Below, in pieces: positions 1-64,000 of a DNA stretch of 64,000 nt. Numbering within the stretch: position 1 is the first letter of the stretch; each line of letters begins with the position of its first letter. The position numbers were made by a program, and so were the translations under genes. Below the pieces are notes generated by a model. The model was not told where the DNA came from. It did not search any database and saw nothing but the letters and a program-made list of their open reading frames with translations. Source of the DNA: a bacterium (lineage in GTDB: Bacteria > Patescibacteriota > Minisyncoccia > UBA6257 > WO2-44-18); contig JAUSKF010000001.1 in assembly GCA_030646995.1 (NCBI GenBank), positions 5,700-69,699 of the forward strand, read 5' to 3'.

Positions 1-836
1 TAAAATACCAATTGCGGTAAATGGGAGAGCAAATAGGCCGACAACGATAACTCGGGTATAAAAACACTTACATACGGCGAAGCCATCACCACGATCGGTG
101 CCGCTATCGCCAAACTGATTACTCCACCCAGAAATCCATAGATAACTCCGGCAACGATATACGGGCCATTAATAAATTTATTGGAAGCCCCCACCAGACG
201 CATAATCCCCAACTCTTCGCGATTGGAATAAATAGCTAAGCGAATTGTGTTGAAAGTAACCAGAATAGCCATCGCCGCCAAGAAAAAAGTGGCGGCAAAA
301 CCCGTGTTTTGCAGGGTATCTATAATCCTAGCTAAGCGATCAATGGCGGTACGATTCTCTCCGTAAGTCACCTTATCCACCACGCCGGCCAACTTTTCAG
401 ATTCCAAATATTCAGCAATAGTCGGATAATTACTGGCGCTCTTGGCTTTGATATTCAACGATGCGAGTAATGGATTTATTTGAAGCTCATTAAGCGCAGC
501 GGAAATCGTATCGTCGCCTTTATGCCTATCTTTAAATATCGTCAGCGCTTTATCCTGAGAAATATATTCCACCGATTTAACTTCAGTGAGAGATTCTAGG
601 GCCCTCTGCAAAGACAACATCGAGTCCTCGTTAGCCGAAGCAGTAAAATAAACGCTGATGTCTATTTTGTCCTGCAGGGAAGCAATCGCGGAATTAGAGA
701 TAATTCCAAAAGTTATCAAACCATTGAATACCAGCAAGGCCAACACCAGAATTGCCACCGTGGTAGCCGAAAGAAGCCCATTGCGGGAAAAATTCTGCAG
801 ACCGAATTTTATTATCCTGAAAAAAGTTGTAGCCAT
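1..836 (-). CDS. ftsX: Cell division permease FtsX (C-terminus beyond the window edge)
   Basis: Minus-strand ORF translated by hand from the ATG at 836-834, which overlaps the ftsE stop. It encodes a membrane protein with FtsX-like topology and runs past the start of the window. It is not in the ORF track because it is open at the edge. Confidence 0.7.
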   Translation of the reverse strand, partial: MATTFFRIIKFGLQNFSRNGLLSATTVAILVLALLVFNGLITFGIISNSAIASLQDKIDISVYFTASANEDSMLSLQRALESLTEVKSVEYISQDKALTIFKDRHKGDDTISAALNELQINPLLASLNIKAKSASNYPTIAEYLESEKLAGVVDKVTYGENRTAIDRLARIIDTLQNTGFAATFFLAAMAILVTFNTIRLAIYSNREELGIMRLVGASNKFINGPYIVAGVIYGFLGGVISLAIAAPIVVMASPYVSVFIPELSLSAYLLSHLPQLVF

Positions 837-1513
837 TACAAAATATAATTACCGTGCGGGTCGTCTTTTATAATTTTACCATTATCCAGCGTGAGCACCC
901 GTCTTTTAACTTTGTTGATGATATCGCGGCTGTGGGTGGCCAAAATCAGGGTCGTACCCAACTCGTTAATTTTCATAAGTAAGTTGACGATCTCTTCGGC
1001 ATTGCCGTGATCTAAATTGCCCGTCGGCTCGTCGGCAATAATGACCGACGGATTATGAATCATGGCTCGGGCAATCGCGACTCGTTGCTTCATCCCGCCG
1101 GAAAGTTCGTGCGGAAAATGATCCTGCTTGTCGGCTAGGCCAACCAAATCCAACATTTGAGGAACTAATTCATCAATTTCCGCCTGGTCACGCCCTTCAA
1201 CCTCTAGAGCAAAGGCCACATTTTCCCCGGCAGTTTTTGTAGGCAAAAGTTTAAAATCCTGAAAAACAATCCCCACTTTACGGCGTAACGGCGGCAACTC
1301 ACTTGGCTTGAGCTTATTTACCTCATAAGAACCAAAAATTACCCTGCCTTTTGCCGGCCTCTCCTCGCCGATGAGAAGCTTAATAATCGTGGACTTCCCG
1401 GCGCCGGATTTTCCTACAATAGAAACCAGCTCTCCGGGAGAAATTTTAAAGCTAATATCCTCCAAAACCTTTTGGTCGTTGTAGGACATAGAAACATTGT
1501 GAAATGCAATCAT
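836..1513 (-). CDS. ftsE: Cell division ATP-binding protein FtsE (ABC ATPase)
   Basis: Walker A GKSGAGKST, ABC signature LSGGMKQR, Walker B IIADEPT; 225 aa; positioned upstream of ftsX. Confidence 0.9.
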   Translation of the reverse strand: MIAFHNVSMSYNDQKVLEDISFKISPGELVSIVGKSGAGKSTIIKLLIGEERPAKGRVIFGSYEVNKLKPSELPPLRRKVGIVFQDFKLLPTKTAGENVAFALEVEGRDQAEIDELVPQMLDLVGLADKQDHFPHELSGGMKQRVAIARAMIHNPSVIIADEPTGNLDHGNAEEIVNLLMKINELGTTLILATHSRDIINKVKRRVLTLDNGKIIKDDPHGNYIL

Positions 1514-1517
1514 GTGT

Positions 1518-2270
1518 CTACTTCAATTCTAACTCGGCTTCGATAAATTTATCCAGGTCGCCTTCCAGCACTTTATCAGGTTGATGAGATTCAACATCTG
1601 TGCGATGATCTTTTACTTTTTTATAAGGATTGAGAACATATGAGCGAATCTGACTCCCCCACTCCGGTTTCACTTTTACGCGTAAATCCGAAAGTTTTTG
1701 CATCTGCTGGGACACCATTAACGCCATCAATTTAGATTTTAAAAGCGCCATCGCCTTCTCTTTATTTTGCAGCTGGGAGCGTTCCTGCTGGGAGCCGGCA
1801 CTCAAGCCTGTAGGCAAATGAACAATGCGCACCGCAGTTTCTCTTTTATTGACATTCTGCCCACCCGGGCCACTGGAACGCGAAAATTCTACTTTCAAAT
1901 CTTCCGGAGGAATTGTTAAATTTTTATGCTCCAAATCGGGAAAAATCGGCACAATTTCCACTAAAGCGAAAGAGGTGTGGCGTAGTTGCTTTGAAGAAAA
2001 CGGCGAAATGCGCACCAAGCGATGCACGCCCATTTCATTCTTTAAAGTTCCATAAACAAAATCTCCTTTGATTTCAATCGCGTTATCGTCGGTAACAGAA
2101 ACTCTCCACCCGCGCTTGACGGCATATTTGATGTACATTTTCATCAACATATTCGCCCAATCTTTCGCGTCTTCGCCACCCACTCCGGCATGAACGGTTA
2201 GATGTAATGGGCCTTGGTCATATTTTCCCGTTAGAGGTTTAAAAGACATAATATTTACTAATTGAAACAC
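1518..2270 (-). CDS. prfB: Peptide chain release factor 2 homolog, N-terminally truncated (250 aa)
   Basis: SPF tripeptide and GGQ motif (SGPGGQNVNK) are present. GGQ sits at residue about 136 rather than about 250, so domain 1 is absent. Only 57 nt separate this ORF from the next one. Confidence 0.7.
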   Translation of the reverse strand: MFQLVNIMSFKPLTGKYDQGPLHLTVHAGVGGEDAKDWANMLMKMYIKYAVKRGWRVSVTDDNAIEIKGDFVYGTLKNEMGVHRLVRISPFSSKQLRHTSFALVEIVPIFPDLEHKNLTIPPEDLKVEFSRSSGPGGQNVNKRETAVRIVHLPTGLSAGSQQERSQLQNKEKAMALLKSKLMALMVSQQMQKLSDLRVKVKPEWGSQIRSYVLNPYKKVKDHRTDVESHQPDKVLEGDLDKFIEAELELK

Positions 2271-2326
2271 AAATTTTGCGGCACATAAAGACGGGCTAGC
2301 TAAAAAAACAGCTCCATACTGGTCTG

Positions 2327-2599
2327 TTATTCGATGCCTAACTTCTCCAATGTTTTTTTCAATGCTAACCTCATCTGCTTTCTACCAAATCCGCTTTTAA
2401 GAAACTTTTCTCTCGCCTCGGCATCTGCTTTTTCTACAAAGTATTCGTAATGAATAAGTTTAAATGGCCGCCGATTCTTTGTGGATTGAACCTCGCCCCG
2501 AGCGTGTTGCTGTAATCTTTGTTTTAGATTCGTAGTGAAGCCGGTATAAAATTTCTTATCCAACAAAGATAGCAATGTATATACGTAATAACGTTCCAT
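2327..2599 (-). CDS. GIY-YIG nuclease family protein
   Basis: 90 aa; N-terminal YVYTLLS...KFYTGFT pattern matches the GIY-YIG motif. Confidence 0.65.
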   Translation of the reverse strand: MERYYVYTLLSLLDKKFYTGFTTNLKQRLQQHARGEVQSTKNRRPFKLIHYEYFVEKADAEAREKFLKSGFGRKQMRLALKKTLEKLGIE

Positions 2600-2697
2600 G
2601 GTTGTACGAAGTCAAACTTCGTTTTGATTATATTTCTATAGATAAAGGCCAAGTCTGACTTGGCACTCGTCTGTCTCGCAAGCGAGTCAGACTCGTG

Positions 2698-2768
2698 AGC
2701 CGAAGGTGAGAATCGAACTCACGTCTCTACTTTACGAAAGTAGTGTTCTGCCACTGAACTAATTCGGC
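2698..2768 (-). tRNA. tRNA-Thr (anticodon CGU)
   Basis: Hand-folded cloverleaf: acceptor GCCGAA/UUCGGC, D-stem GUUC/GAAC, anticodon stem CUACU/AGUAG with loop UUCGUAA, T-stem GUGAG/CUCAC with loop UUCGAUU. Confidence 0.75.
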
Positions 2769-2895
2769 ATCCCGCTTATTTTAACAGATTTTGGCTTGTT
2801 TTTCAATCGCACTCAAGGTGGGTTCAAACCACTAACGCAATTAAACTCAACAAAGCTGGGTAATAAAAATCCCTTTCAAACAGGACTGCTTATGC

Positions 2896-3540
2896 TTATT
2901 CTTTGTCGGTAAATACGACTAGCCGAGCAGAATAACTTTTCTGGTCCTTATTCCAGTCTCCTTCGCAAGTAATTAAATTAAGATGCGCCTTCCCGTCACT
3001 TGAGTTAAATACACCAGAAGCGTCCGCCTTCGGATCGTATCTTCGGCTTTCACGCACCACAAAAGTAATAATCTCCCCTTTGTCGTCTTCTATGTATAAT
3101 TTATCTCCTTTACGCAATTTATATAACTTATCAAACACCGATGCCTTCCCATTCTTCCATCCATAGTGTCCAGCTAGAACAGCGCTACCAATATCTCCAG
3201 GACGTGGCCCTAAATTAAACCAGCCTGCGTTAGCGAGTTCCTTTGGCACATCCATAGCTCCGTCAGGTGTAACGCCTACGTGCTCAACAAAAGTATCAAT
3301 ATTGATCCTGGGAATCTTGAGGCGCATCGGCAACCCCGCCTGCTCTTGCTCCGAGACAGCGGCGGAATTTTCAATAAGTAATGCCGAGCCTCCCTGATTC
3401 TGCATACCAACCGGCAGGCCGGGGCTCTGTTGGAGAAAATAAAAAATAAGCGCCGGAGAAAGAACGAGCCCGGTAAGAATTCCCACTAAAATCGAACGTC
3501 CTGATAAAATTTCCGATTTCATATATTTCGAAGAATTCAT
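2896..3540 (-). CDS. Sortase family transpeptidase
   Basis: N-terminal TM anchor; catalytic His in VLAGHYGW; TLxTC-like motif NLITCEGDW carrying the catalytic Cys. Confidence 0.65.
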   Translation of the reverse strand: MNSSKYMKSEILSGRSILVGILTGLVLSPALIFYFLQQSPGLPVGMQNQGGSALLIENSAAVSEQEQAGLPMRLKIPRINIDTFVEHVGVTPDGAMDVPKELANAGWFNLGPRPGDIGSAVLAGHYGWKNGKASVFDKLYKLRKGDKLYIEDDKGEIITFVVRESRRYDPKADASGVFNSSDGKAHLNLITCEGDWNKDQKSYSARLVVFTDKE

Positions 3541-3619
3541 ACAGGAAATACCCCGCTAAGCCGGGGTATTTCCTGTATCTAAACCAAACACGTTTCGTTA
3601 ATCCCGAAAAGCACCCTTA

Positions 3620-4681
3620 CTAAATCGCGCGTTTTTTAAGAACTACGACAAGTGATGTCGAAACTAACATTAAGGCTCCCATCAGCATAAAAGTATTCCA
3701 AAGGGCGTCACTCTCTTCAGGGGGAATTCCGGCATTCGGAAGGCTAGGTGTCGGAACTGGAGCTACTACAGGGGCTGGAGCCGGAGCCACCACAGGGGCT
3801 ACCACTGGAGTTGGCGCGGGTGTCGGTGCGGGAGTTGGCGTTGGGGTTGGGGTCGGAGCAGGTGTTGGTGTCGGAGCTGGGGTTGGGGTCGGAGCAGGTG
3901 TCGGAGTTGGGGCCGGGGCTGGCGCTGGGGCAACCGGAACCGAAACAGTATTACCATCCATTGTAACTTGGGTTTGTGCTAACGCCCTACCATTCAATAC
4001 TGCGCCAGTTTGCATAATGACCTGCTTTGCGCTCAATATAGTTCCCTTGAATGTAGAAGTCGTTCCCAGAGTTGCACCAGTAGGACCGCCAACCTGCCAG
4101 AAGACATTCGAAGCTAGGGCACCGCCGGCGAGGACTACCTGCTGAGCAGAGGCGATGGTGAGATCACCGGAGATTTGGAATATCCAAACATCACTCGCGC
4201 TACCGGAAAGAGTAACGTTAGTCGGAATCGTAACATTGGTGCTCCATTTATAGAGTCCTGGGGCGATGGTTAAGCCACCGATATTCCCAGCGCCTAATTC
4301 AGTCGCGGTTGGACCAGTTCTTCCGGCGGCGTTGGTATATGCGGCTTCCATATCACTCACAGCCGTAGTCAAAGAAGTCGGACTGACTACTCTGCACGCA
4401 GGGCCAGCGGCATCAACTGTGTAAATAGTCCCGGTCACTTCCGGGCAGCCTAATCCGGTGATAGATGCGCCAGTAATTGGGCTGGTTCCCAAATTTCCGG
4501 TAATGGCAGATGTGGGGATATTAGTAATCCCTGTTTTTGACAGAATCACGAAATTTCCCGCCGTCAAAAGATCGACTGGCGCAGGGCCTGCCGCAGACGC
4601 CATAAACAATCCAGTAAGACCAAGCAGAGAAGAAACTACTGATGCGGCTATGATTGAACTTTTAGTAAACTTTTGGGTCAT
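3620..4681 (-). CDS. Cell-surface protein with an ice-binding-like DUF3494 domain, a Pro/Thr/Ala-rich linker and a C-terminal LPNAG sorting signal
   Basis: [36 protein letters not shown] matches the DUF3494/IBP N-terminal consensus. A long APAPTPTP linker follows. The C-terminus reads LPNAG, then a hydrophobic stretch, then KKRAI. Confidence 0.6.
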
Positions 4682-4882
4682 GTATTATATTTTTTATGTT
4701 AAGGTTTTTAATTTATTATCTCGTTTGAAAATCAGATATTATATTACTCTATTTACTTTTCCTTGAACTAGTTTAACTAGCTCGACCATAAGAAGTAGTA
4801 AATCAGCCTAATCTCTTCCTTATAGTTTACCCCCCCCCATCGACAAATTACTAATGTAGTCCCCTGTGCATAAGTCTAATCT

Positions 4883-4956
4883 TGGAGCGAGGTACGGGAA
4901 TCGAACCCGCATTTTATCCTTGGGAAGGATATGTACTGCCACTGTACTAACCTCGC
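4883..4956 (-). tRNA. tRNA-Gly (anticodon CCC), CCA encoded
   Basis: Acceptor GCGAGGU/ACCUCGC, anticodon stem UAUCC/GGAUA with loop UUCCCAA, T-loop UUCGAUU, terminal CCA. Confidence 0.75.
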
Positions 4957-4957
4957 G

Positions 4958-5536
4958 CTAATCCCGCAATTTCACGCCCATATCCTGCCAATAAAATTCC
5001 GGCGTAACGATAAAGACTTTAGCGTTTTTCTTAGCTTCCTGCAACCACTTTTCATAATCTTTTTTCTCTAAAAATAACCGTCCCTGCAAAATTTCTTTCT
5101 GCGCTTGAGGCACCAAAACCAAAGATTTGAAATCGGCCAGGCTTAAACCGTAAAGCATTTTGGCAGTTTCCTCAATAGTTTTCAGGTCAATCTTCTGCGC
5201 GGTCATAATTTTATTTTCTACAATTTCCGGAAGATCTTTCCCAACCCGAAACACCAAGTCATTTTTAATTAACGACTGGTCAACCAAGTCTTCTAAGACT
5301 GCCCTCCGTAACTCTCTTTTGAAACCTCGGCTTCGCGGATCAGAGTCTTTATTACTCCCCAATGCCCGCAAATAATAATGATAAGCGACCGCATACTCCG
5401 TCTCAAACCGGTTAGCGGTTACTAATGAGCTATTCACAATAGCCACCGGATAGTAACCAAAATGCACCATGTAATAGGCGCCTAAGCCTACGAAGAGAAT
5501 TAACAAAAAAGTTGTGAAATATTTCTCTAGGCTCAT
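4958..5536 (-). CDS. Hypothetical membrane-anchored protein
   Basis: 192 aa; single N-terminal TM then a charged soluble domain; no catalytic motif recognised. Confidence 0.35.
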   Translation of the reverse strand: MSLEKYFTTFLLILFVGLGAYYMVHFGYYPVAIVNSSLVTANRFETEYAVAYHYYLRALGSNKDSDPRSRGFKRELRRAVLEDLVDQSLIKNDLVFRVGKDLPEIVENKIMTAQKIDLKTIEETAKMLYGLSLADFKSLVLVPQAQKEILQGRLFLEKKDYEKWLQEAKKNAKVFIVTPEFYWQDMGVKLRD

Positions 5537-5793
5537 TATTGGATTTTTATCAGCTTTTCGCCCGGCTTCTTATAATCAAACTTCGCCCGTAGTTCTTTAG
5601 CTAGATTCTCCGGTTCCGAAAAGTATTCCAAATCAGCTTTTAGCTGCATACTCTCTCTGCCTAGCCTGTCCGATTCAGCGACCGCCTCCTCCAACTTTAA
5701 GCTCAAAATAGAGTTTCCTTTGTAGAAATTAAAAAGCTGGATACTCAGAAAAACCGCTATTAATATTGAGGCTAAAAACACGCCTATCTTCAT
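5536..5793 (-). CDS. Septum formation initiator family protein (FtsB/DivIC-like)
   Basis: 85 aa; N-terminal TM followed by a short coiled coil (LKLEEAVAESDRL...LKADLEY), the typical FtsB/DivIC architecture. Confidence 0.45.
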   Translation of the reverse strand: MKIGVFLASILIAVFLSIQLFNFYKGNSILSLKLEEAVAESDRLGRESMQLKADLEYFSEPENLAKELRAKFDYKKPGEKLIKIQ

Positions 5794-5815
5794 CTGACTT
5801 CATTCTACCGCCGAG

Positions 5816-7585
5816 CTACTTTTTCAACAATTCCTTAAAAACGTTGGCGGAGATTTTAATTTGCGAGCTCTCCCCTCTTTCCTTCAGCCTCTCTTTGCCC
5901 CGATCCTGCTTTTTCCAAAGCTTCATTTTGCGGGTTATATCACCTCCGTTTTTTCCAAAATTTCCAAGATCCTTTTTAATTGCAGAAATAGTTTCGCGCG
6001 CGATAATCCGGCCGGCAGAAATCGCCTGCAAGGATTGAGAAAATTGCTGCTTAGGCAAAAGCTCTTTCAGTTTTTCCACTGTCGAGCGGGATTCTTTTTC
6101 CAAATCTTTCTTCGGTAAAATCCTTGTTAATCCCGGCACAACCCGCTCCGCCACGGCAATTTCCAATTTAGCCACTTCCGATTTTTCATAACCCGCCAAT
6201 TCATAATAAAAGGACGCAAAACCATGAGAAACTGACTTCAATTGATCATCTAAATCGCGAATTAAGTCAGACAGCGGCAAACTGGCGCGCACCAACATTT
6301 TATTCTTCAAAGTTTCGGTGGTGATATTGGTAATCCGATAGACCTCTTTTAGTTGCATAACTGCCCCCAAATACTGCGGCGGCGTGACTATCTCTATTTT
6401 AGTCATCGGCTCTTCGGCTGCGCCGTAATCATTGGGGAAATCTTTCGGATTAGTGATTAATCTTCCGTCCACCTTGTAGGCCACCGACGGAAAGCTGTGC
6501 ACGGTGGGAATTTTAAATTCTCTTTCCAGCCGCTCGGATGTAATTTCAAAATGGAGTTTGCCTAAAAATCCGCCCTTGAATCCTCTGCCTAAAAATTCGC
6601 TGGAGTCCGCCTCAAAAGTCAGGGCGGCATCGGTCAGCCTCAACTTTCCAAGTGCCTGCTTCAGTTCATCATATTTATCCCCTTCCTCCGGATAAAATGA
6701 CACGAAAACCACTGGCTTCGGCTCTGTATAGCCGACTAACGGAGAGGCATCGCCGCCAACTAAAGTATCACCAATCTTCAATTTCCCCGGATCCTTGATG
6801 CCGGTTGCGATATAGCCCGTCTCTCCTGTCTCTAAAATACCGGACGGCTTCATTTTTGGAGTGAAATATCCGATTTCTTTGGCTTTAGCAGTAGTATTGG
6901 TGGCGATTAGACGGATATCTTGATTGCCCTGAAAACTGCCGTCAAAAACCCGGATGAAAGCCACTACTCCTTTGTGCTCGTCGTATAGAGAATCAAAAAC
7001 CAAAGCCCGGCCGACCGGAATCTCTGATTTGCGCGGAGGAGGAACTAACCTGACCACGGCTTCCAAAAGTTGCTCTACTCCCTCGCCTGTCTTTCCGGAA
7101 ACCTTCAAAATTTCTTCGGCGCCAACGCCAATCAATTCCGCCAAATCTAAAATCGCATTCTGCACTTGCTCTTGCTCTGCCACGTCCACCTTATTTACCG
7201 CTCCGATAATTTTTAAATTCGCCCGCTTCGCATTCTCATAATTTGCCAGAGTTTGCGCCTGAATCCCCTGTGTTGCGTCAACCAATAGCACCGCTCCCTC
7301 TACTGCAGTCAGAGCACGGGAAACTTCATAGGCAAAATCGGAATGACCGGGAGTGTCGATTAAATTCAAAACATACTGCTTTCCGTCTAATAGATAATTC
7401 ATCCGAACCGGAGCCATTTTAATCGTAATACCACGCTCGCGCTCCAAGTCCATGGAATCCAAATACTGCGCCTGCATCAGCCTTTTTGCTACCGTTCCGG
7501 TCACCTCCAAAAGCCGGTCAGCTAAGGTAGATTTGCCGTGGTCGATGTGAGCGGTAATCACGAAATTTCGGATGTTTTCAGTCAT
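5816..7585 (-). CDS. lepA: Elongation factor 4 (LepA)
   Basis: G-domain motifs AHIDHGKST, DTPGH, NKVD; 589 aa; LepA-type C-terminal domain. Confidence 0.9.
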   Translation of the reverse strand: MTENIRNFVITAHIDHGKSTLADRLLEVTGTVAKRLMQAQYLDSMDLERERGITIKMAPVRMNYLLDGKQYVLNLIDTPGHSDFAYEVSRALTAVEGAVLLVDATQGIQAQTLANYENAKRANLKIIGAVNKVDVAEQEQVQNAILDLAELIGVGAEEILKVSGKTGEGVEQLLEAVVRLVPPPRKSEIPVGRALVFDSLYDEHKGVVAFIRVFDGSFQGNQDIRLIATNTTAKAKEIGYFTPKMKPSGILETGETGYIATGIKDPGKLKIGDTLVGGDASPLVGYTEPKPVVFVSFYPEEGDKYDELKQALGKLRLTDAALTFEADSSEFLGRGFKGGFLGKLHFEITSERLEREFKIPTVHSFPSVAYKVDGRLITNPKDFPNDYGAAEEPMTKIEIVTPPQYLGAVMQLKEVYRITNITTETLKNKMLVRASLPLSDLIRDLDDQLKSVSHGFASFYYELAGYEKSEVAKLEIAVAERVVPGLTRILPKKDLEKESRSTVEKLKELLPKQQFSQSLQAISAGRIIARETISAIKKDLGNFGKNGGDITRKMKLWKKQDRGKERLKERGESSQIKISANVFKELLKK

Positions 7586-7788
7586 TTATAAGTACCCGTA
7601 TAGTATAACTATTTAGCCTAAAACCAAAATCCCGCCATCAGATCCCCGGTTTAAGTATTTAAGTGGGCTGGCTCATCCGTTCTGCCACGGCAGAGGGAAA
7701 TTTGCCTCACCCTTTGTAAACTATTTGATCCGGAATCTAATTGCGGGATACCTTTAGTATACCACACTTTATAAAGCGAACGAAGGTT

Positions 7789-7966
7789 CTACTTCAAGGT
7801 AAATCGTGGGAAATAACCTTTAAGGAACATCTCGGAGGCGGTTGGGCTTGGTTCGTTCGTTATTATTCTACGAACGAACAACCGCCGAGAGAGAAGAAGA
7901 CTTTTCCGCAGGAGAAAAGTCATTCTGTTTCCGAAAAGGTTGCTTCCCGAGATCCTTGAAGTAGAT
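7789..7966 (+). ncRNA. Candidate structured RNA (class unknown) in a 440 nt ORF-free gap
   Basis: Closing helix CTACTTCAAGG(7789)/CCTTGAAGTAG(7956) plus TCTCGG/CCGAGA. Internal about 20 bp hairpin GGCGGTTGGGCTTGGTTCGTTCGT...ACGAACGAACAACCGCC. Second hairpin GACTTTTCCGCAGGAGAAAAGTC. No ORF of 60 aa or more. Confidence 0.3.
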
Positions 7967-8028
7967 AGGCCGAGTGAGCCCTTGACGGGTGCATAACCCG
8001 ACCATACAATATCTTCAGCTCTTCGAGG

Positions 8029-8406
8029 ATGCAACCAATGGACGATGGTATTCCCGCAAATACGAACCCGTTTTTGGTGCTAATAAGCTGGAACTGGGGA
8101 GATGGGGACCCGGAATTTCACAAAATCGTGCCTGAATATTTCGGTTATGATGACGAGGCAACCATGCCTATGGCCAAAGAAGTAATCAAGCCACCCATTA
8201 CTCAAACTGAAGCCGAGGCGCTAGTGCGCAAGGTTGCCGGGAAAAATCAGGCCCTCCCGCTCGCTGTTCATGAAAAGTTCGGCCACATCATTCCATGTGA
8301 CCTCCGAAAAATCGTGCGGGTTGCGAGACCCTTCTCTAATAGCCACAGCAAAAAAGGATTCTACATTCCCCTCTGCACCGACGACGAATCTTATTACTTA
8401 AAATAA
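8029..8406 (+). CDS. Hypothetical protein
   Basis: 125 aa ORF with GAGGA RBS 8 nt upstream, followed by an intrinsic terminator. Confidence 0.45.
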   Translation: MQPMDDGIPANTNPFLVLISWNWGDGDPEFHKIVPEYFGYDDEATMPMAKEVIKPPITQTEAEALVRKVAGKNQALPLAVHEKFGHIIPCDLRKIVRVARPFSNSHSKKGFYIPLCTDDESYYLK

Positions 8407-8408
8407 AA

Positions 8409-8432
8409 CTGCCTCAAGAGGCAGTTTTTTGT
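8409..8432 (+). terminator. Rho-independent terminator
   Basis: CTGCCTCAAGAGGCAG hairpin followed by TTTTTTGTT. Confidence 0.6.
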
Positions 8433-8469
8433 TATAATCTATTCAGCAAATTAAAAAACGGAGAGTCAA

Positions 8470-8847
8470 ATGCCCCGACCGGCCTCGAAGTATGATGAGC
8501 TTTACGCAAAATACCCATTCCTCTCGGAAGTTGCGGTGTTTCAATGTGATGAAGGATGGTTTGGCCTTTTGAGCGCTCTCTGCGAAAAGCTGGCAAATTT
8601 ACAGCTCGGGCCGGACTTCAAAATCTCCCAAGTAAAAGAAAAACTCCGTGGATTGAGATTCTATCCGTTAGACAGCACGATTTCGGAAGAAAAAAAGGAT
8701 GATGTATACGCCCTGATTGGTGACGCTGTAGAAAAAAGTTTTCTGATTTGCGAACGATGCGGCCAATCCGGACATGGAGTCAGCCTCAACCGAGGCTACC
8801 TCATCAAAACCCTCTGCGAAAAGTGTGAGAAAGAAGCCGATAAATAA
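8470..8847 (+). CDS. Hypothetical Cys-rich (CxxC...CxxC) protein
   Basis: 125 aa; GGAGAG RBS; C-terminal CERCGQ...CEKCEK zinc-ribbon-like pairs. Confidence 0.45.
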   Translation: MPRPASKYDELYAKYPFLSEVAVFQCDEGWFGLLSALCEKLANLQLGPDFKISQVKEKLRGLRFYPLDSTISEEKKDDVYALIGDAVEKSFLICERCGQSGHGVSLNRGYLIKTLCEKCEKEADK

Positions 8848-8852
8848 CAAAA

Positions 8853-8876
8853 CCGCCCCGAAGGGCGGATTTTATT
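8853..8876. terminator. Bidirectional intrinsic terminator shared by the convergent genes
   Basis: CCGCCCCGAAGGGCGG hairpin flanked by A-run and T-run. Confidence 0.6.
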
Positions 8877-9477
8877 ACTCTAGGATCCCGTCTAAATTCA
8901 CGTCGTAGATAATCGCCTCTTGAATCAAGCGATAGTTAACCAATTCATCTTTTTTGAACCACAGTTCAATCTCTTTCTCAGCATCGGAAGTGCTTCCGGA
9001 AGCGTGCACCAAGTTGCGAACGGAGCGGCCGTCGGTATCAGAAAGAACATAGGAATCGATAGTAAAATCTCCGCGGATGGTTCCAACGTCAGAAGTCAGC
9101 GGTTCAGTGCCACCGATCAATTTTCTTACAATACCAACGGAATGCACGCCCTCCCAAACCATCGCAATCACCGGACCGGAGGACATATACCTTTTCAGAT
9201 TGCCTAAAATGACCTCGGTAATTTTCAAAGGATCTTCGGAGGGCGGAGTCTTGCCCTGTTTTTTATAAGCCTCAATAGTTTTCTGGCCGGTAACCACGCG
9301 CCAATTCGGGTCAACGGTGTAATGCTTCTCTATCATTTCCGGGGTTGCGAGCGCCATTTTCAGCGCTACTAATTTCAAACCGGCTCGTTCAAACCGGCTG
9401 ATAATCTCCCCCATCAAGCTTCGCTGGATGCCATCCGGCTTGATTGCCACGAAAGTTCTTTCTTTTTTGAGTTCCAT
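8875..9477 (-). CDS. ndk: Nucleoside diphosphate kinase (with an internal insertion)
   Basis: ERTFVAIKPDG N-terminus, NLVHASGS active-site His region; 200 aa, longer than the canonical roughly 140 aa. Confidence 0.8.
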   Translation of the reverse strand: MELKKERTFVAIKPDGIQRSLMGEIISRFERAGLKLVALKMALATPEMIEKHYTVDPNWRVVTGQKTIEAYKKQGKTPPSEDPLKITEVILGNLKRYMSSGPVIAMVWEGVHSVGIVRKLIGGTEPLTSDVGTIRGDFTIDSYVLSDTDGRSVRNLVHASGSTSDAEKEIELWFKKDELVNYRLIQEAIIYDVNLDGILE

Positions 9478-9510
9478 ATCTTTTATTGAACTTATACTAT
9501 CAGAATCTCG

Positions 9511-9540
9511 AGCAAAATAAAACCGCCCTTACGGGCGGGA
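9511..9540 (-). terminator. Intrinsic terminator
   Basis: CCGCCCGTAAGGGCGG hairpin followed by TTTTATTTTG on the minus strand. Confidence 0.55.
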
Positions 9541-9545
9541 AGCTC

Positions 9546-10265
9546 TTATGAGATCACTGTGCCGACGAAGTCCTTGTAATCCAGGTAGGCGTCCAAATTG
9601 GCGAAGTTGTCGCCCTTCATGATCACCACCGTTTTCTTCAACCGCTCGGCCTCCTTGGCGGCAATCGGATCAAACGGGACATTCATCCCGGGAATCCAGA
9701 CACTCCCGACCATCAGCCGGAACTTCTTCCATGAAATCGAGGAGATCGGCTTAGCGTCCGGGAACTTCTTCGGATCCTTGTCGCACAGCTGAACGATGTT
9801 GGAAAGATTGATCACCGATTGGGCGCCGTATTGCCTCGCGGCACGCACCGCGCAGTAATCGGTGGACCAACCCGGCTTCCAACCGGCCGCAATCGCCACC
9901 TGTTTTTCAGTGTCCAAAATAATCTCATAGTGCTTGATCAGGCGTGGCTCGGCGACGTCTTCAAAGATCGCTCGCAGGGCCTGCGCATTCAACCGTGTGG
10001 CGTTGATGCCAAGCCAGTCTTTGTTGTCATTGCTCAAGTTGTGGCCAAGAACCCGGCTCACGACCTCCTGAAAATGTCGGGCGAGAGCGCCGCCACCAGC
10101 AACCAGGACAAGTCGCAGATCCGGGTTCTCGCCGAGTCGTCGACGAACGAACTCATTGAGATTGGAAAGAAATTGCTCGCTTAATCCATTTTTTTGATCA
10201 GGATAGATCAAACTCCCTCCAACGGAGATCACAATCGTGGTGGAATCATCTTTGCCGCGAATCAT
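9546..10265 (-). CDS. pyrH: Amino-acid kinase family protein, probably archaeal-type UMP kinase
   Basis: IVISVGGSL N-terminal nucleotide-binding motif, then VLVAGGG; 239 aa. Confidence 0.5.
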   Translation of the reverse strand: MIRGKDDSTTIVISVGGSLIYPDQKNGLSEQFLSNLNEFVRRRLGENPDLRLVLVAGGGALARHFQEVVSRVLGHNLSNDNKDWLGINATRLNAQALRAIFEDVAEPRLIKHYEIILDTEKQVAIAAGWKPGWSTDYCAVRAARQYGAQSVINLSNIVQLCDKDPKKFPDAKPISSISWKKFRLMVGSVWIPGMNVPFDPIAAKEAERLKKTVVIMKGDNFANLDAYLDYKDFVGTVIS

Positions 10266-10297
10266 TCCGCCCTCCTTTCGAAGAAACTTAAAAGATA

Positions 10298-11713
10298 TTA
10301 CTGCTTCTTTTCTTTCACGTCAACCTTCAAATGCAATTCTTTGAGCTGTTCATCTTCGACATCGCTCGGGGCATCCATCATCAAATCGCGGGCGTCGCCC
10401 GATTTCGGAAAGGCAATTACTTCGCGAATGCTCGGTTCGTTTTCTAAAAGCATAGATACCCTATCCAAACCCAAAGCGATTCCGCCATGTGGCGGAGCGC
10501 CACTGCCCAAAGCGTCAATCATGTGCCCAAAATTGCCGAGAATCCTCTGTTCCTCAAATCCCATCACTTCAAAAACTTTTTTCAACGCTTCCGGACGATG
10601 ATTTCGGATACTCCCGCCGCCGATTTCAAATCCGTTGAGCACGATGTCGTATTGTGTAGTCAAAATCTCACCGAGATTTTCTTTTTTCATCAACGACTCC
10701 ATATACTCCGGCTTCGGCGCGGAAAAAGGATTGTGCGTGAAGGTCCATCCGCCCTTCTCGGTCTTTTCAAAAAATGGAAAGTCTACCACCCAACAAAACG
10801 CGAGCAGATTCGGGTCTCCGCCAGTTGGCGGATTGTCTTTCCGGACATCCGGCCTGTCACTACCGTAATTTTTAATCGCATCGGCATAACTCATCCTCGG
10901 AAACGGAGATTCCTGAATTTTCTTGTGCGGATAGTTTTTTGCCACCATCTCCGTCACCATCTTTTCAATCACATTCATCACATCTTCTCGCTCCACAAAA
11001 CTCATCTCCAAGTCCATTTGAGTAAACTCCGGCTGGCGGTCGCCTCGGGTATCTTCATCTCGGAAACAGCGCGCTATCTGGAAATAACGCTCAAAACCGG
11101 AAACCATCAACAACTGCTTGTATTGCTGGGGCGATTGCGGAAGCGCGTAAAACTTTCCGGGATACAAACGGGATGGCACCAGATAATCACGAGCGCCCTC
11201 GGGAGTAGTTTTCGAAAGAACGGGGGTTTCGATTTCCAAAAAATTCTCATTGGAAAGATAATCACGGAAAAAGCGAATCATCTCATGGCGATTGCGGATA
11301 TTTTTCTGCATCCGGTCTCGGCGCAAATCCACATATCGGTATTTCATTCTCACTTCCTCGCCAATCTCTTTCCCATCGCTAGTCACATCAATCGGCGGCG
11401 TGTTGGCCTCATTGAGAACCTCCAGCTTGGTAGCTAAAATTTCTACTTTTCCTGTGGCGATTGCAGGATTCACCATATTCTCCGGCCGCTTGTTTACCAT
11501 TCCGGTGATTTTCACTACCCACTCCGAGCGCAAAGTCACCGCCACATCGGACAATTCTTTTGGTTTCGGCAAAAACACCACCTGCGCAATACCGGAACGG
11601 TCTCGCAAATCGATAAACATAATTTTCCCATGGTCGCGGCGGATAGCCACCCAACCCATCAACTCCACCTCTTGTCCTTCTTTGTTTACTATGTCGGCAA
11701 TTAGAGTTCGCAT
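10298..11713 (-). CDS. aspS: Aspartate--tRNA ligase (short archaeal/ND-type, 471 aa)
   Basis: Class II aaRS motifs FQIARCFRDED and GGGSIR; N-terminal OB fold. Confidence 0.9.
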   Translation of the reverse strand: MRTLIADIVNKEGQEVELMGWVAIRRDHGKIMFIDLRDRSGIAQVVFLPKPKELSDVAVTLRSEWVVKITGMVNKRPENMVNPAIATGKVEILATKLEVLNEANTPPIDVTSDGKEIGEEVRMKYRYVDLRRDRMQKNIRNRHEMIRFFRDYLSNENFLEIETPVLSKTTPEGARDYLVPSRLYPGKFYALPQSPQQYKQLLMVSGFERYFQIARCFRDEDTRGDRQPEFTQMDLEMSFVEREDVMNVIEKMVTEMVAKNYPHKKIQESPFPRMSYADAIKNYGSDRPDVRKDNPPTGGDPNLLAFCWVVDFPFFEKTEKGGWTFTHNPFSAPKPEYMESLMKKENLGEILTTQYDIVLNGFEIGGGSIRNHRPEALKKVFEVMGFEEQRILGNFGHMIDALGSGAPPHGGIALGLDRVSMLLENEPSIREVIAFPKSGDARDLMMDAPSDVEDEQLKELHLKVDVKEKKQ

Positions 11714-11780
11714 TTGTGCTGTATAAAATGATATTTTCCCTAATTAAAGCATAAATTTTGAGTCAGGTACAAGAAGCGAC

Positions 11781-11927
11781 GACGAAGGCGTAGACTCTAC
11801 GCCTAGGAAGAGCGACAAAGTATATGCTCAATAATTTATGCTCCCGGAGGGTAAGGCAATTTTATTCAACTCCTTTGTTGCTCGGGCTTGAAATAGAGTC
11901 TATTTCTACGCCCTCGCGTCTTGGATT
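11781..11927. repeat. Long imperfect inverted-repeat (MITE-like) hairpin element
   Basis: GACGACGAAGGCGTAGACTCTACGCC pairs with TAGAGTCTATTTCTACGCCCTCGCGTC about 90 nt away; nested AGAGCGACAAAG/CTTTGTTGCTC arms. Confidence 0.35.
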
Positions 11928-12004
11928 TGAAATAAAATTGCTCTTATTAATTTAGAGAAGATATCATCTTATACAGCACCAAAATATTGCCAAGTTTTTC
12001 GGAA

Positions 12005-12036
12005 TTAAAAAAGCCCCAAACTTTAAATCGGGGCTT
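12005..12036 (-). terminator. Intrinsic terminator
   Basis: AGCCCCGATTTAAAGTTTGGGGCT hairpin plus TTTTTTAATT on the minus strand. Confidence 0.55.
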
Positions 12037-12044
12037 TCGTTTCC

Positions 12045-12245
12045 TTATCGGAGCTGTTTCCACTCTTCATACATTCCTCGAAACTGCTTATCGTTCATCG
12101 CCTTGTCATAAAATATCTTTCCAAGCTTACTTCCGGTTCGGATTTCCTTGATCATCACCCAAACTTCCTGCGGTATCTTATCTCCGACCAATGCCTCCAT
12201 TTCATCAAGGAACTCGAGAAATTCCGGCTCGGGCTGCCAAGTCAT
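12045..12245 (-). CDS. Hypothetical small protein
   Basis: 66 aa ORF followed by a terminator. Confidence 0.35.
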   Translation of the reverse strand: MTWQPEPEFLEFLDEMEALVGDKIPQEVWVMIKEIRTGSKLGKIFYDKAMNDKQFRGMYEEWKQLR

Positions 12246-12269
12246 ATGAGCCTCCTGAATTGAACTAAG

Positions 12270-13154
12270 TTAATCGTATATTTTTAATCGGTCGCCGTCA
12301 AAAATCACTTTTACCGTGCCGCTTTGGTCGGTACGAAATATTTGCGAACCCACTGAAGCTAAACGACCCAGAGCCGAGGGCGTAGGGTGGCCATAGCTGT
12401 TCTTGCCGACTTCAATCACCGAAACCGCCGGACTTACCTCTTTCAAAAAATCCGCTTCACTGGAAAATCTGGAACCGTGATGCCCAACTTTCAAAATATG
12501 CGCATCTAAATCATATTTTCTCGCCAATATCTCCTCCGTCTCAAAGCCGATATCTGCGGTATAAAGCGCCCGCAGGCCTGCCCGCCCTGGCGGGCCGTCC
12601 TTTTCCAGCATAAACACTATCCCCGATTCATTCACCTTCTTCCCCTGCGCCGCGATTGCCGTGGGCCAAAGGATTTTAATTACCGCGTCTTCAAATTTTA
12701 TTTCATCTCCGGCAAACACTTTTATCTCCGGAATTTTCTTTTCCACAATCACTCTTTCAAAATCCGAATAAGCATCCGCCACACCTCTCCGCCCCGTAGT
12801 AATTACCGCTCCGACTTCGTAAGTCTTCAGCACATCAATCAGACCCCCAAAATGGTCTAAATCGGGATGGGTGGCTATCACTAAATCAATATAGCGATCG
12901 GTCGGAGTAAGTACCCTGCCCAACTCACTCAAAACCTTCGGATCCTTTCCACCGTCTACTAAAATTTGCACATCGCCGAAATCTATCAGCTCCCCATCCC
13001 CTTGCCCCACATCCAAAAAATACAACGCCAGATTTTTCGGCCTCATTTCCGCGAAAATCCCCCGTGCCACAAAAATATTCCCTGCCACTAATATCAGGAA
13101 TGTCACATACACCACTTTTTTCATAAACAAATTATTCGTTTTATTCATCACCAA
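12270..13154 (-). CDS. ComEC/Rec2-type metallo-beta-lactamase domain protein (standalone)
   Basis: YFLDVGQGD and HxDxDH-like ATHPDLDH motifs of the ComEC C-terminal lactamase domain; own N-terminal TM. Confidence 0.7.
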   Translation of the reverse strand: MVMNKTNNLFMKKVVYVTFLILVAGNIFVARGIFAEMRPKNLALYFLDVGQGDGELIDFGDVQILVDGGKDPKVLSELGRVLTPTDRYIDLVIATHPDLDHFGGLIDVLKTYEVGAVITTGRRGVADAYSDFERVIVEKKIPEIKVFAGDEIKFEDAVIKILWPTAIAAQGKKVNESGIVFMLEKDGPPGRAGLRALYTADIGFETEEILARKYDLDAHILKVGHHGSRFSSEADFLKEVSPAVSVIEVGKNSYGHPTPSALGRLASVGSQIFRTDQSGTVKVIFDGDRLKIYD

Positions 13155-13190
13155 ATTCTTTATCCTCTATTTTTATTCATTTCTAAAGTG

Positions 13191-13210
13191 TGTCCAACGC
13201 GTTAGACATC
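13191..13210. promoter_or_regulatory. 20 bp palindrome TGTCCAACGCGTTAGACATC (copy 1)
   Basis: Near-perfect palindrome overlapping the 3' end of the HTH gene; no flanking T-run. Confidence 0.35.
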
Positions 13211-13654
13211 CGATTGCTTAGTTACCCCAAGACCAGTGGGGCGCGGGGGATTTTTCAACAACTCCAGCAAATCAATGCCATCTAAAAAACCAACCGACCA
13301 TTGAGAAACAAGACTCCTATCCAAAATATTCCCTTTGTTCTTCGCTGGCCTCTTCGAAGACCTTGGACTTCCATAGTCGACGCTCTTGTTAAATAAACTC
13401 TTTCTTAGGGCACCTATTGTAGTACGAGATAACCACAAAGAACGCTCGATCTCCCGGGTCGATGCGCCCTGTCTAATAAGCAACGCGGCGGCCAATCTAT
13501 TTATGATTATTTGTTTTTCGTAAACGCTAAAAAGTGAGTTAACGGCATTTCGGAACTTAAAGTCGGAGAATTGTTCTAAGAAATTTTCCCAAACCACTCC
13601 CTGCCACTCCTTCCTGTATTTATTTTTAAAATCTTCCGGTTTAATGTTTTTCAT
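13202..13654 (-). CDS. Putative HTH DNA-binding protein (TrpR/YerC-like)
   Basis: 150 aa; helix-turn-helix-like segment GASTREIERSLWLSRTTIGAL. Confidence 0.35.
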   Translation of the reverse strand: MKNIKPEDFKNKYRKEWQGVVWENFLEQFSDFKFRNAVNSLFSVYEKQIIINRLAAALLIRQGASTREIERSLWLSRTTIGALRKSLFNKSVDYGSPRSSKRPAKNKGNILDRSLVSQWSVGFLDGIDLLELLKNPPRPTGLGVTKQSDV

Positions 13655-13695
13655 AAACTTTTTTTATCGATTAATTATCTTCCAATCTTTTTTCC

Positions 13696-13715
13696 ATGTC
13701 CAACGCGTTGGACAT
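13696..13715. promoter_or_regulatory. 20 bp perfect palindrome ATGTCCAACGCGTTGGACAT (copy 2)
   Basis: About 42 nt upstream of the HTH gene start; identical core to copy 1. Confidence 0.4.
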
Positions 13716-13729
13716 AGCAAAAATTCAGA

Positions 13730-15181
13730 TTATTGAAAAATGCTGAAGATGTTTGGGATTTTGGAGAATGCAGTGATTATTTTCGCGCAGACATTGATGA
13801 CTCCTAATTCGTAGCCGAGAAGGATACTTGCCGGAAAGCTCAATGCCCAAGCGAGCGGGTAGGCAATCAGCGAGGCGAAACCGATAAAAAATCCTAAGCC
13901 CATTGTGATGGGAATGAATTCCAAAAGCAAAACGTTGGAAATCAAACCAATCGGAGAAAATTGCCCGAAGTGATAGAGCAAAATCGGCAGTACAGCTATC
14001 TGCGCCGAAGTGGTGGTAGTCAGATGCTTCCGCCAATTGAAATATCCCGACTTGTCCTGCCATTTCAGCTTCTTTTCTATCCACGGCTGGAAGTAAGTAA
14101 TACCCAAAAGAGCCGCGAAGGACAATTGAAAGCCGATATCAAAGGCTAAAATGTGGGGATTGACACCAACCATCACCAACGCCGTCGCCGCCACGGCGTT
14201 GCGGAAGTAATAAACCCGATGCAATTTATCTGCGAGCAAAATTAGAAATCCCATCATCGCCGCGCGCACCACCGAAGCCTCCGCGCCCGTCATTACCACG
14301 AAGCCGAGCACCATTCCGGAGCTTATCCAAAATGAAAATCTTTTCGTAAACCACCACAGAGCAAGCAGATTTATCACCGTACTGATAATTACCGAAATGT
14401 TGTATCCCGAAAGCGCCACCAGATGGCTGGTGCCCGTTGCCCGCAATTTTTCTTTCAACTCATCGGAAAATTCCGCCGTCTCTCCCAGAGTTAAGCCGGC
14501 CATAAATACCGCCTGATCAAACGGCAAGACTTTTTTGAAACTGGATTCAAAGAAAGATTTTATTTTCAGCAGCTGCGCCTTCACCGGCGAACCATTCCCG
14601 CTAGATACCAATTCTATTTCCGGAAATCCCACCACGCCCGCTATCCCCTCTTTTTTGTAGTAGCTGGCGAATTCTGCATCCGGCTTTTTAACCACTCCCA
14701 CCACTTTTATCTCGTCGCCATAATCAAACGCGGGATAGCGGCTGGTGTTGATCTGAATATTTTCAATCACCAACTTCTGACTGCTCAATCTCTGCTCCGC
14801 TTCGCGAATCACTCCCGAAAACTGCACTTTTTCACCAAAGATTATCCGATTGTCTTGCTTGGCGTAATCAAAGGCAAAGAAGTACACGGAACCGACGACT
14901 AACGACAAAACGACCAACGACAAGGAAACCAATGACGAACCATCAACGACTAATGACTTACGACGAACAACGATGACCAGGAGGAACAAAAGCAAAATAA
15001 ACAATCCCGCGATTAGATATGCGTGCGTAAACCCGCTGACCACGCTCGCCACCAGCACTCCCGCCAGAAAAAAGCAGGCGAACCAGAAGAAAATGTCGTG
15101 CAGTTTCACCCCGTTAGAAATCCGCCCTTCCGTAGGAACGGCGGCAGCCGCTAGGGGCGGCTTATTTCTAACGGGGTTCAT
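13730..15181 (-). CDS. comEC: ComEC/Rec2 competence channel (membrane domain only)
   Basis: Multi-TM protein with the competence-domain signature HLVALSGYNISVI; contains a low-complexity insert VVRRKSLVVDGSSLVSLSLVVLS. Confidence 0.7.
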   Translation of the reverse strand: MNPVRNKPPLAAAAVPTEGRISNGVKLHDIFFWFACFFLAGVLVASVVSGFTHAYLIAGLFILLLFLLVIVVRRKSLVVDGSSLVSLSLVVLSLVVGSVYFFAFDYAKQDNRIIFGEKVQFSGVIREAEQRLSSQKLVIENIQINTSRYPAFDYGDEIKVVGVVKKPDAEFASYYKKEGIAGVVGFPEIELVSSGNGSPVKAQLLKIKSFFESSFKKVLPFDQAVFMAGLTLGETAEFSDELKEKLRATGTSHLVALSGYNISVIISTVINLLALWWFTKRFSFWISSGMVLGFVVMTGAEASVVRAAMMGFLILLADKLHRVYYFRNAVAATALVMVGVNPHILAFDIGFQLSFAALLGITYFQPWIEKKLKWQDKSGYFNWRKHLTTTTSAQIAVLPILLYHFGQFSPIGLISNVLLLEFIPITMGLGFFIGFASLIAYPLAWALSFPASILLGYELGVINVCAKIITAFSKIPNIFSIFQ

Positions 15182-15198
15182 TGCACGAGAGTATAAAG

Positions 15199-16365
15199 CT
15201 ATTTAGCAGATTTGATAATTCCCCCTCCCAACATTGCACCTTTTTTGTCGTAGAAGACGGCGGATTGGCCAGCGGCTACAAACTTTACCGGCTTGGAGAA
15301 AACTAACTTATAACTAACGACGGACGACTTACGACCAACTTCTAGCTTGGCCGGAAAGACGGGTTGCCTATAACGAACCCGCGCAAAAACCGGAACGGTT
15401 TTGCGAGATTTAAACATTTCAACATTAAAAATATTTAAAGATTCCAATTCAACTTCTTTTTTATAAAGTGCCGGATGATCTTCGCCTTCTGCGACTACGA
15501 CAATATTTTTCTTCACATCTTTATCCGCCACATAAAGCGGCTTGGCTGTGCCGCCAACCCCGATGCCATGCCTTTGCCCAATCGTGTAGAAATGCGCTCC
15601 GTGATGCTCACCCAGCTCATTGCCGTGCACACCTACAATCAATCCCTTCTTTGGCTTAATATATTTCTTCAAAAATTCCGGCAGATCCACCTGCCCCAAG
15701 AAGCAGATGCCCTGCGAATCTTTTTTCAAAGCGTTGTGCAAGCCAAATTTCTCGGCAAATTTACGCACCTGCGGTTTTTTATATTCGCCGATCGGAAACA
15801 GACAACGAGCTAACAGCTCAGGCTTCAAAGCCCACAAGAAGTAGGATTGATCTTTATTTGAATCCTTCGCTATTAGTAGCTGGTAGTCAGTAGAAAGTAG
15901 TAAGCGTTTTGCGGATTTTTCTCCCTTACTACTTACTGCTTGCTTCTTACTACTATTAGTCCGCCGCAGGCGGACGTAGTGCCCCGTCGCCACATAATCA
16001 GCGCCCAACTCCATCGCTTTATCAAAAAATAAGCCGAATTTAATTTCTTTGTTGCACATCACGTCCGGATTCGGCGTAATCCCCTTTTTGTATCCGGCCA
16101 CCATATAATCCACCACACGCTTTTTGTATTCGTCTTCGTAGTCAAAAGTATAGAAAGGAATATCCAAATGCTCCGCGGCTCGGCGCGCATCTTCCGCATC
16201 CCGCTCGGCGCAACCATCCACGTTGAAGCATTTCAGATGAACACCCACCACATCATAGCCCTGCTTTTTCAGCAATGCCGCGGCTACGGAGCTATCGACT
16301 CCACCGGACATACCTACGAATACTTTTCCTTTTTTCTTAGACTTAATCACGGGTATATTTTGCAA
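15199..16365 (-). CDS. mnmA: tRNA-specific 2-thiouridylase MnmA
   Basis: PP-loop VGMSGGVDSS, catalytic Cys region; 388 aa; contains low-complexity inserts. Confidence 0.85.
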   Translation of the reverse strand: MQNIPVIKSKKKGKVFVGMSGGVDSSVAAALLKKQGYDVVGVHLKCFNVDGCAERDAEDARRAAEHLDIPFYTFDYEDEYKKRVVDYMVAGYKKGITPNPDVMCNKEIKFGLFFDKAMELGADYVATGHYVRLRRTNSSKKQAVSSKGEKSAKRLLLSTDYQLLIAKDSNKDQSYFLWALKPELLARCLFPIGEYKKPQVRKFAEKFGLHNALKKDSQGICFLGQVDLPEFLKKYIKPKKGLIVGVHGNELGEHHGAHFYTIGQRHGIGVGGTAKPLYVADKDVKKNIVVVAEGEDHPALYKKEVELESLNIFNVEMFKSRKTVPVFARVRYRQPVFPAKLEVGRKSSVVSYKLVFSKPVKFVAAGQSAVFYDKKGAMLGGGIIKSAK

Positions 16366-16392
16366 TAAAAAAGCCCCGTCGTAAAGGCGGGG

Positions 16393-16713
16393 TTAATTAT
16401 CTTTTCGCTTCCATTTTGCTATCCAGTAACTTATCCAAAACATCAGCTCACCGAATAGGTAATGGACCAGAAGCGGCAGGGTGAAGCAAAAATGATAAAG
16501 AATGAGAACGAGCAGGCAAAGTGGCCAAAAGAAAAATACTGCGGCCACTGCGACTGGTGTCTCAACTTCTGGGCTAATCCCGAACATTCTCTCATAAACG
16601 AACAGCGCCATTCCCCCAATTGACCCGTACGCCACAAGAAACGTAATCCACCAGTACCAAGCCATGATTTTCTCCTCAAAATGAACTGTCGTGATAATAG
16701 AATAAATATTCAA
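16393..16713 (-). CDS. Hypothetical small membrane protein
   Basis: Two or three predicted TM helices; terminator downstream. Confidence 0.35.
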   Translation of the reverse strand: MNIYSIITTVHFEEKIMAWYWWITFLVAYGSIGGMALFVYERMFGISPEVETPVAVAAVFFFWPLCLLVLILYHFCFTLPLLVHYLFGELMFWISYWIAKWKRKDN

Positions 16714-16760
16714 ATATGTAAATGTTGAAAAAATAGCTTCAAAGAGGTAAAATACTAGGA

Positions 16761-17336
16761 ATGTTGGCTTATAACGATTTAAAGAAAGGCGTCATCTTCG
16801 TGATGCAGGGCGAACCGTATGAAGTAATGGAATACGCTTTTTTGCGTATGCAACAGCGTAAACCGGTGGCCAAATGCAAAATCAAGAACCTGATTTCCGG
16901 CAAAGTAACCGAGCAAAATTTCCACTCCAGCGAATCTTTTGATGAAGCGGAAATCACGAAGGTAGAAGTAAAATATCTCTATAACACTAAGGGCCAGTTC
17001 TGGTTCTGCCCGAAAGATAAACCGGCCGAGCGCTTTATGCTTACCGAAGCGCAGGTAGGAATCGCCGGCAAATTCATGCAATCGAATAGCATGGTCAACG
17101 CCATAAAATTCGGCGATTTAATTTTGAGCATCAAGCCGACAATCAAAGTAGATTTGAAAATTACTGAAACTCCACCCGGAGAAAAAGGAAATACCGCGCA
17201 GGGTGGCACTAAAGCCGCGACTCTGGAAACCGGCGCCGTAATTCAAGTTCCCCTATTCGTGAATCAGGGAGATATTGTGCGCATTAATACGGAAACAGGA
17301 GATTACTACGAAAGAGTAGAAAAAGGGAAAGCGTAA
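16761..17336 (+). CDS. efp: Elongation factor P
   Basis: 191 aa; N-terminal KKGVIFVMQGEPYEV KOW-like domain, three-domain EF-P length; good RBS. Confidence 0.9.
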   Translation: MLAYNDLKKGVIFVMQGEPYEVMEYAFLRMQQRKPVAKCKIKNLISGKVTEQNFHSSESFDEAEITKVEVKYLYNTKGQFWFCPKDKPAERFMLTEAQVGIAGKFMQSNSMVNAIKFGDLILSIKPTIKVDLKITETPPGEKGNTAQGGTKAATLETGAVIQVPLFVNQGDIVRINTETGDYYERVEKGKA

Positions 17337-17345
17337 ATAAAAAAA

Positions 17346-17369
17346 CCTCCTCGCTTTGAGGAGGTTTTC
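17346..17369 (+). terminator. Intrinsic terminator
   Basis: CCTCCTCGCTTTGAGGAGG hairpin followed by TTTTC. Confidence 0.6.
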
Positions 17370-17482
17370 AATTGGAACAAGGCGACTCGCCATTTCTTTG
17401 TAAGGAACCATAAGCGCAGGTTAGCCATAAAACAATGAACGGAGGGCGGATTTTTTAGCGAAGAAATCGAATGGCCGGAAAA

Positions 17483-17527
17483 CTCTGATATTTCAATATT
17501 TCGACATTTAAATATTTAATATCAGAG
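17483..17527. promoter_or_regulatory. AT-rich inverted repeat CTCTGATATT...AATATCAGAG
   Basis: 10 bp perfect arms around an AT-rich 25 nt spacer, downstream of the T4SS-like ATPase gene. Confidence 0.3.
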
Positions 17528-17620
17528 GCAAACGGGAGCTGTTCGATTTATCTAAAAAATCAACCGGAGTGAATTGGCTTTATCTAACCAGAGCGGGTTC
17601 CTGAAAGAAATGACGGGGAG

Positions 17621-19423
17621 TTATTCTGGCTTCTTTTTATTCAGTGATTCCCTGAGAGCATCGCGCAGGGCGCCGAGGTCTACCGGCTTTTTTTCACGGA
17701 TAATCTTTTCGGGTTTGGAATCAGCTGCCGCTTCGGAACGAAGCGGTAAATCACCAAGAGACATTGGCTTGGGCTTAGGAACGGCGGCTTGCAACTCCAC
17801 CCTTGGAGGCTCCGGCTTTGGCGCCACAGGCTTAGGCGGCGCGAGGACAGGCTTAACGATTTTAGGGGCTTCGGGCTTAATGAACTTCGGAACCAAGCTG
17901 ACTAACTTTTCCACTAAACTGGGCTTAGGAGTGGGCATAGGATCCCCCGGCCGAGTGAGTTTTACAGGCTGAATATCGGAAAACGCCGGGCGGGGCACGG
18001 GTTTAGCGGTGCGAAAATCTCCACCTCCGGCCGCCGGTTTGGGCCCCGAACCAAATGCATTTGGCACGGGGCGAGGCTTACGAAAGTCCCCTCCTCCGCC
18101 ACCCTCACTGCCAAATCTTTCATCGGATGGCGGTGGCACCGCCAGAAATTCTTTCGCAATCTTATCGGATACCTGCTTCAGAGGCGTGGCGTAAGTGCTA
18201 CGGGTGTGGGCAATAATCAAATCCTTATAAGAAATAGCTGGGGTAGCTACCGGAGGCAAGCCTTGAGCGGAAAAAGGGCGCGAAGAAATACCGTCAATCA
18301 TTAATTTGATATACACATTCGCCTTAGCCAAATTCACAATGTCGGTCGCCATAAAATCAGGCTCGAATTCCTTTTCTAAAAATTCCGCGTCTTCTCCTCC
18401 TACTCTGAAGGTAATAATCGTGCCGACGTTACCGAACACCGCGTCGCGAACTTTAGTATTTAAGTCGTGAGTAAGCTGGCGGATGTATTGGTGCGCCAAA
18501 ATCAGGCAGAGGCGGTATTTTCTGGCTTCAGAAAGAATGTTGGCAAAAGAATCGGTTGCAAAGTTCTGGAACTCGTCTACATATAGATAGAAATCTTTAC
18601 GGTCCGGCTCGGGAATATCCACGCGGGACATAGCCGCCAGCTGAAGCTTGGTGATAATCATTGAACCAAGCAAGGCCGAGTTATCTTCTCCGATTTTTCC
18701 TTTAGATAAATTGAAAATAAGAATCTTCCGCTCGTCTATCGCTTGGCGAAGATTAAGAGCCGATTTATTCTGACCTAAAATATTACGAACCAGCGGATTG
18801 GCTACGAACTGACCGATTTTGTTTTGAATGGCGGCCGTTGCTTCCGTTTCAAATTTTGCTGAATAACGCGCAAATTCATTCACCCAAAAACCTTTAATAA
18901 CCGGGTCTTTCAGCTGGTCTACTTTAGACTTGCGATAATCCTTGTCCGACAAAAGACGCTGAACGCCCAACATATTAGAGTCCGGAAACTCCAACATCGT
19001 GAGCAGAGAGTTGTTCAAAATGTATTCCATCCGAGGAGACCAGACGTCCGGCCATATTTTCTTGAACACACCCATCAGACCTGAAGCCACTAAATAACGG
19101 AACTCATCTTGTACCTGCTCAAGCGGATTAAAAGCAATCGGAAAATTAATATCAGCAGGGTCAAAATAAACCACATCTTTCACGCGGTCCTTGGGAACGA
19201 AGTCCAACATTTTTTCAGCAAAGTCTCCGTGCGGATCCATCACGCCCACGCCGTGGCCGTTGACCATATCGGAGATAACCATGTTTTCGAGTGTGGTCGT
19301 CTTGCCCATACCGGTCTTACCGATGAGGTACATATGCCGACGGCGGTCATCAATTTTGATGCCGAACTTAGTGGTCGCACCGCGGAAGTTAACTTGCCCG
19401 AAAATGTTTATATCTTTAGCCAT
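17621..19423 (-). CDS. P-loop ATPase of the FtsK/HerA/TraG (type IV secretion coupling-protein-like) superfamily with a Pro/Lys-rich C-terminal tail
   Basis: Walker A LIGKTGMGKTT, Walker B LYVDEFQNF, arginine-finger region ARKYRLCLILAHQ; 600 aa; no N-terminal TM. Confidence 0.55.
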   Translation of the reverse strand: MAKDINIFGQVNFRGATTKFGIKIDDRRRHMYLIGKTGMGKTTTLENMVISDMVNGHGVGVMDPHGDFAEKMLDFVPKDRVKDVVYFDPADINFPIAFNPLEQVQDEFRYLVASGLMGVFKKIWPDVWSPRMEYILNNSLLTMLEFPDSNMLGVQRLLSDKDYRKSKVDQLKDPVIKGFWVNEFARYSAKFETEATAAIQNKIGQFVANPLVRNILGQNKSALNLRQAIDERKILIFNLSKGKIGEDNSALLGSMIITKLQLAAMSRVDIPEPDRKDFYLYVDEFQNFATDSFANILSEARKYRLCLILAHQYIRQLTHDLNTKVRDAVFGNVGTIITFRVGGEDAEFLEKEFEPDFMATDIVNLAKANVYIKLMIDGISSRPFSAQGLPPVATPAISYKDLIIAHTRSTYATPLKQVSDKIAKEFLAVPPPSDERFGSEGGGGGDFRKPRPVPNAFGSGPKPAAGGGDFRTAKPVPRPAFSDIQPVKLTRPGDPMPTPKPSLVEKLVSLVPKFIKPEAPKIVKPVLAPPKPVAPKPEPPRVELQAAVPKPKPMSLGDLPLRSEAAADSKPEKIIREKKPVDLGALRDALRESLNKKKPE

Positions 19424-19474
19424 TGTAGGATATTTTACTATTTAAAAATTTAAATATTTAAACATGGGATGAGT

Positions 19475-20734
19475 TCATTCGACAGGAAGACCAGCCGGAG
19501 GCTCGCCCTTCTTAGCGCCAAGCCGACGTAGTAACGGCGCTTCAACCACGATACTCGGGAAGTGATAAATAGTAGCCAACTCTTCGATATTCAAAATCGA
19601 AGTCCGCCTTGGCCAGTACAAACGCTTAAAAGACTCCCACATCTTACGCTTCTTATACCAAAGTCGGGTTTGTTTGAAGAGTTTCACGTTGCCGCGGATT
19701 AAAGTCATTGTATCCACATTCGGCCGAAATCCATTCAGATTTTGAGTGCTGAACTGATGAAAGGTCGCCATCACCGAACCGATATGGGAACGGGTAAACT
19801 TCTCGCGCTTATCAATAAAAACGAACCGAACATTAGTTTCAAATCCGAGCTGGCTAATCTTTTTTTCAATCGCCTCCACCACGTCTTTTTCACCGCCAGT
19901 CATTGCTACTAATTTATTAGATTCTTCTTTTTTCACTTCTTCCGCCCAAACCGGAGGCCGCGCCGGAGCGTGAACGAAATTCATAAAAAATTCATGGACG
20001 ACGCCGGCAAAAGTTTTCGGCGTGGGTTTTTTCCGGCCCACTAGTTTATCTCGAAGCGCCTCCGCTTCTTTTTTCCAGCCGTTGCCGGTCGGACTCACGA
20101 AAATCTGAATAGCAATCATCTCATCGTTTTTCAGCTTAGACATTACTTCGGTAATAGCCGCAATCGGGTCCAACCGCCGCTCGGGCGCTATCTCTTCAAA
20201 ATATTCATAAGTTTTTATCGGGTAGGCATTCTCACGTATCAAATGATAATCAGTGCCCCAGATGTCGTAAGTTTTATTCGGCAGAGTGCGCGGAAAAATA
20301 TCCATATAATCAGGAACTTCGTGCACCTCCGCGTCGGGATATTGAGCGTAAACTGCTGATTCCACAATATTTTTATAACCATTGGGGGTGCGGATATAGA
20401 AATGAACCCCTCCAGCAAATCCAACCAACTCAAAAGATATCCAGTCTTCACGCAAATGCCCTTCCAAATAAATTTGAAACAAACGAAAATCAAAAGAATA
20501 GATTCCATAAACCGCAGAAAAAATCTGCTCCATAGCTTTGGGGGTTTTCTCAATACCGGCCGGGATTTTCACTTCCAGCACCACCCAATTCATTGTCTTC
20601 AGATAACTAACGAAGATGTAGTACATCCAAAGCTTCCAAAAAACGTAAAATAGGGCGACGGGAAGGATTGCCCACCAAGCAACGGCAATAACCGAAAAGA
20701 TACTATTTAAAATTCCTGTAAAAAATTCAGGCAC
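19475..20734 (-). CDS. Hypothetical membrane protein encoded directly upstream of the T4SS-like ATPase gene
   Basis: 419 aa; N-terminal TM helices then a large soluble domain; likely in an operon with the ATPase. Confidence 0.45.
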   Translation of the reverse strand: MPEFFTGILNSIFSVIAVAWWAILPVALFYVFWKLWMYYIFVSYLKTMNWVVLEVKIPAGIEKTPKAMEQIFSAVYGIYSFDFRLFQIYLEGHLREDWISFELVGFAGGVHFYIRTPNGYKNIVESAVYAQYPDAEVHEVPDYMDIFPRTLPNKTYDIWGTDYHLIRENAYPIKTYEYFEEIAPERRLDPIAAITEVMSKLKNDEMIAIQIFVSPTGNGWKKEAEALRDKLVGRKKPTPKTFAGVVHEFFMNFVHAPARPPVWAEEVKKEESNKLVAMTGGEKDVVEAIEKKISQLGFETNVRFVFIDKREKFTRSHIGSVMATFHQFSTQNLNGFRPNVDTMTLIRGNVKLFKQTRLWYKKRKMWESFKRLYWPRRTSILNIEELATIYHFPSIVVEAPLLRRLGAKKGEPPAGLPVE

Positions 20735-20759
20735 AAACTAATTATACCACTCTACTTAG

Positions 20760-20830
20760 TTTCTATATGTCTGGTACACGTACCATCCTACACATGCCCC
20801 TATAAGGGTTATGTGTGGGACACGTCCCGA
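20760..20830 (-). promoter_or_regulatory. Promoter region carrying motif A (TCTATATGTCTGGTACACGTA) and a half-site of palindromic motif B (GGTTATGTGTGGGACACGTCCC)
   Basis: Same motifs recur upstream of other genes at fixed distances (see findings). Confidence 0.4.
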
Positions 20831-20833
20831 CTA

Positions 20834-21841
20834 TTAGGCTAAAATAGAATAACGACCATCATCCAAGCGCTTAAAATTCTTGCGGTTCTGCAAGTTAATC
20901 AAGACGGTATTTTCCTTGAAAAGACGCTCATTCAAAACCTTCTTCACTACCTCTTTGGCGCTCAAAGGACCGTGCTGTTTCAAATAGTGAGCGATGATTT
21001 CGCGGGCGGTTCCCGGAGTAACACCAAACTCTTTCAAGGTATAAGTTCCTTTGCCAACCAGCACAAAGTTCTCGTCTTTAATTAATTCATTGTGAACGGT
21101 CGGAGCGTGGGCCGGTTTATTGCGCAATTTGGTAACTGCAACGGCGATATCATTGAAATGCAACGGCTTCTGCTCTTTCTTCAAAACCAAGTACGCCCAA
21201 TCTCGGGCGGTCTTAGGATTAATTTCCGGCCAGTCAGACAAGCCAAGGTCTCCGTAAATATTCATTGCTACTTTCTTGGAAATAGCAGCGTAATTGCGGG
21301 CAGTCGCTTCATTTAATCCAGAATTCTTAGAGACAGCCGCAAAGCTGGCAGAAAAATCACTTCGGTCGGCGATTTTCACCAAAGAACCGATAAAGCCAAC
21401 GGCTTTCTTCTGATCGGCTTCGGTCAGATACCAATACGGGAAAAAATCCTTGTCATCCTTGGAGAAAGAGAACTTGGCGCAAATCTCCAGCAAGAACTTA
21501 ACGCGGTTTGCCTGTTCCGGAGTAATGTTGGAGGTCTTCACTAAATCCCCAATCAACAAATCTTCACGCTTCAAACCACCGGCGCTTTTTAAAACGACGC
21601 TGACATTTTTTACAAATTCAGAAAATTCGGAATTACCAGTCTTCTGGCGGGAAGCCTTAAGAGCCAAAGCTTCAATCTGACGAACGCGCTCCCGAGTCAA
21701 GCCATACTGGCCGCCCAATTCCGCCAACGTCAAAGAATCAGCTTTTACTAAGCCGTAGCGACCTTCTAAAATTTCTTGCTGCCGATCGTTCAAGCCAGCC
21801 AAACAAACTTTTATTAAACTAGATAATTTGGGAACCTCCAT
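20834..21841 (-). CDS. Hypothetical protein with an N-terminal sigma-70 region-4-like HTH
   Basis: LNDRQQEILEGRYGL...LTLAELGGQYGLTRERVRQIEALALKA resembles sigma-70 region 4; the rest is uncharacterised. Confidence 0.45.
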   Translation of the reverse strand: MEVPKLSSLIKVCLAGLNDRQQEILEGRYGLVKADSLTLAELGGQYGLTRERVRQIEALALKASRQKTGNSEFSEFVKNVSVVLKSAGGLKREDLLIGDLVKTSNITPEQANRVKFLLEICAKFSFSKDDKDFFPYWYLTEADQKKAVGFIGSLVKIADRSDFSASFAAVSKNSGLNEATARNYAAISKKVAMNIYGDLGLSDWPEINPKTARDWAYLVLKKEQKPLHFNDIAVAVTKLRNKPAHAPTVHNELIKDENFVLVGKGTYTLKEFGVTPGTAREIIAHYLKQHGPLSAKEVVKKVLNERLFKENTVLINLQNRKNFKRLDDGRYSILA

Positions 21842-21960
21842 ATTTTTTATTGGTTTGATATTACCACACTCCTACTTGAGGGTCAAGCCACACAAGCTGT
21901 GTAAAAATACCTATTTTAAATTCGAGTGAATTCTATCACACTACCCCTTTAGAGTCAAGC

Positions 21961-22842
21961 CTAGGCCTTTCCCCGCCAAAGAGTCAAAAGTGGGCTGGCA
22001 ACGAAGATAGAAGAATAAGTGCCGAAAGCGGTACCCACGAGGATCATTAATATGAAATATTGAAGAGTGGCCGGACCGAGGAAATAGAGGGCTATTAAGG
22101 TCAAAATGAGCGTTAAGGAAGTATTGATGGAGCGCGCCAAAGTCTGATTTATGCTGGTATTTACTAAACCATTAAAATCAGCCTTATCGCCGCCTGAAAG
22201 TCTCAAATTTTCCCGAATCCGGTCGAAGACCACGATTGTGTCATGAACCGAGAATCCTATTACCACCAAAATTGCGACTACAAAATTAGTATCCACTTCT
22301 AAGTGAAAAAAGTGTCCCAAAACAGCAAACAATCCCGCCGGAATCAAAGCATCATGAAACAAAGTAACTAAGGTGATAATTCCGTACTTCCAAGAACTGA
22401 CGGGCTTGGATACCTTCCGAAAAGCGAAGGCGACGTATAAAGAAATGGCGAGCAGAACCAGCGCGAATGCCCAGATTGCTTTTTGCTTAAGATCCTCCCC
22501 TACCGCTGGACCGATATTTTGGAATTGCAATTCCTCGATGGGACCGTATGATTTTTCTAAGCTGTCAAAACTTTTCTGACGGTCAGCGTCAATTAATTCT
22601 TGCATTCGAATTAAGAACTGGCCTCCGTCTTGAGGGGTAACAATCGAGCTCGGGAAAAGACTGGCCAACTCTTCACGGGTCGGAACTTTTTCCGTGAACT
22701 GTAGCTGCCAAGCAACACCGCCGGAGAAATCAATTCCGGGCTTCAAACCAAAGTAGCCAACTGCCGCAACGCTAGCCACCAGTAAAGTGCCGGAAATTAC
22801 CAAGAAAACAAATTTATATTTTATGATGTTGAGTATTTTCAT
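21961..22842 (-). CDS. secF: Protein translocase subunit SecF
   Basis: 293 aa; six TM helices with the SecDF periplasmic segment; adjacent to secD. Confidence 0.8.
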   Translation of the reverse strand: MKILNIIKYKFVFLVISGTLLVASVAAVGYFGLKPGIDFSGGVAWQLQFTEKVPTREELASLFPSSIVTPQDGGQFLIRMQELIDADRQKSFDSLEKSYGPIEELQFQNIGPAVGEDLKQKAIWAFALVLLAISLYVAFAFRKVSKPVSSWKYGIITLVTLFHDALIPAGLFAVLGHFFHLEVDTNFVVAILVVIGFSVHDTIVVFDRIRENLRLSGGDKADFNGLVNTSINQTLARSINTSLTLILTLIALYFLGPATLQYFILMILVGTAFGTYSSIFVASPLLTLWRGKA

Positions 22843-22847
22843 ATTGT

Positions 22848-24089
22848 TTATTGCCTAGAAAATGCCCGTAAAATTATACGGGTTACAATAATGGCGCTAA
22901 ACATACTAACCACTACGCCCAGCAATAACGTCAAAGCGAAGCCTTTTACGAAGCTGGAAGTGAAATAATAAAGGATAATCGAAGTGAGCATCGTGGAAAT
23001 GTTGGAATCTCTAATAGATGGCCAAGCGCGGCGAAAACCCTCTTCCAAGGCGCCGGACCGCGAAACCCCTCTTGCCGACTCTTCTTTCATACGGGCGAAA
23101 ATTAAAATATTCGCATCCACCGCCATTCCGATAGACAGAATAAATCCCGCGATGCCGGCTAGAGTCATAGTGATTCCAAATAGCTTAAAGACGGCAAGAG
23201 CAAAGGCAATGTAGAATACCAATGCCAAAGAAGCCACGAAGCCCAACGAGCGGTAGTAGAGCAACATAAAGATAATGATTGCCAAAGTGCCAACCAATCC
23301 GGCTTTAATTGCTTTCTCCAAAGAGTCTATGCCCAAAGAGGCCCCGATAGTCTGCTGACTAATTATATGAATGGGGGCCGGTAAAGCGCCGGCATTAAAC
23401 AAGCTCACCAATCGCCTAACCTCCTTATGGTCCATATTTCCGCTAATCTGCGCACTGCCTCCGGAAATCGCCTCCTGCACGGTCGGATTGGAAATCAAAT
23501 CGCCATCGAGAAAAATAGCCAAAGGCTTGCCGATATTCCGCTTCGTTAAGGCCTCAAAGAGCCGGGCGCCTTCCGCATCAAAATCGATAGCGATAATGGA
23601 CTGACCGGTGGTCTGATCAGGAACGATCTGCGCTTTCTTTAAAAATCTGCCAGTCAATCCCGTCGGAATAAATTCGGCCTTCTCCTGCTCTCCTGTTCCG
23701 GTGATTCTCACCTCACGGAAATCCAGCAACGCCACCCGGCCAATCTGCTTCACTGCCTCCTCCAAATCTTTAATTCCGGCCAATTCCACGATTAATTGAT
23801 GGGAGTCTCCACGCTTGGCAGTGGTAACTCTCGGCTCACTCACGCCGAACACATTCACACGGCGCTCCATTACATCCCGCAAGCCAGACAAAACCGAGCC
23901 GCGATCTGCGGAAGCGATACCGTTCATATCCACTTCATATACAAGGTAACTGCCACCCACCAAATCCAAGCCTAAGCGCCACGGCAAAACTTGATTGCCG
24001 AATCCTTGAGGCAAAATAAAAAGCGCCGAAACTCCGGCGAGAAGCGTTACCAATAAAAGCAATAAAAGATTTTTAGTTCGAAATGGCAT
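22848..24089 (-). CDS. secD: Protein translocase subunit SecD
   Basis: 413 aa; SecD topology and conserved C-terminal TM bundle; upstream of secF. Confidence 0.8.
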   Translation of the reverse strand: MPFRTKNLLLLLLVTLLAGVSALFILPQGFGNQVLPWRLGLDLVGGSYLVYEVDMNGIASADRGSVLSGLRDVMERRVNVFGVSEPRVTTAKRGDSHQLIVELAGIKDLEEAVKQIGRVALLDFREVRITGTGEQEKAEFIPTGLTGRFLKKAQIVPDQTTGQSIIAIDFDAEGARLFEALTKRNIGKPLAIFLDGDLISNPTVQEAISGGSAQISGNMDHKEVRRLVSLFNAGALPAPIHIISQQTIGASLGIDSLEKAIKAGLVGTLAIIIFMLLYYRSLGFVASLALVFYIAFALAVFKLFGITMTLAGIAGFILSIGMAVDANILIFARMKEESARGVSRSGALEEGFRRAWPSIRDSNISTMLTSIILYYFTSSFVKGFALTLLLGVVVSMFSAIIVTRIILRAFSRQ

Positions 24090-24197
24090 ATGCGATTAAA
24101 AGTGATTTTAATTATATTATCTGCGGGATAATTTTACAAGGAATTTACTAATTTCGCGAAATGTATTAAAATGTATACTATTAAAAAGTAAGCGGAC

Positions 24198-24268
24198 GCC
24201 TCCATAGCTTAATGGTAAAGCAGCTGCCTTTTAAGCAGTTGACCAAGGTTCGATTCCTTGTGGGGGCA
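24198..24268 (+). tRNA. tRNA-Lys (anticodon UUU)
   Basis: Acceptor GCCUCCA/UGGGGGC, D-stem GCUU/AAGC, anticodon stem GCUGC/GCAGU with loop CUUUUAA, T-stem CAAGG/CCUUG with loop UUCGAUU. Confidence 0.8.
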
Positions 24269-24274
24269 CAAATT

Positions 24275-24305
24275 TTAAGACCGGCCATTAGGCCGGTTTT
24301 AAAAT
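24275..24305 (+). terminator. Intrinsic terminator after tRNA-Lys
   Basis: ACCGGCC-ATTA-GGCCGGT hairpin followed by TTTTAAAATTTTT. Confidence 0.5.
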
Positions 24306-24317
24306 TTTTGTCTTTAT

Positions 24318-24483
24318 GGAATCGAACAGCCGCACCCCGTATTGGAAGGCAGAGCACTACCCCGCGGGGTAGTGCTCGTCGGAAACCAGAAGGTGTCCGC
24401 TCCGCCAGCTGGCGGAGGGGGTCGGGGTGCGGCGAAAGTGTTCGAGCCGAGTACTCGAGGCCCTGTTCCTTGTGGGGGCACAA
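24318..24483 (+). repeat. tRNA-3'-associated structured repeat element, copy 1, ending in an 18 bp direct repeat of the tRNA-Lys 3' end
   Basis: About 85% identical to 46269-46408 and homologous to 38798-38944; direct repeat TTCCTTGTGGGGGCACAA at 24254-24271 and 24466-24483. Confidence 0.55.
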
Positions 24484-24542
24484 CGAAGACGTTAGGGGTT
24501 TTATTTTCTAAACCCCGATTCTGATGTATAATACAGGCAACA

Positions 24543-25748
24543 ATGAAGATCGCTATTATCGGCTCCGGACGCGAAGGCAAATCGGTCCTGAAGTTCTTAA
24601 AAAAAGCTCCGCAATACAGAAAGGCGGAGGTTGTTGTCTTGGACCAACAAGACGGCCCGGATTATCTGAAAGAACTTAATTCTTTCGATTTGATTTTCCG
24701 CTCTCCCGGCGTCCCCTACAACCTTCCGGAAATTCAGGCGGCAATTAAATCAGGGAAGAAAGTTTCCAGCGCGACGAAACTCTTTTTTGAACTCTGCCCG
24801 GCTAAAATCATCGGCGTGACCGGCACAAAAGGGAAAGGCACAACATCAACATTAATCTCTGAAATTTTAAAAAGATCCGGTAAAAAAGTTTTGCTCGCCG
24901 GAAACATCGGACTATCACCTCTGGAAATACTACCGAAAGTGGATGCCAAAACTCTGGTAGTTCTAGAGCTCTCCAGCTTCCAACTTCAAGACTTGGACAA
25001 ATCTCCGGACGTTGCTGTAATCACTGACATCTTCCCCGATCATATGGATGTTCATAAAGATTTGGAGGAATACCTCGCCGCCAAATCCAACATCTGCAAT
25101 CACCAAGTAAATCCTGGAGTGGTGTTTTATTTTTCCGACAACCGGCCCGGCGCAAAAATCGCTTCATTGTGCTTAGGAAAAAAGATTGCCGTGAATGCTC
25201 CGAATAACCTCAACAAGAACCGGATACTCGCCGCCGCCGTAGCCAAGCATCTGGGTTGCCAGGAGAAAGTAATCGCCACTACTCTCGAAAATTTCCGAGG
25301 GTTGGAGCATCGCTTGGAGTTGGTCACAAAAAAAGGAATGGTGAAATTTTACAATGATTCTGCCAGCACTAATCCGAATACCGCCGCTGCTGCAGTATCA
25401 ACCCTGATTGCCGAGACGCCGGTAATTTTAATCGCGGGGGGGAAAGATAAAAATTTGGATTACGCTCCTCTTGCCGATGAACTAAACAATCACCGCGACC
25501 GCATAGAAAGCTTGGTGCTTTACGGAGAGAATAAAGCTAAAATTAGCGGCTCAATGAGAGAAATTCGTTTGCCGATTGAACAGGTGCGGGACTTGAAGGC
25601 AGCAGCAGAAATCGCCTATAAAACCGCCAAGGAAATGGATTCCCCCGTAGCCATCCTACTTTCTCCTGGAGCAGCCAGTTTCGATATGTTTACGGACTAC
25701 GCAGACCGAGGTGAGCAATTTAAAAAAATAGTGCGAAAGTTGAAATAA
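24543..25748 (+). CDS. murD: UDP-N-acetylmuramoylalanine--D-glutamate ligase (Mur ligase family)
   Basis: GVTGTKGKGTTS P-loop, Mur ligase middle and C-terminal domains; 401 aa. Confidence 0.8.
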   Translation: MKIAIIGSGREGKSVLKFLKKAPQYRKAEVVVLDQQDGPDYLKELNSFDLIFRSPGVPYNLPEIQAAIKSGKKVSSATKLFFELCPAKIIGVTGTKGKGTTSTLISEILKRSGKKVLLAGNIGLSPLEILPKVDAKTLVVLELSSFQLQDLDKSPDVAVITDIFPDHMDVHKDLEEYLAAKSNICNHQVNPGVVFYFSDNRPGAKIASLCLGKKIAVNAPNNLNKNRILAAAVAKHLGCQEKVIATTLENFRGLEHRLELVTKKGMVKFYNDSASTNPNTAAAAVSTLIAETPVILIAGGKDKNLDYAPLADELNNHRDRIESLVLYGENKAKISGSMREIRLPIEQVRDLKAAAEIAYKTAKEMDSPVAILLSPGAASFDMFTDYADRGEQFKKIVRKLK

Positions 25749-25790
25749 AAATCCCTGCAGCATTGCAGGGATTTTTGTTGGAATGGGAAA

Positions 25791-26540
25791 CTAGGTCATC
25801 CAGAAACCGACAGCGTTACGACCGGCCTGCTTTCCACTTCGGCAGTTGGAGTGAAAACGAGGAGCCAGAAAATATCCCTTACAACAAGTACATTCCGCGT
25901 CCAGCTCAATCTTAGTGGGCTTAACTCCCTGTGCTACTACTTGCTTATAGATAAGCTGAATCAAATCAATAGATTTCTTTCCGGCTCTGGCTCCACGAGT
26001 GGCCTTACCGATTGGAATATCCACTGACTGATCTTTCATCTCCGGCCAATGCTCGGCGCCGTAACAACATGGCCCGATACCCATTCCAGCCCAGACCTTC
26101 ACATCGGATACATCAAATTTGAAATCCTCGAAAGCAGCTTTGATGATTCCGCGCCCTCGCTTACCCTTCGAATCAACCGCCGGCATCAGGCAGCGGAATC
26201 CGGCATGCAACACGGCAAATCTGCTCTTAGCAGGCTCGAAAATACAAACCACGGGACAATCCGCATTAAAAATTAGGCCCGCAACATAAGTCTTATCAAT
26301 TACAACTCCGTCTGCCGGCCTCTTTGTAGTGACGACTTCTGAAACAATCTTGTTGTCTTCGGCTCCCAAAGCGACTACCCGAGTAGTAAATTGGCAGCTT
26401 GGGAAAAAGATTTTTTGAGGATCATCAGGCCGGCTGCAAAAAGAAACGTCCAACAGATCCAGAAATTGGTGGGTGTCCGGCTGGTTCGGATTAAAGTCCC
26501 CCTCCTGCTTGCCCAAGAACCGATGGTGAATAGTAGCCAT
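25791..26540 (-). CDS. pgeF: Purine nucleoside phosphorylase/laccase-domain protein (YfiH/PgeF family, DUF152)
   Basis: Conserved ADCPVV and HAGFRC motifs. Confidence 0.7.
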   Translation of the reverse strand: MATIHHRFLGKQEGDFNPNQPDTHQFLDLLDVSFCSRPDDPQKIFFPSCQFTTRVVALGAEDNKIVSEVVTTKRPADGVVIDKTYVAGLIFNADCPVVCIFEPAKSRFAVLHAGFRCLMPAVDSKGKRGRGIIKAAFEDFKFDVSDVKVWAGMGIGPCCYGAEHWPEMKDQSVDIPIGKATRGARAGKKSIDLIQLIYKQVVAQGVKPTKIELDAECTCCKGYFLAPRFHSNCRSGKQAGRNAVGFWMT

Positions 26541-26651
26541 GGCTCAATCCTATTTTTAAAAATTCTACTCACAACTTACAAGAAAAAAGTTGAAAAGGCA
26601 ATTGCGCCACATCTTCCCAAAAATCTAAAAATCATTATACTTTCCAAGTAT

Positions 26652-26725
26652 GCGGTGGTAGCTTAGCTGGCCAAAGCGCCTCCCTGTCACGGAGGAGATC
26701 GCGGGTTCGAGTCCCGTCCACCGCG
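26652..26725 (+). tRNA. tRNA-Asp (anticodon GUC)
   Basis: Acceptor GCGGUGG/CCACCGC, anticodon stem CCUCC/GGAGG with loop CUGUCAC, T-loop UUCGAGU. Confidence 0.8.
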
Positions 26726-26732
26726 CATAACT

Positions 26733-26760
26733 AAAAATGACCCAATGGGTCATTTTTAAT
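26733..26760 (+). terminator. Intrinsic terminator
   Basis: AAAATGACCCAATGGGTCATTTTT hairpin with T-run. Confidence 0.6.
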
Positions 26761-26778
26761 TATGCGCTAAACCCAATG

Positions 26779-27318
26779 CTAGTCCAACAAACCAAACTCT
26801 TGGAAAGACTTCTTATAGACACGCAAAACCTTAATTGCTTCTTCTTTCGATAATGCAAAATCCGGTTCTTGCACGCAACGATTGCGAATTTTATGAGCGG
26901 CTTGAATATCTTCAAAGTTAGCCACGAATTCCGGAGGAATCTGTTTATACCTTTCTTCTGTAGTGATTGCGCGATAACCCGCGGCACGAATCATATCATC
27001 AAATATCCGATCGGCTTCCATAATTCCCAACTTCCAATCGGTAGAATTAGGGCTAGCCATCTTCTTCACGATTTGCTTCCAAGCCTTCAACCGCCGCAAC
27101 TTCCCCACGTCACCATAACCTAAGTAATCCATCCACTCCTCGATCCTTTTATTTAAATAATTACTTTGAGTAGCGGTAAAAATTATCCCCCAAAGTAATA
27201 CTCCGGAAATCACCAACGACATAAGTTCAAAAATATACAAATTCGGGCCGATTATATCACCCATAATCGAACGAAAATAAAGCACCCCATCCGCGAACTG
27301 TTGTAAATATTGCTCCAT
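26779..27318 (-). CDS. Hypothetical membrane protein (start trimmed to an internal Met to avoid overlap with gatA)
   Basis: About 180 aa ORF with one TM helix; the track ORF extends 5' into gatA. Confidence 0.4.
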   Translation of the reverse strand: MEQYLQQFADGVLYFRSIMGDIIGPNLYIFELMSLVISGVLLWGIIFTATQSNYLNKRIEEWMDYLGYGDVGKLRRLKAWKQIVKKMASPNSTDWKLGIMEADRIFDDMIRAAGYRAITTEERYKQIPPEFVANFEDIQAAHKIRNRCVQEPDFALSKEEAIKVLRVYKKSFQEFGLLD

Positions 27319-27323
27319 TGATT

Positions 27324-28802
27324 TTAACCGGAAAGTTTTTCGTAAAACTGCCCTATACCCAAAATATCCGCTTCTCGCCAATGCTTACCGATTAATTGAA
27401 AACCTATTGGCAAGCCTGCCTGTCCTTCGGCGTGGCCTAACTTAATCTTAGCAGGAATGGACACCGCCGGCAGTCCGGCCATATTCACAGGGATGGTAAA
27501 GATGTCGGACAGATACATCGCCAGCGGGTCGCTCATTTTCTCGCCGAACTTAAAAGCGGGCGTTGGCGCAACGGGAGTAAAGATTACATCCACCTCTTGG
27601 AATGCCTTATCAAAATCATCTTTAATCAACTGGCGCACTTTTTGCGCCTTGGCGTAGTAGGCATCGTAATATCCCGATGACAGAACGTAGGTTCCTAAAA
27701 TAATTCTCCGCTTAGCCTCCGCGCCAAAACCGTGGCTGCGGTTTTTCTTGTAAAGCTCGGCTAAATCATGATCCCCGCGAGAGACTCCATTAACCGGAGA
27801 ATAACGAACTCCATCAAGGCGCGCCAAATTGGAGCTGACCTCCGCTGGCATGATGATGTAGTAGCAGGAGAGCGCGTATTGCGTGTGCGGTAAAGAAATT
27901 TCTTTGAATTCCAAACCTAGACTTTTCAGTGACTCCATAACCTCCTCCATCGCCTTCACTACCACCGGATCCAAGCCAGGACCAAAATATTCTTTCGGGA
28001 TTCCAATCTTTAATTTTTTAATATCTTCCAGTTTCGGATTCCAGAGCTCTTCGCCATATTTTCCGCCGGCTGGCGGAACAGCGCTCGTAGAATCAAATTT
28101 ATCCTGACCGGAAATAGTCTTGAATAGAATCGCCGCATCCTCTACGGTTTTAGTGATAGGACCAATCTGATCCAAGCTGGACGCCATCGCAATCACGCCA
28201 TGCCGAGAAACCGCTCCATAAGTAGGCTTTAAGCCAACAACACCGCAAAAGCTAGCCGGCTGACGGATAGAGCCGCCGGTATCCGAGCCCAACGCCGCTA
28301 CCGCCATATGCCCGGCGACTGCCGCAGCCGAACCACCAGAAGAACCGCCTGGCACCCGATCCAAATCGTGCGGATTCCGCGTTTTTTGAAAAGCAGAATT
28401 TTCCGTGGAAGAACCCATCGCGAATTCATCCATATTAGTTTTTCCTAAAAATACGGCCCCTTCAGATTTTAATTTACTGATAACCGTCGCATCATAAGCG
28501 GCTTTATAATTTTCCAACATCTTGGAGGCCGCCGTCGCCGGCAAACCAGTAATAAGTAAATTATCTTTTATCGCCATCGGCACACCCGCAAGCCAAGAAA
28601 CCGACTCATTCTTCGCAACTTTCAAATCAACTAACTCCGCCTGTTTATAAGCCTCGTCTTTATGAATACTCAAGTAAGCGCCTACTTCCTTGTCTCTGGT
28701 TTCAATATATTCAAAAAAAGTTTTAGTAACGTCAAAAGCCGAGAATTCTTTTTTCTCAAGTCCTTCATGAAACTTTTTAATTGTTAGATCGTGTAAATGC
28801 AT
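27324..28802 (-). CDS. gatA: Glutamyl-tRNA(Gln)/Aspartyl-tRNA(Asn) amidotransferase subunit A
   Basis: Amidase signature GGSSGGSAAAVA with the Ser-cisSer-Lys triad context; 492 aa. Confidence 0.9.
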   Translation of the reverse strand: MHLHDLTIKKFHEGLEKKEFSAFDVTKTFFEYIETRDKEVGAYLSIHKDEAYKQAELVDLKVAKNESVSWLAGVPMAIKDNLLITGLPATAASKMLENYKAAYDATVISKLKSEGAVFLGKTNMDEFAMGSSTENSAFQKTRNPHDLDRVPGGSSGGSAAAVAGHMAVAALGSDTGGSIRQPASFCGVVGLKPTYGAVSRHGVIAMASSLDQIGPITKTVEDAAILFKTISGQDKFDSTSAVPPAGGKYGEELWNPKLEDIKKLKIGIPKEYFGPGLDPVVVKAMEEVMESLKSLGLEFKEISLPHTQYALSCYYIIMPAEVSSNLARLDGVRYSPVNGVSRGDHDLAELYKKNRSHGFGAEAKRRIILGTYVLSSGYYDAYYAKAQKVRQLIKDDFDKAFQEVDVIFTPVAPTPAFKFGEKMSDPLAMYLSDIFTIPVNMAGLPAVSIPAKIKLGHAEGQAGLPIGFQLIGKHWREADILGIGQFYEKLSG

Positions 28803-28826
28803 GGAGTAATCGCGAATAATGCTGAT

Positions 28827-29156
28827 TTAAGATTTAATATTGCGAATAATATTGGCATCGGGTGATTCGAAAACAGCCGGGACTTTTAAATAACCCCTTT
28901 CTTTATCCGGAAAAGCATCCACTACCGGAGCGGCGGCTAGACTGGACTTTCGCTCGCCGTCTTCCCGAAAAACATTCGTCAGGCTCGTGCCGCCGGTCAT
29001 CGGCAGAATATTTGAAGTGTCCAAGGCTTCCAGCTCTTTAAAATGGCCCAGGATACTCTCCAGGTCTTTCAGAAATTTTTCCTCTTCCTTTTCGGAAAGC
29101 TCTAGACGAGATAAATCGGCTAAGTGCTCCAAAGAATGTTTAGTAATATCGCTCAT
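28827..29156 (-). CDS. gatC: Amidotransferase subunit C
   Basis: 109 aa; GatC-like N-terminus HLADLSRLELSEKEEEKF; directly upstream of gatA. Confidence 0.8.
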   Translation of the reverse strand: MSDITKHSLEHLADLSRLELSEKEEEKFLKDLESILGHFKELEALDTSNILPMTGGTSLTNVFREDGERKSSLAAAPVVDAFPDKERGYLKVPAVFESPDANIIRNIKS

Positions 29157-29220
29157 AAGTATTTTGTATATAGTATCAAGTATAAAGTATGGCGAATGAA
29201 CAAAAAAGCCCCTTTAAGGG

Positions 29221-29415
29221 CTAGAACTGAATCATCTTCCACAAGGCGAGTCCCATAAAAAATATCCCAGAAACTGCCATTATCAGTCCAATGGCAATGT
29301 AGACTATACGAGCGTCTTTACGCTTCTCTTCCAAATATGCGTCCCAAACCCCATAACAACCGGTCAACGTCAATATGAATCCTAATCCAAAGCAACAAAT
29401 CAGCTGCCAACTCAT
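29221..29415 (-). CDS. Small membrane protein (hypothetical)
   Basis: 64 aa, two hydrophobic helices. Confidence 0.3.
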   Translation of the reverse strand: MSWQLICCFGLGFILTLTGCYGVWDAYLEEKRKDARIVYIAIGLIMAVSGIFFMGLALWKMIQF

Positions 29416-29461
29416 ATCATGCCTCCGCTTTTAGAACTAGGAAGAGAATACAATAAAAATC

Positions 29462-31546
<2,085 letters not shown>

Positions 31547-32296
31547 TTACAGGTATAGGCGAATTATCACGTCTCCGAAAATAATCGTCAGCAAGGAAGC
31601 TAGCGCTAAAAATGGGCCGAACGGAATAGCATCTTTTAGTTTCTTTATTCTCAAGAGCAAAATAACCGCTCCGGCAACTCCACCCGCTACAAATGCCAGC
31701 GCCAATAAAATCAAGATTTTCGGCCAACCAAACAACAAACCCAAGGCTGCAACAAACTTCCAATCACCTATACCCATTCCCCTTCCTCTGCTCCCCAATA
31801 CCAACAATCCGATAATCAGGAATCCCACCACCGCTCCAAGCAAATGATTTATTAAAATAGGCCCCGAAAAGTCTTTAATAAATAACCCGATTGCCAGCAG
31901 CGCCAGCAAAACATTCAGTTGATCGGGAATTACCAAAAGGCGTAGATCGACCAGGGTGATTAGTAATAAGGTAAGCAAAATCGCGATCCAAATTGGCGCG
32001 TTTGGAAGATATAGCGGCGTCAGGGCGAAAATTAAACCTCCGGCAATCTCCACAATCGGATACTGCCAACCCAAAGCCTTGCCACACCGCCGACAACGTC
32101 CTAATTGAAACAAAAAACTCAAAAGCGGAATTAATTCATACCAACGGAGAATTTTCTTACAATAAGGACATCGGGAGCGGCCGGTTAAAATATCTTGCCG
32201 GAATATTTTTCCGCCGTCCTCATACCGCAAAGCCAAAACATTCAAAAAACTGCCTATGGCAGTACCTCCCAAAAATAAAATAACTGAAGCCAACAT
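31547..32296 (-). CDS. Prepilin peptidase (A24 family, PilD-like)
   Basis: N-terminal CPYC...CRRC zinc-binding region, followed by the polytopic peptidase domain that carries the conserved catalytic Asp residues. Confidence 0.75.
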   Translation of the reverse strand: MLASVILFLGGTAIGSFLNVLALRYEDGGKIFRQDILTGRSRCPYCKKILRWYELIPLLSFLFQLGRCRRCGKALGWQYPIVEIAGGLIFALTPLYLPNAPIWIAILLTLLLITLVDLRLLVIPDQLNVLLALLAIGLFIKDFSGPILINHLLGAVVGFLIIGLLVLGSRGRGMGIGDWKFVAALGLLFGWPKILILLALAFVAGGVAGAVILLLRIKKLKDAIPFGPFLALASLLTIIFGDVIIRLYL

Positions 32297-33366
32297 TAAA
32301 TCTTATCAACCAACAATTTCAACTCTCCGGGATTGAGCGAGTTTAATTCCGCGCTTTCCAAGGTGATTTTTTTCGCCTTCACAAGTTGCGCGAGCGAACG
32401 ATTCAAGGTGACCATTCCACTCTTGAGATTAGTTTCAATCACCAAATCGATCTGATGAGTTTTCTTCTCACGGATTAGATTACGGACTGCGGAATTTACC
32501 AACATCACCTCACAAGCGGGCACGCGTCCGCCGCCAATCTTCGGAATTAATCGCTTGGAAACTACGGCTACCAAGGTTGCCGCCAATTGTGATGCCGCCT
32601 GCGATTGCTTCTCCGGAGGGAAGGTGTCAATAATACGGTCAATCGTTTGCGCGGCGGAGTTGGTGTGCAAAGTAGAAAGCACTAAATGGCCCGTTTCTGC
32701 CGCAGTCATAGCAGTAGAGATAGATTCTACATCACGCATTTCGCCAATCATCACTACGTCTGGATCTTGCCGCAAAACCGATTTTAGAGCGCGGTGAAAC
32801 CCAACGGTATCGGTATTCACCTCACGCTGAGAGATAACTGCTTTATCGGGATCAAATAAATATTCAATAGGGTCTTCAATGGTAACGATGTGCTCCGCCC
32901 GAGTGCGATTTATTTCATCCAAAATGGCGGCTAGAGTAGTTGATTTCCCGTGACCGGCCGGACCGACGATCAGCACGAAGCCTTGAGTCAATTTAGCAAA
33001 ATCATGCAAGATGGGCGGCAATTCCAAGGCATCAATGCTGTCCACTTTCGCCGGAATTAAACGAGCGGCCATGGAAACATGCCCTTTTTGGAAATAAGTA
33101 TTGATACGGAAACGCACCCCAGCCTCATGGCTATAGCTAAAATCCAGCTCCTTTTGCCCATAAAATTTTTCTTTTTGTTCTTCGCTGAATAAAGCCTCCG
33201 CAATCCCGCTGGCGGTTTCCGCGTTAACTTCCGCCTCGTCTTTTATGGCGGCAAGCTCTCCGTCCACGCGCACATGGGGCTTGATTCCGACGTTAATATG
33301 CAAATCGGATGCCCCCGCGTTAACTGTGTCCGTTAAAAGCTTGTGAAGATATTTTTTGTAGTCCAT
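32296..33366 (-). CDS. pilT: Type IV pilus retraction ATPase PilT-like (start set at the internal Met)
   Basis: N-terminal ASDLHINVG, Walker A GPAGHGKSTT, Asp box, Walker B and His box of PilT/GspE secretion ATPases; about 356 aa. Confidence 0.75.
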   Translation of the reverse strand: MDYKKYLHKLLTDTVNAGASDLHINVGIKPHVRVDGELAAIKDEAEVNAETASGIAEALFSEEQKEKFYGQKELDFSYSHEAGVRFRINTYFQKGHVSMAARLIPAKVDSIDALELPPILHDFAKLTQGFVLIVGPAGHGKSTTLAAILDEINRTRAEHIVTIEDPIEYLFDPDKAVISQREVNTDTVGFHRALKSVLRQDPDVVMIGEMRDVESISTAMTAAETGHLVLSTLHTNSAAQTIDRIIDTFPPEKQSQAASQLAATLVAVVSKRLIPKIGGGRVPACEVMLVNSAVRNLIREKKTHQIDLVIETNLKSGMVTLNRSLAQLVKAKKITLESAELNSLNPGELKLLVDKI

Positions 33367-34060
33367 TGGCAATATTGAAAACGGAATTTGAAAAAAGCGC
33401 TTGCTCAATCTTCTGTTTTTCAGCAATCTCCCGCGTTTTATTCATTATAACATCCCACACATAACTCTTTATGTATGGGACGCCGTCTAAAGCCTGCGAA
33501 GCGCCGCCAAAATCACTGTGGAAAACATATTCTACTGAACCATTGCGAACGACAGAGAAAGTGGTGGACCGGCTTCCAATATCAACCACCAACTTACGCC
33601 CTAAGTCATTTTGAAAACGATGCGCAATTGCCGAACTTTCCAATTCCAACCGGACTAAACGCAGGGCGCACAAATCGGCGATAGCTTCATATTTTTCCGA
33701 AACCTCTTTAGGAATCGCCACAATAAAGTAACGCCCGTCATCCAACTGCGTAGCTTCCAGCCTATAAGTTGCGGGATTAGCGGGTATAAATTTCGGGTCA
33801 ACCACATCGGCAATGACGGTAAAAACATAAAAGGAAGGCAGGGACATTACCGCCGATTGCGTGCTTACGCCCATGCAAGACAAAAGATTGGTTAGCGCTC
33901 CGGCTGCATCTTCGGCATCAATTGGCCGAATGCTGGAGTGAAATGACTTAGAGGGACGCTCCAATATTCCCCAACTCAACACTTTTCCAAAGGCATTTTT
34001 TTCCAGCACCTTGATTGAACTGGTGCCGATGTCTATGCAAAGATATGACTCATCCAACAT
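33320..34060 (-). CDS. PilM-like actin-fold protein (type IV pilus assembly)
   Basis: N-terminal LCIDIGTSSIKVL phosphate-1 motif of the actin/HSP70 fold; 246 aa. The C-terminal tail overlaps the pilT upstream region, so the 3' boundary is uncertain. Confidence 0.45.
   Translation of the reverse strand: MLDESYLCIDIGTSSIKVLEKNAFGKVLSWGILERPSKSFHSSIRPIDAEDAAGALTNLLSCMGVSTQSAVMSLPSFYVFTVIADVVDPKFIPANPATYRLEATQLDDGRYFIVAIPKEVSEKYEAIADLCALRLVRLELESSAIAHRFQNDLGRKLVVDIGSRSTTFSVVRNGSVEYVFHSDFGGASQALDGVPYIKSYVWDVIMNKTREIAEKQKIEQALFSNSVFNIANGLQKISSQAFNGHS
33452..33484. promoter_or_regulatory. Palindromic motif B (ATCCCACACATAA-N4-TTATGTATGGGAC), 86-118 nt upstream of pilT
   Basis: 11 bp inverted arms; same motif at 51507-51539 and 53719-53751. 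Confidence 0.45.
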
Positions 34061-34733
34061 GGTGACATCTTATATTAACTGGCTCGCGAAAATCAAAGAT
34101 ATTTTACTGGATAGTATTTTTCCCAATCCGGTAATTTCCAACCGGCTTCCTATATACAAGACTTTATTCTGCGCAATCTGCCGCGCCCGCCTTCCGAACA
34201 ATAAAAAAATCTGCCACAAGGGAGCTCAATACTTATTGGGCGCCGCGACTAACTATGACCAGCAAGCAGTCCGCCAGACTATTTGGCGCCTTAAGTACCG
34301 AAACCGCACCGGCTTAGCCAAGCCCTTGGCCGACATTTTAATAAAATATGCCGCTAAGCTGGATTTGGATTGGGGAAGGTTCATCGTTATTCCGGTCCCG
34401 CTCTCCCAAGCCCGCCTGCGCAATCGCGGGTACAATCAGTCAGAATTGATTGCCAGAATTTTTTCGGAAAGTTTTCAAATAGAACTGAATAAAACAGCGC
34501 TGGTCCGAACAAAAAACACACCACCACAAATGGAAATACGGGACTGGGAAGCCAGAAAGAAAAATATCATCGGGGCGTTCGGAGTGGCGAAACCGGAATT
34601 AATCAAAGGAAAAAATATAATTCTGATAGACGACGTCTTCACCTCCGGCGCCACTATGAATGAGGCCGCTCATCAACTTAAGGATTCCGGCGCAAAGCAG
34701 ATTATCGGGTTAGTCGTTGCCAAGGCCGGATAG
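34059..34733 (+). CDS. comF: ComF-family competence protein (phosphoribosyltransferase domain)
   Basis: N-terminal Cys pairs (CAICRARLP...C), C-terminal PRTase motif IILIDDVFTSGATM. Confidence 0.7.
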   Translation: MVTSYINWLAKIKDILLDSIFPNPVISNRLPIYKTLFCAICRARLPNNKKICHKGAQYLLGAATNYDQQAVRQTIWRLKYRNRTGLAKPLADILIKYAAKLDLDWGRFIVIPVPLSQARLRNRGYNQSELIARIFSESFQIELNKTALVRTKNTPPQMEIRDWEARKKNIIGAFGVAKPELIKGKNIILIDDVFTSGATMNEAAHQLKDSGAKQIIGLVVAKAG

Positions 34734-34745
34734 GGACTCGGGCGT

Positions 34746-34863
34746 ATTACCTCTCGGAAACGGCATAGCCAAACTCCTGCGGTTTGACTTGCCTCTCCCT
34801 CGCTTCGCCACTATTAAGGCCAAGCTGGCGAAGCTCCGGCATGTTCCTCGAAGCAATACGCCC
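34746..34863. repeat. Imperfect inverted-repeat hairpin element
   Basis: GGGCGTATTACCTCTCGGAAACGGCAT pairs with GGCATGTTCCTCGAAGCAATACGCCC; nested CGCTTCGCCA/TGGCGAAGC. Confidence 0.3.
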
Positions 34864-34902
34864 TCGTTGTTGCTATAAAATCAGTAAAAATAAAAGCCGC
34901 GC

Positions 34903-35253
34903 TTAGCGCGGCTTAGGCTTGTCATCCGGATTATCTTTGAAAAGTCCGAATTGGTCATCAGGGTCAATCTCATCATCCGACTCCTCCTCTTTCTTTCTGT
35001 GCGATTCCCCTTGGTTGGGCTCTCCAATATCATCAGGCTCGCCACCTTTGTGAGAAAGCGTCATCCTTAAGTCCAGCGGAATGGGATTGATTAAATACAC
35101 AGGGAACGGAGCCATTATGAATGGCAGAGAGAAAAGTAGCGTTCCGATTCCGGCAACTGACACCAAAATTCCCAGCAAATGATCTCCGGAAATTAAACCA
35201 AGCGCCAAGCCGCCAAGTATTCCGGCAAATCCGGTAAAGAACAGGAATTTCAT
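34903..35253 (-). CDS. Hypothetical membrane protein with an acidic C-terminal tail
   Basis: 116 aa, two or three TM helices; terminator GCCGCGCTAAGCGCGGC downstream. Confidence 0.35.
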   Translation of the reverse strand: MKFLFFTGFAGILGGLALGLISGDHLLGILVSVAGIGTLLFSLPFIMAPFPVYLINPIPLDLRMTLSHKGGEPDDIGEPNQGESHRKKEEESDDEIDPDDQFGLFKDNPDDKPKPR

Positions 35254-35289
35254 CAGTTCGCCCTCTCAAACTTCTAACAACACTTTAAC

Positions 35290-37923
35290 TCAATCCCCAT
35301 TCAACTTCCAGCGACGGGAGATTAGCTTTCCGATTTCGATTGCGAAAATATTTAATATGCCCACACCCACCACTCCCGCCAGCCAGATCGGCGGAAGAGC
35401 TACCGTGCCCATAATTCCCTGTAATGGCGCCCAATAAATAGCGGCGAGTACTAAAGTGAAACCGACGGCAACTCCCAGGATCAACAATGGATTAGATAGC
35501 GGGTTATAAGAAAAAATTGGCCCGCGCAAACTACGGACGGAAAAGATCACAAACAAAGAGGAGGTGGTGAAAGAGGCGAAAAGCGCCGTCTTCACAATTT
35601 CCAAATCGAAACCATGAGTGGCCAGATAGTAATAAAAAATAAAGAACAATGCGCTAGTGGGCACGCCAATAAGCAAAGTCAGCAGGGCCATTTCTTTATC
35701 AAACAAATTAATAGATGTTTTACGCCGCTTCGTCATTACCTGATCAATCCGATCCTCAAAAGCCAATGCTAATGCCGGGAAAGTATCGGCGATGAAATTC
35801 ACGAAAAGAATCTGAATAGCGGTCAGGGGTAAAGACAAACCGAACAATAATGCGCCTCCGATTAAGATCAACTCACCGAACAAAGCAGTCGAAAGATAAA
35901 CGATTACTTTCCGGATATTCTCCAGAATTCTCCTACCCTCCTCGATAGCTGACACAATTGTGGAAAAGTTATCATCAAGCAACACCAAATCGGAAACATC
36001 CTTTGCTACATCCGTGCCGGAACCCATCGCCACCCCAATATCGGCTTCTTTCAATGAGGCGGCGTCGTTAATACCGTCCCCCGTCATCGCCACCACTTCA
36101 CCTGCTTCCTTAAAAGCCTTTACGACGCGTAGCTTACCCTCCGGACTGACCCGAGCCACGATCTTCAAAATTGCCAGCTTATTTTTCAACTCCACATCCG
36201 ACATCGCATCCAACTCCGCGCCGTCGATTACCTCATCTTCATCAACGTGAAAGCCCAGCTCTTCAGCAATCGCCTCCGCCGTACCGCGGTGATCTCCGGT
36301 AATAATAACGGTGCGCACGCCCGCCTGCCGGACTTTCTGAATCGCCTCCTTCGCTCCCAATCTCAACGGATCTCGGAAAGAAACCGTTCCCAGAAAATGC
36401 AGACCCTGCATATTGGATTTTTCCCGCAAAGAATATTCCTTCTGACCTTTTATTTCCTTGATTGCCAACCCAAGGACCCGCTCTCCGCTATACGCCATCT
36501 GGTCTACCTCCTTAATCATCCTTTTCTTTTCTTCTTCCGGCAGATCTGAATTGCGGATTAATATCTCCGGCGCGCCGAAAACATTCAACCGAAAAGGGAA
36601 TTCATCGCCGTCTTTCATTAAAGAAGCGGAGTATTTATTTTTGGAAGTGAATGGCAAATAATCCAGCAATTCAACTTTCTTTTTTACATCATGCAGCAAA
36701 ATTCCCACTCGCGCGGCCGCCTTCACTAATGCCGCCTCCAAGGGGCGGCCGATTATTCGCCATTTGGAGTAATGCTCGCGGAAATTTTCCACCACTACAT
36801 CTGTATTTAAAAGGGCCAGACGCAGAATCTCGTCTTCATTGTAGCTCTTAGAAAAAACCACAATCTTAGCCAACTCCATTTTGGCTTGCGTTAACGTGCC
36901 GGTTTTATCGGTCAAAATAATTGAAGTATTGCCCAGAGTTTCCGCGGCAAGCAGTTTACGAACTACCCCGTTCTTTTTTGCTAATCTCTGCACGCCAATC
37001 GCCAAGATAACCGTCAGCGCTACCGGTAAACCTTCCGGCACAGCCGCAACCGCAATAGCAACCGAGATTAAAAACATTTCCAAAATCGGCCGGCCGGAAT
37101 ATAGCCCAATAAAGAAAACAATCAACGTCAGCGACATCAATACCGCACTAGTCTTCATACTAAAGCGGAAAATTGCCCGTTGAAGCGGTGTGGTTTCTTT
37201 TTCTGAAGCGGCCACCAAGCCGGCAATGCGGCCAAGCTCCGTATCATGACCGGTAGCGCAGACTACGGCATTGGCAAAGCCCTGCACCACCAGGGTGCCG
37301 CTGAAAACCATTGATTTTCGGTCGGCCAAGACGGCCTTAAAGCTTAAGGGCTCGGTGGTTTTATTCACCGGCAAAGATTCTCCGGTTAAAATCGCTTCAT
37401 CTACTACGAAATCATTCAGATAAACCAGCCGGCAATCAGCGGGTACTCGATCGCCTTGAGTAAGATGAATAATGTCTCCCGGCACCAGACCAATCGCATC
37501 AATTTCTAACTCTTGACCATCCCGAAAAGCCCGGGTACGTTCTATTATATAAGTTTTCAAATGTGATAAAGCCGCTTCCGCCTTATTCTCCTGATAAAAT
37601 CCTAAAATAATATTGGCCGCCACTGCCGCAAGAATTACGCCGGCGTCTTTCCAGTCTTTTAAAAACAACGTCACACCGCTAGCGGTCATCAACAAAATCA
37701 ACATCGGGCTCTTGAATTGCGAAAAGAATATCTTCAGGGCTGAAAGTCGCAGCTTCCTCGGCAGCTCATTGACACCGAATAAATTCCGGCGCTCTTTTAC
37801 TTCGGCCTCTGACAAACCGCTGCGAGTAGTCTCTAAAATATCCAAAGCCTCCCCAATAGGCAGGGCCCAAAATGATCTCTGCAATATGTCCCGCATTACT
37901 GGCATACTTAATGATTTTATCAT
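35290..37923 (-). CDS. P-type cation-transporting ATPase (P2-type, Ca2+/Mg2+-like)
   Basis: DKTGTLT phosphorylation motif, TGDGINDA hinge motif, 10 TM helices; 877 aa. Confidence 0.85.
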   Translation of the reverse strand: MIKSLSMPVMRDILQRSFWALPIGEALDILETTRSGLSEAEVKERRNLFGVNELPRKLRLSALKIFFSQFKSPMLILLMTASGVTLFLKDWKDAGVILAAVAANIILGFYQENKAEAALSHLKTYIIERTRAFRDGQELEIDAIGLVPGDIIHLTQGDRVPADCRLVYLNDFVVDEAILTGESLPVNKTTEPLSFKAVLADRKSMVFSGTLVVQGFANAVVCATGHDTELGRIAGLVAASEKETTPLQRAIFRFSMKTSAVLMSLTLIVFFIGLYSGRPILEMFLISVAIAVAAVPEGLPVALTVILAIGVQRLAKKNGVVRKLLAAETLGNTSIILTDKTGTLTQAKMELAKIVVFSKSYNEDEILRLALLNTDVVVENFREHYSKWRIIGRPLEAALVKAAARVGILLHDVKKKVELLDYLPFTSKNKYSASLMKDGDEFPFRLNVFGAPEILIRNSDLPEEEKKRMIKEVDQMAYSGERVLGLAIKEIKGQKEYSLREKSNMQGLHFLGTVSFRDPLRLGAKEAIQKVRQAGVRTVIITGDHRGTAEAIAEELGFHVDEDEVIDGAELDAMSDVELKNKLAILKIVARVSPEGKLRVVKAFKEAGEVVAMTGDGINDAASLKEADIGVAMGSGTDVAKDVSDLVLLDDNFSTIVSAIEEGRRILENIRKVIVYLSTALFGELILIGGALLFGLSLPLTAIQILFVNFIADTFPALALAFEDRIDQVMTKRRKTSINLFDKEMALLTLLIGVPTSALFFIFYYYLATHGFDLEIVKTALFASFTTSSLFVIFSVRSLRGPIFSYNPLSNPLLILGVAVGFTLVLAAIYWAPLQGIMGTVALPPIWLAGVVGVGILNIFAIEIGKLISRRWKLNGD

Positions 37924-37957
37924 AGAATGACGCCAGTTCTTATTAAGGGGAAATTGG

Positions 37958-38383
37958 ATGGTCGAAGTTCCCGAAAACGTACAGAAATTCTACTACCCGT
38001 GGGAACAATTTGACGCGGACGTGGAAAAGATCGCGCGAGCAGTCGAAGCGAGCGGAAGAAATTTCAAATATGTATATGGGATTCCGCGTGGCGGCTGGCC
38101 GCTGGCTGTCTGCCTGTCGCACAGAATGGAAATTCCCATCAGAGCCGAAGATCCATTCGATCCGATCATCAATTGGGGCTCTCGCAAACAAGAGCATCTC
38201 GAAACAACTTTCATCGTCGACGATATTGCCGATACCGGCAAACAGCTCAAGCCTCTCAAAGACAGAGGATACTTTATAGCCACACTTTTTTATCACCGCC
38301 AGAGTACGTTCATTCCGGACATCTGGATCCACGAAAAGAAAAAGGAGTGGATCGTCTATCCTTGGGAAAAGGAACCGCGATGA
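37958..38383 (+). CDS. Phosphoribosyltransferase, xanthine-guanine PRT (Gpt)-like
   Basis: PRPP-binding motif TFIVDDIADTG; 141 aa; the C-terminal WIVYPWE resembles the Gpt WIEQPW motif. Confidence 0.6.
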   Translation: MVEVPENVQKFYYPWEQFDADVEKIARAVEASGRNFKYVYGIPRGGWPLAVCLSHRMEIPIRAEDPFDPIINWGSRKQEHLETTFIVDDIADTGKQLKPLKDRGYFIATLFYHRQSTFIPDIWIHEKKKEWIVYPWEKEPR

Positions 38384-38574
38384 GTCAAGACCAGAATCCG
38401 AGTATTGAACGCCACTGCACGAAAGAGAATCCTTGGGACCACGCCCCATTCGATCCCACCAAGGAAACCATCATTCATAACGACGCCGAAGAGACCTGCC
38501 CTGAATACGACGGAAATCTGGTTCCCTATAGATGCCCGCATTGCGGACATGAATTCACGGTAGATATGAGCTAG
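38380..38574 (+). CDS. Small zinc-ribbon protein (hypothetical)
   Basis: 64 aa starting at an ATG overlapping the gpt stop (ATGA); CPEYDGNLVPYRCPHCGHEF Cys pairs. Confidence 0.4.
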   Translation: MSQDQNPSIERHCTKENPWDHAPFDPTKETIIHNDAEETCPEYDGNLVPYRCPHCGHEFTVDMS

Positions 38575-38575
38575 T

Positions 38576-38626
38576 CCCCTATTTCCACATATTCTCCGCA
38601 GCGATGCGGGGATTTTTTATTTGAAA
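38576..38626 (+). terminator. Repeated terminator module (CCCCTATTTCCACAT + CTCCGCAGCGATGCGGGG hairpin + T-run)
   Basis: Near-identical 50 nt copy at 54033-54084, immediately after another plus-strand gene. Confidence 0.55.
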
Positions 38627-38663
38627 TAATCACTAAAAAAACTTATAATGTCTTTAGTCAAAT

Positions 38664-38753
38664 GGAAGCGTGGCAGAGTGGTCTAACGCGCCGCACTTGA
38701 AATGCGGTAAGCCCGCAAGGGCTTCGAAGGTTCGAATCCTTCCGCTTCCGCCA
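38664..38753 (+). tRNA. tRNA-Ser (anticodon UGA), CCA encoded
   Basis: Type II tRNA: acceptor GGAAGCG/CGCUUCC, anticodon stem CCGCA/UGCGG with loop CUUGAAA, long variable arm, T-loop UUCGAAU. Confidence 0.8.
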
Positions 38754-38797
38754 AAATTGAGAACATCCCAACCGGGGTGTTTTTAATTTTGCTGAAG

Positions 38798-38944
38798 GAT
38801 TCGAACCGAGCGTCACCCCGTCCAGGAAGGATTCGGAAACCGAAGGTGTCCGAATGGGGGTCGGGGTGACGCGAATGGTTCGGCGAGGTTTGGGGCCGTC
38901 CGGCACAAACCGAAGCGTAAATCCAATTTCCGCTTCCGCCAAAA
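38798..38944 (+). repeat. tRNA-3'-associated structured repeat element, copy 3, ending in a 17 bp direct repeat of the tRNA-Ser 3' end
   Basis: Shares GGATTCGAAC...CACCCCG...GGAAGGATTCGGAAACC-GAAGGTGTCCGA...GGGGTCGGGGTG with the other two copies; direct repeat TTCCGCTTCCGCCAAAA at 38740-38756 and 38928-38944. Confidence 0.5.
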
Positions 38945-38967
38945 CAAAAAACTGCCCTAGGGCAGTT

Positions 38968-39468
38968 TTATAGTTTCTTGCGAAAAAGAGTACTGTCGCG
39001 CTTTTCAAAACCCAACTTCAAATAAAGCTTGTGGGCCGCGGCTCTGTCCGGACCATTACCGGAAGACAAGTTAACACTCTTCAGATGCAACGCTTGAGCA
39101 ACTTCAAGTAATTTCTCCATTAGCTTAACGGCGATTCCTTGACGCTGATAATTTTCGTCAACTACTACATCTTCAATATAGCCATTGATAACAGAGAACT
39201 TCTGATGAATAAACATCATCGCCATCCCCGCCACTTTCATTTCGAGAGGATTTCCATAATCGATAGCCAGCGCGGTAATCGTACGCTCCTGCCGGCACGC
39301 TGACCAAAATTCATCGGTGTTCAGCAAAGGAGCTGATTTAGACTTAGAAAGCTGTTTGAGTAGATTACAGATGCCGACTTTAAACTCCGACCGGCAGCTA
39401 TCCAAATAATTCCAAGTCTGAACGTGTGGAGGAAGATTAAACCCACTCCGTGCCTCGATCTCAATCAT
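38968..39468 (-). CDS. GNAT family N-acetyltransferase
   Basis: Acetyl-CoA motif A QRQGIAVKLM; 166 aa; terminator downstream. Confidence 0.65.
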   Translation of the reverse strand: MIEIEARSGFNLPPHVQTWNYLDSCRSEFKVGICNLLKQLSKSKSAPLLNTDEFWSACRQERTITALAIDYGNPLEMKVAGMAMMFIHQKFSVINGYIEDVVVDENYQRQGIAVKLMEKLLEVAQALHLKSVNLSSGNGPDRAAAHKLYLKLGFEKRDSTLFRKKL

Positions 39469-39595
39469 TCCAGTCTCCCTTTCGCCGCCTCAAAGTTCCG
39501 AGGAATAGTATGCCGTTCCTTGCCTATCCAGTCAACTTGTTCATATACTATTTGCGTACCTTGAAACTAGAGATTGCGTAAATCGAGGAGGCTTC

Positions 39596-40417
39596 ATGAA
39601 CGGAGCGCAGACCGGCGCCAGTGCCGCAAGCGCCTCCAGAATCATGGGGCGCGCCTGCATTACTATTGAGGAAGTGCTGGAACTTTTTCCGGAAGCCAAG
39701 GCTTGGGTGAATCCTGCCGATTATCAGCGAGTGCCCTTCAGCACAAGAACTCTCTATCATCTCGCCAAACGCCACTGGGAATATATTCTTTTCCCGGCAA
39801 TCCCCTGCCGGCTACAAAATGTTTACCCGCCAAATCCGGAAGGGCGGGGATTCCTTTCCGTGCAGATGATCGAACAGCTCTTTCAAAATAAATTCCAAAA
39901 GATCATGGTTTCCACTATCCGCAGCGAGCCAATCCTTAATGCTTGGTCGATTGCCAATGCTACGGCTGACCATAAGCAACTCTACCGGGTATCTCCCCAC
40001 GCCCTGAATCTTGAAGCGAACACCAATCAGCCGACCAATTACAAACAGCTCTACCGAGTACTCGCCCACAAACTCAACAACCACTACCAGCCGAACAAAT
40101 GGTACTTGCTGTCGAGCCAAGTGCTTAAGCTTAGCAGTATTCCCGGCACAAAAAGGCTTGGAAATCTGCCCTCTAAAATTGAGCACTCGATAACTTATAT
40201 TTACGCCTGGCTGCTCTATTGGAAGCTGCGAGAGAAATCTCTTTTCAGTACCCGGCCTTTCCGTTGTGCCGACTACTACGCCCCCAACAAAAGCAAAGCG
40301 GAGGTCGTACTCCGATTCGGTGATGCCGAAATTATGATCGGTCAGATGGAGGAAAGATTGAAGCCAAAATTGGGCATCGTCCGTTCCCTGCTCTGCTTCG
40401 ATAAAAAATCAGAATAA
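39596..40417 (+). CDS. Hypothetical protein
   Basis: 273 aa; no recognised motifs; bidirectional terminator at 40420-40446. Confidence 0.35.
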   Translation: MNGAQTGASAASASRIMGRACITIEEVLELFPEAKAWVNPADYQRVPFSTRTLYHLAKRHWEYILFPAIPCRLQNVYPPNPEGRGFLSVQMIEQLFQNKFQKIMVSTIRSEPILNAWSIANATADHKQLYRVSPHALNLEANTNQPTNYKQLYRVLAHKLNNHYQPNKWYLLSSQVLKLSSIPGTKRLGNLPSKIEHSITYIYAWLLYWKLREKSLFSTRPFRCADYYAPNKSKAEVVLRFGDAEIMIGQMEERLKPKLGIVRSLLCFDKKSE

Positions 40418-40449
40418 AAACCCCGTAAAGCGCGAAGTGCGCCACGGGG

Positions 40450-40983
40450 TTATTTTTTTCTTTCCAATACGGCGAAATGATAAGTATAAGGATTACCTTT
40501 GCTGGGCTGATGCATTTCTTGCTCAACCCAATTCCATTCTTCCCAAACTATTTCCGGAAAGTAAGCATCTCCCTCAAAGCCCTCATCGATACAAGTCAGA
40601 TACAGCTTGTCTACCAGATGTAGCACCGCACTGAAAACTTGCGCGCCGCCGATGAAAAACAATTCTGTTTCGCCGGTCATTTCAATAGATGCCACAACTT
40701 CGTGTAAAGATTTCACTTTGTGAAATCCGGCTCCGCCTCCGCCAGAAAGGGCGGATAGCGGATTGAAGTCGGAGCTGCGCGTGAGCACGTAATTAACCCG
40801 TCCGGGTAATGGCCCGCCAAGCAATCCGACGATTGATTCAGCGGTTTTTCTGCCCATTACTACCGCATGGCCAGAAGTAATCTTCTTGAATCTCTTCAAA
40901 TCAGCAGGCAGACGCCAAGGCAACTGACCATCTTTACCGATAACTCTTCCCTGTGAGCAGGCCGCGATGATTGAGAGTTTCAT
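40450..40983 (-). CDS. folA: Dihydrofolate reductase
   Basis: N-terminal LSIIAA...GVIGKDGQLPW; 177 aa; directly downstream of thyA. Confidence 0.8.
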   Translation of the reverse strand: MKLSIIAACSQGRVIGKDGQLPWRLPADLKRFKKITSGHAVVMGRKTAESIVGLLGGPLPGRVNYVLTRSSDFNPLSALSGGGGAGFHKVKSLHEVVASIEMTGETELFFIGGAQVFSAVLHLVDKLYLTCIDEGFEGDAYFPEIVWEEWNWVEQEMHQPSKGNPYTYHFAVLERKK

Positions 40984-41870
40984 ACTGCCATCGGCGCGTA
41001 AATATGGGGATGCGCTTTATAATCAACCAGCTTAATGTCGTTCATGGTAAACCTGTCGATGTCATCAATGTCCGGATTAAGCCACAATTTCGGCAAAGGA
41101 TATGGCTCCCGCTGAAGCATCAATTCAGTTGCATTTTTATGATCGAGGTCAGTGTAAATATGAACGTCGCTCAAAGTCATGATTAATTCGTGCGCAACAG
41201 TATCAGTGGCTTGCGCAATCATATTGAGAAGTAATGCGTAAGACGGAATGTTGAACGGGACGCCGAGAACCATATCGCAGCTCCTTTGGAAAAGATGCAG
41301 AGAAAGTTTGTGGTCGCTATTAACATAGCAATGAAATAACGTATGACAAGGAGGCAAACACATTTCATTCAATTCGCCAGGATTCCAAGCGGTAACCATA
41401 TGTCGCCGCCCGAAAGGATCCTTTTTGATTCCTTCAATTAGGTTGCGTATTTGATCAATTTCTACACCACCATAGGTTCGCCATTTACGCCACTGAACTC
41501 CATAAATTCTCCCGACATCCCCGTCAAATTTCGCTTTTGGTTTCCAATAATCTGAATTAGCGTTATCGTCCCAAATATGACAACCCATTTTCTGCAATTC
41601 TTTATTGTCTTGGCTACCAGTCAAAAACCACAAGAGTTCTGCTTTAACCAATTTGAATGGCTCCTGCTTGGTCGTAACGATTGGAAAACCGTCGGTCATT
41701 TTGAAGCGCATCTCTCTAACAAATACCGAACGATTATGCCCAATACTAGTACGATCGGGTCGGCCATCACCATTTTCCCAAACATCCTTCAAGACAGCTA
41801 GATACTGTTTCACTATTTTCCCTTTCAAAAAAACTAAAATGATTCTAACAAAAATCAGGGATTCCGGCAA
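40980..41870 (-). CDS. thyA: Thymidylate synthase (ThyA). The true start is probably downstream of the track start, perhaps a GTG at VKQYL.
   Basis: Active-site CHTLFHCYV region, RPDRTS...FPIVTTK fold motifs. Confidence 0.8.
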   Translation of the reverse strand: MPESLIFVRIILVFLKGKIVKQYLAVLKDVWENGDGRPDRTSIGHNRSVFVREMRFKMTDGFPIVTTKQEPFKLVKAELLWFLTGSQDNKELQKMGCHIWDDNANSDYWKPKAKFDGDVGRIYGVQWRKWRTYGGVEIDQIRNLIEGIKKDPFGRRHMVTAWNPGELNEMCLPPCHTLFHCYVNSDHKLSLHLFQRSCDMVLGVPFNIPSYALLLNMIAQATDTVAHELIMTLSDVHIYTDLDHKNATELMLQREPYPLPKLWLNPDIDDIDRFTMNDIKLVDYKAHPHIYAPMAV

Positions 41871-41881
41871 AAACTTTTTCG

Positions 41882-41952
41882 TGGACCTACGGGGAGTCGA
41901 ACCCCGGCCTCGCCCATGCCATGGGAGCGTAATACCGTTTTACTATAGGCCC
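41882..41952 (-). tRNA. tRNA-Ala (anticodon GGC)
   Basis: Acceptor GGGCCUA/UAGGUCC with the G3:U70 Ala identity pair, loop AUGGCAU, T-loop UUCGACU; one mismatch in the anticodon stem. Confidence 0.6.
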
Positions 41953-42017
41953 TCGTTGAAAGTATTGTATATTTTGCCTTGATTTTCGTCAAAGCCTTAT
42001 TTAACAGGATCCCAGAG

Positions 42018-42089
42018 TGCCCTCGCGAGGAATCGAACCTCAATTTACTCGTTAGGAGTGAGTCGTTCTAACCATTGAACTACGAGGGC
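42018..42089 (-). tRNA. tRNA-Arg (anticodon CCU)
   Basis: Acceptor GCCCUCG/CGAGGGC, D-loop AGUUCAAUGGUUAGAAC, loop CUCCUAA, T-loop UUCGAUU. Confidence 0.7.
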
Positions 42090-42221
42090 ATGAATTATAG
42101 GAGCTTTACCCTTAATCTAGCTTAAACGGAGTAAATATGCTACAATTACCCCATAAGCTTAAATAGGCTCGCCGAAGGCGGCTAAAGCTTAAAAGGTCTA
42201 AATTTAAAAAATCAAAACAAA

Positions 42222-42394
42222 ATGGCAGACGTTACAACAGGCTATTGCGTTAAATGTAAGGCCAAAGACCGAAAGATGGTCAATGCTACGGAAGTAGCAA
42301 TGCAGGGAAAAGGAGGAAAGCCTCGCCGGGCTATGACTGGCACGTGCGAAGTTTGCGGCACAAAGATGTTCCGCATCATGGGCAATAAAGTCTA
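42222..42394 (+). CDS. Small zinc-ribbon protein (57 aa; below the ORF-track length cutoff)
   Basis: Hand-translated MADVTTGYCVKCKAKDRKMVNATEVAMQGKGGKPRRAMTGTCEVCGTKMFRIMGNKV; two CxxC pairs; a strong terminator follows. Confidence 0.45.
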
Positions 42395-42427
42395 GTATTT
42401 GTTTAGGCCTAAACAAATTGAGTGAAA

Positions 42428-42460
42428 CGCCCGTCCGCCAGTTGGCGGATGGGCGTTTTG
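42428..42460 (+). terminator. Intrinsic terminator
   Basis: CGCCCGTCCGCCAGTTGGCGGATGGGCG hairpin plus TTTTG. Confidence 0.6.
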
Positions 42461-42494
42461 CTAGGCCTTTGCTAATATTTTGGCAGGGGTCCAT

Positions 42495-42584
42495 GGAGGG
42501 TTGGCAGAGTGGTCTAACGCGCCGCACTCGAAATGCGGTTGGGAAGAAATTCCCTCGGAGGTTCGAATCCTCCACCCTCCGCCA
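42495..42584 (+). tRNA. tRNA-Ser (anticodon CGA), CCA encoded
   Basis: Type II tRNA: acceptor GGAGGGU/ACCCUCC, loop CUCGAAA, long variable arm, T-loop UUCGAAU. Confidence 0.8.
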
Positions 42585-42657
42585 GGGCCTATAGTTCAGT
42601 GGTAGAACGCCTCGTTTGCAACGAGGAGGGGGGAGTTCGATTCTCCCTAGGTCCACC
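42585..42657 (+). tRNA. tRNA-Ala (anticodon UGC)
   Basis: Acceptor GGGCCUA/UAGGUCC (G3:U70), anticodon stem CCUCG/CGAGG with loop UUUGCAA, T-loop UUCGAUU. Confidence 0.8.
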
Positions 42658-42663
42658 GATCAA

Positions 42664-42690
42664 AAAACCAGACTAAAGTCTGGTTTTTTG
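42664..42690 (+). terminator. Intrinsic terminator after the tRNA pair
   Basis: AACCAGACTAAAGTCTGGTT hairpin plus TTTTTG. Confidence 0.6.
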
Positions 42691-42736
42691 ATAACTTAAT
42701 TGCTAAACTTCAGCCGGAACATTAAAGGAGTAATGG

Positions 42737-43240
42737 ATGAGCCTGGAACCGAAGACCGCGAAAGAGTCAGCGATTAACGACTACCCCTACATTCTCTTTG
42801 AAACCGATATCAATCCGCGTGGCACCGCATTCGGCGGACGAGTCATGGAAGTTGCCGACAAGGTAGCCGCAATTGTTTCCCGCCGACACAGCAGAGTGGA
42901 TTGCGTCACCCTGCAAGTGGACTCTCTCAAATTTATCGGCCCAGCCGTAAAGGGCGAGGTGTTGGTCTACAAAGCCGCAGTAAACCGGGTTTGGAGAACC
43001 TCAATGGAAATTGGGGTGAAGGTCTACGCTGAAAGCCCGCGAACCGGAGAACGGCGCCACGTTGTCAGCGCCTACTTCACCTTCGTGGGAATCGGAGATG
43101 ATAGCCGGCCGATTACTTTGCCTCAAGCCATTCCGGAAACTGATGAGGAAAAGCGCCGCTATGAAAAAGCTGATTTGCGCCGCCAGCGCCGCCTGAAAGA
43201 AGACAGGGAAGATTCAGAGAATAAAAAAATAACCCCGTGA
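42737..43240 (+). CDS. Acyl-CoA thioesterase (hotdog fold, YciA-like)
   Basis: 167 aa; NPRGTAFGGRVMEVADKVAAIV hotdog-fold thioesterase signature. Confidence 0.65.
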   Translation: MSLEPKTAKESAINDYPYILFETDINPRGTAFGGRVMEVADKVAAIVSRRHSRVDCVTLQVDSLKFIGPAVKGEVLVYKAAVNRVWRTSMEIGVKVYAESPRTGERRHVVSAYFTFVGIGDDSRPITLPQAIPETDEEKRRYEKADLRRQRRLKEDREDSENKKITP

Positions 43241-43250
43241 GGGGTTATTT

Positions 43251-45077
43251 TTATGCCTGCTTTTTATCCTTCGCTGCCCGGTCGAATTTATTGCGTTCAT
43301 GCGTGGTAAGAAACGCTTTGCGGAGACGGATATTTTTCGGAGTAACCTCCACTAATTCATCATCGGAAATATAATCCAGGGCATCTTCCAGGCCCATCGT
43401 GTGAGGAACCTCTAATCCCTCCTGCACACCGAAGTTTTTGGTACGGAAGTTAGTCAATTCTTTTGTTTTGCAGATATTTACCAAGATATCACCGGCCTTA
43501 GCATTCTCACCAACAACCATGCCTTCATATACATCCACCTGCGGACCTATGAAAAGATGACCGCGATCCTGTGAATTCAACAAACCATAGCTATTGGAGA
43601 TTCCGTTATCAGTAGAAACCAAAGAACCGTGTTGTCCGTCATCCAAATCTCCCTTAATCGGCTCGTAGCCCAAAAAGATACTATTCATAATTCCATTGCC
43701 TTTCGTGGCGGTCAAAAAAGGATTACGGATACCGATTAAACCGCGAGTAGGAATAGCGAAATCAATAAAAACTTGGCCTCGATCCACTTTCATATCTTTC
43801 ATTTCACCTAAACGCTTGCCGAGCATTTCAATAACCGTTCCGGAAAAGGCCTCCGGCGCTTCAATGGAAACTAACTCCATCGGCTCCTGCTTCTTGCCGT
43901 CAATATCTTTGAAAATAACTTGAGGCTTAGAAACCTCCAGTTCAAATCCTTCGCGACGCATTTTTTCAATAAGAATCGCTAAATGTAACTCGCCGCGGCC
44001 GGCGACTACCCAACGATCCGGTGAGCCGGTCGAAGCTACCGACAAAGCAACGTCAGTTTCTAATTCTTGCTTAAGACGTTCATCTAAATTACGGGAAGTG
44101 GTGTGCTTACCGTCTTTTCCGGCGAATGGAGAAGTATTCACGCCAAAAGTCATCTTGATAGTCGGCTCATCGATTTTAATAATCGGCAAAGCTTCCGGAT
44201 GATCAATGTCAGCAAGAGTCTCTCCGATAGAAACATCAGCAATTCCGGCGATTGCCACAATGTCTCCCGCTCCGGCAGACTCCACTTCAACCCGATTCAA
44301 ACCGTCAAAAAGCATCACCGAAGTAAGTGAAATCTTTTTCATAACACCGGCGCGATTGATATGCATTACCGGAACTCCCTTTTTCAAAACTCCGGCATAA
44401 ATTCGGCCGACAGCAATCTTGCCTTTGTAGTTGTCGTAGGAAAGATTCACAGTAAGTACCTGCAACGGTTTACCTTCATTCACTTGCGGCGCAGGAATAT
44501 ATTTCACTACCGCGTCAAAGACCGGCTCAATGTCTTTCATTGCATCTAAATTTGCCTCCAAGCCTGCCTTGCCTTGTACTCCGGAAGCATAGATGACCGG
44601 AAAGTTAGCCTGATCATCATTAGCACCCAATTCAACGAATAAATCGAAGGTAGCGTTCAAGGTCCACTCTGGGCGAGCGCCCGGCTTATCAATTTTGTTA
44701 ATTACCACAATTGCCTTATGGCCGGCCTGGATAGCTTTACGTAATACGAATTTCGTCTGTGGCATCGGACCTTCTTTGGCATCTACTACCAAAAGCACAC
44801 CGTCCACCATACGCATAATGCGCTCCACCTCTCCTCCGAAATCAGCGTGACCTGGGGTGTCCACGATATTAATTTTATAGTCGTGATATTTTACCGCGAC
44901 GTTTTTTGCAAAAATAGTAATTCCCCGCTCTCGTTCAAGATCGTTGGAATCCATAATCAAATCTTTATTTCCGTCGCTTTTGATTTTAAAATTTTCCGAC
45001 TGCTTCAAAAGCGCATCCACTAAAGTGGTTTTGCCGTGGTCAACGTGAGCGATAATTGCGATGTTACGTAAATTCAT
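43251..45077 (-). CDS. typA: Translational GTPase TypA/BipA
   Basis: AHVDHGKTT, DTPGHADF, NKID G-motifs; 608 aa with a BipA-type C-terminal domain. Confidence 0.9.
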   Translation of the reverse strand: MNLRNIAIIAHVDHGKTTLVDALLKQSENFKIKSDGNKDLIMDSNDLERERGITIFAKNVAVKYHDYKINIVDTPGHADFGGEVERIMRMVDGVLLVVDAKEGPMPQTKFVLRKAIQAGHKAIVVINKIDKPGARPEWTLNATFDLFVELGANDDQANFPVIYASGVQGKAGLEANLDAMKDIEPVFDAVVKYIPAPQVNEGKPLQVLTVNLSYDNYKGKIAVGRIYAGVLKKGVPVMHINRAGVMKKISLTSVMLFDGLNRVEVESAGAGDIVAIAGIADVSIGETLADIDHPEALPIIKIDEPTIKMTFGVNTSPFAGKDGKHTTSRNLDERLKQELETDVALSVASTGSPDRWVVAGRGELHLAILIEKMRREGFELEVSKPQVIFKDIDGKKQEPMELVSIEAPEAFSGTVIEMLGKRLGEMKDMKVDRGQVFIDFAIPTRGLIGIRNPFLTATKGNGIMNSIFLGYEPIKGDLDDGQHGSLVSTDNGISNSYGLLNSQDRGHLFIGPQVDVYEGMVVGENAKAGDILVNICKTKELTNFRTKNFGVQEGLEVPHTMGLEDALDYISDDELVEVTPKNIRLRKAFLTTHERNKFDRAAKDKKQA

Positions 45078-45174
45078 AATAAAAAAGCCTTGCGGCTCTA
45101 AGTTTATAGATTGTACTACACTTGACTTTAAAAGTCAAATGTTGGACTATCTCTGAGCGGGCAGGGGGGGGCTG

Positions 45175-45245
45175 AGCGGGTAAGGGGAATCGAACCCCTG
45201 TCTTTAGCTTGGAAAGCTAAGGTAATGCCATTATACGATACCCGC
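45175..45245 (-). tRNA. tRNA-Gly (anticodon UCC)
   Basis: Acceptor GCGGGUA/UACCCGC, anticodon stem UUAGC/GCUAA with loop UUUCCAA, T-loop UUCGAUU. A 9 nt duplicate of the 3' end (CTGAGCGGG) lies at 45153-45161. Confidence 0.75.
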
Positions 45246-45351
45246 AGTCGTCAAATCCTGTTTTCTACAATATCATACCAGCGTCTTGATTAAAGTAAAG
45301 AAATAGATAAAGTTATAGTAGCTTGCCCCTCATAGGAGGCGGGTCTGTCTT

Positions 45352-45954
45352 ATGGATAAGATTAAAACCAAGCATATTGTGACTGTAATCATGGCCACGG
45401 CACTGGTCTTAGTTTTGCGTTATGTGGTTTTTCCGGCTAAGTTTCTGCCTGGAGAATTTTCGGAGGCTCGCATCAAAGGATCCAACGTGGCGCAAAAAAT
45501 TGTGGAAATTTCCCGCGCCAATCTTGCCCTGCTGGACACAGTCGCGAAATATGACCGGGCCAGTGACCACACCGAAGCTTTGATTGCCATCTCTGCAGCG
45601 ATTATTCAAAACCAAGACAATCAAGTGGAAGCAATTCGGCTCTCCGAGCAATTAACTACAATGGCGGAGCAGATGCAAAGGATTAGACCATTGAGGGCCA
45701 AAGAAATTGCCACCGAAGCAGTGGCTTCAGAGGTTGCTTTGGTAAGCAGGCTTATCTACTACAATAGTTATTTAGCGCAACTTTTTGAAACCTTGAAAGT
45801 AAAGTTTGAAAAGCCCTGGGTTGTCTATTTAGATGGCCAGGTTAATGACTTAATCAACAAAATTAACGATGAAGCTCAAGCCATCAATGAATTGAATAAA
45901 AAATTCGTTTCTTCGATGGGCGAGTTAGACGTAATTTTTAATATCGGGGAGTAG
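45352..45954 (+). CDS. Hypothetical membrane-anchored protein
   Basis: 200 aa; AGGAGG RBS; one N-terminal TM helix. Confidence 0.4.
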   Translation: MDKIKTKHIVTVIMATALVLVLRYVVFPAKFLPGEFSEARIKGSNVAQKIVEISRANLALLDTVAKYDRASDHTEALIAISAAIIQNQDNQVEAIRLSEQLTTMAEQMQRIRPLRAKEIATEAVASEVALVSRLIYYNSYLAQLFETLKVKFEKPWVVYLDGQVNDLINKINDEAQAINELNKKFVSSMGELDVIFNIGE

Positions 45955-46051
45955 TACCTGCCTGCCCTCCATGGGCGGGTGAACCGGCAGGCAGGTACCG
46001 GCCCGATTCGCCGAAGCTTGAACGAAGCGAGTAGTGCACGTGTTTTGAAAA

Positions 46052-46122
46052 CGGGGCGTAGTATAACGGTAGTACTCAGACTTTGGGAGTCTGTAGCCTG
46101 GGTTCAATTCCCAGCGCCCCGA
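46052..46122 (+). tRNA. tRNA-Pro (anticodon UGG)
   Basis: C1:G72 acceptor (CGGGGCG/CGCCCCG), anticodon stem CAGAC/GUCUG with loop UUUGGGA, T-loop UUCAAUU. Confidence 0.75.
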
Positions 46123-46147
46123 TAAATATCGAAGTAATTTTCAAATT

Positions 46148-46219
46148 GCCCCCGTAGCTCAATGGTCAGAGCGCACGGTTTCTACCCGTTAGATGTGGGT
46201 TCGATTCCTACCGGGGGCA
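46148..46219 (+). tRNA. tRNA-Arg (anticodon UCU)
   Basis: Acceptor GCCCCCG/CGGGGGC, loop UUUCUAC, T-stem GUGGG/CCUAC with loop UUCGAUU. Confidence 0.75.
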
Positions 46220-46225
46220 CAATTT

Positions 46226-46252
46226 AAAACCAGGACTTAAGTCCTGGTTTTA
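46226..46252 (+). terminator. Intrinsic terminator
   Basis: AACCAGGACTTAAGTCCTGGTT hairpin plus TTTAAATT. Confidence 0.5.
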
Positions 46253-46268
46253 AATTCATGCTTTCCGT

Positions 46269-46408
46269 AGGAATCGAACAGCCGCACCCCGTGTTGGAAG
46301 GATTCGGAAACCAGAAGGTGTCCGATCCGCCAACTGGCGGAGGGGGTCGGGGTGCGGCGAAGGTGTTCGAGGTTGAGCAAAGCGAAACCCCTGTTCCTAC
46401 CGGGGGCA
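46269..46408 (+). repeat. tRNA-3'-associated structured repeat element, copy 2, ending in a 15 bp direct repeat of the tRNA-Arg 3' end. A third degenerate repeat lies at 46598-46613.
   Basis: Direct repeat TTCCTACCGGGGGCA at 46205-46219, 46394-46408 and 46598-46612. Internal CCGCACCCCG...CGGGGTGCGG long-range pairing and a TCCGCCAACTGGCGGA hairpin. Confidence 0.55.
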
Positions 46409-46701
46409 TATTGCTCAAACAGTTCTCTCGCATCACCAGAGCTCTTTTTGGCCAGCGCCAAAAAGGCTCTTTTCTCTCGGCAGTTCAATTTTGGTTAAAG
46501 AGATATTATAACCAAAAACCCGCTTGAACTGCCTCCGAGATATGCTGCTCAAAAACTATTTTCGCGGTTGGACGAAAGCGGGGCGACTTGTAGCCGATTC
46601 CTACCGGGGGCACTAATAAAAAACTGCGGCCTAGGCCGCAGTTTTTTACATAACCTAAGTGAATTCTTCCTCGGCATTCGCCTCGGACATTTCCGCTAGA
46701 G

Positions 46702-47463
46702 TTACTTACTCGGAAGTGAAATGGCGTTGGACTGTAACGTAACAGCCGTTTGCGCCAATGCTCTTCCGTTTAACGTTGCGCCGGTTATCATAGCAACGTT
46801 TGTTTTAGCCAGAAGATTTCCCTCAAAGTGCGAACCCGCTCCAAGGGTCACAGCACCGGCAACCTGCCAAAAAATATTCTTGGTCTGGGCGCCACCGCTT
46901 AAGAGCATCCGCTTGCCAGCGGCCATATCAAGAGTTCCCGCTATCTGGAAGATCCAGACCGCATTCGCGTCGCCTTGGGCGTCGAGCATAAGATCTGTCG
47001 GTATCGTCACAGCGGAATCCCATGTGTAAGTACCAGGGAGAAGGGTTTGACCGGTGACAGTTCCGGCCCCTACATTCAAGAAAGAACCAACTCCTGCTGG
47101 TCGCCCAGCAACATCAAGGTATACGGCTTCCATGTCGCTTACGGCCTGAGTCAGCAGTGTTGCATCTGTTGTTCTGCATGCAGGGCCAGTAGCGTCAACT
47201 GTGTATATCATCCCAGTCACTTCTACACAATCTAATCCGGTAATAGCCGCGCCCGTAATCGGACTTGTTCCGATATTGCCAGTAATCGCAGACGTAGGAA
47301 CATCAGTAATTCCGGTTTTTGATAGAATCACGAAATTACCCGCCGACAAAAGGTCAACTGAAGTCGCCGGGACAGCTGCAAACAGAGTGGTTACCCCAGC
47401 TAGACCGAGTGCCAAGGAGAAGACAGCCAAAGTTACTATTGAATTCTTATTAAACTTTTTCAT
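46702..47463 (-). CDS. DUF3494 (ice-binding-like) secreted protein, paralog of 3620..4681 without linker or sorting signal
   Basis: N-terminal signal/TM then [37 protein letters not shown], almost identical to the other copy. Confidence 0.6.
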   Translation of the reverse strand: MKKFNKNSIVTLAVFSLALGLAGVTTLFAAVPATSVDLLSAGNFVILSKTGITDVPTSAITGNIGTSPITGAAITGLDCVEVTGMIYTVDATGPACRTTDATLLTQAVSDMEAVYLDVAGRPAGVGSFLNVGAGTVTGQTLLPGTYTWDSAVTIPTDLMLDAQGDANAVWIFQIAGTLDMAAGKRMLLSGGAQTKNIFWQVAGAVTLGAGSHFEGNLLAKTNVAMITGATLNGRALAQTAVTLQSNAISLPSK

Positions 47464-47609
47464 GTATTTATTATTTATTTATTATTACTTGTTTATTACT
47501 ACCTACTCTCTAGTATCGACCTTCTTATAAGGTACACCCGGGCTATATTAAAAGCAAGTTAAATTTTAATATACCAACTGTGGATAACTTTAATCTAAAC
47601 TTAACCATC

Positions 47610-49136
47610 CTATCGTGCCCTCTTTATTGGCAAAGAGACGCTGAAAATACAGCCCTTACTTTTATTTTTTACACTGACACTACCGCCATGGGCCTCGGCG
47701 ACCCATTTTACAATTGATAATCCTAGCCCGATGCTGTTTCCGTCAGAATTATGAGACTTATCTGCTCTATAAAATCGTTCAAACACATGAGGTAGGTCTT
47801 CTTTGGATATGCCGATTCCATCATCAGCCACGCTTATTGTAACGAATCCCTTGGACTGCTCAGCGAGAATTTCTGTATGACCGTTCTTGTTGCCATAGAG
47901 GATAGAATTTTTTATAAGATTGGTGAGCATTTTTTCCAGATACACCTTATCCCCTAAAATAATAAGGCTCGGTATCTTCCTGGCAATTATGGAGATATTT
48001 TTTTTATAAGTAATCGCCTTACATCTTCCTATGATGACCGCGATAAGAGACCTAAGATTTACTTTGTCATATACAATTCTATTTTCTAACTCCCCCTTTC
48101 TGGAAGTTATCAGGGTGAGATCCGAAAGAATACCGGAGAGATGCTTTATTTCATAGTTTATAGCCAAAAAAGCGCTCCTCAATGACTTTGGGTTTTTTGA
48201 CTTATCTAGCATAGCCAAATCCACATTGCCTTGGATTATTGCCAAAGGGGTACGGAGTTCATGGGTGGCATCCGCAATTGATGCTACTTTCAATCTTTCT
48301 TCTTCGAGGAGTCTGGCTGTCTCTTTCACCAGTTCCAGTTTCTTGCGTTCAGTTATGTCCCGTACGTTACATTGAATAACGCGCGTCTCACCGGCCATGT
48401 AAGAATTGCTCACAAACTCAACCTCAATAGACTGTCCGGATTTTGTTTCTAGTGGTAAATCCTCATAACGCAAATGACCTTCTTTTTGTAAAACTTTAAA
48501 AGCCGTCCGAGATGCTTTTGTATTTTTAAACGCCCCAACTTCCCATAATTTTTTATTTAAGAATTCACTTTTAGAATAGCCGAGTAATTTCTCTAAAAAA
48601 GGGTTTACGTCTGTTATTTGACCGGTTTGAGAATTAAGGATAAGCACTCCATCGTGGGCGGTCTCAAAAAGTCGCCGGTATCTGATTTCCGACTCTTTTA
48701 ACTTAGTTTTTATTTTATTTTGTTGCTTGGCTTTAAGCCGGAGTGTTTCTGCTGTCACAGCCAGCTTTTGTCTGACACTTTCCTTTTCCTTGGCAGTTAC
48801 CGCAAGCTGCTTGGCGGTCACCGCCAGCTTACGCCTGATACTTTCCTTTTCTGCGGCCGTCGCAGCAAGTTTACTCCTGATACTTTCCTTTTCTCGAGCA
48901 ATCGCGGCAAGCTGTTTGGCGGTTACGGCCAATTTGTCTCTGATACTTTCCTTCTCTTTAGCGATTAGGGCAAGCTGTTTGGCTTTGAGTCGGAGTGTTT
49001 CTGCTGTCACAGCCAGCTTTTGTCTGACACTTTCCTTTTCCTTGGCAGTTACCGCAAGCTGCTTGGCGGTCACCGCCAGCTTACGCCGAACATCTTCCTT
49101 TTCCTTAGCGGTTATGGCGAGTTGTTTTTTTTTCAT
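47610..49136 (-). CDS. Sensor histidine kinase (cytoplasmic; N-terminal tandem coiled-coil repeats, PAS, HisKA, HATPase)
   Basis: H-box ATHELRTPL, then N, G1 (DDGIGI) and G2 (GLGLSIV) boxes; N-terminal repeats of KLAVTAKQLAVTAKEKESVRQ. Confidence 0.8.
   Translation of the reverse strand: MKKKQLAITAKEKEDVRRKLAVTAKQLAVTAKEKESVRQKLAVTAETLRLKAKQLALIAKEKESIRDKLAVTAKQLAAIAREKESIRSKLAATAAEKESIRRKLAVTAKQLAVTAKEKESVRQKLAVTAETLRLKAKQQNKIKTKLKESEIRYRRLFETAHDGVLILNSQTGQITDVNPFLEKLLGYSKSEFLNKKLWEVGAFKNTKASRTAFKVLQKEGHLRYEDLPLETKSGQSIEVEFVSNSYMAGETRVIQCNVRDITERKKLELVKETARLLEEERLKVASIADATHELRTPLAIIQGNVDLAMLDKSKNPKSLRSAFLAINYEIKHLSGILSDLTLITSRKGELENRIVYDKVNLRSLIAVIIGRCKAITYKKNISIIARKIPSLIILGDKVYLEKMLTNLIKNSILYGNKNGHTEILAEQSKGFVTISVADDGIGISKEDLPHVFERFYRADKSHNSDGNSIGLGLSIVKWVAEAHGGSVSVKNKSKGCIFSVSLPIKRAR
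48727..49085. repeat. Intragenic direct DNA repeat (two copies of about 105 bp, near identical) in the histidine-kinase coiled-coil region
   Basis: GGCTTTAAGCCGGAGTGTTTCTGCTGTCACAGCCAGCTTTTGTCTGACACTTTCC...CACCGCCAGCTTACGCC occurs at 48727-48833 and 48979-49085. Confidence 0.65.
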
Positions 49137-49158
49137 TATATTTTCAAGACGTACCGAG

Positions 49159-49827
49159 CTACTCTTTTAGAACAAAGCCCGTGCCGCGTATTGTTTGTAT
49201 TAAAGGTTTCTTTCTATTTCCATCAATCTTCCTACGTAGGTATCTTATATGAACACTCAACTCATTATTTGTCTCCTCAAATTCAGGTCCCCAGGCATTA
49301 TCAATAAGCTTTCGTCTATTTACTGCTTCTCCATGATTAGAAAGTAGTACGTCCAAAAGCTTATACTCTTTCGGCGTAAGCGAAATAACTTTACCGGCAC
49401 GGGTAACTTCGTGCTTCTTCTTGTCCATTTCTAAATCAGCAATCTTTGTTATATCCGGATCAGTTGTTTTTCTACGACGCAACACAGCACGAATGCGAGC
49501 GAATAGTTCATTGAGGCCAAAGGGCTTTATTAGATAGTCATCAGCGCCAACATCAAGGCCGGCGACCCGTTCTTCTGTGCTACCCATCGCGGTGAGCATA
49601 ATAATGGGTGTATGAATCTGATGCTCTCTCAACTCCTTGCAGACAGCAAGGCCGTCTTTCTTCGGAAGCATGATGTCCAAAAGAATCAAAGAATAATTAT
49701 TTTTCATTGCCTTATCCAAACCTTCTTTGCCGTCATAAGCCACCTCAACGGAATAGCGTTCACTTTTTAGCGCTCTTTTCAATATACTCACCAACTTCTT
49801 TTCGTCTTCAATGATTAAAATCGACAT
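49159..49827 (-). CDS. Response regulator, OmpR/PhoB family (receiver plus winged helix)
   Basis: Receiver Asp in LILLDIMLP, conserved T (LTAMG) and K; winged-helix C-terminus LTPKEYKLL...RGTGFVL. Confidence 0.8.
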   Translation of the reverse strand: MSILIIEDEKKLVSILKRALKSERYSVEVAYDGKEGLDKAMKNNYSLILLDIMLPKKDGLAVCKELREHQIHTPIIMLTAMGSTEERVAGLDVGADDYLIKPFGLNELFARIRAVLRRRKTTDPDITKIADLEMDKKKHEVTRAGKVISLTPKEYKLLDVLLSNHGEAVNRRKLIDNAWGPEFEETNNELSVHIRYLRRKIDGNRKKPLIQTIRGTGFVLKE

Positions 49828-49942
49828 ATATTTATATATAACGCCTATCATTAAAACTTGCAAGACATATTGTTAAATTTTAATGATATATACAGCTAAG
49901 ACACACAAATAAAAAATCCCTTAGAGGTTGATCTCTAAGGGA

Positions 49943-51427
49943 TTAGGCTGCGGTTTCCAAACTGTCGAAAACCATTTTTTTGCTGTCTTCCAGAACAACC
50001 GACACGGTGTCTCCCGACTTCAGCTGCTTAGTAATCAACAGCCTGACTACCTTCAGGCGGACGTATTTCCGCACCCGCTGCTTCAACAACCGAGCCCCCC
50101 ATTCCATCCGCTTCATCGCCCGCTGAACCAAATAGTCCTTCACGGCGGGATCAATCTCGATAGTAATCTTAATTCCCTTTTCGGCAATATCCGATTTCAG
50201 CAAATTGAGCTGCAATTCAAAAATCTTGCCCATATCGGTCGTGTCCAACGGCCGGAAAACTTCGATACTGTCGAATCGGCCCAACAACGGAATCGGTAAA
50301 TCTTCATTCGCCTTTTCAAGGGCAAGCTCGTAAATATCTTCGCCGAGCTCGTTCTTGGTTTTGGGATTATTCATCTTAAATCCCAAGGCTTTGTTATTGA
50401 TGACATCGGCAATCTCTGCGCTGGCTACGTTTCCAGTGGCGATAATGATGCAGTTCTCAAAATTAACCAAAACACCATTACTCTGCTTCAGCTTCCCCTT
50501 ATCAATAATCTGATAAAGAAGATGGTGCATGTTGCGATGAGCTTTTTCCAACTCATCGAAGAGCACAATTCCTATTAAATTTTTCGGAACGTCTCCGCTG
50601 CCATCCCAATCCAATCCGTTCTCATAGTATTCCTTGTCAGTTTTTTCCAGCTTGGCTTCCAATTCTTTCAGTTCACCCTGCATCACGATTAGTTCTTGGA
50701 GAATTCTGTTGGCTTCGGCGGCTTCAGCCAAATTCTGATCACCTAGCTTTTTCCACTCGCGGTATACCTGATTCAAACCAATAAACATTTCAGCTGCTGC
50801 AGTCTTGTCTTCTTGAATCTGCTTTATAGCAACAAAAATGTCACCAAGCTGTTCTCCCAATTCATAAACCTGTTCCGTGAGCTCATTTGAAGAATTCTGC
50901 AAATCCCGATGTCGCGACATCAGGTACAAACGCTTCTTTTTAATCTCACTGATTCTATTGCTGAATACAGACCTTTCAGAAAGCATGCCGTCGTATTTTT
51001 CCTGCAACATCTCGAAATGATGCTTATAGATGTTCCAGTTAGTCAGCAACGGATGCTCGCCGGTAGGATCTTCGGGATCTTGAAAGCCTACGTACCCCGG
51101 AGGAGAACCGATTAAAGCCGCGGTTTGATGTTCTTGCGCCATCGATTCGCACTCAACCTTCAACAGCGCGTCGGGATTGTTAAAAAAGTATTTAGCCAGC
51201 TGTTCGGCGGTTTCCGTTTTTCCGGTACCCGAAGGTCCCAAAAGAAAAAAGGTTCCCATCGGCCGGCGAGGCTCCCGAAAATCCGAAAAGGCAATTTCCA
51301 AAGCGTCAGCAACCTGCTGAAGCGCGTGCTCCTGCCCAACGACATTTCCCGTCAAATGCTTCAGAATTTTTTCTGCCTCGGGACCCATTTTTGAGTCATC
51401 AAGGCGAACTCTCTTCCGCTCGCTCAT
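49943..51427 (-). CDS. AAA+ ATPase, ClpA/ClpB D2-like module with a coiled-coil domain inserted between Walker A and Walker B (HslU-like layout)
   Basis: Walker A LLGPSGTGKTE, Walker B IVLFDELEKAH, sensor-1 IIIATGN, a C-terminal small domain, and a roughly 150 aa coiled-coil insert. Confidence 0.6.
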   Translation of the reverse strand: MSERKRVRLDDSKMGPEAEKILKHLTGNVVGQEHALQQVADALEIAFSDFREPRRPMGTFFLLGPSGTGKTETAEQLAKYFFNNPDALLKVECESMAQEHQTAALIGSPPGYVGFQDPEDPTGEHPLLTNWNIYKHHFEMLQEKYDGMLSERSVFSNRISEIKKKRLYLMSRHRDLQNSSNELTEQVYELGEQLGDIFVAIKQIQEDKTAAAEMFIGLNQVYREWKKLGDQNLAEAAEANRILQELIVMQGELKELEAKLEKTDKEYYENGLDWDGSGDVPKNLIGIVLFDELEKAHRNMHHLLYQIIDKGKLKQSNGVLVNFENCIIIATGNVASAEIADVINNKALGFKMNNPKTKNELGEDIYELALEKANEDLPIPLLGRFDSIEVFRPLDTTDMGKIFELQLNLLKSDIAEKGIKITIEIDPAVKDYLVQRAMKRMEWGARLLKQRVRKYVRLKVVRLLITKQLKSGDTVSVVLEDSKKMVFDSLETAA

Positions 51428-51506
51428 GGCGCACCTCGATGATGTTTGATTTCAACGTTCTGCCTAAAGATTAGCCTAAAATATACGGGAATTGCAAGAA
51501 TAAAAA

Positions 51507-51539
51507 ATCCCACACATAATTTATGTGTGGGACGCGTCC
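51507..51539. promoter_or_regulatory. Palindromic motif B (ATCCCACACATAA-T-TTATGTGTGGGAC), 80-112 nt upstream of the AAA+ gene; also acts as a terminator hairpin for the upstream gene
   Basis: Perfect 11 bp arms, followed on the coding strand by ATTTTTTATTC. Confidence 0.45.
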
Positions 51540-51550
51540 CCGAATAACAT

Positions 51551-53641
51551 TTATTTCTTACGTTTGGCCAAAGACGCTTCCAAATTCCTCTTTCGCAGTT
51601 CGACGTCCTTGCTAATCAAGGCCAGAGCTTCGGTGCCACGATCGAAATACTCAATCGTAAAGCGCGTCAGCAAACCGCACTCGCTGTGAGTAATCGAGTA
51701 AACGATGAATCCGACATCAGAAAGCTTTCCTAGACCGGTGATGAAGTTAGTCTTTCCCTGCAAACAAGGCATCATAATAAAAATGATTCCCTTGTAAAGC
51801 ATAGAGCAGTACACGTGACCGCCACCGGAAAGCAGGGAGAAAATTTTACCGCGATACTGCGAGGCCTTCTTTCTGGAGGCCGTCTTCTCGATCTCTTTCA
51901 GCATGCCCTCGGCAACCTGTTGCGGCTTATAGGATTTAGCGTAACCGGTTCCCCAATTGAAGTGCCGAAGCCAGGTGATGATCCGGCCGTTGCACTCCTC
52001 GCCCTGCTGAACACCAAGATATTTGATGTCCGCGCGAATCTTCGCAAGCGGGTCCAAAAGGTCATAACCGTTGCGATCCTGGAACCATCGGTCGTGATCA
52101 CCGCTAATCATCAACGTCACAATGCCCTTACGATAGGGGTACAAAGAGATGGCGTCGTTCGTCAGCGGAGTGGCGCGATATTCACGCACTTCCCGATTAT
52201 GGTGCTCTTCATGTTTATCAGGACCGTTGGTGATGTCACCGCAATGAAACACGGTATCAATTTTCTGCTCCTCAAAATAGTCGTAAGCGGCATGGCAAAT
52301 CTCCAAAAGTTCGGAGTTGTGCCCGATGTGAGTATCCGAAACCCCACCACGCGTGATAGTGGTATGAAAATAGTCCTTGAAATCAATCTTGCAAGCCTTG
52401 AAACGGACTCGCGAGTTGATCTGAAGTTGATAGTTCTTCGACGGGTTTTCCGGATTGTCCGGCTCGCAGATATCGAATCCGACGCTCTGCAATTTAGAGA
52501 TCAAGGACTTAACCGAAGCATCGCTACGATCCATTGCCTGCGTCAGCTCACCGAGTGTCTTTGGGGATTTCTCCAACAGCGCCAAAATCTTCTTACCATC
52601 AACAGTCAGACCCTCCGTAATGGACTTATCGTCAGAAAATTTTTCACGATAATCATCTTTGATTGCCGGGAGCGGGTAAACCGCTTTTTGGACGGAGAAC
52701 TCGCCTTCTTTGGTGAACCGGATGGTGAGAATCACCAGTCCGATAGTCGGCACCACCGAGCGACGCTGCTTCCTCATCAATGACTTCGGGGCCGTGCGCA
52801 GACCGGGAATAGAAATCAACGTCGGGATAATGCCACCCGAGAGGTCACAGAAGATACCCTGTCCGGCGACTGCCACAATGTCAGGCAAATCTTCGGAGTA
52901 AATATCTTTTACATCTTGAACAAGGTTTTCGGCAAATCCCTGAACGGGATAAGACTTGGAATAAGGCGAGGAATCGCCTCCATGGTAAGCAACCTTCAAA
53001 ACCGGCCAACGCACGCCCTTTTCAGGACCACGCCGCAACGGGAAATCAGCCTGCGAATCACCGCGATAAACAAGATCATCGCGCTCCGTGCAAACTTCCG
53101 CCAAGATATTCCGGCTGTCTTTCCGCCACAACATATCATGGTGTCCGGAAATGAAACGGGTCTTGAACTTCTTCGAGCGAGGGTAGTTTTGAACAATATA
53201 CTGCACCTGATCATCCACCGTCGTCTTATGAAATTCATCACTGTTCATGCGCGTAGGCTTACCAGCCGAAACACCGGCATGAATCATAAAATCCACTCCT
53301 TCGTTTTCTGCAATCTGAAAAGCATGGCAGAGATTCGTCGGCTGTTCGGATTTGCTACCCAATAGCGTGTCAGAAATCAGACCAACTTTCACTTCAAAAT
53401 CCTTGATTACCATATCCTCGGGAGACGCCTCAATCGGCGTTTTGCCAAGATAAAAAGTGTCCTCATGCTTCACCACAAAGACTCCCTTGTCGTGAAGTTT
53501 CTGAGCCATTTCGACGATACCATTCGCCGATTTGTCCAAAGCAGAGGACATTTTCTTGATGTGGCAGGGGCCGGCTTTCAACATATCCAGCATTTTCTGC
53601 TCTACGGTATTCAACTCGGGAACAGTCTTCTTCGACGCCAT
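51551..53641 (-). CDS. Tandem calcineurin-like metallophosphoesterase protein (two phosphoesterase domains; start set at the internal Met)
   Basis: Two GDxHG/GDxxDRG-type motif sets (GLISDTLLG...MIHAGV and GVSDTHIGHN...FHCGDITNGPD); about 696 aa. Confidence 0.5.
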   Translation of the reverse strand: MASKKTVPELNTVEQKMLDMLKAGPCHIKKMSSALDKSANGIVEMAQKLHDKGVFVVKHEDTFYLGKTPIEASPEDMVIKDFEVKVGLISDTLLGSKSEQPTNLCHAFQIAENEGVDFMIHAGVSAGKPTRMNSDEFHKTTVDDQVQYIVQNYPRSKKFKTRFISGHHDMLWRKDSRNILAEVCTERDDLVYRGDSQADFPLRRGPEKGVRWPVLKVAYHGGDSSPYSKSYPVQGFAENLVQDVKDIYSEDLPDIVAVAGQGIFCDLSGGIIPTLISIPGLRTAPKSLMRKQRRSVVPTIGLVILTIRFTKEGEFSVQKAVYPLPAIKDDYREKFSDDKSITEGLTVDGKKILALLEKSPKTLGELTQAMDRSDASVKSLISKLQSVGFDICEPDNPENPSKNYQLQINSRVRFKACKIDFKDYFHTTITRGGVSDTHIGHNSELLEICHAAYDYFEEQKIDTVFHCGDITNGPDKHEEHHNREVREYRATPLTNDAISLYPYRKGIVTLMISGDHDRWFQDRNGYDLLDPLAKIRADIKYLGVQQGEECNGRIITWLRHFNWGTGYAKSYKPQQVAEGMLKEIEKTASRKKASQYRGKIFSLLSGGGHVYCSMLYKGIIFIMMPCLQGKTNFITGLGKLSDVGFIVYSITHSECGLLTRFTIEYFDRGTEALALISKDVELRKRNLEASLAKRKK

Positions 53642-53718
53642 CAGCTTTCTCCTTAAGAAATTAAGTTGTAAATGAACACAATCACTATATGGCAATGCCC
53701 TGAAAATATCAATCATCA

Positions 53719-53751
53719 AATCCCACACATAATTTCTTATGTATGGGACAC
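53719..53751. promoter_or_regulatory. Palindromic motif B (ATCCCACACATAA-TTTC-TTATGTATGGGAC) between divergent genes
   Basis: 78-110 nt upstream of the phosphoesterase gene and 83 nt upstream of the small winged-helix gene. Confidence 0.45.
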
Positions 53752-53833
53752 GAATTTGATTATTTCCCCTCGAAAGAATTATGCTTAAGTTAGTCTGGTT
53801 TCCGAGGGATTACAAGAAAAGAGGAGGCCAGTA

Positions 53834-54028
53834 TTGAACAAGAAATACCTCCGGCAGAAGATACTTCGCCTCGTGATGAGTTGGCCGGAAAGAAATGAGT
53901 TCCTGACAGTATCAGAGATAGCAAAAAGGCTGAAAATTCCCAAAGAAGGCGCGGCTAAAATTATCTTTGAGTTATTCGGCAAAAAGAAGCTGGAAATCTA
54001 CGGGCAGCTAGTTATAAAACCTCGCTAA
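53834..54028 (+). CDS. Small winged-helix DNA-binding protein (putative regulator; TTG start)
   Basis: 64 aa; GAGGAGG RBS; LTVSEIAKRLKIPKEGAAKIIFEL HTH-like. Confidence 0.4.
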   Translation: MNKKYLRQKILRLVMSWPERNEFLTVSEIAKRLKIPKEGAAKIIFELFGKKKLEIYGQLVIKPR

Positions 54029-54030
54029 GC

Positions 54031-54300
54031 CCCCTATTCCCACATGATCTCCGCAGCGATGCGGAGATTTTTTATTTAGTACGAGGCTTTGAGGACGCAG
54101 ATGTAGACTCTACTTCCAGTCCGAGAAACGAAGTAATAAATAATAAAATCCCGCATCCCAGAGGGTTGTGGTTAAAATTCTTTATTTCTATGTCGTCGAA
54201 CAATAGGCATAGAGTCTATGCCTCATTATTCTCCTCCTCGAAATAAAGAATTTTTCCTCACAACGCTGCTGAAGCTTATGTGGGAATAGGGGGCAACACG
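54031..54300. repeat. About 270 bp long-hairpin MITE-like element with perfect 17 bp terminal inverted repeats
   Basis: GCCCCCTATTCCCACAT pairs with ATGTGGGAATAGGGGGC; inner arms GGTTGTGGTTAAAATTCTTTATTTC/GAAATAAAGAATTTTTCCTCACAAC. The left end contains the repeated terminator module. Confidence 0.5.
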
Positions 54301-54328
54301 GGGCTTTTTATATAGTGAGCTTGCCGAA

Positions 54329-54700
54329 CTATTTCTTCTCCAAATCCAAACAAACCGAATTAATGCAATAACGCTTCCCTCCTTTTTCGCTCGGGCCATC
54401 ATCGAAAACATGCCCCAAATGGGCGCCGCAATTCTTGCAGACGACTTCCGTGCGCAACATTCCGCCGCTCTCATCTTCCCGCAACTCGATATTCTTTAAA
54501 TTCGCCGGCTCGGTGAAGCTCGGCCAGCCGGTGCCGGAATCAAATTTCGTATCGGAAGAAAACAACTCATTGCCACAAATGGCGCATTTATACATACCAG
54601 CCGAATGCTCATCCGCGTATTTTCCGGTAAACGGCGCCTCCGTCCCCTTTTCCCGCGCTACTCTCCTTAATTCAGGTGATAATTCTTCGTCTTTTTTCAT
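54329..54700 (-). CDS. msrB: Peptide methionine sulfoxide reductase MsrB
   Basis: SelR domain with CxxC...CxxC zinc site (CAICGN...[12 protein letters not shown]) and catalytic region RYCINS. Confidence 0.8.
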
Positions 54701-54804
54701 ATATTTATATTGATAATTCTAAGTTATCCACCATTACCCTATTCTATCAGAAGGTAATCGCGTGCTAAAATCAGAAAAGTTCTTCGCGTAAAAAGGAGGC
54801 TCTT

Positions 54805-55083
54805 ATGTCCGACGATAGATTTGAAGTCGGCGACCGAGTTGATTGGTCGGATGAACTAGATTTGGAACGAAGAAAACAACTTGTTGAAGATTTTGGCCCC
54901 GGACCATTCGAAATCTACAAAACGGAAATCCGTGATTCCAAGCAATTCGTCGTTCTCTCCTGTAGAACAAAAAAGGAAGTTTTGGTTCTGGAGGATCGCG
55001 ACCAACTCCTGTTTCCTATCAATGATCCGGCGGTCGCCAAAATTCCCGCTCGTATTTCTGCCTTTCTCTTGAAAAAAGTCTAA
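54805..55083 (+). CDS. Hypothetical protein
   Basis: 92 aa; AGGAGG RBS; terminator at 55086-55111. Confidence 0.4.
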   Translation: MSDDRFEVGDRVDWSDELDLERRKQLVEDFGPGPFEIYKTEIRDSKQFVVLSCRTKKEVLVLEDRDQLLFPINDPAVAKIPARISAFLLKKV

Positions 55084-55085
55084 CT

Positions 55086-55111
55086 GCCCCGTATTTCGGG
55101 GCGGTTTTTTT
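55086..55111 (+). terminator. Intrinsic terminator
   Basis: GCCCCGTATTTCGGGGC hairpin plus TTTTTTTTATT. Confidence 0.6.
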
Positions 55112-55114
55112 ATT

Positions 55115-55813
55115 CTATTTTGACGAAAGATGCTTCGGTACAATTTTAAATGCCAATATCAACGCAAAAATAATCGCAAAGCCACACATAATGGAGGCAA
55201 GGGCGTTTCGCGCATCAGGAGAAATCACGAAAATTACCCCCATCGGCAAAATGAAAGAAAGATAGCCGGCTATAAACCAAAAAAGTATCTTCCTAGTTAT
55301 GGTGGGTTTGTGAATGGCGGATATTTTTTCTAGAGCTTCCCAAATTCCCAGAATTAGAAAACCAAAATAATAAAAGCCGTAAAAGCCATATAGGGCCTGC
55401 GATGAATTAAAGATTACGTAATTACCACCACAAAAAGCGCCCGTGATTGCCTTGGGCACAAACAGAAAATAAGCGGCATACAAAATCGCAGCCACGTATC
55501 CCAATTTCAGGAAATGAGTCTTGTGGCTTAATTGTGATACCAGATAAAGACCGACTAGCGGCAATAAGGTGATCGCCACAAACCCTACACGTGACCACAT
55601 CAGAGCATGCGGACTGCCGACGCAAATCAGATATTCCGCCAGCTGAAATGTGGCCAGAAGCGCTAAAAGCAAAGCGGCCGTCCTGCCGAATTTCGTCATT
55701 CTGTATCTCGCAAAAATATAAAGCGCAAGAATAATCTCAATAGCAAAAGTGGCCACCATCACAAAAGGCGAGAAGCAGAAGAAAGTAGATTTTTGCCTGA
55801 AAAACCTGAACAT
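55115..55813 (-). CDS. Hypothetical polytopic membrane protein
   Basis: Seven or eight TM helices; motif A directly upstream. Confidence 0.4.
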   Translation of the reverse strand: MFRFFRQKSTFFCFSPFVMVATFAIEIILALYIFARYRMTKFGRTAALLLALLATFQLAEYLICVGSPHALMWSRVGFVAITLLPLVGLYLVSQLSHKTHFLKLGYVAAILYAAYFLFVPKAITGAFCGGNYVIFNSSQALYGFYGFYYFGFLILGIWEALEKISAIHKPTITRKILFWFIAGYLSFILPMGVIFVISPDARNALASIMCGFAIIFALILAFKIVPKHLSSK

Positions 55814-55841
55814 TAATTTAATATATACCATTCTACTTAAT

Positions 55842-55865
55842 TTCTATATGTCTGGTACACATAAC
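55842..55865 (-). promoter_or_regulatory. Promoter-proximal motif A (TTCTATATGTCTGGTACACATAAC)
   Basis: Also at 20763-20782 and 57551-57574, each 30-50 nt upstream of a minus-strand start codon. Confidence 0.4.
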
Positions 55866-56067
55866 AAAGCGAATCGACATTTCTTCGTAAGGAACCCTAC
55901 CGGCAGGCAGGTATTTTTTCTAAAGCGCAGGGAGTAGTTTCGAGGAACATGCCGGAGGCGATTTTGATTGGTTCGTTTGTTAATACAAACGAAAAATCGC
56001 CAAGGGAGAGGCGAAATTTTTCGCTGGAAAAAATTTACGCCGTTTCCGAGGGGCTATTCCCGGAGCC

Positions 56068-56931
56068 CTACCACCTACTACTAGATCCTCCTCCACCCGA
56101 ACCGCCACCACCAAAGCCGCCAAAACCTCCGCCCCCACCAGAACCGCCACCTCCACCAATCCACCAAGGATAATGGCCGGAGAGTTTTCCTTTTTGGTAT
56201 CCACGCGAAACAAAGAAATCAAACAGAAGACCGATAGGAACTAGAAGAGCCATCGAAAGAACGCCTGTATATAAAAATCCATAAAACGACCCAACGATTA
56301 GGCCGCCCACCCCGCCAAGAACTCCGCCGAGCCACCAAGACTTTGACCGCCCTAGTATCCGCGCCAACCAGAGCGGAACTACGAGAATCAACCAGCCGAA
56401 AAACTGGCCGTCAAAAGGCGAAGCTGCATTATCAGCCGGATTTTCACTCGGTATAATTTCTTCTTGATTTACCGCCGCAATAATTTTCTCTGTTACTCCG
56501 GATATTCCGGAATAAAAATCATCATTTCGAAAAGCCGGAACAGCCACATTCTGCTGAATCCAGTAAGATTGGGCGTCAGTAAGTAGGCCTTCTAATCCAT
56601 AACCGACTTCAATCCGCATTTCATGGTCCTCAACTGCCACTAAAAATAAAACGCCATTGTCTTTCCCCTTCTCGCCGATTCCCCATTCCCGGAAAAGCTC
56701 GGAGGCGTAATTTTCAACCGTATCACCCTCCAGGCTTTCAATAGTAACGACAGCAATCTCAACGCCGGTACTCTTTTTAAATTCTACAAGCCGGTTCTCA
56801 ATTTGAAGCCGCTGCTCGCCAGTCAAAACTCCCGCAAAGTCGCTAACGAAACCCGCCGGTTTGCCGGGATTGGAATATGCCAAAACAAAAGAGGGCAAAA
56901 ATGCGAGGGCTAGAATAAATCCTATTCGCAT
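56068..56931 (-). CDS. TPM-domain protein (TLP18.3/Psb32/MOLO-1 family) with a Gly-rich C-terminal tail
   Basis: Signal peptide, FVSDFAGVL...VEIAVVTI TPM signature, a C-terminal TM, then a GGGGSGGGGG tail; paired with lemA. Confidence 0.65.
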   Translation of the reverse strand: MRIGFILALAFLPSFVLAYSNPGKPAGFVSDFAGVLTGEQRLQIENRLVEFKKSTGVEIAVVTIESLEGDTVENYASELFREWGIGEKGKDNGVLFLVAVEDHEMRIEVGYGLEGLLTDAQSYWIQQNVAVPAFRNDDFYSGISGVTEKIIAAVNQEEIIPSENPADNAASPFDGQFFGWLILVVPLWLARILGRSKSWWLGGVLGGVGGLIVGSFYGFLYTGVLSMALLVPIGLLFDFFVSRGYQKGKLSGHYPWWIGGGGGSGGGGGFGGFGGGGSGGGGSSSRW

Positions 56932-56969
56932 TATTAAATTAAATTCGCATTATTCGCGATTACTAAGAA

Positions 56970-57524
56970 CTAAAGCTTTACCGCTGGAGCGTTCTCGGCG
57001 CCGGCTGCAGCCTCAAAATAATTCCTTTGAGAAAATCCGAAAATGCCCGCCACTAAACTGCTGGGAAAAGTTTTAATGGAAACATTCAAAACGCGCACGC
57101 CATCGTTAAACCTTTTCCTTTCAACGCTGACCCTATTTTCTGTTCCTTCAAGTTGAACCATCAAAGTCTGCACATTAGCCGAAGATTGGAGTTGAGGATA
57201 ATTTTCCATAATAGCGAGCAGTCTGCCGAAAGCGCTCTCCACTCCGGTAGCGGCGGCGGCTTTGTCGTTGATAGTAGCGGCGCCGGCATAACGAGTTCTG
57301 GCATCAGCCAATGCAGTAAAAATAGTCTGCTCCTGCTTCATCACCCCTTTCACCGACTCAACGAGGTTAGGAATCAAATCAAGTCTCCGCTGATATTGTG
57401 TTTCAACTTGCGCCCACTGGTTATCTACCGCCTCCCCTTTCGCCACCAAACCGTTGTAGGTAGACATTACGTAAACCGCCACAACCAATACTACGCCTGC
57501 GACTATCAATAGTGTTTTTTTCAT
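56970..57524 (-). CDS. lemA: LemA family protein
   Basis: N-terminal TM; LemA signature YNGLVAKGEAVDNQWAQVETQYQRR. Confidence 0.7.
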   Translation of the reverse strand: MKKTLLIVAGVVLVVAVYVMSTYNGLVAKGEAVDNQWAQVETQYQRRLDLIPNLVESVKGVMKQEQTIFTALADARTRYAGAATINDKAAAATGVESAFGRLLAIMENYPQLQSSANVQTLMVQLEGTENRVSVERKRFNDGVRVLNVSIKTFPSSLVAGIFGFSQRNYFEAAAGAENAPAVKL

Positions 57525-57550
57525 AAAGTTAGTATACCATCCCATTTTAG

Positions 57551-57574
57551 TTATATAAGTCTGGTACACGTAAC
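57551..57574 (-). promoter_or_regulatory. Promoter-proximal motif A (TTATATAAGTCTGGTACACGTAAC)
   Basis: 30-53 nt upstream of the lemA start codon. Confidence 0.4.
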
Positions 57575-57744
57575 AAACTTTTCTGCTTACACTGAGCTTG
57601 CCGAAGTGCGGGCGGTGTCGGTCTAGAACCGACCCGATGTGAGCATTATAGGGCTTTCTTGGGGTTCATTCCAGTAGGCCGTTTGAGGTGTCTCGGTCGG
57701 GGGTCTTTATTCGGGAAATGAGACAAATGGGACACTGTAGGAGG

Positions 57745-58851
57745 TTACCGTTCGCTAATCACAACGCCAACCCTCTCAACCGCCTGGACTGTATTACCAG
57801 ATTGGTCATACCAACTCAATCCTCTAGGCGCTGGTATTAAAATTAGAGTCCTCGGACGAGCTGTGAGTGCCTTCAGGACGACGCATAAAATAAACTTATC
57901 TCGATTCTTCTTTGAGTATGCATATTCGTTCGGAGTAAGTTCAATATTGATGCGGTCGCCCTTCGAACCTTTGACCTCGATATGAAGCTGGCGGCCACTC
58001 ACCGATGTAGCTCGAACATCATAGCCAATCTTTTTTAGACTCACGTCCTCAACTAAATAGCCTCTATGCCTATAGGCCTCCATAACGCACTCCATTGCCC
58101 GCTTTTCAATTTCCATTCTCTCTTTGGTGTCCTGAATCCAACCGCCACGCCCCGCACTAAAGGCTCCTTTGCGCGACTTCGCCTGGCGGCTTGAGAATTC
58201 CCCGGCCTTAATAACCTTTAGAACACGCTCGTTGGTTAATTCGTTGCCGTACCAAAAGGGGCTTTGGCCGGGTTTTCCTTGTCGAGTGTTACCACTAATC
58301 GGTAACGCCGGGCGCTCGCCGGGCGCCAGCAACTTCGAGGAAGCCACTAGAGACTCGACGGTAAATTCACAAACATCGCCGCTATTTGTCGTCCGGTTCT
58401 TTGCCGGGGATCCTTCAGGTTTCTGCCGCTTGGCCCATACGCGAGCCCCATTAGACCATCCGACGATGACTCTCCCGCCCAAATATCGATGAGTAGCAAA
58501 CCATATAACGGTCACCCCGTCCAAATACATAGCGTCTAAACCGGCGCCAAGCCTACTCAGGTCGGGGTTCTTGCCGCCTGGCGCGTGACCGAAATATTTT
58601 GTGCCATAAGGTTTAAAATTAAACTGAGTATGATCGTTGAGAGGCTCATCTCTCGTGTACTTAAATTTTCCATACGGCATGTCATCATCCGAAGCACCTT
58701 GGTAACGCTCCATCCAGGGTATATTAATATATAAAATAGGAGCTTCTTTCATTAGTACATTGTAACGTATAATAGTGCCCACCTCATGCCACTTAGTCAC
58801 CTCGATATCTCCTAACTGGCGGGGCGGTATCAGCTTAGACCAATGGGACAC
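57745..58851 (-). CDS. Hypothetical protein with a C-terminal PD-(D/E)xK (restriction-endonuclease-like, DUF3883-like) domain
   Basis: C-terminal GYDV...(D)...IEVKGSKG fits the D-x(n)-E-x-K nuclease motif; N-terminal 230 aa unknown; GTG start. Confidence 0.35.
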   Translation of the reverse strand: MSHWSKLIPPRQLGDIEVTKWHEVGTIIRYNVLMKEAPILYINIPWMERYQGASDDDMPYGKFKYTRDEPLNDHTQFNFKPYGTKYFGHAPGGKNPDLSRLGAGLDAMYLDGVTVIWFATHRYLGGRVIVGWSNGARVWAKRQKPEGSPAKNRTTNSGDVCEFTVESLVASSKLLAPGERPALPISGNTRQGKPGQSPFWYGNELTNERVLKVIKAGEFSSRQAKSRKGAFSAGRGGWIQDTKERMEIEKRAMECVMEAYRHRGYLVEDVSLKKIGYDVRATSVSGRQLHIEVKGSKGDRINIELTPNEYAYSKKNRDKFILCVVLKALTARPRTLILIPAPRGLSWYDQSGNTVQAVERVGVVISER

Positions 58852-58920
58852 AGCTTAGGAGAACGACTCGCGTCTCACTCCTCCAGCTTCTTGGGACGTT
58901 AATTTAAGTTTATACTGTAG

Positions 58921-59670
58921 GTGTTATTTAGTAAATTTATGCGTAAAAAAACACAAAGTGAAAAATTTGCTGACTTGCTATATAGCAATCCGGAATTCCA
59001 AAAGGCGGTCATAATCATACGCCGCCGCTTCGGCATACCCGACCCTGGATTTATTAAAAAAGATGATCGGGCAGAGTTTATAAAAAAATTCAGCAAGGAG
59101 TCCCTAAGTAAGGCATCGGATCCCTTGCTTATCAGTAGGGTTCGCAAATTACGCCAGGACTACGAAGCCGGAAAAATTTCTCGCCAGAAATATCTTTTCA
59201 CTGTCAGAGAGCTTGAGTGGGTAGTGCCGCAATTTCGTATAGATCGAGAAATAAAAAATCTCAGAGCGGAATTTAAGATATCGAACCATTGGGATTTTGT
59301 GCTACTCAGCCACATCATTTCCGGTGAGAAACATTGGTCGCAAAGCTGCGTCCCAGGAATTTTTCTTATCGGAGATGGACCTGAGGCGGAAATTAAAATC
59401 ACAATTGATGCTAACGCAACACAGAAGGAATTATTGGATATCTGGCCGACGATACAAGAATTCCAAAAAAGACTGCCGAACTATCGCGGCGGGAAATTGA
59501 GAAAGTTAAAAAATTTAGAACGGGACTCTAGAATAGTTGAAATGCGCGCCAAGGGTATGAAGGATAGAGAAATCACCGAAGAAATAAACCGATTGTATAA
59601 AGGCACGCCTGTAAGCTATGAATATGTACCGAAAATATTGAAACGCTATAAGGTCCGTACCGGACACTAA
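58921..59670 (+). CDS. Hypothetical protein (phage-like block)
   Basis: 249 aa; the basic C-terminus may be a HTH; no catalytic motif. Confidence 0.3.
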   Translation: MLFSKFMRKKTQSEKFADLLYSNPEFQKAVIIIRRRFGIPDPGFIKKDDRAEFIKKFSKESLSKASDPLLISRVRKLRQDYEAGKISRQKYLFTVRELEWVVPQFRIDREIKNLRAEFKISNHWDFVLLSHIISGEKHWSQSCVPGIFLIGDGPEAEIKITIDANATQKELLDIWPTIQEFQKRLPNYRGGKLRKLKNLERDSRIVEMRAKGMKDREITEEINRLYKGTPVSYEYVPKILKRYKVRTGH

Positions 59671-59821
59671 GGGATTCTTCCTAGCGCCTTATACGAAATA
59701 ATTCCCCGCCCCCAAGCTGTAGTTATGAGACTACGGTTTTATTTTGTCGTCTCTGGTCGAGGTCGACGACCGAATTTACAAGAAGATCGAATGAAAACTT
59801 AAAATAAAAAATAATAAAAAC

Positions 59822-61153
59822 ATGGATAAACCAATAAAACAAAAATTAAACATTCAATACGTTCCGGTGAGTGATTTGCGGCCGGCGTCGTACAATCCGC
59901 GCAAGCATTCCCAAGAACAGGCAGGTCAGCTAAAAGAAAGCATTAAGAAATTTGGACTAGTGGACCCATTACTGGTTAATTCTGCGCCCAGCCGAAAAGG
60001 AATTGTAATCGGCGGCCACTTCCGACTCGAGGTCGTTAAAGAAATGGGCTTCAAAGAAGTGCCGGTCGTCTACATCAATGTCCCCGACATCGAAAAGGAA
60101 AAAGAACTTTGCATCCGGTTAAATTTGAACACCGGCGAGTTCGACTGGGATCTATTGGCCGACTTCGAGGAGGTATTTCTGAAAGACGTTGGCTTCTCCA
60201 GCGAAGACTTGGACGATATCTTCGGCATAGACGATAATCCGGAAATATTTGATCTCCAAAAGGAGTTAAAGAAACTCGATATCACTAAGATTCTGATTAA
60301 GAAAGGAGATGTCTGGCAGTTGGGCACACACCGCCTTATGTGCGGCGACTCAACCACTGCCTCCGACTTCTCGAAGCTCATGGGCGGCGATAAGGCGTCG
60401 CTCTGCCTGACAGACCCACCGTATCGCCTGGACTACCTCAAAGGTAAGAAGAAAAACGGCAAAGCGACTGAAGGATTCGGGTACAAGCGTGACCGTAAAT
60501 ATTTAGAAACCGATTCAATTCCGGAGGACTTCACAGAAAAATGGATGGCGAATATCGCCAAAGCAGCCAAAGAGGATTTCCATATCATTGTATACGAAAA
60601 TTGGAAAAATATCCGACTTATTTGGGGCGAGATGGAGAAATATTGGAAAGTTCGCAATATGATTGTCTGGCATTTACCAAACCGGATGCAAGGTTTTGCG
60701 GCGAAGTATAGGTTCTTCAATAAGCACGACATTGCGATGGTTGGATCCTCGGGCAAATCCGAAATTCGCTTGAACTCCGAAGGCGAACTATTGGATAACG
60801 AATATCAGACGGCGCTTTATGCCACTGCCGGCAAGCCGCATTGGGAAGGCTACGAGAAAGGAAAGAAAATCTGCCCGACGGATTTTATTGAGTACAAATC
60901 GGCGGACGCAAAAAGTTCCGGACAGGGAATAATTTTCGGAACAAAGCCAGTAGAGATCCTGATTCCGTACATGAAAGTTTTAACCAAGCGCGGAGATCTG
61001 GTAGTTGAGCCGTTTGGAGGTAGTGGATCAACCTTGATCACGGCTGAGAAAATGAAGCGCCGTTGTTTCTTGATGGAAAAATCGCCAGTCTACGCCGAAG
61101 TGATAAAACATCGCTGGGAGAAATTAACTGGCCTTAAAGCCAAAAAATTATGA
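59822..61153 (+). CDS. ParB-like nuclease domain fused to a beta-class N6-adenine/N4-cytosine DNA methyltransferase
   Basis: N-terminal ParB box (VPVSDLRPASYNPRK...GGHFRLE); methyltransferase motif IV DPPY (LCLTDPPYRLDY) precedes motif I FGGSGST. Confidence 0.7.
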   Translation: MDKPIKQKLNIQYVPVSDLRPASYNPRKHSQEQAGQLKESIKKFGLVDPLLVNSAPSRKGIVIGGHFRLEVVKEMGFKEVPVVYINVPDIEKEKELCIRLNLNTGEFDWDLLADFEEVFLKDVGFSSEDLDDIFGIDDNPEIFDLQKELKKLDITKILIKKGDVWQLGTHRLMCGDSTTASDFSKLMGGDKASLCLTDPPYRLDYLKGKKKNGKATEGFGYKRDRKYLETDSIPEDFTEKWMANIAKAAKEDFHIIVYENWKNIRLIWGEMEKYWKVRNMIVWHLPNRMQGFAAKYRFFNKHDIAMVGSSGKSEIRLNSEGELLDNEYQTALYATAGKPHWEGYEKGKKICPTDFIEYKSADAKSSGQGIIFGTKPVEILIPYMKVLTKRGDLVVEPFGGSGSTLITAEKMKRRCFLMEKSPVYAEVIKHRWEKLTGLKAKKL

Positions 61154-61566
61154 AACGGGCAACTAAGGCGCTGCTTCTAGAGCAGCTGAAGAAAACTCCG
61201 ATTGTTCAGATCGCTTGCGAGAAGGCTGGCGTGGGTCGGGCAACGTACTATCGCTGGCGCAAGGAAGATCCAGAATTCTCTAAGATGGCGGACGAAGCCA
61301 TCTTAGAGGGCAGCTTTCTCGTTAATGATATGGCCGAGACCCAGCTCATGTCCGCCATTAGAGACCGGAACCTAACTGCGATTATCTTTTGGCTTAAGCA
61401 CCATCACTCCCAATACACCAACCGCTTGGAAATTAGCGGCCAGATTACTCATTTACGTAAAGAGCTCACCGAAGAAGAAAAACAGATGGTCGAAAAGGCA
61501 TTACGCTTGGCAATGCCGCAGGAAAACGAAGAGCTAAATCAAAACAATGGAGAACCAACTACCTAA
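61150..61566 (+). CDS. Phage terminase small subunit (HTH)
   Basis: 138 aa; HTH IACEKAGVGRATYYRWRKEDPEF; overlaps and directly precedes the terminase large subunit. Confidence 0.5.
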   Translation: MKRATKALLLEQLKKTPIVQIACEKAGVGRATYYRWRKEDPEFSKMADEAILEGSFLVNDMAETQLMSAIRDRNLTAIIFWLKHHHSQYTNRLEISGQITHLRKELTEEEKQMVEKALRLAMPQENEELNQNNGEPTT

Positions 61567-63019
61567 TAAACCCGAGGAAATCATCCAGAGAATGATTAAC
61601 GATCCGAATTTCCGGCTAGAACTAGTTCGGGATAGCCATTACTGGTTTATGCACTTTTATTTTCCTCATTATGTCACCTATCCGACCGCAGATTTCCAAA
61701 AGGAAATATTCCAGCTTACTGAATCCTCAGATAGAACGGTGGTGATCACGGCCTTCCGTGGCTCGGCGAAATCAACAATCTGTACCCTCTCATATGCTAT
61801 TTGGGCAATTCTCGGAAAGCAGGGAAAGAAGTTCGTAATAATGACCAGCCAAACTCAGCGCCAAGCTCGTCAGCATCTGATGAACTTGAAACGGGAGCTA
61901 GAGAGCAACCCCTTACTTTTGCGAGATTTAGGCCCCTTTCATGAGGAGCAAGATGAGTGGGGTGGATACTCTTTGGTGATCACTAAATATGGGGCAAGGA
62001 TTACCGCGGCATCCTCCGAGCAAAGTATAAGAGGACTGCGCCACATGAACTATCGGCCAGATCTGATAATTGCCGACGATATCGAGGACTTACAATCAAC
62101 GAGAACTAAAGAAGCGCGCGACAAGACTTACGACTGGCTGTTGGGCGACGTAATCCCAGCCGGTGATCAAAATACCAAGTTGATTATCGTGGGAAATCTT
62201 CTTCACGAGGATTCAGTAATGATGCGGCTGAAGTCGAGTATTGAGGAAGGGAAAATCGATGGAGTTTTCCGGGCGTACCCGATAATCGGTGAGGGCAATA
62301 AAATCCTTTGGCCTGGAAAATACCCGACGCTGGAAGCAGTGGAAAATGAAAAACGCAAAACAGGAAACGAGTCGGCTTGGAATCGGGAATACTTGTTACG
62401 GATCGTCAGCGATTCAGAACGAGTCGTTCATCCCGAATGGATTCAGCATTATAAAGAGCTGCCCGATAAAGATCATTTGCGCTATACCGCAACAGGAGTT
62501 GATCTGGCTATATCGCTAAAAGAAACCGCTGACCGCACAGCAATGGTTTCGGCAAATATTTATGGCTATGGCGAGGATCTTAAAATCTACATCCTTCCCA
62601 ATCCCATCAATGAGCGGCTGACATTTCCGCAGACGGTCGACCGGATAAAACTTTTGTCCAAGGTTCTTGGAGAGGGAGCGCAATCGCATATGTATATAGA
62701 AGAGGTTAGCTACCAGCGCTCGTTGATCGAACAACTTAACCGCGAGGGATACCACGCAGAAGGAGTTAAACTGCACGGCCAAGACAAACGCTCTCGGCTG
62801 GCTTTGACGACCGCCATGATTCAAAACGGTCAGATTGTTTTTCCCGAAAAAGGAGCCGAGGATTTAATTCAACAGCTGACTGGTTTTGGGGTGGAAAGAT
62901 TCGATGATCTTGCCGACGCTTTTTCTTTGCTCGTTCTAAAAACCACAACAGAAACTCATGCAGAGCCAAACATAACTTGGATAGACCTCGGGCCGCCGCG
63001 CGGGTGGCAGAGTTTTTAG
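61547..63019 (+). CDS. Phage terminase large subunit (Terminase_6/PBSX XtmB-like)
   Basis: N-terminal ATPase with Walker A AFRGSAKST and Walker B LIIADDIED; C-terminal RNase H-like nuclease domain (ATGVDLAIS...D...D); 490 aa. Confidence 0.75.
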   Translation: MENQLPNKPEEIIQRMINDPNFRLELVRDSHYWFMHFYFPHYVTYPTADFQKEIFQLTESSDRTVVITAFRGSAKSTICTLSYAIWAILGKQGKKFVIMTSQTQRQARQHLMNLKRELESNPLLLRDLGPFHEEQDEWGGYSLVITKYGARITAASSEQSIRGLRHMNYRPDLIIADDIEDLQSTRTKEARDKTYDWLLGDVIPAGDQNTKLIIVGNLLHEDSVMMRLKSSIEEGKIDGVFRAYPIIGEGNKILWPGKYPTLEAVENEKRKTGNESAWNREYLLRIVSDSERVVHPEWIQHYKELPDKDHLRYTATGVDLAISLKETADRTAMVSANIYGYGEDLKIYILPNPINERLTFPQTVDRIKLLSKVLGEGAQSHMYIEEVSYQRSLIEQLNREGYHAEGVKLHGQDKRSRLALTTAMIQNGQIVFPEKGAEDLIQQLTGFGVERFDDLADAFSLLVLKTTTETHAEPNITWIDLGPPRGWQSF

Positions 63020-63023
63020 ACTA

Positions 63024-63854
63024 TTAACAGTTCTTAGCTTTCCGCCAGCCAGCACTCACGGCATCTGCTTCACTGCAGAACCATTGTTCACCACGAGCTT
63101 CGTCAATTTGAGTTTTGGAGTACGATCCGCAACCCTCTACATGGAAAATTTTCTCTCCGGTCGAACTAATATTGCCCTTAATAGTGCACGAGGATCCGCT
63201 TGGCGCTACCGGGGTTGGAGTGGTTGGTTGTGACGCTGGAGGCGTAGTTTGAATTGGGCAGGAACCCCATAAACCAAGATTATTATCTCTCGCGACGCGC
63301 TGTGCTTCGATAAACTGACTTTGGTGTTTAACGTCTGGCGGGTATGTATAAGAAGAAGCAAAGCCACCACTTACCAATTTAAGATTGATGAAATCGTCGC
63401 CCACATAAACATAGCGAAGAAGACGGCCATATCTATCGGTGTCGGTAATATCTTTTTCTAGGCGTATTCTTTTGCCTTCAACGAGCTCTTTATTCCTAAC
63501 GCTGGCTTCTTTGCCAAAGCATTGGACGGGCTTTCGTGGATCAACCGTTTCCGGGGTGTCGATACCGATATACCGGACTCGCTGGCCGCCTTCGATTTCA
63601 ATTGTGTCGCCATCAATGACGCGAGTTACTAAAAATGTTCCGTTTGTATCTGCGGGGGGCCTTTTCACAATCGGGAGCGATTCTTCGCGATTGTCGTTTT
63701 GTGGAGCTGGCTGATCGGTGAGTTGCTGATTGTCTTTTAACTGAGCCACCGGATTCAGTGCCACTATAGTAACGGCTGAGAGTAAGCCAATGATTCCAAT
63801 GACAACCAATATTTCAACAAGCGTAAATCCTAAATCTTTCCTCACTTTTTTCAT
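63024..63854 (-). CDS. Type IV pilin-like N-terminus fused to a staphylococcal (micrococcal) nuclease-like domain
   Basis: Class III signal GFTLVEILVVIGIIGLL (prepilin peptidase site), then a thermonuclease core IDGDTIEIEGGQRVRYIGIDTPE...RYGRLLRYV; a Cys-rich C-terminal domain follows. Confidence 0.65.
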   Translation of the reverse strand: MKKVRKDLGFTLVEILVVIGIIGLLSAVTIVALNPVAQLKDNQQLTDQPAPQNDNREESLPIVKRPPADTNGTFLVTRVIDGDTIEIEGGQRVRYIGIDTPETVDPRKPVQCFGKEASVRNKELVEGKRIRLEKDITDTDRYGRLLRYVYVGDDFINLKLVSGGFASSYTYPPDVKHQSQFIEAQRVARDNNLGLWGSCPIQTTPPASQPTTPTPVAPSGSSCTIKGNISSTGEKIFHVEGCGSYSKTQIDEARGEQWFCSEADAVSAGWRKAKNC

Positions 63855-64000
63855 TAATCGTGGTTAATTTAATTTCTAGAGAGCCAAGGTATTAACAATA
63901 ATTTTACCGCCTTTGCATTGTAAGAGAATTGTGTCGTCAACTTTGACAGCTTCTGTTTTTGATGGGAATGGAATAACGCCTGTTTTTGTTGAGATTATGC

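Follow-up and report, generated by a model that had tools for sequence, protein, structure and literature searches.

What does a nuclease do with the N-terminus of a type IV pilin? The question is raised by a gene in the 64-kb window (the whole stretch of DNA analysed here), which the initial annotation described as a prepilin signal fused to a staphylococcal-nuclease (SNase) domain and a Cys-rich C-terminal domain, and interpreted as a pseudopilin-tethered nuclease on the pilus or cell surface. The fusion as such is borne out: the open reading frame lies on the minus strand at exactly the position given for it, and its product is built, in this order, of a class III signal, an α1-N helix, a linker, the SNase domain, a Pro/Thr linker and a sunset domain (Table 1). 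Of the accompanying interpretation, the domain calls, the rarity and the cell-surface placement stand, whereas the pseudopilin label and the location on the pilus are not supported and the mention of ComF is not confirmed. An identical 276-aa protein, annotated as 'thermonuclease family protein', is present in NCBI and Logan assemblies; it forms one cluster with one member and has no sister sequences. The nuclease belongs to a family of surface enzymes that is very common among ultra-small (Patescibacteria-type) bacteria, but in place of the usual membrane anchor it has some 45 residues from the start of a type IV pilin, and this arrangement is rare. The swap likely makes it a substrate of prepilin peptidase, yet not a true pilin.

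Table 1. Positions in the window of the nuclease gene, the parts of its product and the other genes considered
Feature	Position	Strand	Basis
Nuclease CDS, complete, 276 aa	63024..63854	-	ORF list; ATG start; stop codon 63024-63026
Leader peptide MKKVRKDLG, residues 1-9; short, basic, ends in Gly-1	63828..63854	-	PF07963 and TIGR02532
Mature N-terminus F10-P35: Phe+1, Glu+5 (E14), hydrophobic α1-N helix, ALNP end	63750..63827	-	AF2, pilin identity, hydropathy profile
Residues 36-72: α1-C remnant VAQLKDNQQ, then Q/P/N/D-rich disordered linker	63639..63749	-	pLDDT, pilin comparison
SNase (thermonuclease) domain, residues 73-198, active site intact	63261..63638	-	PF00565, PDB match, Foldseek, 51 homologues
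Pro/Thr-rich disordered linker, residues 199-222, starting at invariant Cys199	63189..63260	-	pLDDT, alignment
Sunset domain, residues 223-276; Cys 223, 242, 260, 276 and His238 invariant	63027..63188	-	NF051437
Prepilin peptidase (PilD-like, peptidase A24), presumed processing enzyme	31547..32296	-	A24_N_bact 90.6 bits, Peptidase_A24 47.8 bits
PilT-family type IV pilus retraction ATPase	32296..33426	-	TIGR01420 421 bits (cut-off 319); T2SSE PF00437
Upstream gene, 3' end, co-oriented with nuclease	63876..64000	-	L001 ORFs

A pilin-type N-terminus on a nuclease body

The N-terminus reads MKKVRKDLG/FTLVEILVVIGIIGLLSAVTIVALNP, also given as MKKVRKDLG/FTLVEILVVIGIIGLLSAVTIVAL, with the signal core MKKVRKDLG/FTLVE (the slash marks the predicted cleavage site). 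Its score is 25.1 bits with Pfam N_methyl (PF07963; gathering cut-off 21.2) and 22.8 bits with TIGR02532 (IV_pilin_GFxxxE; cut-off 16.3), so the pilin methylation motif, for which the initial annotation had suggested HMM confirmation, scores above the cut-off in both profiles. Together with the basic leader, Gly-1, Phe+1, Glu+5 and ~20 hydrophobic residues, these matches identify the class III (prepilin) signal that had been proposed, and cleavage by prepilin peptidase is predicted between G9 and F10. In a search of 1.84 billion proteins, residues 1–45 showed 50–69% identity to the N-termini of ordinary pilins of ~155 aa (E = 1e−5 to 1e−7); the pattern G-F/M-x-x-x-E was present in 145 of the 149 N-terminal matches among those listed, and the ALNP motif closing α1-N is typical of the matching pilins. 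Because the HMM scores exceed their cut-offs and the identity to pilin N-termini is this high, an ordinary signal peptide that only resembles a pilin signal was rejected; judged by sequence, residues 1–45 are of pilin origin. The six-frame translation of the window contains no other case of the canonical motif followed by a hydrophobic tail.

The similarity to pilins stops at about residue 45: true pilins go on (...AQARDTQR...), whereas the nuclease does not. In the AlphaFold2 (AF2) model the hydrophobic helix comprises 22 residues (12–33) and is followed by a linker of ~39 residues without secondary structure across positions 34–72, where pLDDT is 44–55 and falls below 50 for residues 38–54. 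Neither the full α1 helix of ~50 residues nor the globular β-sheet head is present in the model or in comparison with pilins, and in an NCBIfam search none of the equivalog pilin models reaches its cut-off. Since the globular head is missing, the nuclease does not, strictly speaking, count as a modular pilin. The terms 'pseudopilin' and 'on the pilus' thus claim too much for a protein that has only the signal and α1-N, α1-C and the head being replaced by a disordered linker.

The middle domain matches Pfam SNase (PF00565) at E = 2e−24 (86.6 bits; cut-off 21) over residues 92–196 and profile positions 1–105 of 107, and a staphylococcal nuclease in the PDB at E of about 2e−18. Foldseek comparison of the AlphaFold model with SNase structures in the PDB gave a probability of 1.0, target-normalised TM of 0.75–0.83 (about 0.8) and rmsd of 2.1–3.2 Å. 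The pLDDT of the domain is mostly ~90–97, with a dip to 58 around residues 101–110. Reference SNase residues D21, D40, T41, E43, R35, R87, Y85, Y113 and Y115, among them the Ca2+ ligands (D21, D40, T41) and the general base (E43), align to D83, D99, T100, E102, R94, R144, Y142, Y169 and Y171 of the present protein. All of these are invariant in 51 homologues except Y169 and Y171, the latter being kept at 90% or more. A putative Ca2+-dependent DNA/RNA-cleaving activity is consistent with this conservation. The protein is not an ortholog of NucI, as it scores 115.9 bits with the NucI equivalog model, the cut-off of which is 250.

The Pro/Thr linker, variable in length and sequence across the family (pLDDT below 50 at 211–219), leads to the sunset domain, which is recognised by NCBIfam NF051437 over residues 223–276 with 39.4 bits against a cut-off of 27, carries an (A/S)AGWRKA motif and is modelled with pLDDT above 90. 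In a 51-member alignment C112, C199, C223, C242, C260, C276 and H238 are invariant; five invariant Cys outside the anchor are of an extracytoplasmic type. The sunset domain weakly resembles the DNA-binding N-terminal domain of Ada: the top Foldseek match is 1u8b (E = 0.29, probability 0.69, TMq 0.52), and hhalign aligns 22 columns (P = 3e−4, probability 39%), with Ala in the nuclease at the column of Ada Cys69. Searches returned no PDB sequence match for the domain, no Pfam match to the Ada domain and no mention in the literature searched. It is a possible nucleic-acid-binding module. The thermonuclease core and the Cys-rich C-terminal domain of the initial annotation accordingly correspond to a complete SNase domain and a four-Cys sunset domain; that the middle domain might not have an SNase fold, which would have spoken against the annotation, was considered by HMM and Foldseek, and the fold was upheld.

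Distribution of the fusion and its gene neighbourhood

The SNase-sunset family is large, with at least 7993 homologous 90% clusters at E ≤ 1e−5 among 8000 candidates scored; the sources that name a taxon are mostly Patescibacteria, Parcubacteria or Microgenomates. It is from such affiliations of homologues that the organism of the window is placed. Over SNase and sunset, the nuclease is 57–66% identical to its closest relatives. Among the best 120 full-length matches (query included), the N-terminal tether is one hydrophobic segment in 82, two segments in 21, a lipobox in five and a KGFxQ[IV]P variant in six; no segment was detected in five, and a canonical class III signal occurs in one, the query itself. 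This tally indicates that a surface tether is a conserved requirement in the family and that the type of tether is interchangeable. Placement at the cell surface, as suggested in the initial annotation, fits the whole family, the members of which have an N-terminal anchor or a lipobox. The KGFxQ[IV]PLL N-termini of some homologues did not match N_methyl and gave only sub-threshold matches to archaeal Pilin_N.

A pilin signal was found in none of ~386 inspected SNase-sunset homologues. When residues 1–118 served as query, the motif was present in 0 of 120 matches, all of which were at most 205 aa long, apparently through a filter on length, and did not include the query. A phmmer search with residues 1–92 against 1.84 billion representatives yielded no pilin-SNase fusion among the 150 matches listed: a local SNase HMM detected SNase in 0 of 149 of them, and the 150th (P0196) is an SNase homologue without the motif. 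In such a search, fusions more than 50% identical to unfused relatives are concealed in the clusters of those relatives, as the query is. The class III motif was likewise absent from the SNase ORFs recognised in 71 of 80 GTDB loci and from 76 SNase ORFs of 80 IMG/VR loci. In these searches, which bear on the distribution raised in the initial annotation, the fusion is seen in a single genome, so that there is no sign of selection for pilus assembly. The annotators' impression that such fusions are not commonly described was also accurate. The precedent for the pilin-SNase architecture is a single published table line, uncommented: IPR012902-IPR016071 (SNase-like) is listed once, with a count of 1, in Dataset S1 of Raynaud et al. 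2021 (PMC8179133). No nuclease-bearing pilin is known to have been discussed or characterised.

The initial annotation linked the nuclease to a prepilin peptidase, PilT, ComEC and ComF encoded in the same window. The prepilin peptidase is well supported by its profile scores (Table 1) and its motifs, CxxC...CxxC (CPYC...CRRC), VIPD and GIGD, with both catalytic Asp motifs present. PilT is equally clear, its gene showing that the organism owns type IV pilus machinery, and ComEC is present, split over two ORFs; ComF was not found among the window ORFs scanned. A PilM-like gene lies on the same contig, and neither a major pilin nor PilB or PilC was identified among the scanned ORFs of the window. 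The pilus and competence genes are 30–50 kb from the nuclease gene and have no operon link with it, so that the proposed tie to PilT and ComEC comes down to co-occurrence on a 64-kb contig.

The gene 21 nt upstream of the nuclease start (NCBI Q7S83_00420; in full, positions 256–1305 of locus L001, 349 aa) encodes a membrane protein that is an orphan and is similar in one segment to pilin α1: its residues 106–143 are 50% identical to residues 13–50 of the nuclease. It lacks the G/F..E motif, and a TTG at codon 99 would yield the leader MRRHLSG/VAALV. No homologues other than itself and no family matches were found for this protein, and a conserved pilin partner was accordingly dismissed. Comparison of the upstream gene with the 5' end of the nuclease gene revealed only short chance repeats and thus no local DNA duplication. 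Pilin genes are not conserved neighbours of SNase genes either: a regex scan of 71 loci gave two matches, each of them a spurious ORF out of frame. On its other side the nuclease gene adjoins a phage-like packaging module (ParB-methylase/TerS/TerL), with 4 nt between the end of TerL and the nuclease stop codon in convergent orientation. A close-relative scan of IMG/VR returned no relatives of TerL.

Proposed role and alternative readings

On balance, the nuclease is probably a membrane-tethered extracellular Ca2+-dependent SNase with a PilD-processed pilin-type tether, serving nucleotide salvage. In this one genome a class III signal and α1-N have taken the place of the family's signal-anchor, presumably via recombination. 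How the protein is cleaved and methylated, how it lies in the membrane, what it catalyses and what it does for the cell we infer as follows. The protein would be inserted N-in/C-out, the PilD-like peptidase (Table 1) would cut off MKKVRKDLG at the cytoplasmic face and would probably also methylate Phe10, and the α1-N helix would keep the mature nuclease anchored. The flexible linker of ~39 residues would then hold the nuclease and the sunset module, which may bind nucleic acid, outside the membrane, where environmental or host-derived DNA or RNA would be cut to 3'-nucleotides and short oligonucleotides for salvage. Scavenging is suggested on ecological grounds: an 'external micrococcal nuclease' has been proposed as a source of nucleotides for Saccharibacteria without de novo synthesis (PMC6031116). 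On the other hand, the one genetically tractable Saccharibacterium tested, of a different Patescibacterial lineage, grows without ComEC (PMC10633639), which speaks against nucleotides being obtained there through DNA uptake. In S. aureus, Nuc2 is a working SNase that an N-terminal anchor holds at the surface (PMC3994088), and in archaea exoproteins other than pilins, for instance proteases and substrate-binding proteins, bear class III signals (PMC2910488). The variant is known from one genome; the swap could be recent, neutral or mildly harmful, and Glu+5 may have come along by descent and not through selection.

The same signal could instead lead the nuclease into a filament. The PilD-processed α1-N would then be extracted by the type IV pilus machinery into a fibre, as a tip or occasional subunit, thrusting the nuclease beyond the cell wall and S-layer, and PilT retraction could return bound or part-digested DNA. 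We regard such display as possible, though unlikely. The signal is fully canonical, with Phe+1, Glu+5 and ALNP; Glu+5 of pilins is important for assembly rather than cleavage. PilD, PilT and a PilM-like gene share the contig, and the co-oriented upstream gene also has an α1-like segment. Enzyme-bearing modular pilins (peptidases) have been predicted, with many of the depicted representatives of the commonest architectures coming from CPR bacteria (PMC8179133), and for headless archaeal class III substrate-binding proteins, assembly by the bindosome, a system resembling that of pili, has been suggested (PMC2910488). However, the α1-C helix and globular domain are missing, and with them the contacts for the outer shell of a fibre or for a minor-pilin tip complex; the fusion is unique among ~386 homologues and absent from the representative search; a real pilin gene lies within ~8 kb of the nuclease gene in 0 of 71 related loci; and the scanned window ORFs include no major pilin, PilB or PilC. 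That the pilin-type N-terminus works in assembly, so that the filament of an ultra-small, possibly episymbiotic, cell bears a DNase/RNase with a DNA-binding module, appears quite improbable. If true, such a cell could digest host or environmental DNA or RNA at a distance, and PilT retraction could return the products; a type IV filament armed with an enzyme for nucleic-acid foraging would be a first, and the archaeal 'bindosome' idea would gain a counterpart in bacteria. Equally doubtful is a role in competence, in which the nuclease, like EndA of S. pneumoniae or NucA of B. subtilis, would cut captured dsDNA or degrade one strand for import through ComEC. The contig also encodes ComEC (two ORFs), PilT and PilD, and with a membrane anchor, a nuclease on the outside and a module that putatively binds DNA, the protein has the topology of EndA and NucA. 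Saccharibacteria have been shown to be naturally competent (PMC10633639). Against this, the gene is remote from the pilus and competence genes (30–50 kb, no operon link), and SNase is non-specific and processive and yields mono- and dinucleotides, which suits degradation over limited processing. Among Pfam/NCBIfam matches at E ≤ 1 there is no EndA/NucA-type family, and ComEC was matched in the flanks of only one of 80 related loci.

The phage-like module beside the gene could give the nuclease a different role, as cargo of a mobile element or prophage tied to ParB-methylase/TerS/TerL, for example in breaking down rival DNA, keeping other elements out or aiding release. Besides the convergent TerL ending 4 nt from the nuclease stop codon, homologous TerS, TerL or ParB-MTase genes occur within a few kb of SNase in 4 of 80 loci (L052, L065, L072, L075), in one of which (L072) a serine integrase and reverse transcriptases also surround the SNase gene; IMG/VR viral contigs, and likewise PHROG nuclease families, include SNase and SNase-sunset homologues. 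Yet 76 of the 80 related loci lack such a module, neither structural phage genes nor an integrase turned up among the ORFs scanned over the final ~10 kb of the window, the SNase body is 57–66% identical to chromosomal Patescibacterial genes versus at most 50% for viral contigs, and 0 of 76 viral SNase ORFs have a pilin signal, all of which makes cargo very unlikely. The least probable reading is an artefact or dead end, either a chimera created in assembly or an in-frame fusion of recent origin in which the unprocessed signal acts as a plain signal-anchor. The single-member cluster without sister sequences and the orphan upstream neighbour would fit it, but the join is shared by the NCBI MAG contig (70,795 bp) and the Logan assembly of run SRR13727527, two assemblies that were generated separately but may have reads in common; neither the frame nor the start codon nor the leader is damaged; and the join falls exactly at the position of the family's anchor. 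An unprocessed anchor would overlap functionally with the salvage nuclease favoured here.

A tether with PilD processing and nucleotide salvage is most likely, pilus display being possible but not supported, and the immediate biological weight of a fusion found in a single genome without a pilin head is modest. If PilD processes the signal, the protein would be a clean natural bacterial case of a class III signal on a non-pilin enzyme, a situation documented mainly in archaea. It also shows that in a very abundant Patescibacterial surface-nuclease family one kind of N-terminal tether can stand in for another. With 276 aa and an easily assayed activity, it offers a simple test substrate for the minimal needs of prepilin-peptidase cleavage versus pilus incorporation, and for enzyme display on the pili of candidate phyla. 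The SNase-sunset family, more than this variant, bears on the nucleotide supply of bacteria without nucleotide biosynthesis.

Relation to known systems

EndA of S. pneumoniae and NucA of B. subtilis are membrane-anchored extracellular nucleases of organisms with ComEC-based DNA uptake. They differ from the present nuclease in having the unrelated β-β-α-Me DNA/RNA non-specific endonuclease fold, and the nuclease has no com linkage. Closer in design are the archaeal class III exoproteins, in which the signal and hydrophobic helix sit directly on a soluble protein without a pilin head, and in which surface retention follows cleavage by a prepilin-type peptidase, as would be expected for the nuclease. 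Their PibD-type signal, however, lacks the bacterial Phe+1/Glu+5, their cargo consists of binding proteins and proteases, and an ATPase and a membrane protein dedicated to their assembly (BasEF) are known, nothing comparable having been identified for the nuclease. In modular type IV pilins (S. sanguinis PilB/PilC; PMC8179133), as in the nuclease, an IPR012902-type motif is followed by a module unrelated to pilus biology; there, however, the effector sits on a complete pilin module via a short linker, whereas the pilin part of the nuclease is truncated to the signal and α1-N.

The nuclease has its catalytic fold and active-site residues in common with S. aureus Nuc2 and the secreted Nuc, and, like Nuc2, it is expected to be tethered N-terminally to the outer face of the membrane. 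In contrast, Nuc2 has an ordinary signal-anchor and neither the sunset domain nor the long linkers, and identity is ~33%. The nearest known system is the Patescibacterial 'thermonuclease family protein' (PF00565 and PF27542, NCBIfam NF051437), with which the nuclease shares 57–66% identity over SNase and sunset, all invariant residues, the Cys pattern and the layout of two disordered linkers. It departs from these relatives at the N-terminus, where they have a plain anchor, two segments or a lipobox and the nuclease has its class III signal.

Domain layout of the nuclease and origin of its N-terminus

The nuclease ORF has exactly the coordinates reported in the initial annotation, and the three parts recognized there, a class III (prepilin) signal, an SNase core and a Cys-rich C-terminal domain, were all recovered by domain searches, the last as the NCBIfam sunset domain. 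The N-terminus, with Phe+1 and Glu+5 in place, scored above the cut-offs of both Pfam N_methyl (25.1 vs 21.2 bits) and TIGR02532 (22.8 vs 16.3 bits). The active site is intact, as all catalytic and Ca2+-binding residues (D83, D99, T100, E102, R94, R144, Y142, Y169 and Y171) align with those of SNase.

Features of the nuclease, its gene neighbourhood and other loci of the window
Feature	Position	Strand	Remarks
Nuclease ORF	63024-63854	-	276 codons
Leader MKKVRKDLG	nuclease N-terminus		short, basic, ends in Gly; then FTLVE (Phe+1, Glu+5)
Hydrophobic helix	nuclease, to ...IVALNP35		
Disordered Q/P/N/D-rich stretch	nuclease, up to residue 72
SNase domain	nuclease middle		PF00565 E=2e-24; PDB SNase E ~2e-18
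Pro/Thr linker	nuclease, between SNase and sunset domains
Sunset domain	nuclease C-terminus, 54 residues		4 Cys; NF051437 39.4 bits (cut-off 27)
Upstream gene Q7S83_00420	63876-64000; Logan contig L001 256-1305	- (window)	349 aa; orphan membrane protein
ParB-N6 DNA methylase	59822-61153	+	phage-type module
Small-terminase-like HTH protein	61150-61566	+	phage-type module
Large terminase (TerL)	61547-63019	+	phage-type module
Prepilin peptidase (PilD)	31547-32296	-	A24 domains; CxxC...CxxC, VIPD, GIGD motifs
PilT	32296-33426		confirmed
ComEC, Competence-domain ORF	13730-15181	-
150-aa ORF between ComEC halves	13202-13654	-	no family match
ComEC, metallo-beta-lactamase-domain ORF	12270-13154	-
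VirD4/TraG-like coupling-protein ATPase	17621-19423	-	TrwB_AAD_bind, TraG-D_C
419-aa ORF next to the ATPase gene	19475-20734		no family match
Ice-binding-like paralogues	3620-4681; 46702-47463	-	PF11999, E ~1e-65
Nucleotide-interconversion genes	8875-10265; 40450-41870	-	nucleoside diphosphate kinase, amino-acid-kinase-family protein, thymidylate synthase, DHFR

In all six frames of the 64-kb window, no canonical class III motif other than that of the nuclease is followed by a hydrophobic tail. When its residues 1-92 were compared with 1.84 billion representative proteins using phmmer, the matches were ordinary pilins of ~155 aa, with 50-69% identity across the N-terminal 36-48 residues and an ALNP..Q motif in common after the hydrophobic core. 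The pilin-like motif can thus not be put down to chance, and sequence comparison indicates a pilin origin for residues 1-45. The resemblance ends there: after ALNP..Q real pilins run into an amphipathic alpha1-C helix (…AQARDTQRRSDV…) packed on the beta-sheet, whereas the nuclease breaks into QLTDQPAPQNDN… instead. Consistently, the AlphaFold2 model (51 homologues, mean pLDDT 81.7) has a single helix at residues 12-33 and an unstructured stretch at 34-72 (pLDDT 44-55). The SNase fold (73-197) is modelled with confidence, as is a small beta-beta-alpha-type domain (223-276), and the linker between them (198-222) is disordered; neither this model nor the comparison with pilin sequences revealed a pilin head. 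In Foldseek the model matched crystal structures of staphylococcal nuclease (probability 1.0, target TM 0.75-0.83). With no alpha1-C/beta-sheet continuation, all that the nuclease has of a pilin is the class III signal and the alpha1-N helix. Since it has a pilin signal peptide but no pilin module, it should not be classified as a pilin, as a 'modular pilin' sensu Raynaud et al. or as a pseudopilin, the label it had initially been given.

The sunset domain has no sequence relatives in the PDB, and no mention of it was found in the literature searched. For a separate model of the domain (pLDDT 86.6), Foldseek ranked the N-terminal domain of Ada in its DNA-bound form first, but the match is weak (E=0.29, probability 0.69, TMq 0.52). 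In hhalign its C-terminal WFCSE.EA..AGWRKA.NC aligned with Ada FYANASEALAAGFRPCKRC (P=3e-4); the Cys4 zinc site of Ada is not kept column for column. NCBIfam also models a ribosomal protein L17 variant with this domain. That the sunset domain may bind nucleic acid is a reasonable guess. Four IMG/VR viral contigs (L115, L118, L119 and L150) match query residues ~216-275 only, with 57-59% identity.

The SNase-sunset family and rarity of the fusion

The nuclease clearly belongs to the SNase superfamily and to a Patescibacterial SNase-sunset family. The SNase-linker-sunset body retrieved at least 7993 clusters (90% identity) at E<=1e-5 among 8000 candidates scored, the best being 57-66% identical; named members are annotated as 'thermonuclease family protein' or 'micrococcal nuclease' of Patescibacteria, Parcubacteria, Microgenomates and related groups. 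In a 51-member alignment both domains are strongly conserved, with six invariant Cys, and the N-terminus and both linkers are hypervariable. Among the best 120 full-length matches, query included, N-termini have one hydrophobic segment (82), two segments (21), a KGFxQ[IV]P variant (6), a lipobox (5) or no detected segment (5); the only canonical class III signal (1/120) is that of the query itself. These counts imply that the family conserves some form of surface tether, the pilin type being a one-off.

The distribution of the fusion, for which the initial annotation had called, proved correspondingly narrow: no canonical class III signal was found among 119 + 120 protein homologues, among SNase ORFs recognized in 71 of 80 related GTDB loci or in any of 76 SNase ORFs on viral contigs. 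The representative search listed no pilin-SNase fusion among its matches, although any fusion >50% identical to an unfused relative would be subsumed in that relative's cluster and so escape notice. Most parsimoniously, the 5' end of a pilin gene took the place, in frame, of the anchor usual in the family.

Two other N-terminal patterns were observed. Eight of 240 SNase homologues (P0032, P0039, P0040, P0048, P0053, P0056, P0121 and P0170) open with a conserved M..K.K..KGF(I/V)Q(I/V)PLL, which has Gly-Phe as in a class III signal and Pro at the Glu+5 position; three of six tested gave sub-threshold matches to archaeal Pilin_N PF07790 (13-15 bits vs cut-off 25.2), and the motif may be a non-canonical prepilin-like signal of the family. 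The closest relatives (P0002-P0004, P0008-P0010, P0027, P0046, P0061, P0083 and P0117) have in common, right at the start, M(F/R)G(F/Y)(S/A)(I/V)KQI; it contains Gly-Phe, but its leader is just two residues long and Glu+5 is absent.

Genomic context and alternative explanations

The peptidase gene is intact, and PilT is present as claimed. ComEC is present too but split into two ORFs, and the reported ComF was not found among the ORFs scanned. Display of the nuclease on a pilus or pseudopilus, suggested by the canonical Glu+5 and these pilus genes, is nevertheless unlikely: the pilin head is missing, the pilin signal is not conserved in the family, and pilin genes do not neighbour SNase genes in related loci. 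That a catalytic nuclease is really carried on a type IV filament is improbable, as is an EndA/NucA-like role in competence.

The nuclease gene is preceded by one gene in the same orientation. This upstream gene, complete only in the Logan contig, encodes a protein with no homologues besides itself; between positions 106 and 143 this protein shares 50% identity with nuclease residues 13-50, and the region includes a segment resembling pilin alpha1 (VAALVVLGIFVLLVGVVVVALNPAAQLQNA) without the G|F..E motif (Phe+1 and Glu+5 are absent). If translation began at a TTG at codon 99 of this gene, the leader would be prepilin-like (MRRHLSG|V). On the other side, a convergent phage-type module (59822-63019) comes within 4 nt of the nuclease stop codon; neither portal nor capsid genes were seen in the window. 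Homologous modules lie a few kb or less from SNase genes in four of the 80 related GTDB loci (L052, L065, L072 and L075) and are absent from the other 76. In locus L075, from a Saccharibacteria MAG, the arrangement is likewise convergent but lacks TerL (ParB-methylase 66% identical). In L072 (Paceibacterota) the SNase gene is flanked by a large serine recombinase and two genes for reverse transcriptases (4356-9972), with a TerL/TerS/ParB-methylase module 4 kb downstream; mobile elements or diversity-generating retroelements seem abundant in this region. SNase-sunset homologues also occur on viral contigs, at <=50% identity. That the nuclease is mobile-element cargo is very unlikely. An assembly chimera or an unprocessed accidental fusion is hardly to be expected, as the join is identical in the MAG contig at NCBI and in the Logan assembly, which was generated separately, though possibly from the same reads.

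Elsewhere in the window, the VirD4/TraG-like ATPase locus possibly belongs to a type IV secretion or conjugation-like system, and two paralogous proteins strongly match the Ice-binding-like domain. The nucleotide-interconversion genes, possibly including UMP kinase (the amino-acid-kinase-family protein), are compatible with, though not specific to, a salvage-based nucleotide economy.

Proposed role and comparison with known systems

Taken together, we consider it probable that the nuclease is a membrane-tethered, PilD-processed, Ca2+-dependent external enzyme feeding nucleotide salvage. It would insert N-in/C-out, PilD would remove the nine-residue leader and methylate Phe10, and the mature protein would stay membrane-bound through its alpha1-N helix. 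With its 39 residues, the linker could then give the nuclease and sunset module reach to nucleic acids outside the cell, DNA and RNA presumably being cut to 3'-nucleotides and short oligonucleotides for salvage. In agreement with this mechanism, an 'external micrococcal nuclease' has been proposed to feed Saccharibacteria lacking de novo nucleotide synthesis (PMC6031116), S. aureus Nuc2 is a functional SNase held at the surface by an N-terminal anchor (PMC3994088), and archaeal non-pilin exoproteins carry class III signals (PMC2910488).

Among proteins containing IPR012902, Raynaud et al. listed 264 architectures and drew attention to peptidase modules (PMC8179133). Their Dataset S1 counts one IPR012902-IPR016071 (SNase-like) protein, uncommented, so that the combination of pilin signal and SNase is recorded but undescribed; the initial impression that such fusions are not commonly described thus holds, except that the architecture had already been listed once. 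For the specialist it is a neat curiosity and a handy test substrate, no surprise. Compared with the modular pilins of Raynaud et al., the nuclease shares the IPR012902-type motif but not the pilin module, and it joins two known things, an SNase at the cell surface and non-pilin cargo bearing a class III signal.
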